Shown piece by piece: positions 1 to 29,313 of a DNA stretch of 29,313 bases. The translations under genes and the position numbers were made by a program. The stretch is from positions 1 through 29,313 of the forward strand of contig VRVR01000045.1 of NCBI GenBank assembly GCA_009859145.1. Direction: 5' to 3'. Within the stretch, counting starts at the first letter, position 1. Each line of letters opens with the position of its first letter. Below the pieces are notes generated by a model. The model saw only the letters and a program-made list of their open reading frames with translations, was not told the DNA's origin and did no database searches. The stretch is from Andalucia godoyi And28. Taxonomy: Eukaryota; Protista; Jakobida.

Positions 1-6
1 TGCCAC

Positions 7-200
7 TAACCCTAACCCTAACCCTAACCCTAACCCTAACCCTAACCCTAACCCTAACCCTAACCCTAACCCTAACCCTAACCCTAACCCTAACCCTAAC
101 CCTAACCCTAACCCTAACCCTAACCCTAACCCTAACCCTAACCCTAACCCTAACCCTAACCCTAACCCAAACCCTAAACCCTAACCCTAAACCCTAACCT
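7..200. repeat. Telomeric repeat array (CCCTAA/TTAGGG) at a left chromosome end
   Basis: 27 perfect TAACCC units at 7-168, then variant units AAACCC, TAAACCC, TAACCC, TAAACCC, TAACCT at 169-200. The C-rich strand reads 5'->3' at the sequence start and the variants lie on the inner side, as expected for a true telomere. Confidence 0.97.
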
Positions 201-257
201 TAGCGAATCGCATCTTTATGAAGAAATTTGAAAAGCACAAGTCACAAAATTCCGTCA

Positions 258-3200
258 TCACGACTGACAGAACTCTTGCATTCTGTTCACAAGAACGGCA
301 TCTGCACTGGTGCGTTTCTTCACCTCAAACAGACTCGGGAACTTATGATGCAATGCTTGGAAAAAGGTTCGCAAACGTCGCCGGCCCTCCGTGTCAAGCG
401 CTGGAATCGCAAGGGACGGATTCAATACATCGTTCAGAATACGTGCGCGGATTTGGAATAGTGCGGATCTGTTATGCAGCCGAGTATGGGATTCGACATG
501 AGTTGATTCTTTCAGGTAAATCGCTACCGGCGGCAACCACGACAGGACGTCTCCAATTGTCAGGTACAACGCCGTCAGCACAGCTTGCTGTAGACACACT
601 TGCAAACGCTCCCCGTCGGACAGATCCGCCAATGAACGCACGGAAACCAGCCAGTCGGGCGAGAAGGCGACGTGGTAGTGAAACTCTTTTTTGTCACGCT
701 TCTGGATAAACGATGCGCCGCCCCAGTCAATCAAACATATGGGAAACCGAGAGTCGCTTTGCACCTCCTGCAACAGCACCACATTCTGTGGACAAATGTC
801 CATGTGATGCACACCATTCTGGCTGCACTGTAGTATGATGCTGGTCAACTGCTGCAAAAGTTCCGTGCAAAAAGCGAGGGAGCGGTCCGGGTAACACGAT
901 GCAAGCGGCAACGGCACTCCTACAGGAGCAGTGCACAGAATTGCTCCATGATCGGACTGTTCAGAATGCAAGAGAGTGGGGACCCAGAAGCGACGACGGT
1001 CCCAGTCGATTCTGGAAAGCTCTTGGAGTGCACCCAGTTCGGTGGTCCACTCCGCGAGCTTCGATGCCGGAAAATACTTGACAACGACGGATGTTGTTGA
1101 ATCAAGAGTCGCGGTCGCTGGTTCCACAGCATCCATCTTCCCGATGCCATGGACCGGTGCACGCTGCAGCATTCCAGTCAATTCCAGTTTAGATGAACTG
1201 GAGAGTGAGCTCACGATTCCAGAAGAAAACATAGAGAGCGCTGGTTGCAGGGCTCCATTCCATCCGCACAAAGAATGAGGATCACTGGACAAGGAAAAGC
1301 AAAGACCTTTCATACCGTTCTCTTGCAGTGCAATTGGCACAATTTCCAGCAGTTCGCAGTCCCATCCAAACTCTAACGGATCAAAGACACACTGTGGCGA
1401 ATCTCCATCCAGTTATGGCGCAGGGAGTTGAGCGAACTGACGATCACATACAGGTGTGCAAAACTCCTGAATGAGTACTGCCATCGCATTGTCCACACCG
1501 CTTCGCTCTTTCAGTTCAAAAAGCGATGGAGCCACGTCTCTCAGCTGCTGGAAAAACAAGCGAAGAGGCCCAAGACCCTTCAAAACAGCCGTATCAAGTG
1601 AGGCATCCAGCAGATTACCGATGATGACTCTTCGAATCTTAAACAGGTCGTCCTTCGTTCGCACGCGTGTGTGCGAGTCCTGTTGCAGGTTCTTCTTATC
1701 AAGGACAATGGCCATTGGCGGTAGCCATGAAAGCACGTCGCCGAATGCAATGTACATTGTGGTCAGAATGGCTTGTTGCAGGCAAACCTGCAGTCGCTCG
1801 CCATCGGACAGATCTGCCAACGACGCCACTGCATCCAGCCAATCGGGTGAGAACGCAGAATGGTAGTGGAACTCATCGTCGCTCTTTTGCAAGAATGATG
1901 CACCGCCCCAGTCGATCAAGCATACAGGAAACATAAAATCATTGAGAGGTTCCGTCAGAAGCACGATGTTCTGCGGACAAATGTCCATATGGTAAATGCC
2001 CTTCTCGTGGCAATTCGCCACGATGGACGTCAGCTGCAGAAGGAGCTCGGTGCAATACTGAACCACACGGTCCGAAAAACAAGACGCAAGCGGCAACGGA
2101 CTTCCCACAGGAGCGGTGCATAGAATGCCGCCACGCTCGCACTGCTCGGAGAGCACAAGAGACGGCACCCAATACTTGTGAGCGCCCCAGTCGAGTCTTG
2201 AAATCTCGAGCAGAGCATTTCGCTCGGTTTCCATATCTGCGAGTTTCGAAGGGGGAAAGCTCTTCACGACCACTGGGGTCGACTGATCCACCAGACCTGT
2301 TGCAACCTCGACTGCATCCGGTTCTCCCACATCATGTACAGGTCCACGCTGTAGCATTCCGGTTAGCTCGACTTGGTGTGCAATTCGTAATGAAGAAACA
2401 ATTGCAGACGATGCTGCAGAGACAACAGGGGGAGCTTCTCCGTTCCAAGCACACAATGTATGAGAGTCAAACGACAACAACGTGCACAGCGCGTACAAAC
2501 CCTCGGTGTCCAATGTAACGGCATCAGTTTGAAAAAAATCATAGTCCCACCCTTTGCGCGTCTGCATAATGCGCAGATGCAAGAAGACGATCGACGTGCG
2601 GTTGCACGCAAATCCCCAGTACGAGCGCCGGCGTATGCCGCACTCTTCGACCATGTGTGCAAAGCGTTGGTACACTTGCCGAATAGCCTCCTCCAACTTC
2701 GCGTCCGCATGCTCGCCGCCAGATCCTTTAAGCTCTCCGACAACACAAGACTCAAAGTACGTGGGCAATCGCTTAGCAATTCGTCCTCGACAAAACAGCA
2801 AATCCACACGTTGGATCAGTCCATACAGAGCACTTCTCGAGAAGTCCACAAGGTGCACATCACCGTGTTTGGAGAGGAACCGAGTGAAAAACAGCCGAAA
2901 CTGATCTTGCAGCGGTGGTTCGGGGGAGTTGAGAGGTAAACTTCCAATCGTGTCATTCCACATGGATTGGAAATCATCCCAGTGCAAAGGAGCGGGAGCG
3001 GACGCGAACAGATGCTGGAGAGAGACCTTCGAAGTATGTAATTTTGTGCCGCGGCTGCGTGATGAGGACCCTACCGCCAACAAATCTTGAGATAATTTGG
3101 AGAGGAAATACTTGATATTCGACACCTCCTCTGCTGCTCGGGACTTCTTCGCTTGTTCCTCCGACTTCTTCGCTTGCTCTTCGGCAGCAAGTCGTCTTTG

Positions 3201-3284
3201 ATGCTCTGCCTCTTTCTCTAGGCTCAGCTGCTCGATCCGCTTGAGCAGCTTCTGGATCTCATCATTTGGATCAGGCGAACTCAT
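258..3284 (-). CDS. Coiled-coil / PD-(D/E)xK REase-like / tandem protein kinase-like protein (Crinkler/RHS-type effector architecture); 2 exons, join(1452..3284, 258..1391), about 988 aa
   Basis: ORFs 1413..3284 and 258..1340 are in the same frame, separated by one TAA that lies inside a 60-nt GTATGT...CAG intron. Both kinase copies have VVVK, a helix-C Glu, HMDICPQN and LIDWGG. The N-terminal part has RVDLLF...VVGELKG (REase-like) and an EEQAKKS coiled coil. The sequence upstream of the track's GTG start (GWDCELL) aligns with GWDYDFF in copy 1. Confidence 0.8.
1392..1451 (-). other. Predicted spliceosomal intron, 60 nt, phase 0, containing an in-frame TAA
   Basis: Minus strand reads cct|GTATGTgatcg...ataactgg...cgccaCAG|tgt. 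Removal gives the continuous reading ...QEFCTP-CVFDPLEFGWD... Confidence 0.8.
3142..3183 (-). repeat. Two near-identical 21-bp units encoding EEQAKKS in the kinase N-terminal coiled coil
   Basis: gacttcttcgcttg starts at 3142 and again at 3163. Confidence 0.75.
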
Positions 3285-3846
3285 GGGTCAATACAGAAGT
3301 GAAATGAAATGAAAATAAATACATACAAGAAGAAAGAAAGAAGTGGAAAAGAAGAGAAATGTAAACGGGAAAAAACAGCATAAATGCGGGGTTTATCAGA
3401 TTTGCTTCGACGGTATGAGTCGGGAAAATGGAAGACTCACAGTGGTGAATAGTCTAGTAATTCCTGTACTCATATTGTTCAGTCGAGTCGGACAATTTAC
3501 AGACTTATACATTTTTCTTCTTTCCTGCTCTTTCTTTCCGATCCTTTGTTTCTCTTCTGTTGATTTCCGTTCCAAACCTATGAGTATCGCAGGCTTCTTC
3601 GACCAATCATATGCATTGTCGTGGTAGAGTCATGACCCAAGAACCCTATTGCGACTGCAGCATGTTCTTGTGATCGCCTTCCAAAACTTTGTGAAGTCTG
3701 AGCGTGCCATCTCTCAACTCGTACTACTGAAGCGAACGCAGCTGTTTCTTCTGAGAAAGCTGCTTTGACTGATCTTTGTTTCCAATTCATTCAAACAAAA
3801 CGGTATTAGCAATGATGAACGTTAAATTGGACAGATCCAATTGCTT

Positions 3847-5046
3847 TTATCCTGTACCTCGAATTCCATGAATTCTGTCGCCAACCAAAGAGAAAAGAAT
3901 GTCGGGAGGCATAGCTACAGTCTCGTTGTCGTTTCTGTAATAGTAGGAGGATCCGGGATTCGCGCAGTGAACAGTGCTACTCGGTGAAACGTCGATACGT
4001 ACGACAACTAATTCGTCAGGGCAGTTGGAAGTCATCAATTGAAGGAGGTCGCTGAGCTTTTTCTCAAGACTTTCGACGTAATGCCGTGTTTCTCCTGTTA
4101 GAACCAGGCCAGGTGGGCGAATAAGGCCGTTAATGCCGTTAGTTGCTTCATTCTGCAAGACCGTCACAGGATCAAATTCGACCAAAATGTCATTCAAGCA
4201 GGAGGGCATGATTGTTTGGCGTAAGCGCTCAACAATTTTGCGCTTCACTGCGTCGCGATCAGCAAATGGGATGTGGACACCCTGCACCACCGTCGAGTCG
4301 TGCACGCCAAGAAGCATTCTGCCTCCTCTGCAATTCAGAAACGCACAAACATTCTTCGGAACCATATTTTCTAAGTGGAATTGAAGACTCTCAGCAGACA
4401 TCGGATCCCACTCAATCTTGCCGCCTTTGCACTCCAGTTCATGAGACTCGTCCAGAAACAGTTTCATTCCTTTGACAAATATCAGTTCAGTTCCTGGAAT
4501 TCTTTTGAGAAGTGGACGAGCGTCAGCTTCCCTGGATATTGCGCATTTCTTCATCAGAGACAAGGCAAGTTTGTGCATCAGTTCTTTCTGGAGCACACCA
4601 GAACCAGCTTGGACTTCCGCAGATGCAATCACGTTGCCGTCGATCGACACGCTCCCAGCACAACTGCCCTCATTCATGTTCACATCCTGTCGAATGTCCA
4701 CGACATGTCCTTGCGACTGCAAGTTAACTCGTAACTGTTCCAACGCCGCAAGAGGAGTAAGCGATACTTCTGGTCTCTCAGAACTCGCATTTTTCAATGC
4801 CTGATGCAAAGCACAGATATTGTTCTTCACGACAAAATCTTCAAATGCCTTTTCTCGTGCCATCTTCTTTTTCACTTGTGGATTGTCACAGTATCCTGTC
4901 GCAAAACCCTCGACAGAAACCGTATACGTCCATTTCTTGGGTTCGGATTCATCACCGACTTCGGAAGTTTGCACGCCTTTGTCGATTTGTTGTGTGTATT
5001 CGTACGTCAATGCCACGGCATTCATGACTCCTGAAACCTCTGTCAT
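3847..5046 (-). CDS. Two dsRBD-like domains fused to a Schlafen/AlbA_2 domain, 399 aa
   Basis: ATG start. The C-terminal half has ESHELECK...KNVCAFLNCRGGRMLLGVHD...VQG (AlbA_2/Schlafen signature with ExxxxExK). The N-terminal KWTYTVSVEGFATG...KKKMAREKAFE and TPLAALEQL...GSVSIDGNVIASAE...KELMHKLALSL segments fit the dsRBD alpha-beta-beta-beta-alpha pattern. Confidence 0.75.
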   Translation of the reverse strand: MTEVSGVMNAVALTYEYTQQIDKGVQTSEVGDESEPKKWTYTVSVEGFATGYCDNPQVKKKMAREKAFEDFVVKNNICALHQALKNASSERPEVSLTPLAALEQLRVNLQSQGHVVDIRQDVNMNEGSCAGSVSIDGNVIASAEVQAGSGVLQKELMHKLALSLMKKCAISREADARPLLKRIPGTELIFVKGMKLFLDESHELECKGGKIEWDPMSAESLQFHLENMVPKNVCAFLNCRGGRMLLGVHDSTVVQGVHIPFADRDAVKRKIVERLRQTIMPSCLNDILVEFDPVTVLQNEATNGINGLIRPPGLVLTGETRHYVESLEKKLSDLLQLMTSNCPDELVVVRIDVSPSSTVHCANPGSSYYYRNDNETVAMPPDILFSLVGDRIHGIRGTG

Positions 5047-5384
5047 ATTGTCCTGTCGGCTTAGGTGTAGCTTGAATACACCTCTTCTGCAAACAAACTG
5101 ATTGGAATTGGTGAGAAAAGTTGAAATTTTAGCTATCTTTCTCGACCAGATGCGTGAAATCCAGGAGGAGCAAGATTTTTTGAATTAGAAGTTGATGGAA
5201 TTTGAGCGTAAAATACGTACGAGCAGCCTGACCCAGGAGATGCTCTTGCTGCCAATCATCCAAAAGCCAAGCAGCCAATTTCGACCCCAACAATTCAGAA
5301 TAGTTCTTTGATTTTGACCACGCGAGGCATTTGCCTTTCTGGACACTGCATAGTAGTGCCGGAACACAGAGAAACCAATCGGTG

Positions 5385-6275
5385 ATGGCCCGAGCAATCA
5401 ACTTGGAAGTACTGATTCTGGGCTTCGCGGGTTTCCGGTTCTTTAACAAGCTATTTTCCAATCGGCAGTATGGACAGCAGACTCCCTGGGTGACGCTCAT
5501 CTTGCTGGTCGTGTGTTTCTGGGTGTACATCCGAGACTTTGGACTGGCTCCTGTGGGAAGAGTTCCATTTGTTCCTGCTCTCCAGGAGAGCTTGTTTTGT
5601 CCATTTGTGATTGTAGACAGAATTGTCAAACAAAACTCACCCTCGTCGTCGTACCAGCATTACAACGGTCCCCATGGATCGTCATCTCATGGTATCTTCA
5701 ATTTCCTGGTTCCTGCATTCGGAGCCGTGTTTCACCATGCCCACGTTTTTCACTTGTTGTCGAACATGGGATCCTTGCTGCACAATGGTGTGATTTTGGA
5801 GGACACAAAAGGTTCTGTCTGGTGCATTATCATGTTCTTTGTCAGTGCTCCTTTGGTTGCAGCAGTGCACATCCTCCTTTCCATGCTCCTTCTGTTGTTC
5901 GCAGGGTACAATGAGTATCACAGTTGTGGCATCGGCCTCTCCGGCATTTTGTTTGCCATGCTCGTTGCTGTCGGTGCGCTGACATCGGGTTCGGAATTTT
6001 ATCACGGTAGACAATGCTTCTTTGGAATCCTGTACGTCCCCAACGTGTACGCAATCCTTGGCCAAGCTCTCGTCTTGACATTCTTAGACTCGCAAGTATC
6101 ATTCGTTGCACACGCATCGGGCTTCCTGGTTGGATTCTGCTATCTTTGGCTTTCTGGGCACTTGCATCTTCACGGCTACTTTACGACATCAGCAAGTAGG
6201 ACGCACAATGTGGACTCTGCACCACGACGGCGGCGGTACGTGATTCGGAATGGGAGGCTGATGTCATACGAATGA
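5385..6275 (+). CDS. Rhomboid intramembrane serine protease (RHBDL4/RHBDD1-like), about 296 aa from the first ATG
   Basis: Motifs PWVTLILL, FHHAHVFHLLSNM, catalytic GLSG (GxSG) and SFVAHASG (catalytic His), with multiple hydrophobic helices. The track start at 5331 is TTG; the first ATG is at 5385. Confidence 0.9.
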   Translation: MARAINLEVLILGFAGFRFFNKLFSNRQYGQQTPWVTLILLVVCFWVYIRDFGLAPVGRVPFVPALQESLFCPFVIVDRIVKQNSPSSSYQHYNGPHGSSSHGIFNFLVPAFGAVFHHAHVFHLLSNMGSLLHNGVILEDTKGSVWCIIMFFVSAPLVAAVHILLSMLLLLFAGYNEYHSCGIGLSGILFAMLVAVGALTSGSEFYHGRQCFFGILYVPNVYAILGQALVLTFLDSQVSFVAHASGFLVGFCYLWLSGHLHLHGYFTTSASRTHNVDSAPRRRRYVIRNGRLMSYE

Positions 6276-7886
6276 AGTGCCTGAAATCGTTACATACGTC
6301 ATCTGTGTATTTTTGACGATGCTGTGATGAAAAAAGTGTTCTCAAAGATAAGTTTTCCTTCATCGCATCATTATTTTGTTTTTTGTGTTTCATGTTTCGT
6401 ACTTCAACTGCATGTTCTAGCCATTCATCCGGATATGAAATGCTGTGAAGTAAACAATGGCCAATCGAATTTTCCATCATCAGTTCAAACGAGCGGACGG
6501 AACGCCGTCAAGATGGTTCAGAACCGAAGAGATTTCGAAGTCGCATGCTTGCAAATCATTGTCATGTTCCTCCTGTCTTTTTCCAACAGGAGGCGAGCTC
6601 TAGCACCGTAGCAAAGAAGCAAGATGTAAAGAAAACGATCAGGGGTTATTTGATTTCGAAGCATCGTGCTGTGTGTCCAGAACCGTGCTTTGGAGCGGAA
6701 AGTCGTGTTCGCGAACCTCGAAGGGCTTGATCCGTCGCCCGATCTGGACCCCGCGGGTCTTGCAAGGATGAACGGGTCTTCAGAGTATCTTCTGCGTGAT
6801 CTTGATGTGGAGTCTGTTGGGATGGTGCAGGTGCGGGAGAACGCTACTGATAAAGAAGAAACATGTCGAGTTTTGCAGTCGAGAAGTCCAGCTGAGAAGT
6901 GGCTTGCAGCAATGTACCAGTTCATTCGAAGAGTTTGAAAGTGAAAACCCATATTAGAAGGAACAAAACGGTTCACGCAGATAAAAGGCAACTGCAGATT
7001 ATGTCTGCTGTCACACTCCGTAAATGAAGAAGAGCGTTGCTCATGAAACATAAAGGATTGGCATGCGTGACTGTTCTCCAAGGTCCAGGTCGTTTTTCCC
7101 AAAAGAGCTCGCACCTTCATCTCGTCTAAGGAAGAGGAATTCGAAGAGGATGCAAGTGTGGTTGATATGCATGAATAAACCAGGAACCTCATCCCTTGAA
7201 TTGCATCCGGCACGAAAATGGCCCATGCGCGGAGTGGAATACGAAACAACGCCGTAATACAACATTAGGAACGGTTCTCGGACACTCGGCATGACCTGAA
7301 AAACAGCGTGACTTGGAACAAATGTTTTAGAAATGAATGGCAGTTTCGTTCTATACTTGCTAAAAAGGACTAAGACAGAAAATGGTTGCAACACAGAAAG
7401 CACTTCGACGAGATCCTGCGGAGACGATCTCGAGAGATGTTCCACATTACATTGGCAAGGCACTGAAACTGACTGCCGGCGTGCAATCCACAAATTCCGA
7501 CATTTCAGCTATGCGACAGTCATGAGCAATGAAATACTGACATCGGTGCTCACAATTCTATCATCAGAAACCGTGTGCCGGCAGCTCTTCTCATTAGTTT
7601 GTAAACAAGAACCACTTCTACACCGCGACGATCAATGAGTTGTTGAGAGACAAAGGAGTGACATGAGTAATTTGTTACTGTATTTCAGAAGACGAAGATG
7701 TTCCACGTCAGAAGAGCATTTGTAACAAATAAACCATGTCTCCTCAACATTCAAACAGTCCTTATTAACGTATTTAATCCATAACAATGATTCGTTTCTG
7801 GAGAAGAGGCAACGAACACTGACATTTCTAGATAATGCCACATACGCATATGAGATAGGAAAAGAACCAAAGAATATCCGGAATAT

Positions 7887-9051
7887 CTAAGGAAGAGCGG
7901 AACGGTTGTTGTGGATTGATCGTTGAACCTCTTCTGCATGACGGAGACTGTCGGTGTCAGGCAACAAATGTGTGGCACTTTGAGCCACTGCCAGACTGTT
8001 TTCAAGGTCCTTCTTGGAAAGCCTGTTGTTGCAAAAATCCACAGACAGTGAGTTCCATGCTCCTTCCAGGTCGCTCGCACTTCGAAGATAACAGTACCGC
8101 GCAAGCAAGATCTTATTCTGGAATTGCAGAAATGGGTGAAGAAGGAAAGGGGGTACAACAGAACAAAAAGACATAAACAGCGACGGAGGGAAAAAGATCG
8201 CTGCAGCGGAAGCAATTCCAGCCACACCAGACGCGAGCACGATACAAACCTCAAGATTTCTTTGCAGAACTTTTGCTTGTTCGAAGAGAACGCCTTTGGA
8301 TTCTTGCAAGTCGTTGTCAAATCCATTGAATTGAGGACGAAGGTTCTTCTTCCACTCTGACCATTGGGACACCATCAGTTTCTTACTCTCTGCCTTTTCC
8401 TTTTGAAACTCGGTCACATTCTGGAAAACCTTCCTGCCGCCGTGGAGCCATTTGTAATAGGATGCATCAGAGACATAGTCACGCGCCAGATTGCATTTGG
8501 TCTGCATCATGTCCTTCAGAGAGACAACCACGTCTTCTTCATAAGCAAGGCGCTCCGAGTTGCGCATTTCGGAGTCCAGCGAGTCAAACCGGTTGAGAAG
8601 TTGTCTGTACAAACGACTAGCATCAGAGTGTTCTTTTTGCCAAACTTCGAGATAATCAGAAAAATGAATACTGCCAATCGTCGAGGTGGCAAATGTTGAC
8701 AACGCAGCAGTAGCCCTCAACAACTTACTCGACGCGAACCGGCCAAGTGTCAACGATTGCAAGCACGCAGTGAGACCTGCTGAAATCCATAAACTGGCCC
8801 ATGTAATCTTTTGGATTTTGGAAACAAAATCGCGTTCTGCTTCGTGGCAATTGTACGCAATCAACGTACCTCGGCGTTGATTCCAATACAAGGATCTCAA
8901 GGAAGGTCTGGAGTGGGTCGCGAATACGTCAGTAACAGAGTCTGGAAAAAAGAGGTCATGGTCGAAGAGCATACCCGTCCCACTTTTTCTGTTCTACCGC
9001 ATGGTCAGCCGCAGTTGGCGCAGCAGAAAATAAAGACGTGAAAAGACCCAT
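7887..9051 (-). CDS. Tandem SLATT-like (2TM + 2TM) membrane protein; 2 exons, join(8975..9051, 7887..8907), about 365 aa, with MGxxxS N-terminus
   Basis: Two repeats of helix - hydrophobic hairpin - amphipathic helix: ITWASLWISAGLTACL/LLRATAALSTFATSTIGSI...EHSDASRLYRQL and VCIVLASGVAGIASAAAIF/LFMSFCSVVPPFLL...LARYCYL. The upstream exon MGLFTSLFSAAPTAADHAVEQKKWDG joins in frame through a 67-nt intron. The SLATT assignment is by pattern only. Confidence 0.65.
8908..8974 (-). other. Predicted spliceosomal intron, 67 nt, phase 2
   Basis: Minus strand reads gacgg|GTATGCtcttc...gtTACTGACgtattcgcgacccactcCAG|accttcc, with a canonical-like donor, branch point and acceptor. Splicing gives ...KWDG-PSLRSLYW... 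Confidence 0.72.
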
Positions 9052-9197
9052 GATGAAAGGGTTCCCAGAGGAGACTAGAATGGAGCAAAGGAGAAAAAGG
9101 AGAAGGAAGCCAAAACATTGCAGAATTGCCAAGCATTGAATTCTGCCCCGCCACGATTTTGCCGAAGATCGAGAATTTTACGTGTACATCAGACGAA

Positions 9198-10202
9198 TTA
9201 ATAAAGTTCAAAAAAATTCGTCAACAACTGGCATGTAGTCCCATATCGAAAGGCCGAAAGAATATCTGCAATATCTGCAGCTAAACGATAACGAGCGGCA
9301 AGTCGCTGTTGTTCATGTTGTGTTTGCAATGGCACCTGCGGCTTAAACTTGGCAAACAAATCCACTTGCTGATCGTATGGATCGGCCAAACAGGAAAAGG
9401 AAACGCCCTTGAACAAACACAGAAGAGTACGAATGAGCACTCTTTCCTGCAGATAGCTGTTGTCGGCAAGAGGAAAATCGGCAATCGATGCCATCACTGC
9501 TTGCTTGACGGAAAATGAAGAAACTTGCCTCCAAAACGCACGTTTCTGCACATTTCGCAGATGCTTCACCGTACGAATCACGTCTTGAAAAGCAGGGAAT
9601 GACTGTCAAAAGAAAGAGCGTAAGATTCGATGATGAGGGTATACAAAAGCAGCAAAGAGACATACGCTGACAGCAGCGACGGTTGAACGATGCTCGTCGT
9701 CGAGATGACTATCGTCCCAGGCGCTGTCATTTTGCCGTGAAGGGACTTTCCATTTCCCATCCTTGAAAATTGCGGGCAGCAAGTCATACTCGAATTCTTC
9801 CGTGTCCACAACTTCGACAGACACGCGATTTCTGATCGCACTGTGAATTCCAACCTGTTCACGGACGAATGATGCAAACTGCTTCAATACGGTGCGGGAA
9901 GCCGGCTCTGGAGCAGAAGAGTCCAACATGATACGACAGAGTAGATCCACATCCGATCCAGAGGGAACGTCCAGGCCCTGAATCGAACTGCCGGCTAGCT
10001 TGATCCCTCCCGTCAACTTGTAATTCTTCTGAAGAAACTTTTTTGTCAATTTGCGCTCCGCAACAGGACGGCTGGGAGAAAGAATACGTCTCATGCGGTC
10101 TACGAGCTCGCTACGAGCTTGCTGTTGCTCGGGTCCCAGGCGAAGACGACTGGACACAGGCTTCGGACGCTCTCGAAGAGACTTCAAAACATCGATTGAC
10201 AC
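9198..10202 (-). CDS. cGAS/OAS/SMODS (CD-NTase)-like nucleotidyltransferase; join(9666..10202, 9198..9602), at least 313 codons, true start unresolved
   Basis: NTase motif LAGSSIQGLDVPSGSDVDLL (hGS-x11-DhD) and third acid in EYDLLPA. After the intron, FPAFQDVIRTVKHLRN...SSFSVKQAV...LADPYDQQVDL matches the OAS/CD-NTase C-terminal helical lobe pattern. The track start at 10202 is a GTG directly after an in-frame TGA; the first ATG is at 10094. Confidence 0.82.
9603..9665 (-). other. Predicted spliceosomal intron, 63 nt, phase 0, containing an in-frame TGA
   Basis: Minus strand reads gtcagc|GTATGTctctttgctgc...ctctttcttttgaCAG|tcattccct with a strong pyrimidine tract. It joins ORF 9606..10202 to ORF 9198..9581 in frame. 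Confidence 0.88.
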
Positions 10203-10430
10203 TCAATTTTGAAAGTCGTCGGCAAAGTCCCTACACTTCTTCAAGAACTCATCCACATGTTCTTCCACATTCTGAAAATCGTTTGCAAATCGGCGACACT
10301 CTTCTGAAAATGGCACCATTTTGTGAGGCTGCGATTTCGAGAAAACAAAATGTCGAGGCTTTGGTTTCTGGTCAGAAGAAACAGTCAACCGGGTCTTTTT
10401 CTCGGTGATTCGGACCCCGGTCTCTTTCAT
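10203..10430 (-). CDS. Short 75-aa ORF in frame with the NTase; possibly its N-terminal part
   Basis: ATG start. It contains an internal duplicated motif CRRFANDFQN / CRDFADDFQN, and its TGA is immediately followed by the NTase frame. Confidence 0.35.
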   Translation of the reverse strand: MKETGVRITEKKTRLTVSSDQKPKPRHFVFSKSQPHKMVPFSEECRRFANDFQNVEEHVDEFLKKCRDFADDFQN

Positions 10431-10518
10431 TACGTCAGGATCTCCGACGAAACTAAGCTGCTGGGAAAAGAGCGTTTATTTCCATCCATCCGAGTCCACC
10501 GTTTCACAAACATCACGT

Positions 10519-13500
10519 TTATTGTGACATGTAGCTACTCGCGCATCTCTTGAAGAAGTCCAGCGCATCGGAAGGCGGAAGAGCGATCCACGAATTCAGT
10601 AGCGCAATGTACGCCTCCTTGGTTGACCGATTTTCCTGTTTTCGAAGAAGACGCAGCACATCCGAATCGGGATCATTGGGAGCTGGAAACTTTGCGTCAA
10701 TATCCGGGCTTTGGAGAGAGGCAAGTATGACGCAAACATATCCCTGAAACAGTTCCATGAAACTGCTGTCATGCCACTTCTCCAGTGTCGTTTGAGAAGC
10801 AAATACAATTGCTGCTTGCTCGAATGCACACGAGGGTATCTGAAGTTTCAAATGATGTGCCTCCACATGGTTCACCATTTTCAAAACCTTGATGATAGCA
10901 CAAAAGCCCTTGTAAACATTGTTCAGTTCCTCTATGTTCCTACGCGCACCAACGTTCTGGGATACTTTGAAATCGCCATTTTTTCCATCCAGAAGTAGAA
11001 ATTTTCCAGCCAGAGTCTGCAAAGCGGGTAGCAAATCTACTTGAGCAATATCGGGGCTGTGTGGATCTCGAAGAGACACCGAGAATCGAATCTTGCCGTC
11101 AGTACGACAACTATCAACAACAACCGGTTTATGGCCTTTCGACTCCTCCTGAAGGACTTTCTTCAACGCATCGATAAAGAGGTTTCCGAGGAGTCTTACT
11201 TGCTCCGGGTTCACGGGTTGATTGACCGGAGAAGGCCAAGTTGCAACATTCTCTTGACCATCGTACTGGACACGCGTAGCGAGATTGGAGTTCAAGACTA
11301 CTACCACATCCATATCAGGATCGAACAGATTCGTTTGGTTCGCGATACTCCCACACAATACGGGTTCTGGAGTTAGGGTCAATGAGGGCAATTCTGTTGA
11401 ATGGGCTGAACGTAGCACAGCCCATATAGAACAAATCGCAATTCTTAGAGAATCAAAAAACCTGTTAAAACGGTGAAGCCGACTGTTCAGAATGCTTTCA
11501 TCTTGTTTGAGTTGGGACAAAAACTGCCACAAACCAGCATCCTCTCTGGTTTTCCCAATACGCGTAGAACTAAGCAAATTTTGTATTGCGTTCGAACTGT
11601 CTTCAAGAGAACGTGTTACGTGCTTCCGTGAATCAGCGTCTTGTAGTAAGGTCTCTGATCGAATGGACATGCGTTCTGAACCGGCGCCACTCAATGGAAC
11701 GCCAGAATACGGTGCAGAGTTCCCAGAAGGCATGGAGTTCGGATGCATCGGCTCTGGTTGCTTCGTCTTTGACCCTCCAACGATTCTGCGTGGTATTTGA
11801 GCCCCGCGAAACGCTCTTTCTTTCCATTGAAGAATCGATGAATCGTCGAATGGTTCGCCCTTGAAGACAATTTGGTGGAATTCACTGTTGGGGTGCGCAG
11901 CATGCAACTGTTCCAAAAGACCTCGAATTTCCATCCACCGAATTTCGCCATTCGACGTTCGAACCACCAAAAAAAAGAGCGAGGATGACTGACTCCAGTA
12001 TCGATGGTGTCGGAGGTTCCGGATGCGAAGTATTTCCTCGCCATTTGCTTTCGTGTGAAGATGTGAATCGCCCGATTTCAACTGCAGATAGACACGTTGA
12101 CCAGTGGCTTGATGACCATCGTTCTTAAACTCGATTTCCATGTCGATTCCGTGATCCGAAGTCGTGAGCTCGCGGCAGATCTGCCTGGCTTCCGACACCT
12201 TCGCAATGACTTCTCCCACAAGCACCCGTTCCTTGCTTTCATTATCCAGTGCATGGTTTGTTTGATCGTTCAGTTCCGCCACGCGCAAATCAATCTCAGG
12301 ATCAGCAAATTGCTTTTCAATATCATCTTCAAAAGGCATCTTCTCTTCGCACAATGGACAACAAATGTATGTCTTTCCAATCTCTTTCCTTTGTCGAGCG
12401 ATATCATTATCTGACGGTGATCCACAGGTGCACACATAATGGCGAATTCGCACAATGTCTTTTGCATTCTTCTGTTGAAGATGATTGTGAATGAACTGGC
12501 AAAACACAATCTTCTCGCCGATTTCAATCTCGGGATCGAAAAAGACCTCCAGCAACCCGTTTCGCTCCTCGGTACCAGGAGCCAGTTTGAATCCCATAAT
12601 CTTCGAATCACTTTTCTTCGATGAAAATTCAGCAGCACGCATCCAAAGCCCTTTCTTTTTGAACTCGCCTGTGTAGTGCATTCGGATGACCAGAGTTGAA
12701 TAAATGTCATCCGCAGGCCCCGAAAACAAATAGGAGACCAGCAAGGATGCACGGTGAACCAGTGAAGGAGGCTCCATTCGACACAAGGCCGGGAAATACA
12801 AGAACGTTGCATCTCCACGAATTGCTTCTCTCAAGCATATCGTCTGCTTGGTGAACGTATGGTCCAGGCCATGAAGCATCATCCGGTGCTCATGGTCCGA
12901 GACTGACACAGACAACTCGGCTCGATGAACAAAGTCACCGCGCAGCAAATCTTGGTGCGGAAAGCTTCCTCGTTGCTCAGGATCCGAAGACACTGCTTTC
13001 ACTAATTCTTGTCCATACTCGCTCATCAACGATGGACGCAGTAGATAGTACGATGCAAACTGCAGCGGCCATATCAGTCCAACAGCGCACATCATGTTCA
13101 CTACAGCTTTCACGCCGTCATCCGTGCATTGAACGGGGCCAAGACGACTCTTCATCTCGGAGAGCAACTCTTCCAGTGTGATCAGCGACTTTGTTTTCAC
13201 GTCGTCCTTGAAAGCCAGAATTTCCCTGCTTATGTGTTGATACCGATTCGAAGAGGAACTCCATGGAATGTTTTCCCAATTGATACGCTGAACGATTTCT
13301 TGCGAAAGTTCTGCACAGCCTGTGTTTTTCAGGGCACTGGTCTCGAAAATACAATCTACAAAGCCTCTCTTTCGAGCAACAGCAGCGACACTTTCCTTTG
13401 GAACACGCCATCGGCGTGCATCGCAACGACCAGCCACCAGAATCTTCGTTACTGGCTTGTCTTGCATCACGTATGAGACCAGTCGATCCCAATCCGAAAT

Positions 13501-15369
13501 CGTTTCGACAACATTCGATTTTTGAGGATCGACAACGAGGATCACCAAGGATGCGTCGTGCATGAAGAGCTGATGAATCAGCCGTTGATCTGCTTGCCCG
13601 CCAAAATCCCACAACAGAATCTCTCGTTGCGATGTCGAGTCGTTGTTCGAATGATTAGAGCTTAAAGGCCATCTTGTTGACCATGCGCCAACCGTCGAGC
13701 ATCTCCCTGGATCGAACTCATCGTTCGAGAGACGCTGCGCCAATCCCGTTTTTCCTGCCGAGGTGTCACCAACAATGAGCACTTTGGCATTCATGTAAAG
13801 ATGATCGTTACTTGCAGAAGAAGGATTGAAACCCGATCCTGAAGAGCTTTGAGCAAAAATGCTCGTTAAATCCCAATAGTGAAGTGTTGCTATGTTGGAA
13901 CACGAGATTAACTCATTCGGGTTGGTGAACGACCATGTTAAAGCCATCATTGGTGCAAGAGAATACATGGCTGCCAGAACAGAGCCTTGAAAAGCATTCC
14001 AAACGCGAATTTGAAAATTGCGATGACCAGACACAAAACGTGGATCATCCTGGGCATACCACAGAAGGCACAAAACCTCAGACTGAGATTCCAATATTCC
14101 CACCAACTTGTCGTTTTGTAGATCCCAATGGAAGATGCAAGAGGAGGATGCTTTCGACACGACAAGAAGATACCGTTCACAAGGACTCCACGAAACAACT
14201 AACGCTTCAATGGATGAACCCAACGGAAAAGGGCATCGGTGGACAATGCGGGCTCCATTCTCTGCCAAAACATCCCAAGCTACAATAGCGTCAGATGATA
14301 TGGACAACAGATGATGTCCATTCGAAGAACAAAGTAAGGATTGCACTTGAGAATGATGACCAAGCCGGCCCGAATTCACACAGGTCCAATTTTCTGCAGT
14401 GGGAAGCGACGCCACATAGAGTTGACCAATCTTGTCCATCCCATACACTCGATTGTTAAAGGCACATAAAGCAACGAAATCCGTAGGCATGGGTTCAGTG
14501 ACAAGTTTGCAGGAACTTTCTGAATCAAGCGCAGAAACCAGCACTAGGTTTGGTTGCTTCTCCATGAAACCCAGACGCTTGGACAGGAACAGACATTCTT
14601 CACGAGATAGCTTACCATGAGCAACAGATATTGGCACAGAAAGATCAGTTCGTTGAAGCTGAGGGTTCCGTAAAACACGGTGTTTTTCAGCAGATTCCCC
14701 AAGCAAAACAACAAACCACTGCCTTGCATCCTGGAAAAACAAATGCCTTCCATCGAACGAGAAATCTGCCTTCGTAGCACCACCAGACAGTTCTTCTGAA
14801 CAAAAAAGTACTGCCAAAGAACAGCTGATGAGTTGGGATGCAGCAAATGCAGCAGACACGGATATCAAGATTTCCCGTTCAATTTGAGAAGGTCGATTTG
14901 AAACATCGTAGAATTTGACGGTCAAGGCGTGGCGCATTGTCTTGGAACGTTCGTGAACTGGAAAAAATTCTGACAAGCTTTGCGGCAAGAAAGAAGCGAT
15001 AGGAAACTCGTTCACTTCTTTGCTGTCGGCAACTCGGAAAGGTTGCGCTTCGGCATCAAGGGTCTCGATAAACCGTCGAATTCGGACAGCAGATCGACTC
15101 TCATCCGAATAACCCCTGCTGACAAACACAACATGGATCACGTTCCTTTCGTTAAATTTTTCACTCGTGAAAGTCTGATGTATGAATTCTTTCAATGCGA
15201 TTTCATTCGACTCGTCCAACCGTTCATCAACGGCCACCCTATTGTGCCTGAACGAAGACAGGCTGTGCAATCGGATGAAACGGGCGCTTGTCGTCAGCAG
15301 TTCATAACCATTCTTGCTGCACAGCGACCACAAACTTAGAGCGTAGGGTCTCCCACTGAGGTCCGTCAT
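10519..15369 (-). CDS. 1616-aa Roco protein: N-terminal unknown domain - WD40 repeats - Roc GTPase - COR - Cys cluster - DUF4365-like nuclease fold - cGAS/OAS/SMODS-like nucleotidyltransferase
   Basis: Uninterrupted ATG-started ORF. WD40-like units at about 14500-13870 (LLCSSNGHHLLSISSDAIVAWD, VSGHRNFQIRVWN). Roc motifs from about 13794: GDTSAGKT, STVG, LWDFGGQ, LVAGRCD, FETSA. CTCG...CPLC at about 12430-12350. DHGIDMEIEFK...VYLQLKSG at about 12230-11800. NTase LCGSIANQTNLFDPDMDVVV, VDLLPA, IIKVLK...IPSCAFEQ, PAPNDPDSDVL at about 11480-10519. Confidence 0.9.
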   Translation of the reverse strand: MTDLSGRPYALSLWSLCSKNGYELLTTSARFIRLHSLSSFRHNRVAVDERLDESNEIALKEFIHQTFTSEKFNERNVIHVVFVSRGYSDESRSAVRIRRFIETLDAEAQPFRVADSKEVNEFPIASFLPQSLSEFFPVHERSKTMRHALTVKFYDVSNRPSQIEREILISVSAAFAASQLISCSLAVLFCSEELSGGATKADFSFDGRHLFFQDARQWFVVLLGESAEKHRVLRNPQLQRTDLSVPISVAHGKLSREECLFLSKRLGFMEKQPNLVLVSALDSESSCKLVTEPMPTDFVALCAFNNRVYGMDKIGQLYVASLPTAENWTCVNSGRLGHHSQVQSLLCSSNGHHLLSISSDAIVAWDVLAENGARIVHRCPFPLGSSIEALVVSWSPCERYLLVVSKASSSCIFHWDLQNDKLVGILESQSEVLCLLWYAQDDPRFVSGHRNFQIRVWNAFQGSVLAAMYSLAPMMALTWSFTNPNELISCSNIATLHYWDLTSIFAQSSSGSGFNPSSASNDHLYMNAKVLIVGDTSAGKTGLAQRLSNDEFDPGRCSTVGAWSTRWPLSSNHSNNDSTSQREILLWDFGGQADQRLIHQLFMHDASLVILVVDPQKSNVVETISDWDRLVSYVMQDKPVTKILVAGRCDARRWRVPKESVAAVARKRGFVDCIFETSALKNTGCAELSQEIVQRINWENIPWSSSSNRYQHISREILAFKDDVKTKSLITLEELLSEMKSRLGPVQCTDDGVKAVVNMMCAVGLIWPLQFASYYLLRPSLMSEYGQELVKAVSSDPEQRGSFPHQDLLRGDFVHRAELSVSVSDHEHRMMLHGLDHTFTKQTICLREAIRGDATFLYFPALCRMEPPSLVHRASLLVSYLFSGPADDIYSTLVIRMHYTGEFKKKGLWMRAAEFSSKKSDSKIMGFKLAPGTEERNGLLEVFFDPEIEIGEKIVFCQFIHNHLQQKNAKDIVRIRHYVCTCGSPSDNDIARQRKEIGKTYICCPLCEEKMPFEDDIEKQFADPEIDLRVAELNDQTNHALDNESKERVLVGEVIAKVSEARQICRELTTSDHGIDMEIEFKNDGHQATGQRVYLQLKSGDSHLHTKANGEEILRIRNLRHHRYWSQSSSLFFLVVRTSNGEIRWMEIRGLLEQLHAAHPNSEFHQIVFKGEPFDDSSILQWKERAFRGAQIPRRIVGGSKTKQPEPMHPNSMPSGNSAPYSGVPLSGAGSERMSIRSETLLQDADSRKHVTRSLEDSSNAIQNLLSSTRIGKTREDAGLWQFLSQLKQDESILNSRLHRFNRFFDSLRIAICSIWAVLRSAHSTELPSLTLTPEPVLCGSIANQTNLFDPDMDVVVVLNSNLATRVQYDGQENVATWPSPVNQPVNPEQVRLLGNLFIDALKKVLQEESKGHKPVVVDSCRTDGKIRFSVSLRDPHSPDIAQVDLLPALQTLAGKFLLLDGKNGDFKVSQNVGARRNIEELNNVYKGFCAIIKVLKMVNHVEAHHLKLQIPSCAFEQAAIVFASQTTLEKWHDSSFMELFQGYVCVILASLQSPDIDAKFPAPNDPDSDVLRLLRKQENRSTKEAYIALLNSWIALPPSDALDFFKRCASSYMSQ

Positions 15370-15575
15370 TGTGTATCAAGAACAGCATCACAGCAAAAAC
15401 AGCAAAACAAAGCAGGAGAAAAAGAATGTTACTCTAGGAAAGCAACTGGGCTGTGGAAGTCAAGACCAAAGCTTGGGTCCAGACTCGAGAGGCAAGACCC
15501 AAGTCACGTAGGGCAGCCAGCAGACAGCAAGCAGACAGCTGCATGTCGTAGCTGTCGTGTTTTCTGCACTAGTGG

Positions 15576-17810
15576 TGTGAGCCGACCGAAGTCGATTTTA
15601 GGCGAACTCGAGTTCGCATGGCTGCGCATTTCTGTTATATCTCTGTTCCTACTCAATACCAAGGTGCGATTTCGAATATATGCATCGTCCACAACAAGAT
15701 CTCTTTGAATCTCAAAAATCGTCGCTTTTGGCTGCCTTCCTGCAGAGTTGTGTTTTTTGATTAATTAGGTCGTAAAATCATCATTCATTTCTGTTTTTCT
15801 CTGTGCTCTTCATGTATTTGATGCATCGACATGCGCCCGCATCGATGGACTACTCTCAGAAGCAAGATTGTGCATTGGATACACGCTTGGCAGGCATCCA
15901 GCCGATTCTGCATTAGCAACTGTGCATCCAAGTCTTCCGTTATTGCGCAGCCGTTGTGCTCAGAGCACAGAAACAAGCGCGGATTAACGTTCACAACGGT
16001 CAGTTTATGCTACACACATGCTGTACACTAACACTGACATCTGCATCTACGAGGAGCTGCTCAACGGAGCTCTACACTCCTGTGTTCTTCTGTGATATCG
16101 CCGTTTCACGCCTTGTTCTTGAAGAACCGTGCTTGCGCCACTCCCAGCGGACAACAGACAGCCCCATCACGACGCCTGTCGCGCGCTCACCGGTCCAAAG
16201 TGCAACAATGAGACCAAAAACTGAGGATGACAGCACATTTTACATTGAAAAGTACAGCTCACCGATCGCACCAAACGAACTCGCTGATGTCCAGCAGCAC
16301 TGATTCCGCCCCCGCTTTACCCATATCGAGAAACTGTGCAGCCAAAAGCACCGTAGCTATCGGTCCGTCATTAAAAATGCGTGTGTGGTGGTGCCGCAGT
16401 ACGCGCAGGTCGGCGAGAAATGGAAGATGAATGCAGAAACGCACAAGAAAATATCGTTTGGCGGTTTCTGCGCGCAGAATTATAACGATCCGAGAGCGAC
16501 TCAAGTGCGGTGTTGGCGCGCAGACTGGCATAATACAGTGTCTTCAGTAACTCTTGATTTTGTGAAAATGATGAGCTGTTTGCCGATCCTCCTTGTACGC
16601 GGCAACGAGTATCTGTTCGCTTGAGACCTGCATGGAGCTGCTGTGCAATGAAACGGTCATCTCCGCATACAGGCAATCGTCCTGCGGACCCGTTTGCTGC
16701 TGTGGTGTTTTGCACTTGCCGTTTTCTTTTACTTCTGCTCCTGTCCTGATGTCCTTTCAGAGATTGCGTAAACAGAATTTGGATATCTACGACGTGTTTG
16801 CTGCAACCCTCAACAATCGCCACAGCATCCTGCTCCTGATGCAACAGTCGACTTGAGCCTTCAATCGCCGGTGCTTTCGGAATCGCCCATCGACCTGACC
16901 ATCGACACATCTCCTCGGTACTTGGGATCCCCGGAGCAATCGCAATGTGCACCGCCTGCGCCCACCGTCGTCTCTGATTGGAATGGCAATGGCGACCAGG
17001 AAGAACGTAATCAGGCCCATAGTGCCCACAACAGCATTCGAACCAAGGCACAAGAGCGGCTGATGACCACATGGGAAAGCAGGGACAGAAAAGCAAAGGC
17101 GAAGCTCGTCACATTCGAAGAGGGAGCGCCAGTGTATTTCGATGTTCCAGGGGCAAGCAAACTGGCCTCCCGTGAGACAGCCTGGAGTTGTCGCAGAGCG
17201 GATGCGCAACCGAAGAACAGGAAAGCCAATGGATTCGTACAAGGTCCTCTTTGAAGGAAAGCTAGTTGAGCCTGCGATGAAGTCTTCTGCTCTCGTGGCA
17301 CTTGCTCCCAAAGGAACAAACCAAGATGCGCAACTCCGAGCCATGTTCCAAAAATACCAAAGCCAAGAGACAGTGGAAACGATATCCGTCTCCGAAGCTG
17401 GGATGAAGCATTCAACGGGTGTCGAGCCGATATTGTCAAACGATGGACCGCGCTTCTGTAACTGTAGGAGAGCGAAAAAGAAATGCTCCAACTCACACTG
17501 TGCATGCATCAAGAACAACCGTCGGTGCACCGCGCTGTGCCACGACGGCGGCTCGTGCGCGAATGGGTGACCGAAGGTGGCCATCATGAGAATGATGAGT
17601 GCTGCACATATCCTCCTTGCTCAACGACTGCGCACACGCTGCATCTCGCCCTTCCCTCGACATTCTGACATGCTGGGACTTCTGCGACAGCGCGAGGAGC
17701 AGACTACTTGTTATTGAGAACTTACACCGATAAAAAGGAGGGAGAGCAGGCACAAGCTTCCAACATATTCAAAGAACGAGTTCGCATGAAAATCGACTTC
17801 GGTCGTAACA
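15576..17810 (+). mobile_element. Decayed Ginger2/TDD-like DNA transposon, about 2.2 kb, with terminal inverted repeats
   Basis: The left end TGTGAGCCGACCGAAGTCGATTTTAGGCGAACTCG (15576-15610) matches the reverse complement of the right end, TGTTACGACCGAAGTCGATTTTCATGCGAACTCG (17777-17810). There is a perfect 17-bp core (15583-15599 / 17789-17805) and TGT...ACA termini. The element encloses integrase-like fragments. No target-site duplication was seen. Confidence 0.72.
16208..17570 (+). pseudogene. Disrupted Ginger-type integrase/transposase remnant with a C-terminal Cys-rich (CXC-like) domain
   Basis: In-frame stops and frameshifts are present. Remnants include CVVVPQ...H...GG...FVKMMSC (integrase Zn-binding-like), KAQERLM...FEEGAPVYFDVP, PGVV...YKVLFEGKL and CNCRRAKKKCSNSHCACIKNNRRCTALCHDGGSCAN. 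No intact DDE core was recognised. Confidence 0.6.
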
Positions 17811-18225
17811 AATATTTTACGCATGACTCCTGAACGGCGTCGTCCCCAAGAGAGTTTCTTTTGCCAGACTGCTCGCCGTTCGCGACTCTACCAGTCCCCA
17901 GCATTATCTCAGAAAAAGTGCTGTGGACCATTTTGCGTATTTGTCCACTGTAGTAGTCAAGCCGGGAACTCGAAGTGCATCAAAAAGCAAACGTTGTTCT
18001 TCGGAGTTTCCTTGTGTGACCTCGTCACATTCTCTCTTTCTGCACCACTCTTTTCATCCGACCTGAAGTTTGATGATAATGAGGGGAGCTTCACCTGCAA
18101 GCGTGGTGCTCGAAGATGACAAATCACCTGATTTTATTTCTCTTTTCTTTGTAGTTGTGTTTATCGTCTGTGTCGTCAAGCTATGCGTGTTATGTTGTGA
18201 GGATTGTGTTGGCAGCCCAGAAGAA

Positions 18226-19299
18226 ATGAGCCGCCAACCTGCTACAACAAGGAGGGAACCTACTATTGCGTCACAGCTTGAGGAATTACAGAGACGGGAA
18301 CGAGACGTCAGAAATCGAGAAGTCGTGCTTCAGCAATCGACCCGTGACGTTGAAGAACGAGTGCGACAAGCTCAGGCCAAAGACGCGTACATCCAAGGAC
18401 GAGAGAGAGCCATTGCACAACAAGAAGTCGTGCTTCAGCAATCGACCCGTGACGTTGAAGAACGAGTGCGACAAGCTCAGGCCAAAGACGCGTACATCCA
18501 AGGACGAGAGAGAGCCATTGCACAACAAGAAGTCGTGCTTCAGCAATCGACCCGTGACGTTGAAGAACGAGTGCGACTGACTCAACAAAAAGAACAGCAT
18601 TTACGGAGGTTGGAACATGATGTGTCACCGCAATACACCGCACTTCAGCAGTCTAAACATGAGATGCAACAACTGGCGAATTGCGAGTCGTCGGAGACAG
18701 ACGATGATGACGAAGAGGAAATAGACCGTGAGAGCGACCTCTCTTCTTCAACTCCGCGATCTTCCGAACGATTCGTTTGGCCGAATGTGTCTTTGCGTGC
18801 GATGGCCCATCGACGGCAACAGCAACCTCGTTTGACTGCATCGCTTCGTGCTCGCAGGACCCAGCTAAGACATCAAATCTGGAAGATCGTTGGATACGAA
18901 CCTGCATTGCACCTGCTGAACGATGCGCTGCTGCACTCTTCTTTCGTACAGGAACACAGTCGTCTGACACTGGTTTCCAACGAAGGGCTGGCGTGGTTTG
19001 GCGATGCCGTTCAGCGAATGTGGGCCTCAGCACTGGTATTTGAATCTTCCTCTCAAGCATCGAAAAAACGTTTACACGATCTTCGCGCGAATTATGTGAC
19101 GGATAAATCCTTTATCCCGTGGGCCAAAAGTCACAGAGTGGAACAGTGTTTGTTGACTGGGAACGGTTTTAAGCATAATGTGCAGGCATGCAAAGTGTTA
19201 GGAACAGCTGTTGAGGCGATTATTGCTGCTGTCTTTCTTGAATGTGGTATGCAGGCTGCAGGCAGATTCTGCCAGGCGGTGTATGATTCGAACGGATGA
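18226..19299 (+). CDS. Repeat-expanded coiled-coil protein with a C-terminal RNase III domain (divergent active site); the ORF is open upstream to 18070
   Basis: ALLHSSF...SNEGLAWFGDAV...KVLGTAVEAIIAAVFLECG aligns to the RNase III signatures NERLEFLGDAV and KxLADxxEA. No dsRBD is visible. The start is uncertain: ATG at 18073 or 18079 versus 18226. Confidence 0.8.
   Translation: MSRQPATTRREPTIASQLEELQRRERDVRNREVVLQQSTRDVEERVRQAQAKDAYIQGRERAIAQQEVVLQQSTRDVEERVRQAQAKDAYIQGRERAIAQQEVVLQQSTRDVEERVRLTQQKEQHLRRLEHDVSPQYTALQQSKHEMQQLANCESSETDDDDEEEIDRESDLSSSTPRSSERFVWPNVSLRAMAHRRQQQPRLTASLRARRTQLRHQIWKIVGYEPALHLLNDALLHSSFVQEHSRLTLVSNEGLAWFGDAVQRMWASALVFESSSQASKKRLHDLRANYVTDKSFIPWAKSHRVEQCLLTGNGFKHNVQACKVLGTAVEAIIAAVFLECGMQAAGRFCQAVYDSNG
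18318..18577 (+). repeat. Perfect 105-bp tandem repeat, about 2.5 copies, encoding 35-aa units (EVVLQQSTRDVEERVRQAQAKDAYIQGRERAIAQQ)
   Basis: gaagtcgtgcttcagc begins at 18319, 18424 and 18529, and the copies are identical. Confidence 0.95.
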
Positions 19300-20187
19300 A
19301 GTGGATCCCATGTGTGAGACCTCCTGGATTTATTCTCGTTATCGAGTGGACTTGAGTGAACAGATTCAACATTTGACTCTCCTTTTTCTTCTTTTCTTTT
19401 TTGCGTTTTACGTTGCATGGCGAACTGCTGCTTGTTCATGATTTCGATTCAAAGTGTCACGGGAAACCGCAATCCAATACCCTGCGAAAAGAATGCAGAA
19501 CTTCAAAAAAACTAGAAATAATTGTTTGACTGCAGAACTGTATACGCCCATATCACGAGAGCAGAAACAGGGGCATACACTGCCGAGAGCGTTATCAGTT
19601 TGACCGGCATATATCCGCCAAGCCGGTAAGCCAAGAATTCTTTTCCAATGAGCCATTGCAGTGCCACATGCGGAATTGCGGATGCTTCATCCCAAAACCG
19701 TTCCGAGCTTCGACGCGTCACATGTCACACAAGGCAAGTTTGCAGCACTCGCTTTTTGGAGACCTGGGAGACTCAAGTGGGAAAATGAGGCACGTTTCCA
19801 TCTTGGTTAATTGGTCGCCCCTCAAATAAAGCCTCGTTCGATAACTCTGTCCAGGGCTCACAGGATCACATCTCGTTGCAAGTACCTAATTGCGGACCGA
19901 TTCCATCATCCGTGCGCATATGCGGAATGACACGCAAAACATGGAATGGGAGCGCGTTTCTAATAGAACAGTAAGATCATGAATCTGCCGATTCCCTGGC
20001 TGCGCAGCACTCAGGACGAAAGGTGCCTTGTTCGAGCTTTCCAGAAATTCGTCCAAAACACTTCTTTACAGTCTTGAGACAGCGGCAAAAACACTTAATT
20101 ACACTGCTTCCATCCGGAGAGCTCGCAGCACCCTCGCCTGCTGCGCCAGTCTTGTTGCAGCATACAGAGCAGATCCCGTTTCCCTTT

Positions 20188-22065
20188 TCACTGCCAACGA
20201 ATGATTAAAGATGTTCTTCCACAATTACACACAGTGCTTGGAGCATCGGCACTGCTGAATGCTTGGACATGGATTGTTGGGAATGAAGGGACTCTCTCCA
20301 TCACAGCCTGGTATTCTTTCAACATCTCACCCATCAAGGTTCCGATATCCTTTGTGTTTTCCATAGAAACGTCGGTGTACGAACTCCGGAGGCACATTGT
20401 TGCTCGAAGAGAAAACGGGTGTTGCGAGAGTGACTGCTTACGCTTGATGTGAACCACCAATTTTGCAAGCAAAACTGTCCTTTCAACACTTGCAAGGATC
20501 GGACGGTTGCATTCCCAGGTCTGCATTTGTGTAAACCCGGGCAAGCCTCCTTCACTCGTGGCGACCAAAGAGTTAAGCTGTTGCGTGAACAGATCTAACT
20601 CTTTCTGAATCTCCTGGATATGTTCCCTGTCACGTCGTTCACAATTCAGCACATCAATCAAGAGCTTTCTGGCATGCTGCTGGAACAGCCGAAGAAGAAA
20701 GTAATGCACTGGAACATCTTCGACAGTCGGTGGCAGGTTGATCCAGTTCGGTGAACCAGGTATCAAGAATTTTGGACTCCAAATCAGCCACAAATGCCAC
20801 ATCAATGCTGCAAGCTGACCATGCTGCACGAAATCATGTCTCCGAATTGCCCATTCAGCATGGAGAGCCGTCTTCATTGTCCATGATCGTAAAGCCATAT
20901 CCTTTAGGATCCACTCATGCCACGGTTGTTCCGGATCACCATCCACAAAAAATTTCTTTGGTGTTTGGCTTCCTGGATGCTTGTCTTGTTTCAAAAACTG
21001 TTCAAGAACTTTCGTCCCGTCAGTTATTCGAGGAACCAGGCCAGGGTGTGAATCCAGAAACCTCTGAAGATCGGGGTGTCCGATATCCGTCTGATTCAAC
21101 GGCACCTGGCTCTTAGAGAGAAGCTCGAAGAATGGCAACGGAAGAACTGGCATTGTGCGCATTGGATGGGAATCGCAGAGAGGATTAGCATACTTGGACA
21201 CCAGATCGTACAGTGGACCTTCTGTTTGAAACGTGCAAAAGAAGAAGAATTTCCCAAAATGCACACACATTCCATCTGGCAGTACCCAGCAGTCCGGCTG
21301 AAACGCCTCGAAGTGTGGAATGTTCTCCTTGAAGAGAAAATCCATCGGAGAACCTATGGGAGGTTTTTCGATGTCATAATTTTCAACATACATAAACCAC
21401 AGAGCGTTCTTCCAAGGTTCATTCGCAGTTTTCTTCTTCTTCTTCGGCTTGGAGTCTTGCACCAAGAACTCTCGACAATGTTCTATTAATTCAAGGACAG
21501 CAGACACATTCTGCTCGGGAACAAGCTTGTCCCACAGCGACACAACGAAACATCTCCACAGCAATGAAACAACGAAAGGGACACGATCTTGAATCTCCTT
21601 GCCCAATTTCGGATTCGACGAGGCTTTGAGGACGCGCTTCATCCAACCCGAGAATTTGCTTTCGATTTTGGACAGTCGATTTTCGCAAGAATCGCACAGT
21701 AACTGGGGGTACTTAACATCGCTCACGTCCTTCACCACGGCATCTCCTATAAAGCCCAGAGCTAGCCCCTTGGACCCCATGAGTTCGTCCAGAACAAACT
21801 TTGGAATTGTGTGAGACTGCTTCGTGAACGGATTATCAAAATCGCACTTTCCACACAAACAACAACGAAATGGGCCATCAGATTCTTCCACCTCTCGATG
21901 TTCAATTTTTCTGATATAAAAATAGGCTGCTGTGAGATCCCTGTGAGCGACGTAGAGCTGGCGAGTCGATGCGCGTGAATCGCGCAGGATCGCTAAACTT
22001 TCGTCCAGGTGAGACTTCGTACGAATCTGCTGAAGAAGTTCAGGCTGTTCCGGTGCCGAAGCCAT
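20188..22065 (-). CDS. 625-aa protein with an N-terminal bacterial-type HNH/His-Me finger-like Zn module
   Basis: ATG start. It has CCLC...SHTIPKF...LLCDSCENRLSKIE...FVVSLLWR, a pattern I recognise from bacterial HNH-like proteins. The C-terminal half is helical and unassigned. Confidence 0.65.
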   Translation of the reverse strand: MASAPEQPELLQQIRTKSHLDESLAILRDSRASTRQLYVAHRDLTAAYFYIRKIEHREVEESDGPFRCCLCGKCDFDNPFTKQSHTIPKFVLDELMGSKGLALGFIGDAVVKDVSDVKYPQLLCDSCENRLSKIESKFSGWMKRVLKASSNPKLGKEIQDRVPFVVSLLWRCFVVSLWDKLVPEQNVSAVLELIEHCREFLVQDSKPKKKKKTANEPWKNALWFMYVENYDIEKPPIGSPMDFLFKENIPHFEAFQPDCWVLPDGMCVHFGKFFFFCTFQTEGPLYDLVSKYANPLCDSHPMRTMPVLPLPFFELLSKSQVPLNQTDIGHPDLQRFLDSHPGLVPRITDGTKVLEQFLKQDKHPGSQTPKKFFVDGDPEQPWHEWILKDMALRSWTMKTALHAEWAIRRHDFVQHGQLAALMWHLWLIWSPKFLIPGSPNWINLPPTVEDVPVHYFLLRLFQQHARKLLIDVLNCERRDREHIQEIQKELDLFTQQLNSLVATSEGGLPGFTQMQTWECNRPILASVERTVLLAKLVVHIKRKQSLSQHPFSLRATMCLRSSYTDVSMENTKDIGTLMGEMLKEYQAVMERVPSFPTIHVQAFSSADAPSTVCNCGRTSLIIRWQ

Positions 22066-22404
22066 TTTTAATGATCACATCAAATTCATTAAGATAAATG
22101 AAATACAAGAAAGAGAAAAAGAAAAGAAGCTCGCAAACCATCTGGAGACAGTATGCTGACCTTCAAGGACCTTCGCCACTGAATAGGCAATCCCGCCAAT
22201 GGAGTGTTAATAAGAGGCGGCGAATGCAGCGGATGCAAGCACGGCGACGAACTGATGCGATGTGACGTAGAAAAGAGTGCGATCAGAACGTCAACGATTG
22301 GGAAGCGACCACAACAGCATCTGTTCTCGCGGCGACAACTCCTTTTTCATAGAAATCGTTTTAAGTCATCTCTCGCCGAGTTTCTGATTTCACTGGATTC
22401 AACA

Positions 22405-24399
22405 ATGGCGGCTTCCAGCACAAAGACCGCCACTGAATTTCGCTCAGCATTCTTATCAAGTCAGCACTGCAACCCCCAAGTAAGAGCGTCACTGCTGCTA
22501 ACCAGAACTCTGTTGTTGCGCGCCTACAGTGAATGGAAATATTCCCCAAAGATTTCACTCAAGGCCTTGGTTGAAGAATGGACAAAGCAAGGATTCACCG
22601 AACCCCCGGCCTCCAATACGTCCGATCTTAATCTTACGACCAGATTCTTTCATCTAAACCTCCCCTTGGAGCTTACTTCTGGATCAATATCGAGTTCTTC
22701 CGCTGCAACCGCTTCCAATCCAGTTAGACCCTCAACCGCATCTTTGGCACAGCCTGCGATTGTCATTTCCAATGCCAAACATTCGAGTTTAACACGCACA
22801 CCAGCTCAAGTCAACGAACGAAAACAACTGCCAGTTGCCAACAGGTCCGAACCGCCAAAGACTGCGCCTCCAATTGATCCAGAGATGCTGCGGAGGCGCG
22901 CCTCGCTCTTGCAGTCGCCTGTGAAGCAACACGAGGATATCACAGCGGATGTAAGTCGGTTCATTCATAGCTATGTCAATGAAGGTGCGATCACCGCAAA
23001 GAGCACAGTTCAAGTGAATTCTCGAATGGCTCGCGTTTCGCTCTTGGATGGAAACAATGCTTCTCTGTTAGAACAAGTTTCGCTCTTGGGAACACTTCGC
23101 ACATCTCCCACCGCTGCCAACAGCCTGAACGACCAGGGATCGAGGCTGTTCCTCAACGTTCATCATCCCTTCTGCTTTGTCGCTGTCGGAGTTCAAGGTT
23201 CTGGAAAAAGCCACACGGTCGGTGTCCTGCTTGAAAATTGCATGATGACGGCCGCGCAACTTGGATCGTGTCCTTCCCCTGCCGCTGCTTCAGCAACTCC
23301 CGTTTGTGACTTGGGCATCACTACTCTTCGGGAACCGATGTCTGCCCTTGTCTTTCACTATGACCAAGGATGCAACACGATATGCGAGGCTGCGGGTCTC
23401 GGCACCCCATCTCCAGATATGCTTTCTTTTATTTCGGACAAGATTCGTGGCACTGCGTCTTCCGTATCGCTGCCACGGGTAGAGGACATCGTTGTGCTCG
23501 TGTCACCGTCGTGCTACCGACAGAGAAAGCGAGCCTATGCAGAAAAGGTTGGGAGCCACTGTGTTGTGCTTCCTTTGCTGTTCTCACCGCAGACGCTGAC
23601 TGCAAAGCACATTTGCCAGATGATGCACCTCACCGAGGGATCGAACCAACTGTACAAGGCGGTGATGTTGACAGAGCTAAGGAGCATTCAGCGGCAGGAT
23701 ACACCCCTCAACTTCTCACAGATGATGGATTCTGTTATCGCAAACTGTCCATTTGACACGCAGAAAGACGCACTTCGTCAACGGAAAGATGTGTTTGAAG
23801 AATTCATGGCAGATTGTGAAAAGAACGCCGAGTACAAGGATGCGTTTGGAAATCTGGAGCTGTTCGCCAAGAAAGGTCGCATGATCATTGCAGATCTATC
23901 GGATCCGATGCTGTCTCCAGACGAGGCAAATGGCCTGTTTCATGTGTTATTCGAGCAGTTTCGGTCGATTCAAGGACTCACCGGCAAGGTCGTTGTCTTT
24001 GACGAAGCACACAAGTACATGAAGGAAGGTGATTGTTCTGGCACGCTTTGCAGTGCAATCTGCGAGTCTGTGCGACTGTTGCGACATGAAGCAACTCGAG
24101 TGGTGATTTCGACCCAGAATCCAAAGGCTCTGACTTCGGAGCTGCTGGAACTTGCGAACATCGTCTTGATCCATCGATTCCACAGCCAAGAATGGTTCAA
24201 CTATCTGAAAACCAAAATTTCATTGGAAGATGGTCTCCTCTCGGAAATTCAGGAATTGGGTGATGGCGAGTCGTTGGTTTTTGCAAATCGCAGTGCCGTG
24301 CAAGGTTACAAGCAAAGTGCTTCTGTCATTCCGTGCACAGTTCGCCGACGGCTCACCAAGGATCGCGGTGCGTCGGTTGTGCACCAAGAAGTCAATTGA
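22405..24399 (+). CDS. HerA/FtsK-superfamily P-loop ATPase, about 664 aa from the first ATG
   Basis: Walker A GVQGSGKS, Walker B VVVFDEAHKY, then STQNP and LIHRF...WF. It has a low-complexity Ser/Pro-rich N-terminal linker. The track start at 22204 is GTG; the ATG at 22405 has an aacaATG context. Confidence 0.8.
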   Translation: MAASSTKTATEFRSAFLSSQHCNPQVRASLLLTRTLLLRAYSEWKYSPKISLKALVEEWTKQGFTEPPASNTSDLNLTTRFFHLNLPLELTSGSISSSSAATASNPVRPSTASLAQPAIVISNAKHSSLTRTPAQVNERKQLPVANRSEPPKTAPPIDPEMLRRRASLLQSPVKQHEDITADVSRFIHSYVNEGAITAKSTVQVNSRMARVSLLDGNNASLLEQVSLLGTLRTSPTAANSLNDQGSRLFLNVHHPFCFVAVGVQGSGKSHTVGVLLENCMMTAAQLGSCPSPAAASATPVCDLGITTLREPMSALVFHYDQGCNTICEAAGLGTPSPDMLSFISDKIRGTASSVSLPRVEDIVVLVSPSCYRQRKRAYAEKVGSHCVVLPLLFSPQTLTAKHICQMMHLTEGSNQLYKAVMLTELRSIQRQDTPLNFSQMMDSVIANCPFDTQKDALRQRKDVFEEFMADCEKNAEYKDAFGNLELFAKKGRMIIADLSDPMLSPDEANGLFHVLFEQFRSIQGLTGKVVVFDEAHKYMKEGDCSGTLCSAICESVRLLRHEATRVVISTQNPKALTSELLELANIVLIHRFHSQEWFNYLKTKISLEDGLLSEIQELGDGESLVFANRSAVQGYKQSASVIPCTVRRRLTKDRGASVVHQEVN

Positions 24400-24586
24400 G
24401 GGCAAGGTTCGTCCACAAAACGCTGCTGCTTTGGGTGAGAAAGCCATCCGGTTTTAATCACAATGAAGCCTGCTCCAATGAGGAAAATGGTCAAAAGGGA
24501 AAGGGCAGTCACACAACTTCAAAGCAGTCATGCACGTTACTCTCCTTTCAAAACCATGAGATGAACTGAACCGATGGCACGAGAGA

Positions 24587-25880
24587 TCATATCCGCAACC
24601 CTTGAAGGGCCAAGATCGGAATGAAGAGCGATAGGACGCCCACAAAAATGGTCCCGACGCGTTTCACGGTAATAGAATGTCCAGCAAGCGACATGAACAG
24701 AGGATTGTCTTTCAGAAGTCGTTTCGCATCCTCAAGAGATTCATCAACACTGCAGATGGACGATTTGGAGCCTACCCCCGGATGACTCGGGCTGGAAGAT
24801 TTTGACAGGAATTGTTCGACATCCTTTGAAAGCAAATTGAAACGGGTTTTGGATATTGCAGCCTCTCTTGCTCCTTCTGCAATGACATGGGGCAAGGCCA
24901 ACAGAAAAAATGCGAGAACCATTCCAAACGCAACGATGGCCCAAAACCGCAAGCCAAGAAGATCATCTGGGTTGTTTTGTAGAAAAGATATCACATTCAA
25001 TAAGAAAAACAAGAATGCTGCCAAGAATGTTACGGAAGTTAATGGAACCCAGGTGACTGACAAATCTGAAGAGCTTGTAGCAAAAGATGCCATTCAGATT
25101 TGAGTTGCAGAAAATCAAGATTTTCCTTAATCGGAACAGATAGAGCGACGATAAACATGCAGAACGAATGAATGGACCAAATGAAACAGATCGCTGCCAT
25201 CACCCAGGGAAGACCAGCAAGCCAGTACATGAGAAAAGATCGAGCCCTGCTTTCTTTGGTCGTCATTTGCCAACAATGTTCAAAATGCACAAAAAGACGA
25301 TCAGAAACGACGAGATGGTTCGGCCAGGATGTGGAGAATTCCACGGCAGCAACCTGGCACAGCTGAAGAAATGGGTGTGGTCGATCATCATAACAGGAGT
25401 TCGTACGCGTGCATTGCAGACACTTGCCGTTTCGGTCGACCGATACTTGAAAACGGGGCCGTCAAGCATCACAGCCACCAATGTGTCGTGATGGCATCCA
25501 AAACGCCGGAGATGGAAGCGCAGGTTCGGGCTTGCCAACGGCATGCAGAATATCGAAGCTGCCGTCCTCGCTCAGAACGACATTCCGAAAAACACATGTT
25601 TTGGTATACGGAGCGAGCTCCGGGTCCGCCAACTGCAATCGAGAAGGACAGACAATGGAGCTGAGTCCCACAGCCGGGCGATCACGAGCCGTGCGATCGT
25701 GAAATTCGACATGGGGTCCCGAAAGATACGTCGCCGGAGAAGCGATGTAGGGCCGAGACGAAGCAACTCCTCGGTTGGATTGCGAGTCTGGAAGCAAGGA
25801 GTGTGATGCGAGAGAAGCCAGTTGAGCAAATGCATACAGAACGAAACACACGGCACAAACGTAGAGAAACGGGTGACATG
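24587..25880 (-). pseudogene. Fragmented multi-pass membrane protein gene, possibly GRL/DUF3537 (7TM ion channel)-like; frameshifted or multi-intron
   Basis: Hydrophobic segments are spread over several frames. The C-terminal ORF 24587..25093 has two TM helices, a loop, then LLKDNPLFMSLAGHSITVKRVGTIFVGVLSLFIPILALQ, resembling the gustatory-receptor TM7 region. There is an apparent 1-nt frame change near 25065 (EWHLLLQALQ / DLSVTW). Confidence 0.35.
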
Positions 25881-26312
25881 TTCGAAGACTGTCCGGTGTG
25901 GCCCCTCGACAAACAGCCCCTATCACACGCTTGCTCACGAACGGCGGACGGCTGATTCCCACGCAGCATGTCCAATGCAAGCGAGCGAATATCAGCACCA
26001 GAGTTGCATCGAACGAGAGAAGCCTCAAATTCCTCTTGGTTTCTGACCGAGTCGATGCGCGGCGACAGCTCGATTTCATTGACGCGGAAAGCATCCATCA
26101 TTCGAAAGCAACAAGCCGAAAACCCCGATTTGCCCGATTGCCCACAACGCCGACGGAAATGTCCATATTCGGCATTGTGGATGGCGCGCGGAGATTCCGT
26201 TCGCGCACTATTCTCCGCTAGGCGTTGCTCTGCACTCTTTCCAATCACCACCACCTTCTTGTCCCCCCTTTTCTTCTCCTCATCATCAATCCACACGCTG
26301 CATTCTGTACTT

Positions 26313-29300
26313 TTATCGCAAATCGACAACAAGCCGAACAGAGTCCAAGAAAGAAAGGGGGGAAAAAATGTCCGCTTGTGGATGGAAGTGGATGGCGGTG
26401 CTTGCTGCGCTCTTTGGGATTTGCGCAGAAGTATTGCGCCTGCAATGCTCATTCCAAACCGTCGTGATCGGCGGCAACCCCACGAGTGTCACACGAAGGG
26501 AATCTCCTTGAGCAAGAGCTGCTCCGAGAGGATTTGTCGGGGCAGGAAGCAAAGTTGCAGTCTTTTGGATGGAATGCGAGACTGGTGGTTTTTGCTGATG
26601 AGCAAAACGATGCACTGCGAGAGAGGTCAGGGAGGGAAGTTTTGTTGAAAAGCGATATTCGGATGCGGACCCTTGAACGGATGACGCGCCATCCGAACCT
26701 ATTGCTTGCGAGAAGGACGCCGGAGGACGCTTGGCAGGCATGATTTCCAATTGATTGAGATCTTGTTTCTTTGTAACCGCCAGTATTTTGTTGCCCAGCA
26801 CCAAGCCAATGCGCGCAACCATGAGCACCATCTCGAACAAGGAAACGACGAGGTTGATCGTCACGACAATCAGCTGAAACATTGCAACGAAATGCGTGAC
26901 ATCTTCGTTCCACGTATTTGAGCGTCCCTTTCCGAACATGGCGTACAGCGAAAACAGCTGAAGCAGATCGGAAGCCGAATTGAGCACATGCATTGCATTG
27001 GAAACCCGCTCTTCAGAAGGGTGTTCGTACAAGAAGAATATCGCTCGAGCAGTCGAGACACATGCAACGAAACAGAGCTGCACTTCAGTGCCAAGCCCAA
27101 GCTCTGCACCGGAGACGACGAAGAATGCATCGATGGCAAAGATAGTGATTGATCCAAGGTGCATCCACCAGTACTTTCCAACATAGACAAACAGCCCAAG
27201 ATCCACTTGTCGTGCAAACTCCGCCTCGGGACCGGAAGGTCCACGTCGGAGAAGCGGCATCAGACCGAAAAAGAAAATTGCACACTCTGTGAAAAGAACG
27301 AAAAATGCGAGGACTGTTTCCCAAGCGGGGCGGACGCGCATCCCCGCGGTCATCTGAACACCGATTGTGACGAGCAACGGATAAATCGAAGCGTAGAACA
27401 ACATAAAGTAAATTCCGCGAAAGAAAATCCAGAAACGGAAAAAGAGAGCTGATGGCTTACAACCAACATCGGAGGGACCGAAGGAAAACCGACGACGCAG
27501 CATGAGAAATGCAAGTGCGCATCCAAAAGATCCAACAAACAAAGTTGTGATGGCCATCAGCACTGTGAGCATCGTGGTGAACGTAAAAATAAAACAAGCG
27601 GAGTACGTCTGCATCGTGTCCATGAAGTACAACCGCAAGTTGGAATCCGACAGAGGATCGATGTCTGCATCATCCGGTGATTGGATCATACCGATGGACT
27701 CCCAAACGGACATCCGAACATTCATCATCACAACACTGAACCCTTGGATGAATTGCAAATACCAAATCGGAAATTGGAGTCGCAATGAGCCCAACCGGGT
27801 GATACTCTGCACTGAATCGAACATTTGCATAAATCCAGGTCCTCCTGCTGAGAGCCCAACACTGGTAGTAACTGCGGTTTTCCCATGCTCCGAGGAAACT
27901 ACTTCAAAAGCTGGAGCTTGAGGAATTCCGAGATCCACAATGGTAGACACATTGCAATGGCGTCCACGATGTGCATTGTCGCACAGACACGATCCTGTTG
28001 AGGAGCACGTTCCGTGATCATTGCAAGTATAAGTTCGATTGCAAAACACCGAGCAAGATGGTCCGTACATATTCGTCAAACAAGATGTGCAATTTGGGCC
28101 GGAAAACGGCTCAACACAGCTGCAAAGCCCAGAGCCATTCTTGCCATCCAAACAAGATCCACCATTGGCACAAACGCGACACTGTTGGCATTCGGGGCCC
28201 CAGAATCCGCTGAGACACTGGTTGCACGAAGATGCACCATGCACGGAGTTCGAGAAGGGAGTTTGACATGCTGTGCAACGGAATGTCGTGTCATTGGAAA
28301 ACCATCCAGGAAGGCAAGCGACACAGAATGCTCGACTCACATGCGACTCTGTTCCATTCGAACATTTCACACACTGCGACACGCTCGATACGTTCGAAAA
28401 CCATCCTTCGGGACACTGGCGACACGTGGTCCTGTCTGTGGATGATTCGTGCCCAACAGGACACGCCTGGCAAATGTAATTAACCGACGAATTTGAAAAC
28501 ATGCCAGGAGGACACAAGAAACACGAATCAGCCGACGCCGACGACTGGTGGCCAGCCGGGCACAGTTCGCACACTGACGAATTGGGTGCACCGCTCACCG
28601 TCGAGAATGTTCCGGCGGGACAATACTGGCACGTTGAACTGCTCGTTGCTCCAACGGCCGTGGAATACGTTCCAGGCGGACACTGGAATGCCGATTCTGT
28701 CGAATTCAGCCCAGACTGGTTCGAGTACAGCCCAGCTGGGAGATCGAGACAAGTGGTCGAGTTACTCGCTCCTGTTGTTGGAGAAAATGAACCAGCCGGG
28801 CACGGAACGCAGCTCGCAGACCCATTTGCACCGATTTCTGACGAGAATGTCCCTGAAGGACAAGCTGTGCATGCTGATGAATTTGACGCACCCATAACGC
28901 TCGAAAACGTCCCTGCATCGCAAGCAAAGCACAATGCTGAAGAATTGGAACCAATAATTGGAGAAAACGTACCAGAAGGGCATGCCAAACATGAAGCAGA
29001 AGAATTGGCACCTGTCAACGAAGAAAACGTTCCGGCCGGACAGCTTGTACACAACGAAGACGAGTTTGCCCCATCCACGTCGGAGAATGTACCAGCAGGA
29101 CACTCACTGCAAACCGACATTGCATTCGCACCTACGATCGCAGAGTACGATCCCAATGGGCACGTCTGACATGTTGAAGCATTCGATGCACCGAGTGCTG
29201 GAGAGAACGTCCCCGCAGGACACACCGTGCACATCGACGAATTTGCAGCTCCGGCTTCTGTGGAATACGTTCCGGCAGCACACGGCATACATACAGAAGA

Positions 29301-29313
29301 GGCGTTCGCACCA
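26313..29313 (-). CDS. 5'-truncated Cys-rich surface protein: GCC2/GCC3 (ephrin-receptor-like) repeats, EGF-like repeats and a multi-TM C-terminal region
   Basis: The frame stays open to the window end (GANASSVC upstream of the track's Met). It has many 20-aa CPAGTFSxxxGAxNSSxCxx units, CANGGSCLDG and CNDHGTCSSTGSCLC EGF-like units, many NxS/T sites and several hydrophobic helices in the C-terminal half. Confidence 0.9.
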   Translation of the reverse strand, partial: GANASSVCMPCAAGTYSTEAGAANSSMCTVCPAGTFSPALGASNASTCQTCPLGSYSAIVGANAMSVCSECPAGTFSDVDGANSSSLCTSCPAGTFSSLTGANSSASCLACPSGTFSPIIGSNSSALCFACDAGTFSSVMGASNSSACTACPSGTFSSEIGANGSASCVPCPAGSFSPTTGASNSTTCLDLPAGLYSNQSGLNSTESAFQCPPGTYSTAVGATSSSTCQYCPAGTFSTVSGAPNSSVCELCPAGHQSSASADSCFLCPPGMFSNSSVNYICQACPVGHESSTDRTTCRQCPEGWFSNVSSVSQCVKCSNGTESHVSRAFCVACLPGWFSNDTTFRCTACQTPFSNSVHGASSCNQCLSGFWGPECQQCRVCANGGSCLDGKNGSGLCSCVEPFSGPNCTSCLTNMYGPSCSVFCNRTYTCNDHGTCSSTGSCLCDNAHRGRHCNVSTIVDLGIPQAPAFEVVSSEHGKTAVTTSVGLSAGGPGFMQMFDSVQSITRLGSLRLQFPIWYLQFIQGFSVVMMNVRMSVWESIGMIQSPDDADIDPLSDSNLRLYFMDTMQTYSACFIFTFTTMLTVLMAITTLFVGSFGCALAFLMLRRRFSFGPSDVGCKPSALFFRFWIFFRGIYFMLFYASIYPLLVTIGVQMTAGMRVRPAWETVLAFFVLFTECAIFFFGLMPLLRRGPSGPEAEFARQVDLGLFVYVGKYWWMHLGSITIFAIDAFFVVSGAELGLGTEVQLCFVACVSTARAIFFLYEHPSEERVSNAMHVLNSASDLLQLFSLYAMFGKGRSNTWNEDVTHFVAMFQLIVVTINLVVSLFEMVLMVARIGLVLGNKILAVTKKQDLNQLEIMPAKRPPASFSQAIGSDGASSVQGSASEYRFSTKLPSLTSLAVHRFAHQQKPPVSHSIQKTATLLPAPTNPLGAALAQGDSLRVTLVGLPPITTVWNEHCRRNTSAQIPKSAASTAIHFHPQADIFSPLSFLDSVRLVVDLR
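28540..29313 (-). repeat. Degenerate coding repeat with a period of about 60 bp (20-aa Cys-rich units)
   Basis: Recurrent GAGAA(T/C/AA)GT(T/A/C)CC motifs on the plus strand correspond to CPAGTFS units. Confidence 0.8.

Follow-up and report, generated by a model that had tools for sequence, protein, structure and literature searches.

Three putative immunity genes of prokaryotic style near a telomere of the jakobid Andalucia godoyi

Bacterial SMODS-SLATT pairs, and type I CBASS with 2TM effectors, were reportedly described by Burroughs et al. in 2015. A further domain of interest here is DUF4365, the DREN nuclease of short-Argonaute SPARDA-type systems. It closes a group of stand-alone bacterial TIR-WD40-Roc-DUF4365 proteins, which start with the TIR domain, end just after DUF4365 and comprise 1120-1160 aa, up to about 1400 aa in cyanobacteria. 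For comparison we used the SMODS-SLATT and CBASS-2TM pairs of Burroughs et al. 2015 as relayed in PMC7159879. In eukaryotes, eSMODS (Culbertson & Levin 2023, PMC10732462) are known from Amoebozoa, choanoflagellates, Ancyromonadida and a sponge; they are nested in bacterial clade D and were reported without a linked effector. In that study A. godoyi (EP00762) scored 0 for every CD-NTase class. The locus presented here is notable because this eukaryote, scored without CD-NTase, has a SMODS-like gene as well as a bacterial defence gene that has been remodelled.

Layout of the locus

The window, i.e. the whole stretch of 29,313 nucleotides analysed (contig VRVR01000045.1), contains the following features:

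6..199, no strand: telomere repeat (CCCTAA)n, 32 copies, 96% match (TRF)
7887..9051, minus: gene 3 (ANDGO_01901), 365 aa, orphan all-helical protein, gene model verified
8115-8252, minus: gene 3 hairpin 2, residues 245-290, strong hydrophobicity (Kyte-Doolittle 2.3)
8661-8816, minus: gene 3 hairpin 1, residues 57-108, marginal hydrophobicity (Kyte-Doolittle ~1.1-1.2)
9198..10094, minus: gene 2 (ANDGO_01851), 277 aa, predicted minimal SMODS/CD-NTase-like protein, gene model verified
10203..10319, minus: lost 5' coding extension of gene 2 (MVPFSEECRRFANDFQN...), from frame translation and paralogue comparison
10519..15369, minus: gene 1, single exon, 1616 aa, stop codon included (ORF list)
10522..11640, minus: gene 1 residues 1244-1616, Pol-beta-type NTase-like domain (motif test)
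11806..12252, minus: gene 1 residues 1040-1188, DUF4365 restriction-endonuclease-fold (DREN-type) nuclease (Pfam)
12334..13269, minus: gene 1 residues 701-1012, middle region with Cys-rich zinc ribbon, conserved with bacterial homologues
13270..13785, minus: gene 1 residues 529-700, Roc/Rab-like GTPase (Pfam, PDB)
13864..14361, minus: gene 1 residues 337-502, WD40 beta-propeller blades (Pfam and homologue alignment)
14362..15369, minus: gene 1 residues 1-336, N-terminal region, fold unknown (no profile match)

The (CCCTAA)32 repeat, which was also read directly in the sequence, identifies the window as a subtelomere of A. godoyi and places the three-gene cluster about 8-15 kb from the chromosome end. 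An earlier note on this DNA had described three adjacent, co-oriented minus-strand genes with small gaps. The gaps measure 424 bp from the stop of gene 1 to the ATG of gene 2 (199 bp to an upstream ATG at 10319) and 146 bp from the stop of gene 2 to the ATG of gene 3, and the other physical features it listed were likewise confirmed at their positions. Its claim that these are eukaryotic genes and not a bacterial contig is supported by the introns, by the telomere on the same contig and by a uniform base composition.

Co-orientation and tight spacing are ordinary for this compact, gene-dense window, where adjacency is cheap. Nearby genes look immune-like, too (Schlafen AlbA_2, RNase III, HerA/mad8-like ATPase). 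None of the three proteins has a detectable nucleotide-sensing domain such as SAVED, STING or CARF.

Gene 1 and its bacterial relatives

Over its full length, the stretch from residue 337 to 1188 of gene 1 shares 36-45% identity with stand-alone bacterial TIR-WD40-Roc-DUF4365 proteins of many phyla, so this core was acquired horizontally. Identity to a 1122-aa metagenomic ORF (TIR_2, WD40, Roc, DUF4365) amounts to 39% (853 aa, E=0). Gene 1 reaches 774 bits over residues 335-1188 with a profile built on eight bacterial homologues, which aligns to it only from residue 335 onward. Residues 520-1190 exhibit 38-45% identity over about 665 aa to bacterial proteins (Undibacterium, Acidobacteriota, Zixibacteria, Cyanobacteria, Planctomycetota, Verrucomicrobiota, Bacteroidota). 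The cyanobacterial relative lies in Acaryochloris marina (NC_009925.1, around 2.16 Mb). These homologues match defence-type domains, namely PADLOC Aga_REase (1.3e-12; the model matched by the DUF4365 relatives is 'Aga_REase-PNTD1-PNTD2'), ThsB-type TIR and PDC-S66.

The WD40 blades, presumed to be the sensor, match Pfam beta-propeller families (3e-11 to 1e-6) and align with the bacterial WD40 region. For the GTPase (Pfam Roc 2.4e-20, Ras 3.2e-16), PDB matches were Rab7L1 (1.2e-13) and the prokaryotic Roco entries 4wnr and 3dpu; the P-loop (GDTSAGKTG) and switch II (DFGGQ) are both intact. The zinc ribbon matches Pfam Zn_ribbon_GRF (0.0018-0.008). COR was not recognisable at its expected place: neither residues 697-977 nor the equivalent 305-aa stretch in two bacterial versions matched any Pfam family, even with a cut-off of E=10. 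The Roc domain is clear, but the term Roco used in the earlier note is not established. The nuclease (Pfam DUF4365, 1.3e-15) is about 50% identical to the bacterial copies, and its D...ExK motif (GIDMEIEFK ... QLKSG) is intact in the homologue alignment. Residues 1-336 have no match in Pfam, PADLOC, NCBIfam or PDB. They occupy the position of the TIR and first WD40 blades in the bacterial relatives, and a TIR remnant was found nowhere in the window.

The core of gene 1 is a bacterial defence protein of the single-gene kind, with a DUF4365 nuclease, that was acquired horizontally; in the protist the TIR is gone, and a new N-terminal region as well as a C-terminal NTase-like domain have been added. 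Next to the bacterial relatives lies neither an NTase nor a 2TM gene, and their neighbours are unrelated and not conserved. The trio was therefore not inherited as an operon and, since the relatives are single-gene systems, the linkage of gene 1 to genes 2 and 3 is without precedent. Both the bacterial nature of the core and its solitary relatives had been missed before.

The NTase-like domain (about 370 aa) comes after a Pro/Ser/Gly-rich linker; together they add about 430 stop-free codons past the ends of the bacterial proteins, and the appended domain is, as judged from its sequence, coding. The EukProt proteins lack an exact entry for gene 1, and its C-terminal 360 aa gave zero matches there, self included. 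The triad, of the hG[GS]...DxD...D type, reads CGSIANQTNLFDPDMDVV ... VDLLP; GS...DMD spans 11302-11355, and the third Asp lies in VDLLP (11026-11040). A combined triad pattern, drawn up post hoc from the sequences of genes 1 and 2 themselves, was reached by 0 of 20,000 shuffles of the gene 1 C-terminus or of gene 2, and when all six-frame ORFs of 100 aa or more across the window (18,425 aa) are compared, it occurs only in these two genes. Their triad domains lie within 1.4 kb of each other. In Pfam the gene 1 domain matches only NTP_transf_2 (E=0.22). Its collinear similarity to gene 2 is weak (BLASTP E=0.021), with a Smith-Waterman score reached by 24 of 1000 shuffles. Profile and database searches yielded no homologue elsewhere and no family assignment, a paralogue of this part was found nowhere, and the AF2 model (pLDDT 35) is unusable.

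Genes 2 and 3

Both genes have one intron, and both spliced translations are identical to their EukProt models. In gene 2 a 63-bp intron (9603-9665, GTATGT...AG) separates exons 9666-10094 and 9198-9602; in gene 3 a 67-bp intron (8908-8974, GTATGC...AG) separates exons 8975-9051 and 7887-8907.

The triad of gene 2 reads AGSSIQGLDVPSGSDVDLL ... YDLLP (GS...DVD at 9939-9995, YDLLP at 9774-9788). In each of three libraries its top match is a bacterial SMODS/CBASS cyclase, with scores below the curated cut-offs (Pfam SMODS 1.3e-4, NCBIfam CBASS_cyclase_b 1.2e-7, PADLOC cyclase 3e-7). The 277 residues cover nearly all of the 275-position CBASS cyclase model, positions 27-172 of the NCBIfam model aligning from residue 19 on. 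CdnD is the top PDB match (0.16, DVD motif aligned), and an MTPAP-like palm domain is a weak secondary match (3.3e-3). These matches identify gene 2 as a predicted minimal SMODS/CD-NTase-like enzyme. Of the two cGAS/OAS/SMODS-type NTases claimed in the earlier note, both have their triads; gene 2 is borne out by profiles, gene 1 by its motif only. An in-frame TGA at 10203-10205 replaces a Ser codon of the paralogue ANDGO_06078, and gene 2 therefore lacks a 75-aa N-terminal extension. The annotated model of this paralogue is truncated inside the intron, and either copy may be decaying.

Gene 3 encodes a lineage-specific, all-helical protein with two hydrophobic hairpins. Its N-terminus, MGLFTS, fits the N-myristoylation pattern, and MGxxxS is kept in the paralogue ANDGO_06074 (78% identity, substitutions only bar one single-residue gap), the only match of gene 3 in a HMMER search of 1.84 billion representatives. 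The 136-aa region between the hairpins is 86% identical between the paralogues, the hairpins 67-70%. With this topology both ends and the well-conserved inter-hairpin region would be cytosolic, which would suit a membrane effector gated from the cytosol. The two hairpins noted earlier are thus present, the second strong and the first only marginal.

SLATT membership of gene 3, as proposed earlier, is not supported. Two SLATT models from two libraries (Pfam, NCBIfam) match the same hairpin 1 in both paralogues at 12-14 bits (E 0.035-0.18), far below the cut-offs of 27-41 bits. SLATT was absent from the NCBIfam results for the full-length controls (2 reversed, 6 window-shuffled) and from the Pfam results for 2 reversed first-half controls; unrelated matches to the real sequences (HEF_HK 0.012) and to reversed and shuffled ones fall in the same range as the SLATT scores. 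Hairpin 2 matches nothing. In PADLOC gene 3 has no match, so no known CBASS membrane effector corresponds to it, and ANDGO_06074 gave only chance-level matches to unrelated families. A Foldseek search, suggested earlier for comparison with SLATT structures, returned generic helical bundles only for a poor AF2 model (pLDDT 51).

The paralogues ANDGO_06078 and ANDGO_06074 are also consecutive EukProt entries in the same order (P001977/P001978, compared to P007071/P007072 for the window pair). The NTase and 2TM linkage, whose recurrence had been suggested as a check, is thus repeated once in the same genome. The second pair is probably a segmental duplication and therefore not independent evidence for a functional linkage.

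Interpretation and comparison with known systems

By their predicted domains the three genes form a subtelomeric cluster of prokaryote-style immunity genes. Our preferred explanation, held tentatively at a probability of about 0.4, is a messenger-gated immune or cell-death module in which all three act together. Infection or another insult would cause gene 2 to make a nucleotide or oligonucleotide messenger, and the NTase domain of gene 1 may also make one once the WD40 sensor and Roc switch are triggered. The messenger would activate the membrane-anchored gene 3 protein, which would oligomerise and harm a membrane, while the gene 1 nuclease would degrade nucleic acids in parallel; the infected cell would stop growing or die. 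This CBASS-like signal-and-kill reading, including the link that we infer between the genes, is plausible but unproven. Of the nucleotide-messenger module proposed in the earlier note, the SMODS-like gene beside a 2TM gene stands; SLATT, the family of the gene 1 domain and the link do not yet.

It is quite possible that the genes are functionally independent and merely co-located, as subtelomeres gather genes that evolve fast, are duplicated or come from horizontal transfer. Gene 1 would then act alone like its bacterial relatives (WD40 senses, Roc switches, DUF4365 nuclease kills), gene 2 on another receptor or substrate, and gene 3 would be an unrelated membrane protein. The bacterial homologues without conserved neighbours, NTase or 2TM gene fit this, as do the uniformly gene-dense window and its other, unrelated immune-like genes and subtelomeric paralogues, the noise-level SLATT evidence and the gene 1 NTase part without paralogue. 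However, genes 2 and 3 are consecutive in EukProt at two loci, an SMODS-like NTase beside a 2TM-hairpin protein is the defining pairing of bacterial SMODS/SLATT and CBASS-2TM, and two triad domains so close together, the sole pair in the ORFs searched, are unlikely by chance.

We consider it unlikely that the NTase domains make no messenger and modify a macromolecule, by RNA tailing (TUTase/poly(A) polymerase) or MNT-HEPN-type protein/toxin nucleotidylation, with the added gene 1 domain replacing the lost TIR as direct effector or regulator. The MTPAP-like match of gene 2, the generic NTP_transf_2 match of gene 1 and the cluster's lack of a messenger receptor domain would agree with this, but the CBASS/SMODS matches of gene 2 in three libraries are better than the PAP-like one by three to four orders of magnitude, and a PAP-associated or RNA-binding domain and a HEPN partner are absent. 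Least probable is a decaying module with gene 2 as nascent pseudogene, gene 1 as unannotated relic and nothing functional today. The TGA, the paralogue model ending within an intron and the absence of gene 1 from the annotated proteome are set against a 4.85-kb open frame with all catalytic motifs intact and about 39% identity to bacterial relatives, a shortened gene 2 still covering the whole minimal CD-NTase core, canonical splice sites in both introns with both frames intact, and gene 3 paralogues that differ almost only by substitutions.

On the messenger-gated reading, the nearest parallel to genes 2 and 3 are the bacterial SMODS-SLATT/CBASS-2TM pairs, in which a minimal SMODS/CD-NTase-like gene likewise adjoins, close and co-oriented, a gene for a small protein with a two-helix hydrophobic hairpin and flanking cytosolic helices. 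In contrast to these, the host is a eukaryote, spliceosomal introns interrupt both genes and each gene would need a separate promoter; the cyclase score of gene 2 is far below the family cut-offs, and gene 3, with two hairpins and an N-myristoylation motif, is not placed in SLATT/CBASS-effector families by sequence. We know of no system orthologous to the pair. Like eSMODS, gene 2 is a eukaryotic NTase whose top Pfam match is SMODS and not OAS or Mab21; unlike them, it is under the SMODS gathering score, has no PF01909 match and is without a close bacterial relative.

Gene 1 shares with Roco proteins (LRRK2, Chlorobium tepidum Roco) a Roc-type GTPase in a large multidomain protein with a WD40 repeat, but it has no kinase or LRR domain, and the defining COR is not detectable by sequence in it or its bacterial relatives. 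Its effector belongs to the same PD-(D/E)xK family as the SPARDA-type DREN and would, like it, serve to kill once the defence protein is activated; here it is fused to a WD40-Roc GTPase scaffold and not to an APAZ/pAgo partner. Compared to the stand-alone bacterial TIR-WD40-Roc-DUF4365 proteins, gene 1 is without TIR and has a novel 336-aa N-terminus and an extra 430-aa C-terminal linker and NTase-like domain, whereas residues 337-1188 are collinear with them, all motifs intact.

Setting and gene models

The window opens with a telomere repeat and contains three genes with the following models:

6-199: telomere repeat CCCTAA, 32 copies, at the start of the window
10519-15369, minus strand: gene 1, a single open frame of 1616 codons
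9666-10094 and 9198-9602, minus strand: the two exons of gene 2 (ANDGO_01851), separated by a 63-bp GTATGT...AG intron
8975-9051 and 7887-8907, minus strand: the two exons of gene 3 (ANDGO_01901), separated by a 67-bp GTATGC...AG intron

The 32 copies of CCCTAA identify the window as a chromosome end. As described in the earlier note, the three genes are co-oriented on the minus strand and separated by short gaps; these measure 424 bp (199 bp if an upstream ATG is counted) and 146 bp. The EukProt models ANDGO_01901 and ANDGO_01851 match the spliced products of genes 3 and 2 exactly, and both GC and GC3 are even across gene 1, the cluster and the flanking genes. Because of the telomere, these identical spliced products and the even composition, the cluster is native nuclear DNA. 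The genes are eukaryotic, as had been claimed, with introns in genes 2 and 3. Bacterial contamination is ruled out by the telomere on the contig, the intron-bearing neighbours and the even GC and GC3 values.

Gene 1 appears to be unannotated. The A. godoyi proteins in EukProt include no exact entry for it, and its C-terminal 360 aa gave zero matches in a collection of 5.8 billion proteins, the protein itself included. Missing from the published proteome, gene 1 escapes proteome-based surveys.

Two kinase-like ORFs adjoin the telomere (258-1340 and 1413-3284, both minus strand). The larger one clusters at at least 90% identity with a further A. godoyi protein, ANDGO_07768, and weakly matches the PADLOC PD-T4-6 kinases (7e-9). 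The position of the pair at the telomere and the clustering of its larger member point to subtelomeric gene families common to chromosome ends. Between telomere and cluster there is a 399-aa ORF (3847-5046, minus strand) with a Schlafen AlbA_2 domain (Pfam, 1.4e-11), a domain tied to immunity and conflict systems. An RNase III-domain ORF (18070-19299, plus strand; Pfam, 3.2e-18) contains within its coding sequence a perfect 105-bp tandem repeat (18318-18577, 2.5 copies, 100% identity), which is a recent in-frame duplication of 35 residues. A 731-aa ORF (22204-24399, plus strand) matches PADLOC mad8, the model for the HerA-like ATPase in MADS defence (4.6e-18), and NCBIfam CedD (5e-5). Together with a 625-aa ORF (20188-22065, minus strand) without family match it forms a divergent pair, and the two may constitute another prokaryote-type defence module. 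The 991-aa Cys-rich ORF reaching nearly to the right end of the window (26313-29288, minus strand) contains seven Ephrin_rec_like repeats (Pfam, 2.8e-27) and NCD3G (2.1e-13) and has the appearance of a large protein that is secreted or exposed at the surface.

Bacterial ancestry and remodelling of gene 1

Judged from its sequence, gene 1 is a clear case of a remodelled bacterial single-gene defence protein, which has lost a TIR domain and gained an NTase-like domain. Pfam detects WD40 blades (residues 337-502), a Roc domain (529-650, 2.4e-20) and, when scanned alone, DUF4365 (1.3e-15). Homology to bacterial proteins is collinear throughout WD40, Roc, the middle region, the zinc ribbon and DUF4365. 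A metagenomic ORF of 1122 aa (locus L020; TIR_2, WD40, Roc, DUF4365) shows 39% identity to gene 1 residues 337-1183 over 853 aa (E=0), and a profile built from eight metagenome homologues scores 774 bits against residues 335-1188. The P-loop, the DFGGQ motif and the nuclease motif D...ExK (GIDMEIEFK...QLKSG) are conserved between gene 1 and the bacterial homologues. In PADLOC, the latter match Argonaute-associated REase models, ThsB-type TIR and PDC-S66.

A scan of one prokaryotic genome per species with gene 1 residues 520-1190 yielded relatives in 22 genomes, 15 of which span nearly all of 665 aa at 38-45% identity. Undibacterium, Acidobacteriota, Zixibacteria, Deferribacteres, Planctomycetota, Verrucomicrobiota and Bacteroidota are among them, and so is the cyanobacterium Acaryochloris marina (NC_009925.1). 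Such a patchy taxonomic spread is typical for mobile defence genes. Since collinear homologues are spread patchily over many bacterial phyla, the transfer of the gene 1 core is, on this distribution, one from bacteria to the jakobid.

All nine full-length metagenome homologues inspected (1120-1162 aa) start with a canonical TIR domain and end shortly past DUF4365. An N-terminal TIR is present in the Acaryochloris protein, too (L035, NC_009925.1 2155391-2173364). In gene 1 its place is taken by 336 aa of unassigned fold. We found no TIR domain in gene 1 and no TIR remnant anywhere in the window, including the region upstream of gene 1.

Proteins of the type TIR-WD40-Roc-zinc ribbon-DUF4365 form a widespread stand-alone family present in at least 8 phyla in varied neighbourhoods (loci L029-L045); the two cyanobacterial copies examined (L034 and L035) are longer, about 1370-1410 aa. 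In the flanks of the bacterial relatives we found neither a common neighbour gene nor anything resembling gene 2, gene 3 or the N- and C-terminal regions of gene 1.

The earlier note had described gene 1 as a Roco-NTase fusion. The Roc domain stands, with P-loop and DFGGQ intact, but the COR domain expected after it was not found. Neither gene 1 residues 697-977 nor the corresponding stretch in two bacterial homologues matched any Pfam family up to E=10, and a PDB sequence search with the middle region of gene 1 gave no match. With COR undetectable by sequence, the label Roco is unjustified.

Past DUF4365, gene 1 continues for about 430 codons, comprising a Pro/Ser/Gly-rich linker followed by the NTase-like domain. 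The long stop-free frame argues that this added domain is coding, and the triad CGS-x10-DMD and VDLLP makes it a candidate Pol-beta-type NTase. Its sole profile match is Pfam NTP_transf_2 (E=0.22), located on the GS...DxD stretch. The domain resembles gene 2 weakly and in collinear order, over a stretch that begins at the DLLPA strand and extends into the helices after it (BLASTP E=0.021; Smith-Waterman score reached by 24 of 1000 shuffles, p about 0.024). Searches of PDB, PADLOC, NCBIfam and viral contigs with it gave nothing, and in metagenome contigs the DUF4365 part alone was matched: the C-terminal 593 residues of gene 1 as query yielded 28 loci, all via the zinc-ribbon/DUF4365 part. The AlphaFold2 model of the C-terminus, made without a deep alignment, was unusable (pLDDT 35).

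We searched the window with a pattern composed after the sequences were seen (hG[GS], 7-13 residues, DxD with hydrophobic residues, later an hDhhP strand), which we take to be essentially the classical superfamily signature. Gene 2 and the gene 1 C-terminus both carry it; it occurred in 0 of 20,000 shuffles of each and was otherwise missing from all window ORFs of 100 aa or longer (18,425 residues). Regarding the two NTase domains with complete triads described before, the triads are present in both genes, but SMODS/CD-NTase profiles match gene 2 only.

The SMODS-like gene 2 and the hairpin protein of gene 3

CBASS/SMODS cyclases rank first for gene 2 in three libraries. These matches are Pfam SMODS (1.3e-4, 22.7 bits; curated cut-off 26.5), NCBIfam CBASS_cyclase_b (1.2e-7, 31.6 bits; cut-off 200; model positions 27-172 of 275) and five CBASS cyclase models of PADLOC (best 3e-7). 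The triad of gene 2 reads AGS-x11-DVD and YDLLP. Among PDB sequences CdnD matches best (E=0.16), and the DVD of gene 2 lines up with the catalytic SDVD of CdnD 9ntn. As all scores are under the cut-offs, gene 2 is by profile comparison a remote SMODS/CD-NTase relative, with significant E-values of 1e-4 to 1e-7, and not a member by the curated cut-offs. The earlier identification of a SMODS-type NTase was confirmed to this extent.

A word-indexed protein search with gene 2 found its paralogue ANDGO_06078 alone, and scans of prokaryotic genomes and viral contigs gave nothing. Culbertson & Levin list A. godoyi (EP00762) with 0 for cGLR, OAS and eSMODS (PMC10732462). A SMODS-like NTase is therefore present in a species scored empty by the main eukaryotic CD-NTase survey. 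The "1" for STING given for EP00762 in the combined table of their S1 File looks like a flag common to all genome entries; the "Genomes" block shows 0 (PMC10732462).

ANDGO_06078 is 93% identical to gene 2 over the shared part and begins 75 residues upstream (MVPFSEECRRFANDFQN...). In the window copy the same frame is open from an ATG at 10319 and shut by a TGA at 10203-10205, where ANDGO_06078 has Ser. By this single-base nonsense change the N-terminal extension (10203-10319, minus strand), which contains an internal repeat (CRRFANDFQN / CRDFADDFQN) and is intact in ANDGO_06078, is severed from gene 2. With its 277 aa, the annotated product nevertheless covers the minimal cyclase core. Since the ANDGO_06078 model terminates within the intron, impairment or mis-modelling may affect either copy of gene 2, or both.

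Gene 3 encodes an all-helical protein with two hairpins, of which one is strongly hydrophobic (residues 245-290) and the other marginally so (57-108). The two hairpins agree with the tandem 2TM, SLATT-like effector proposed in the earlier note, but the SLATT profiles reach 12-14 bits, under their cut-offs. NCBIfam SLATT_1 matches both gene 3 paralogues with E-values of 0.035 and 0.18 (14.1 and 11.8 bits; cut-off 41), and Pfam SLATT_4 matches ANDGO_06074 only (E=0.055, 13.6 bits; cut-off 27). All three matches lie in the first hairpin and run collinearly with the model, and the second hairpin gave no profile match. Unrelated families score on the paralogues as well as the SLATT models do. Reversed and window-shuffled controls produced unrelated matches at E-values of 0.01-0.04, none of them SLATT. 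We regard genuine SLATT homology of gene 3 as doubtful.

ANDGO_06074 (78% identity) is the single relative of gene 3. The helical region between the hairpins is most conserved between the two (86%), the hairpins least (67-70%). Both proteins begin with MGLFTS, which we take to fit the N-myristoylation pattern G-{EDRKHPFYW}-x(2)-[STAGCN]-{P}. In a word-indexed search of 5.8 billion proteins the A. godoyi paralogue alone was found, and a full HMMER search of 1.84 billion representatives with a two-paralogue profile likewise returned the paralogue alone and no SLATT relative. Viral contigs were empty, and sequence and profile searches of the PDB were without meaningful match. PADLOC, Pfam and NCBIfam assign gene 3 to no known CBASS membrane effector or sensor family, and SAVED, STING and CARF domains were not detected in the cluster. 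We found no sequence resemblance of one half of gene 3 to the other. The AlphaFold2 model, made without a deep alignment, is all helical and weak (pLDDT 51); all that Foldseek retrieved with it were generic helical bundles and alpha-pore-forming toxins (E-values of at least 0.025, TM below 0.4), none of them a significant match.

A possible signalling module and its relation to known systems

With a probability of about 40%, we favour a signalling model with a cyclase signal, a membrane arm and a nuclease arm. Gene 2, possibly together with the appended domain of gene 1 steered by WD40/Roc, would make a nucleotide signal. This signal would activate the myristoyl-anchored gene 3 protein, which would then breach a membrane, and the DUF4365 nuclease of gene 1 would provide a second killing arm. 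Every catalytic activity, the messenger, the receptor and the outcome are what we infer in this model. Observed are the adjacency of gene 3 to the SMODS-like gene 2 and the presence of two NTase-triad domains within 1.4 kb. Furthermore, EukProt lists the paralogues ANDGO_06074 and ANDGO_06078 as consecutive entries (P001977/P001978), as it does the window genes (P007071/P007072).

Alternatively, it is quite possible that the three genes are merely co-located. The bacterial ancestors of gene 1 function without partners, an annotated paralogue of its NTase part was not found, and the whole window is gene-dense. The second gene 2/gene 3 pair most simply represents a segmental duplication. The earlier note had proposed a search for recurring linkage of NTase and membrane gene; the one further case seen is this paralogous pair of the same genome, and no orthologue was found in the protein, metagenome, prokaryotic-genome and viral collections. 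Against chance neighbourhood, a cyclase-like enzyme beside a hairpin membrane protein fits domain semantics, and both the proximity of the two triad domains and the consecutive paralogues speak for a unit. A non-messenger chemistry of the NTase domains is distinctly improbable, and we give still less credit to a decaying module.

The signalling model can be narrowed to a CBASS-like death pathway assembled by the jakobid out of components of differing origin, in which a fusion of the bacterial WD40-Roc-nuclease sensor to a new NTase domain and a separate SMODS-type cyclase would produce a messenger gating a myristoylated SLATT-like double-hairpin pore. This specific version is unlikely. If true, it would be the first physically clustered synthase and membrane-effector second-messenger immune module in a eukaryote, situated in a subtelomeric "defence island". 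Irrespective of any signalling link, the uptake and remodelling of gene 1 and the SMODS-like NTase in a species scored empty hold, and so does the concentration of several prokaryote-type immune genes beside the telomere, which suggests that subtelomeres may act as defence islands in some protists.

In the literature we found no description of a eukaryotic gene pair in which an NTase gene and a hairpin-membrane gene are clustered. Nor did we find one of a WD40-Roc-DUF4365 defence protein that was transferred to a protist and carries a fused NTase-like domain, or of such genes being concentrated with further immune-like genes in a subtelomere. Already known are SMODS-type NTases of eukaryotes (eSMODS) and, from bacteria, SMODS-SLATT as well as CBASS-2TM pairs. 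Should the signalling link prove real, immune modules with an operon-like arrangement of cyclase and effector would not be confined to prokaryotes, and a free-living, deep-branching eukaryote would possess a CBASS-style abortive response independent of the lineages of cGAS-STING and OAS-RNase L.

Follow-up and report, generated by a model that had tools for sequence, protein, structure and literature searches.

ANDGO_01851 is an intron-containing gene on the minus strand of a 29,313-nucleotide stretch from the jakobid Andalucia godoyi, which at its full length is referred to as the window. It lies about 9 kb from the telomere, whose repeats occupy positions 1-200, and its neighborhood comprises eukaryote-type genes: a rhomboid, a Roc GTPase and ephrin-receptor-like repeats. 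The GC content is uniform at about 47% across the 29-kb stretch, and no flanking repeats suggestive of a mobile element were found around the Roc, NTase and SLATT-like genes. Andalucia can be cultured, and its genome of 20 Mb is poor in introns. In the order of the minus strand, the locus comprises:

10519..15369, minus strand: Roc-GTPase ORF of 1616 aa, upstream of ANDGO_01851
14361..13864, minus strand: WD40 domain, first in order in the Roc-GTPase ORF
13785..13282, minus strand: Roc GTPase domain (2.4e-20, 73 bits), followed in order by a zinc ribbon
12195..11902, minus strand: DUF4365 PD-(D/E)xK nuclease of the Roc-GTPase ORF, behind the zinc ribbon
11370..10522, minus strand: C-terminal NTase-like region of the Roc-GTPase ORF, with GS-x10-DMD at 11352..11308 and DLLPA at 11037..11023
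10206..10319, minus strand: detached N-terminal extension of 38 codons (MVPFSEECRRF...DDFQN), of which 34/38 agree with the paralog ANDGO_06078 at its N-terminus
10203..10205, minus strand: premature in-frame stop TGA; ANDGO_06078 has Ser there and reads through
10095..10202, minus strand: 36 upstream codons without ATG, 35/36 identical to ANDGO_06078, for most of the predicted N-terminal helix PEQQQARSELVDRMRRIL
9666..10094, minus strand: exon 1 of ANDGO_01851, Met1 to Ser143, N-lobe
9992..9987 (G35-S36), 9953 (D48), 9947 (D50) and 9785 (D104), minus strand: catalytic sites of exon 1, GS...DxD, with D104 in EYDLLPA
9603..9665, minus strand: spliceosomal intron of 63 nt, GTATGT...TTTTGACAG / GTATGT...CTCTTTCTTTTGACAG, which carries its in-frame stop TGA at 9608..9606
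9198..9602, minus strand: exon 2, encoding Ser144 to Tyr277 and ending with a TAA stop at 9200..9198, predicted all-helical C-lobe
7887..8972, minus strand: SLATT-like ORF of 361 aa, 225 nt past the ANDGO_01851 stop

The initial annotation had joined two minus-strand ORFs, 10202..9606 and 9581..9198, through a 63-nt intron that contains a stop codon, and ANDGO_01851 has exactly that splice. Removal of the intron (GTATGT...ACAG) yields an in-frame junction (...STVAAVS followed by SFPAFQD...), and the spliced product from Met 10094 comprises 277 aa which match EukProt ANDGO_01851.mRNA.1 of Andalucia godoyi with 100% identity over 100% of the length, as was also found by tblastn. The ORF start at position 10202 had to be given up, since this is a GTG right behind a stop codon and not a start codon. 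The same holds for the expectation that automated annotation would overlook a hidden gene: the published Augustus/SNAP/GeneMark/CodingQuarry and PASA model is an exact match, labeled hypothetical protein, and thus the published pipeline had not overlooked it. Introns of A. godoyi range from 55 to 756 nt and are all GT..AG, while its intergenic spacers measure 44-691 nt (PMC7050145); by size and ends, the 63-nt GT..AG intron fits what is typical of this organism. PADLOC cyclase profiles cross the exon junction solely in the spliced sequence, where they score 27.8 and 23.2 bits and extend to residues 211 and 199, against 24.4 and 18.8 bits with ends at residues 164 and 159 if the intron is retained. 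The protein forms a cluster of one member, of EukProt source only, and no transcriptome-source sequence clusters with it. ANDGO_01851 is confirmed as a genuine intron-containing nuclear gene of Andalucia godoyi.

Exhaustive phmmer and word-index searches with ANDGO_01851 recovered only the protein itself and ANDGO_06078, which is 92% identical and its sole paralog among 1.84 billion representative proteins; besides this paralog, exhaustive phmmer gave no eukaryotic relative at E<=1e-3. The top Pfam match is SMODS (PF18144; 6e-4, 20.5 bits; for ANDGO_06078 5.7e-5, 23.8 bits; cut-off 26.5), the sole NCBIfam match is CBASS_cyclase_b (1.1e-7, 31.7 bits; cut-off 200), and PADLOC gives matches to five cyclase models, of which the strongest reaches 3e-7. 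The family scores all stay under the curated cut-offs. An HMM of 70 bacterial cyclases that contains no Andalucia sequence gave 22.5 bits (E=3e-9 at Z=1), hhalign against bacterial cyclases a probability of 93.3% (E=2.7e-7), and a profile built from Andalucia sequences only found one meaningful match in the PDB, CdnD 9ntn (E=0.0039). Identity to the bacterial proteins amounts to 13-21%.

The active-site motif hG[GS]x9-13[DE]h[DE]h is present as G35-S36 followed by D48-V-D50, and its G, S, D and D do not vary among the 72 sequences of an alignment with bacterial cyclases; the third acidic residue, D104 (EYDLLPA), falls in line with the bacterial LLPA strand. All parts of the Pol-beta-type catalytic set (GS, DxD and the third Asp) are intact, and the profile matches place the N-lobe in the SMODS/CD-NTase superfamily, with significant similarity to bacterial cyclases, of which CdnD is the closest. 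For the C-lobe no significant sequence match was obtained; exon 2 alone gave a weak match to Mab-21_C (E=0.079, 13.5 bits against a cut-off of 24.1), and its VIRTVK156HLR segment and SSFSVKQAV helix line up with two helices of bacterial CdnD-type cyclases, IKLAK and SGYHxE. The gene had also been called OAS-like, a label that we drop: OAS1_C, the OAS-type NTase and the Mab-21 NTase (PF03281) gave no Pfam match at E<=1, and bacterial CBASS cyclases come out as the best relatives. NTP_transf_2 (PF01909) matched neither ANDGO_01851 nor ANDGO_06078 in scans at E<=1 and E<=10.

The predicted fold points in the same direction. In an AF2 model (313-aa numbering; pLDDT 69.1), calculated from an input alignment of bacterial CdnD-type sequences, the protein would form two lobes: an N-lobe with its sheet at pLDDT 83-93, D104 being placed on the modeled strand 138-147, and a second lobe (residues 169-312) which is all helical at pLDDT of about 66-77. 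The intron falls between the last helix of the N-lobe and the first helix of the C-lobe. Foldseek aligned about 300 columns of the model to CdnD, CdnB, CdnG, CdnC, CdnE, cGAS and MiD51 (E 1.8e-8 to 4e-4), the best matches being CdnD, CdnB, CdnG and cGAS with TM-scores of just 0.38-0.46, a result that is partly circular because the AF2 alignment was built of bacterial CdnD-type sequences. The viral structure library gave no match, and a single-sequence AlphaFold model of the 277-aa protein (pLDDT 36) was discarded. The profile matches and the model support the first proposal of a stand-alone NTase of CD-NTase type, predicted to be two-lobed.

Taken together, we consider ANDGO_01851 to be probably a very divergent SMODS/CD-NTase gene about 9 kb from a chromosome end, which encodes a putative messenger synthase and is possibly a decaying copy. 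The SMODS/CD-NTase superfamily comprises the bacterial CBASS oligonucleotide cyclases, cGAS and OAS. By analogy with its family, the enzyme would join NTPs to form a small oligonucleotide, either cyclic or linear, which may act as second messenger in defence or stress signaling. As receptor, the downstream SLATT-like membrane protein would be the most conventional candidate, and it weakly resembles SLATT pore-forming effectors; the order of cyclase and then SLATT-like gene would correspond to that in the retrieved type IV CBASS operons.

The strongest competing explanation is that ANDGO_01851 is a young subtelomeric pseudogene, with any function residing in ANDGO_06078; we judge this rather unlikely. 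It draws on the TGA at 10205..10203, where ANDGO_06078 encodes Ser. This nonsense codon cuts away an ancestral N-terminus of 75 residues including most of a core helix, and consequently the annotated start (Met 10094) severs the N-terminal helix of the core. The stretch 10095..10202, almost unchanged in the paralog and devoid of ATG, encodes the part of this helix that the 277-aa product lacks; the helix is modeled confidently, and the Pfam SMODS match of ANDGO_06078 begins already within the corresponding stretch. Upstream of the TGA, the ORF over 10206..10319 is open back to an ATG at 10430. It is the nonsense codon that dictates where ANDGO_01851 has its annotated start. A reading of TGA as sense codon was rejected, as 5/12 long ORFs in the window end with TGA, one of them with an exact product in EukProt, so that TGA is an ordinary stop in this genome. 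An intron that removes 10203-10205 was rejected as well, since no usable donor exists and ANDGO_06078 reads through the same codons. The position about 9 kb from the telomere also suits a pseudogene, subtelomeres being a typical home of duplicated, decaying genes.

However, the premature stop is a single disabling change: the other 313 codons, the splice sites and the catalytic residues are intact, and a start at Met 10094 leaves both the complete catalytic core and the helix right before strand 1 in place. The TGA may be a base-calling error, although the known errors of the assembly concern homopolymer length and not substitution. Moreover, the annotated model of ANDGO_06078 runs into the intron and stops, leaving the protein without C-lobe. 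This model appears to have missed its intron, and as it reads into it, ANDGO_06078 is not evidently the better copy. ANDGO_01851 either works from the internal Met 10094 or is becoming a pseudogene, and given the premature TGA this copy may not be functional. For annotation the two genes hold a lesson each, a start set by a nonsense codon in ANDGO_01851 and a model apparently without its intron in ANDGO_06078.

Another explanation concerns the upstream neighbor, whose C-terminus had been described as a related NTase directly upstream of ANDGO_01851. Position and strand were borne out: on the same strand, the stop of the Roc ORF lies 88 nt from the next ATG and 424 nt from the annotated ANDGO_01851 start. 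The motifs said to be shared (GS..DxD, DLLPA, I-x-x-x-K) are all there as well, and the Roc C-terminus carries GS-x10-DxD, an exact DLLPA, I-x-x-x-K and the S-x-x-x-[KE]Q-A helices collinear with ANDGO_01851, a pattern defined post hoc, after the sequences had been viewed, that was seen in 17/20000 shuffles of the Roc protein. Relatedness itself fared worse. While a profile including ANDGO_01851 scores the Roc C-terminus above 1990/2000 shuffles, direct comparison is marginal: BLASTP against ANDGO_01851 gave E=0.023 in a single comparison, with 100/2000 shuffles equally good, and in phmmer 29/2000 shuffles did equally well. The hhalign probabilities were 1.9% against bacterial cyclases and 0.3% against ANDGO_01851. 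No family match resulted in Pfam (best NTP_transf_2, E=0.17), PADLOC, NCBIfam or the PDB; no relative was found among 5.8 billion proteins or in metagenome contigs. With the C-terminal 363 aa as query, no match at E<=10 emerged, the query itself included, and the exact 1616-aa ORF is missing from the protein collection; thus the public model of the Roc gene differs or is absent. A COR domain gave no family match at E<=1 in this ORF, in which roughly 280 residues behind Roc carry no domain assignment. A read-through product of Roc ORF and NTase was rejected, as the two lie in different frames. We therefore regard the Roc C-terminus as only weakly indicated to be an NTase related to ANDGO_01851, at an empirical p of 0.005-0.05.

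That both proteins form a functional pair, as heterodimer, as amplifier or as makers of two messengers, had been suggested on this basis. Strand, spacing, motifs and shuffle statistics agree with it, but the similarity is marginal, the motif pattern was fixed after the fact and nothing past adjacency supports a pairing of synthetases; we hold it to be improbable. No CD-NTase is known to require a second synthetase, and the usual partners of these enzymes are effectors. The SLATT-like neighbor is the more conventional partner for the cyclase.

Somewhat less probable still is a housekeeping enzyme of the Pol-beta superfamily, such as a non-canonical poly(A) or terminal uridylyl transferase. MTPAP-like_central is indeed the second Pfam match (0.015; for ANDGO_06078 8e-4), and its catalytic motifs occur throughout the superfamily. 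However, SMODS or CBASS cyclases come first in Pfam and are the sole family in NCBIfam and PADLOC, with CdnD in the PDB; no PAP-associated domain was found, and poly(A) polymerases are absent among the Foldseek matches listed (CD-NTases, cGAS, MiD51 and NF90). A single orphan paralog and no orthologue elsewhere would also be unlike a housekeeping gene. Finally, bacterial contamination or an assembly artefact could be suspected because the only detectable relatives are bacterial, but this is effectively refuted by the canonical spliceosomal intron and the genomic context (telomere repeats, uniform GC, eukaryote-type genes), besides which the genome contains another, diverged copy and identity to bacterial proteins is just 13-21%.

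Returning to the reading of ANDGO_01851 as a divergent CD-NTase, the 361-aa ORF behind it deserves attention. It has one hydrophobic helix pair at residues 56-104 and another at 235-282, and its sole NCBIfam match is SLATT_1 (NF033634) on residues 56-137 (8807..8562), with E=0.0043 and 17 bits for the fragment and 0.045 and 13.7 bits for the whole protein, below the 41-bit cut-off. None of nine composition controls (0/9) gave a SLATT match. Pfam and PADLOC yielded no match, comparison with three bacterial SLATT_4 proteins gave an hhalign probability of 0.1% and nothing significant in BLASTP, no internal repeat was detected between the two halves, and tblastn against plasmids came back blank, as did scans of contigs from metagenomes and bacterial genomes. 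A split gene model via a GTATGC donor close by loses the reading frame and was rejected for that reason. SAVED, STING or TIR domains were found in none of the scanned long ORFs of the window. We name the 361-aa ORF a weak candidate for a membrane effector. The comparison to bacteria rests on loci of the hits that scored highest with a profile for which a CdnD fragment was the seed: L001, L003 and L005 all carry QueC, Cap10-like and CdnD genes, followed by genes of about 200 and 210 aa. In L001, the only locus scanned, the 200-aa gene is SLATT_4 (E=4.4e-7), and its counterparts in L003 and L005 are 54% and 49% identical to it.

One might speculate that the stretch from 15369 to 7887, with three successive genes on one strand (the Roc/DUF4365 (SPARDA-type)/NTase-tail gene, the SMODS cyclase and the SLATT-like gene), represents a subtelomeric CBASS-like immune cassette of a free-living jakobid. 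A bacterial cyclase-effector pair would then have been acquired as a unit and kept adjacent, subsequently gaining an intron and eukaryotic expression signals and undergoing duplication. We consider this doubtful, and in eukaryotes gene adjacency implies no functional linkage. If it were true, a eukaryote would have kept operon-style pairing of cyclase and effector, beyond the CD-NTase alone, and if the 361-aa ORF is truly of SLATT type, the locus would allow a test of whether eukaryotes can inherit and use bacterial cyclase-effector pairs as a unit. Outside animals, eukaryotic CD-NTases are known from one survey, whose SMODS-type proteins came from four lineages, with Discoba not among them. 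With its intron and paralog, a jakobid copy would extend the eukaryotic SMODS list to a deep-branching supergroup. Since all scores of the Andalucia proteins fall below the cut-offs, threshold-based surveys undercount such genes.

How does the locus compare with known systems? The 361-aa ORF resembles SLATT proteins in a hydrophobic helix pair followed by an amphipathic W...Y helix, but it is about twice the size of bacterial SLATT and has a second hydrophobic hairpin. With cGAS/cGLR and OAS, the Andalucia protein would share the two-lobed Pol-beta NTase architecture (Foldseek E of about 1e-4 for cGAS and MiD51), and the EYDLLPA strand resembles the OAS-type third-Asp strand. In contrast to these families it has no evident nucleic-acid-binding spine or zinc thumb, and bacterial cyclases outscore them by far.

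Among eukaryotic proteins, eSMODS have been reported in Amoebozoa, choanoflagellates, Ancyromonadida and one sponge; every eSMODS carried PF01909, their clade lies inside the bacterial clade D04, and Andalucia is absent from that paper and its 33 supplementary files (Culbertson and Levin 2023; PMC10732462). Like eSMODS, the Andalucia proteins are eukaryotic, have SMODS as top Pfam domain (both paralogs, at sub-gathering score) and find their nearest detectable relatives among bacterial clade-D-type cyclases. Unlike eSMODS, ANDGO_01851 lacks PF01909, and the lack of a eukaryotic relative at E<=1e-3 argues against close eSMODS membership.

The closest comparison is bacterial CBASS CdnD, in particular CdnD of type IV CBASS (PDB 9ntn/9nto; bioRxiv 10.1101/2025.04.06.647259) together with P. 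aeruginosa CdnD (PDB 6p8u). Differences are evident: the low identity of 13-21% with scores under all curated cut-offs, the eukaryotic nuclear gene with its intron, the unique helical N-terminal extension of ANDGO_06078, and the lack of both the MGGSGG-type glycine-rich N-terminus of the retrieved CdnD family and QueC/Cap10 neighbors. At the third catalytic position Andalucia has Asp, while the retrieved CdnD-type family has Gln, with Glu two residues before. An Asp at this position is found in OAS and most CD-NTases. The size (about 280-350 aa in Andalucia vs. 280-315 aa) and the GS...DxD...D set with the LLPA strand are shared. The predicted helical C-lobe, with its aligned K and S-aromatic helices, would be shared too, and the position right after the cyclase, taken by the gene of about 200 aa in the L001, L003 and L005 operons, is occupied in Andalucia by the SLATT-like ORF. 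CdnD is the best profile, PDB-sequence and Foldseek match alike, and a bacterial origin of the Andalucia NTase is plausible.

ANDGO_01851 of Andalucia godoyi is a spliced nuclear gene. Its product is a Pol-beta-type enzyme that belongs to the CD-NTase/SMODS superfamily and retains all catalytic residues. It is assembled from two reading frames:

10202..9606, minus strand: ORF of 198 codons, first part of the NTase gene
9581..9198, minus strand: ORF, second part of the NTase gene

As proposed by the initial annotation, both are joined through a 63-nt intron (9665..9603, minus strand), which starts with GTATGT, ends with a pyrimidine run and ACAG, and contains an in-frame TGA. Its excision fuses ...STVAAVS and SFPAFQD... 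in frame, and from the first in-frame ATG at 10094 a spliced product of 277 aa results, which matches EukProt ANDGO_01851.mRNA.1 (“hypothetical protein”, Andalucia godoyi) with 100% identity end to end. The A. godoyi genome is intron-poor (20 Mb), with introns of 55-756 nt, all GT..AG, and intergenic spacers of 44-691 nt (PMC7050145). The splice is further supported by two PADLOC cyclase profiles whose matches cross the exon junction, with 3-4 bits gained, only if the intron is removed, and by a paralog in the same genome, ANDGO_06078, whose intron-equivalent codons differ at 3 of 9 positions compared to 8% in the exon, albeit in small numbers. The expectation that automated annotation would likely miss this gene did not hold: the genome was annotated with PASA and four ab initio predictors, and the pipeline's public model has the identical splice. 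Thus the observation is real, while the gene model is already public.

An exhaustive phmmer search of 1.84 billion representative proteins (E<=1e-3) returned only ANDGO_01851 itself and its paralog, which is 92% identical; judged by this search, the enzyme is an orphan at the sequence level. Profile comparison gave a more informative picture. In Pfam, SMODS ranks first (6e-4; 5.7e-5 in the paralog), PADLOC contributes five matching “oligonucleotide cyclase” models (best 3e-7), and the sole NCBIfam match is CBASS_cyclase_b (1.1e-7). A profile built from the two Andalucia sequences alone found one meaningful PDB entry (E=0.0039), namely 9ntn, the CdnD cyclase of type IV CBASS. A bacterial-only model, built from 70 collected bacterial SMODS proteins, matches the N-lobe with 22.5 bits (E=3e-9 for a single comparison), and hhalign against bacterial SMODS gave 93.3% probability. 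Independent profile libraries agree on a SMODS/CBASS cyclase; since no score reaches the curated family cut-offs, ANDGO_01851 is a distant rather than a typical family member. Its catalytic residues are present (G35-S36, D48-x-D50, and D104 in EYDLLPA). For the C-lobe, encoded by exon 2, no significant sequence match was obtained; its first helices, VKHLR and SSFSVKQ, align sensibly with the IKLAK and SGYHxE helices conserved in bacterial cyclases, and exon 2 alone gave a faint Mab-21_C match (0.079). Neither an OAS domain nor a Mab-21 N-domain was detected, and the OAS-like identity suggested initially is unsupported.

An AlphaFold model of the 313-aa form (the 277-aa product plus 36 in-frame codons upstream of its Met) comprises an alpha/beta lobe followed by seven helices, with the intron position exactly at the lobe boundary (pLDDT 69.1 overall, 83-93 in the central sheet). 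Foldseek aligned about 300 columns to CdnD, CdnB, CdnG, CdnC, CdnE, cGAS, MiD51 and NF90 in the PDB (E 1.8e-8 to 4e-4) at TM-scores of only 0.38-0.46; among viral structures no match was found. Because the input, a 72-sequence alignment, consisted of bacterial cyclases, this result is supportive, yet not independent. Taken together, the evidence for a CD-NTase-like enzyme is good for the N-lobe and reasonable for the fold as a whole, and a jakobid SMODS-type enzyme is new.

Also new, and overlooked in the initial annotation, is that ANDGO_01851 is truncated by a nonsense codon relative to its paralog. At 10205..10203 lies a TGA, an ordinary stop codon in this genome, where ANDGO_06078 has Ser and reads through uninterrupted from its protein start (MVPFSEECRRF...). 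The two copies are identical at 34 of the 38 codons before the TGA and at 35 of the 36 codons between it and the annotated Met. Within the stretch matching those 36 codons the SMODS match of the paralog already begins, and a confident helix is modelled there (residues 24-41 of the 313-aa form, pLDDT ~82). The ANDGO_01851 copy thus lacks some 75 ancestral N-terminal residues, among them the larger part of a core helix. No in-frame ATG occurs between the TGA and 10094, and the Met annotated as the start is just the first one past the nonsense codon. Either the enzyme works from this Met, or the gene is a young pseudogene. The paralog model seems to have a flaw of its own: annotated with 226 aa, it ends ...VAVNVCLFAVFA, running into intron-equivalent sequence before it stops; an intron was probably missed here, leaving the C-lobe absent.

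The genomic setting is new as well. Since (CCCTAA)n telomere repeats, degenerating inward, occupy positions 1 to ~200, the window represents the end of a chromosome or scaffold, the gene cluster as a whole is subtelomeric, and the NTase gene lies about 9 kb from the chromosome end. Such a setting favours duplication, rapid divergence and decay. Next to the telomere, two adjacent ORFs (258-1340 and 1413-3284, minus strand) with weak, partial protein-kinase matches under the cut-off (1.9e-3 and 8e-6) may represent a pair of kinases that has diverged or is decaying. A 399-aa ORF (3847-5046, minus strand), its exact product in EukProt, carries Schlafen AlbA_2 (1.4e-11, over the Pfam cut-off). An ORF at 18070-19299 (plus strand) encodes an RNase III domain (3.2e-18) and, in its N-terminal part, three tandem 105-nt (35-codon) repeats (18293-18607, 73-100% identity). 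A 731-aa ORF (22204-24399, plus strand) matches PADLOC mad8 (4.6e-18) and, more weakly, HerA, CedD and VirB4-type ATPases; by these matches it is a defence or translocase-type ATPase of bacterial kind in a eukaryotic subtelomere. A 991-aa ORF (26313-29288, minus strand) has cysteine-rich repeats of ephrin-receptor-like, NCD3G and TNFR-like types; its product is probably secreted or located at the cell surface.

The upstream neighbour of the NTase gene is a Roc protein:

10519-15369, minus strand, same strand as the NTase gene: 1616-aa ORF

It contains WD40 repeats, a clear Roc GTPase (2.4e-20), a zinc ribbon and DUF4365 (5.4e-14; 11902-12195); no COR domain was detected. DUF4365 is a PD-(D/E)xK nuclease that serves as the effector of SPARDA, bacterial defence systems with a short Argonaute (PMC10810196). 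With this unusual combination of domains, the protein resembles an immune sensor-effector. The exact ORF product and its C-terminal 363 aa are absent from protein collections. A related NTase domain had been claimed for its C-terminus, and the shared features stand: the last ~280 residues show GS-x10-DMD, the exact DLLPA pentapeptide and helices lining up with those of ANDGO_01851. The link between the two is weak, with marginal statistics overall:

Similarity statistics for the Roc C-terminus
BLASTP against ANDGO_01851, single comparison: E=0.023; matched by 100 of 2000 shuffles
phmmer against ANDGO_01851: matched by 29 of 2000 shuffles
Bacterial SMODS model: matched by 62 of 2000 shuffles
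Model with the Andalucia enzyme included: matched by 10 of 2000 shuffles
hhalign probability: 1.9% against bacterial cyclases, 0.3% against ANDGO_01851
Motif pattern, defined post hoc, Roc protein: found in 17 of 20000 shuffles

Pfam (best NTP_transf_2, 0.17), PADLOC, NCBIfam and PDB gave no match, and no relative appeared in any database searched. An NTase fold is likely but unproven, and a specific relationship to ANDGO_01851 is unproven. That both would act as paired synthetases, as initially suggested, is improbable: the genes adjoin and have motifs in common, and nothing else speaks for it.

Downstream of ANDGO_01851 lies a second neighbour:

7887-8972, minus strand, same strand, 225 nt downstream of the NTase gene: 361-aa ORF

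Its product has two hydrophobic helix pairs and a sole, weak but specific NCBIfam match, SLATT_1 (0.045 for the whole protein, 0.0043 for residues 40-179), far under the 41-bit cut-off; none of nine composition-preserving controls matched SLATT. Pfam and PADLOC gave no match. As the protein collection lacks the exact product, the gene's public model either differs or is missing. [quoted passage not shown] In three of five retrieved bacterial contigs (L001, L003, L005), QueC, Cap10-like and CdnD genes are followed by genes of ~200 and ~210 aa, a type IV context partly due to the search profile, whose seed included a CdnD fragment. In L001, the only one covered by the domain scan, the 200-aa gene is SLATT_4 (4.4e-7), and its counterparts in L003 and L005 are 54% and 49% identical to it. 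The cyclase-then-SLATT order is that of the window, while the 361-aa ORF has no similarity to these SLATT_4 proteins. Its SLATT-like nature is a lead of about even chances, and a retained cyclase-SLATT pairing, itself a new idea, is possible.

By analogy with CBASS cyclases, cGAS and OAS, the enzyme would condense NTPs into a small oligonucleotide messenger, which would switch on an effector; gene context makes the downstream SLATT-like membrane protein a candidate. Conflict-type domains abound around the gene (Schlafen AlbA_2, Roc-nuclease protein, HerA/mad8-like ATPase, RNase III), in keeping with a role in defence, possibly directed at viruses or mobile elements.

Among known systems, ANDGO_01851 is neither an OAS nor a cGLR by the domain tests run. 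It shares with the eSMODS (Culbertson and Levin 2023, PMC10732462) that both are eukaryotic SMODS-type enzymes. However, all eSMODS match PF01909, which ANDGO_01851 does not, and apart from its own-genome paralog it has no eukaryotic relatives detectable by exhaustive phmmer (E<=1e-3). Discoba, its supergroup, is absent from that study and its supplements (PMC10732462), and a sub-threshold Pfam score could explain why gathering-threshold searches would miss ANDGO_01851. By the curated thresholds for CBASS cyclases it is not a typical member; still, it is distantly related to these bacterial enzymes, with CdnD closest, and is predicted to work alike.

Follow-up and report, generated by a model that had tools for sequence, protein, structure and literature searches.

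The gene described here, from the jakobid Andalucia godoyi, probably encodes a chimeric intracellular sensor-effector protein that is switched by a GTPase and combines a horizontally acquired bacterial core with a native nucleotidyltransferase (NTase) module. It occupies 10519..15369 on the minus strand of the window, the 29,313-nt stretch of DNA that was analyzed (contig VRVR01000045.1), and consists of a single ORF that begins with ATG and runs unbroken for 1616 codons and a stop codon. In DNA of 47% GC, this length is far beyond chance expectation, and the preliminary description was right to take the 4.85 kb as one ORF without an intron, with one frame kept throughout. From the N-terminus to the C-terminus, the protein contains an orphan region, divergent WD40 blades, a Roc-type GTPase, a conserved region at the position of COR, a zinc ribbon, a DUF4365 nuclease domain, a linker, and an NTase of the cGAS/OAS type. 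The catalytic motifs of its three enzymatic modules are intact, its core is bacterial, and its NTase has a separate, eukaryotic origin.

The core and its bacterial relatives

In a genome scan, at least 436 loci in bacteria, mainly Acidobacteriota, Verrucomicrobiota, Planctomycetota, Proteobacteria, and Cyanobacteria, matched the core (aa 329–1187) colinearly, with identities of up to 45%. An order of WD40, Roc, and DUF4365, which the preliminary description took to be bacterial, is thus indeed found in bacteria. In the usual bacterial architecture, one chain carries TIR-WD40-Roc-X-Zn ribbon-DUF4365; examples are HQZ67065.1, named “TIR domain-containing protein” (Planctomycetaceae MAG), and the loci numbered L001–L080, among them those of Magnetospirillum fulvum (NZ_FNWO01000008.1) and Bradyrhizobium sp. 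LTSP885. By tblastn, the window shared 38–45% identity with 80 loci, and a Planctomycetaceae group was more distant (30–32%). A word-indexed search with the full-length sequence returned only five Planctomycetaceae relatives (27–30% identity); the genome scan gave far closer ones. The bacterial profile matched aa 518–1187 of the window protein by hmmsearch with an E-value of 2.4e-116, and 106 of the 135 columns that are at least 95% conserved in bacteria were kept, including all columns of the G motifs, the zinc ribbon, and the nuclease motifs. WD40 repeats were present in 61 of 62 bacterial relatives and the TIR motif in 50 of 62, with a TIR_2 match of 2.5e-31 in a bacterial relative. The terminal domains of the bacterial proteins matched Thoeris/SPARTA TIR models and, at the C-terminus, the PADLOC Aga_REase models of short-Argonaute REase defence. 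We found no eukaryotic relative of the core, and a core tree, built by neighbor joining, midpoint-rooted, and with a long window branch and no statistical support values, indicated nesting among bacteria.

In position, the bacterial TIR domain and first WD40 blades are replaced here by an orphan N-terminal region (aa 1–328, 14386..15369, minus strand, as for all features below). This region was not recognized by any Pfam model, TIR included, and it matched nothing when compared with the bacterial TIR-WD40 profile, with the other parts of the window, and with all proteins collected in the analysis. It is followed by divergent WD40 beta-propeller blades, the presumed sensor (aa 329–503, 13861..14385), where the WD40 repeats noticed earlier were recovered by a profile of the N-terminal parts of the bacterial relatives with an E-value of 1.5e-18. 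About four blades were detectable, and several beta-propeller Pfam models matched aa 337–502, every one of them below its curated cut-off. Because only about four WD40 blades are recognizable and aa 1–328 are an orphan region, the sensor part may be degenerate.

The Roc-type small GTPase (aa 526–700, 13270..13794; Pfam Roc, 2.4e-20) shares its motif residues with the bacterial relatives. PF08477 scored 73.4 bits (cut-off, 27) over aa 529–650, and the Ras model scored lower, at 59.8 bits. The G1 motif, or P-loop, is GDTSAGKT (G534–T541, nt 13747–13770), followed by T559, the G3 motif DFGGQ (588–592), and the G5 motif SAL (678–680). At G4, however, the sequence is GRCD (647–650) rather than NKxD, and D650 alone is retained (xxxD), as in the bacterial relatives. 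The statement that all Roc G motifs are present therefore holds for G1, G3, and G5 but is slightly overstated for G4, and guanine specificity is not assured because G4 is non-canonical.

In Roco proteins, COR is the module of dimerization and, together with Roc, defines the family. The window protein has a conserved 275-aa region at the corresponding position (aa 701–975, 12445..13269), colinear with the bacterial relatives at 30–39% identity. The stretch of COR length after Roc that had been noted is thus real, but no sequence method gave a COR signal: the COR-A and COR-B Pfam models did not match the window protein or any of 66 bacterial relatives at E ≤1, profiles of this region from 6 and 67 sequences matched neither a Roco protein nor any other entry in the PDB, and two hhalign comparisons of the middle region with a genuine COR region gave a probability below 1%. 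The region is rightly placed for a COR domain, and its identity as COR is unproven at the level of sequence.

A zinc ribbon follows (aa 976–1012, 12334..12444), with C980-x-C982 and C1004-xx-C1007 and a weak match to the GRF zinc ribbon. The CxC...CxxC pattern had been seen in the first reading, and the ribbon is conserved in the bacterial relatives, where C980, C982, and C1004 fall in columns that are at least 95% conserved. The last domain of the core is DUF4365, a DREN-type PD-(D/E)xK nuclease (aa 1043–1187, 11809..12243; Pfam DUF4365, 5.4e-14), previously described as a DUF4365-like segment with DHGID and QLK. The assignment was confirmed by PF14280, which scored 52.9 bits (cut-off, 24.3) over aa 1059–1156, and by the catalytic-motif columns. 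When these were compared with the bacterial relatives, D1072 and D1076 of DHGID (1072–1076, nt 12142–12156), E1078, E1080, and Q1096 and K1098 of QLK (1096–1098, nt 12076–12084) were all retained. Q-x-K is the active site proposed from alignment and was mutated for the inactive control in a study of a DUF4365 nuclease that acts with a short Argonaute (PMC10810196). The DUF4365 domain of SPARDA is a collateral DNase that is switched on by target recognition or filament formation (PMC10810196; PMC12205087). A six-sequence DUF4365 profile gave no sequence match among solved structures, SPARDA entries included.

The C-terminal nucleotidyltransferase and the fusion joint

The C-terminal domain (aa 1263–1616, 10522..11583) is an NTase like those of cGAS, OAS, and the CD-NTases, identified from a family alignment, a PDB profile, and AlphaFold2/Foldseek. 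Its catalytic motif comprises GS (1340–1341) with D1352 and D1354 (nt 11308–11352), and the third acidic residue is D1445 (nt 11035–11037). In an alignment of 20 family members, GS, D1352, D1354, and D1445 were invariant or at least 90% conserved; K1497 is also listed among the residues of the domain. The profile of these 20 sequences matched OAS1 (E-value, 7e-6) and CdnE (E-value, 2e-5) in the PDB. The AlphaFold2 model had a pLDDT of 90.4 and a pTM of 0.84 and showed the bilobed cGAS/OAS-type fold, with an NTase core and a C-terminal helical lobe; modeling from the single sequence gave a pLDDT of 35 and was unusable. The top 50 Foldseek matches, at a probability of 1.00, were all cGAS, CD-NTases (CdnB/C/D/E), cGLRs, MiD49/51, OAS1, or DncV; the best E-value was 7.6e-10 (cGAS), and the whole-domain TM scores were 0.5–0.63 to cGAS, CdnB/C/D/E, cGLRs, and OAS1. 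Motif, profile, and fold thus agree with the preliminary description of a C-terminal NTase with intact acidic residues.

Standard models did not recognize this domain. None of the SMODS, OAS1_C, and Mab-21 Pfam models matched it, and NTP_transf_2 did so only at an E-value of 0.22; Pfam, NCBIfam, and PADLOC returned nothing useful for the C-terminal 417 aa, and phmmer found no match for the C-terminus in the PDB. A word-indexed search of 5.8 billion proteins found nothing with the C-terminus and only one fragment with the family alignment, and the family was recovered by an exhaustive HMMER search. It forms a distinct branch without a curated model, is marked by a conserved helix motif of its own at the N-terminus (G..ED..LW.FA.QL), and has so far been seen in protist and metagenome sequences only, in the architectures LRR-Roc-COR-NTase, NTase-GBP-TPR, NTase-kinase-NHL, and as a stand-alone protein. 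The idea that a downstream NTase-like gene is closely paralogous to the C-terminal domain was considered and rejected, the similarity being at the level of motifs only; the neighboring NTase-like gene has an in-frame TGA.

Between the nuclease and the NTase lies a Pro/Ser/Gly-rich linker that includes the fusion joint (aa 1188–1262, 11584..11808), where the homology switches. Bacterial homology stops at aa 1185–1187, and from aa 1189 to aa 1616, the protein is 65% identical over 429 aa to the C-terminus of ANDGO_05994, another Roc protein of A. godoyi. Beyond the GIDxExEF motif, 79 of 80 bacterial ORFs end within 110–137 residues, whereas the window protein runs on for 542 aa, and the stop codon of the nearest metagenomic relative aligns to approximately aa 1196. 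Because the bacterial ORFs stop after DUF4365 and the homology to ANDGO_05994 begins at aa 1189, the joint is placed at the ancestral bacterial stop codon. In a metagenome scan with aa 1040–1616, all 28 relatives matched the DUF4365 part only, and a scan with a four-sequence alignment for further fusions gave no confirmed match. Full-length bacterial homologues that already carry the NTase, which the preliminary description had allowed for, were thus not found, because 79 of the 80 loci stop after the nuclease and the 28 metagenomic relatives match DUF4365 alone.

These comparisons support the earlier view that a horizontally acquired bacterial protein gained an NTase, and they support a different origin for the C-terminal part, put previously at about 320 aa and here at about 350 aa, which belongs to a protist family. 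The NTase was not invented at this locus; it was taken, together with the linker, from a family in which coupling to Roc/COR and GBP GTPases already existed in protists.

Proposed mechanism and alternative readings

In the explanation that we consider probable, the core would descend from the bacterial TIR-WD40-Roc-X-Zn ribbon-DUF4365 single-chain family by horizontal transfer into the jakobid lineage, long enough ago for its composition to have become fully host-adapted. The TIR end would have been lost in the eukaryote or replaced by the orphan segment, and read-through of the old stop codon would have joined the nuclease to a linker and OAS/cGAS-like NTase copied from the native Roc-NTase gene family, with ANDGO_05994 as the paralogue. 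A foreign or stress-associated ligand would bind to the WD40 propeller, possibly with the participation of the orphan N-terminus, and recognition would alter the nucleotide and oligomeric state of the Roc switch. Assembly would bring the DUF4365 nuclease domains together, as in SPARDA, leading to indiscriminate degradation of nucleic acid, and the NTase would concurrently become competent to convert NTPs into a signal, either a 2'-5'/3'-5' oligonucleotide or a cyclic nucleotide. We infer the ligand, the direction of signaling, the NTase product, and any immune role. Within the window, no STING, SAVED, CARF, or RNase L-like signal receptor was seen.

The direction of signaling could also be reversed, with the NTase as the input. 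It would then bind foreign nucleic acid in the manner of OAS or cGAS, a GTPase-gated signal or conformational change would trigger the nuclease, and the WD40 part would serve in assembly or partner binding. OAS1 and cGAS, which have the closest solved structures, are themselves direct nucleic-acid sensors, and the WD40 part is eroded in this protein. Moreover, the “effector” position at the end of the chain is not obligatory for the NTase, because the same family includes proteins in which it lies N-terminal to GBP-type GTPases or kinases. The bacterial ancestors, however, have no NTase, and their WD40 repeats are the sole plausible sensor; we regard this reversed order as rather unlikely.

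The gene may alternatively be a relic with partly dead domains, either a transferred gene in decay or one re-used outside immunity in membrane traffic or signaling, like other Roco or MiD51-type proteins, with the NTase fold acting only as a nucleotide-binding adaptor. Such a history would account for the loss of TIR, the degraded WD40 part, the non-canonical G4, and the orphan aa 1–328, and it is consistent with the presence of the non-catalytic MiD49 and MiD51 among the structural matches and with the in-frame TGA of the neighboring gene. Against such a relic stand catalytic residues that are intact in all three enzymatic modules, the retention of the 106 highly conserved core columns, an NTase acidic triad that varies little or not at all among the family members, and an ORF that is intact across 4.85 kb, and we consider a relic improbable.

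The surroundings of the gene are those of a eukaryotic genome. Four neighboring ORFs match EukProt entries exactly, and one falls into a cluster with A. godoyi ANDGO_07768 at ≥90%; a 63-nt spliceosomal intron (GTATGT...CAG) interrupts the gene immediately downstream, and neighboring genes encode EGF/ephrin-receptor-like repeats. The 1616-aa product is absent from a collection of 15 billion proteins that contains the products of the four neighbors, and the published annotation may therefore omit the gene or call it differently. This absence, and the fact that the DUF4365-NTase join occurred in no other database sequence among the bacterial ORFs and the metagenome scan, would fit two genes, or contaminating bacterial DNA and an NTase gene, joined in silico, but such an artefact is very improbable, since the reading frame runs through the joint unbroken, the same ORF contains eukaryote-specific sequence on either side of the core, the C-terminal flank resembles an A. 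godoyi protein in which the linker and NTase likewise follow a Roc GTPase, and the neighbors are eukaryotic. A chimeric assembly was rejected. Bacterial contamination was rejected because the flanking genes are those of A. godoyi and the core agrees with host genes in GC, GC3, and codon usage, and a best bacterial identity of only 45% is incompatible with recent contamination.

Relation to known systems and significance

The closest comparison is with the uncharacterized bacterial chains, which have the same GTPase motifs, zinc-ribbon cysteines, and nuclease motifs. They begin with TIR, carry seven clear WD40 repeats, and stop after DUF4365, whereas the window protein has no TIR, an orphan N-terminus, and 429 additional C-terminal residues. 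The Roco proteins (LRRK2, DAPK1, the Dictyostelium Rocos, and the Chlorobium tepidum Roco) likewise place a Roc G domain between N-terminal repeats and a C-terminal enzymatic output; in the window protein, however, the output is not a kinase and G4 is degenerate, and COR is undetectable in it and in the 66 bacterial relatives. The DREN/DUF4365 nuclease of SPARDA belongs to the same Pfam family and has the same Q-x-K motif, but here the nuclease has neither an APAZ domain nor an Argonaute partner and is joined to a GTPase.

The NTase shares the Pol-beta core with GS, DxD, and D with the cGAS/cGLR/OAS/CD-NTase superfamily, from which its family is set apart by its own N-terminal helix motif and by the failure of the superfamily’s Pfam models to match. 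An NTase of this family also lies C-terminal to a Roc GTPase in ANDGO_05994 and in P0021, an environmental protein of LRR-Roc-COR-NTase architecture; both, however, lack a DUF4365 nuclease, and neither has an N-terminal part related to the bacterial core. The STAND/NLR proteins and Avs sensors may share a tripartite logic of repeat sensor, NTPase switch, and effectors with the window protein, and NLR-like logic with two outputs, as suggested in the preliminary description, is what we infer for it. The likeness does not go beyond logic: a Ras-like GTPase, not a STAND ATPase, serves as the switch, and no NACHT or NB-ARC match was found when the window protein was scanned with Pfam, NCBIfam, and PADLOC.

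Each of these modules is already known as a building block of immunity, in bacterial chains of TIR, WD40, GTPase, and nuclease domains and in the cGAS/OAS-type synthases of animals and bacteria, and it is likewise established that eukaryotes have acquired defence genes from bacteria (PMC10732462). What is new here is a dated, base-level case of a eukaryote rebuilding a bacterial defence protein, with the joint at the old stop codon, a module taken from a paralogue in the same genome, and TIR dropped. Also new is a family of OAS/cGAS-like synthases that has repeatedly been fused to GTPases (Roc, Roc-COR, and GBP) in protists; we found no description of such a family in the literature searched, and no Pfam model matches it. 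It is possible, although we put this forward only tentatively, that the present gene, ANDGO_05994, the environmental LRR-Roc-COR-NTase, and the NTase-GBP proteins represent an unrecognized immune family of protists in which Ras- or dynamin-like GTPases gate a second-messenger synthase of the OAS/cGAS type. In this gene, the synthase would have been joined to an abortive-infection protein that came from bacteria by horizontal transfer, so that one polypeptide of a deep-branching eukaryote would combine a collateral nuclease with a nucleotide signal as its two outputs. The physiological logic of Roc-type GTPases is still debated because of LRRK2. If it is true that the GTPase gates the synthesis of a nucleotide signal, this mode of regulation would be without known precedent in cGAS, OAS, or the CD-NTases, and it would provide a simple enzymatic read-out for Roc-type GTPases.

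Domain composition and bacterial relatives of the ORF

The ORF at positions 10519–15369 (minus strand) is unbroken, with an ATG start and 1616 codons. Pfam searches identified a Roc GTPase (aa 529–650; PF08477, 73.4 bits) and a DUF4365 domain (aa 1059–1156; PF14280, 52.9 bits), and several beta-propeller/WD40 models matched aa 337–502, each under its curated Pfam threshold; only about four WD40 blades are discernible. Residues 1–328 had no match to Pfam, to a bacterial TIR-WD40 profile, or to the other proteins compared, and no Pfam, NCBIfam, or PADLOC model matched the last 420 residues. The motifs named in the preliminary description were found in the sequence, except that its full set of Roc G-motifs has to be reduced: G1 (GDTSAGKT, 534–541), G3 (DFGGQ, 588–592), and G5 (SAL, 678–680) are present, but G4 is degenerate, with GRCD instead of NKxD. 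The others are the cysteine motifs CTC (980–982) and CPLC (1004–1007), the DUF4365 motifs DHGID (1072–1076) and QLK (1096–1098), and the NTase motifs CGSIAN (1339–1344), DPDMDV (1350–1355), and VDLLPA (1444–1449). The 1616-aa product was absent from a collection of 15 billion proteins, unlike the products of four nearby genes, which are present there as exact EukProt entries, and none of the protein searches returned a near-identical protein; the gene was probably left uncalled in the published A. godoyi proteome.

The 275 residues following Roc, previously read as a COR region, are conserved with bacterial relatives. Pfam COR-A and COR-B matched neither the target, nor one bacterial relative, nor any of 67 aligned sequences; profiles of the region built from 6 and 67 sequences retrieved no Roco protein and no other entry from the PDB; and hhalign comparison with a genuine COR region was negative. 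COR is therefore unproven here, and only the Roc domain justifies the label "Roco." When a profile of the Roc-to-DUF4365 part was compared with the PDB, the top matches were Rab29/32/38-type GTPases, with significant matches confined to the G domain.

An initial search found only five relatives (1154–1191 aa), from Planctomycetaceae-type metagenome bins, one titled "TIR domain-containing protein." These are colinear with target aa ~337–1185 at 27–30% identity and end there, and their profile matched target aa 518–1187 (E 2.4e-116). When an alignment of the Roc-to-DUF4365 segment was used to scan prokaryotic genomes, one for each species, at least 436 bacterial loci came to light, the best with 45% identity across the entire 670-residue module, in Acidobacteriota (Pyrinomonadaceae, Blastocatellia, and Thermoanaerobaculia), Verrucomicrobiota, Planctomycetota, Proteobacteria (e.g., Magnetospirillum fulvum and Bradyrhizobium), Cyanobacteria, and others. 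Eighty of these loci entered the architecture and distance analyses, and in 79 the ORF stops 110–137 residues past the GIDxExEF nuclease motif; in other words, DUF4365 is terminal. WD40 repeats precede Roc in 61 of 62 loci, and a TIR motif lies at the extreme start in 50 of 62 (TIR_2 in one relative, E 2.5e-31). From these stops and counts, the usual bacterial architecture is TIR-WD40(7)-Roc-X-Zn ribbon-DUF4365, of ~1120–1160 aa, in agreement with the earlier view of WD40-Roc-DUF4365 as a bacterial arrangement. The sole exception of the 80, in an uncultured Verrucomicrobiota MAG (L076:5539–8898), carries an AAA/OLD-like ATPase segment (GENGTGKST ... IDEMDLHLHP) after DUF4365, in an ORF that runs off the contig end, and no NTase, so that none of the 80 bacterial homologues has the NTase; this extension shows C-terminal additions being tried out in the bacterial family as well. 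PADLOC contains no whole-protein model for the TIR-WD40-Roc-DUF4365 family, and the two ends of the bacterial protein matched models of defence effectors, namely the TIRs of ThsB and SPARTA at one end and a short-Argonaute REase at the other. Among the bacterial relatives, 135 columns reach at least 95% conservation, and the target retains 106 of them, including the P-loop, T559, D588/G591/Q592, D650, and T677-S678-A679 of the GTPase, C980/C982/C1004 of the Zn ribbon, and D1072/D1076/E1078/E1080/Q1096/K1098 of the nuclease. The ancestral bacterial TIR is missing from the target, a loss that the preliminary description had not included.

Origin of the nucleotidyltransferase and position of the joint

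An exhaustive HMMER search with aa 1240–1616 found 31 relatives, whose known sources were protist proteomes or transcriptomes (EukProt, MMETSP) or metagenomes. The closest, A. godoyi ANDGO_05994 (68% identity, 1162 aa), has a Roc-like GTPase at its N-terminus. The NTase is C-terminal in an environmental LRR-Roc-COR-A protein (P0021); it is N-terminal in P0018 and P0025, where a GBP-type GTPase and TPRs come after it, precedes a kinase and NHL repeats in P0022, and is accompanied by NHL repeats only in P0015. Many family members are stand-alone proteins of 340–420 aa. The contig of P0021 (L081, locus 4497–7796; contig GC 0.46) also codes for a Ulp1 protease.

In a 20-sequence alignment, G1340, S1341, T1346, D1352, D1354, N1360, D1445, G1488, L1496, K1497, W1532, and F1537 were invariant or nearly so; among them are the G-S, D-x-D, and D residues by which pol-beta-type nucleotidyltransferases are recognised. 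Compared with all PDB sequences, the family profile matched OAS1 (1px5, E 7e-6) and CdnE (6e0k, E 2e-5). AlphaFold modelling was poor from the single sequence, whereas with the alignment it reached pLDDT 90.4 and pTM 0.84. The best 50 Foldseek matches of this model in the PDB (probability 1.00, E to 7.6e-10, TM to 0.63) were only cGAS, CD-NTases (CdnB, CdnC, CdnD, CdnE, CdnG, and DncV), cGAS-like receptors, MiD49/51, and OAS1. In a viral structure library, the sole strong match was an uncharacterised giant-virus (Hyperionvirus) protein (E 3e-7), with squirrelpox OAS far weaker. The profile and Foldseek matches, the protist relatives, and ANDGO_05994 bear out the earlier assignment of the C-terminal domain to the cGAS/OAS-like NTases and give it an origin apart from that of the core, in eukaryotes. 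Its source needs amendment, in that it came from a pre-existing protist GTPase-NTase family.

The homology to bacterial proteins stops at aa 1185–1187, and 65% identity to ANDGO_05994 extends from aa 1189 to the final residue, including the Pro/Ser/Gly-rich linker. Among metagenomic relatives, the one nearest to the nuclease part (L082) is 47% identical over aa 951–1196, and its stop codon falls at ~aa 1196 in the alignment. These boundaries and this stop place the fusion of the eukaryotic module at the ancestral stop codon or no more than a few codons from it. A metagenome scan with aa 1040–1616 matched the DUF4365 part alone in 28 of 28 relatives, and the collections searched contained no second instance of the DUF4365-NTase join. 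Apart from the linker and NTase, the target and ANDGO_05994 share only P-loop-level resemblance, and the linker-NTase module has moved between two different Roc proteins.

Probable transfer of the core and its genomic setting

The target is 38–45% identical to the 80 bacterial loci, which have a median identity of 57% to one another; the Planctomycetaceae group is farther from it (30–32%). A midpoint-rooted neighbour-joining tree placed the target as a long branch within a 49-member bacterial clade. In GC, GC3, and codon usage, the core (aa 329–1187) matches genes native to the host, and searches of limited sensitivity found no eukaryotic relative of it. Taken together, the distances, tree, and composition indicate an old bacterium-to-eukaryote transfer, consistent with the horizontal acquisition proposed earlier; contamination is ruled out by the host-like composition and the only 38–45% bacterial identity.

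The window belongs to the nuclear genome of the jakobid A. godoyi (genome paper, PMC7050145), because it contains eukaryotic-type neighbour ORFs (ephrin-receptor-like/EGF repeats, RNase III, rhomboid, Schlafen-AlbA_2, and kinase-like), EukProt and ANDGO matches, and a spliceosomal-type intron. This intron (63 nt, GTATGT...CAG, 9603–9665) lies in a second NTase-like gene (9198–10430, minus strand), 88 nt downstream of the target stop codon on the same strand, with GS...DxD...D motifs; it resembles SMODS (E 4e-4) and CdnD (E 0.18) only weakly and below threshold. Because an in-frame TGA (10203–10205) cuts off a segment of 75 codons, which has an ATG start, from the part with the catalytic motifs, this gene may be a pseudogene, undergo read-through, or start at an internal ATG. 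At 3847–5046 (minus strand), ~5.5 kb from the target, a 399-aa ORF has a Schlafen AlbA_2 domain (E 1.4e-11), and together with the two NTase genes it may form a small cluster of immune-type genes. Two neighbouring ORFs at 258–3284 (minus strand) partially match protein kinases. One of them, of 623 aa, shares at least 90% identity with A. godoyi ANDGO_07768 (516 aa), pointing to a kinase-like family that duplicated recently. A 991-aa cysteine-rich ORF (26313–29288, minus strand) probably encodes a surface protein, with at least 10 ephrin-receptor-like repeats alongside NCD3G, TNFR-like, and EGF modules.

Possible mechanism and significance

In accounts of SPARDA short-Argonaute systems, DUF4365 is described as a collateral nuclease activated by target recognition and higher-order assembly (PMC10810196; PMC12205087). 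Its Q-x-K, a proposed, alignment-derived active site mutated for an inactive control (PMC10810196), corresponds to Q1096/K1098 of the target. Roc-like "AP-GTPases" are rare components in surveys of bacterial conflict systems (PMC7159879). The bacterial parents, with TIR, a WD40 array, a GTPase, and DUF4365, have the layout of a protein that unites sensor, switch, and effector in one chain, and the most economical reading is that the target is such a machine with one effector exchanged. The WD40 region, perhaps with the orphan N-terminus, would act as the sensor, Roc as a switch that depends on nucleotide or as a module for assembly, and DUF4365 as one output; the OAS/cGAS-like synthase could be a second output or a second nucleic-acid-sensing input. 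Because other protists, too, have this NTase family beside GTPases of the Roc, Roc-COR, and GBP types, its coupling to GTPases is argued to be functional rather than accidental. Nothing in the window was recognised as a candidate receptor for a nucleotide signal.

A survey of eukaryotic CD-NTases describes the cGLR, OAS, and eSMODS superfamilies and several bacteria-to-eukaryote transfers (PMC10732462); jakobids, Discoba, and Andalucia are absent from its text, and the portion available describes no GTPase fusion. A full-text literature search of incomplete coverage, such that an earlier description is possible, returned no fusion of Roco with a nucleotidyltransferase, cGAS, or OAS. With the corrections concerning COR, G4, the lost TIR, and the NTase source, the original observation is real and its interpretation essentially right. 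The target is a novel combination of known parts, a precisely resolved case of a eukaryote re-engineering a bacterial defence protein, and a way into a GTPase-coupled OAS/cGAS-like family not yet described.
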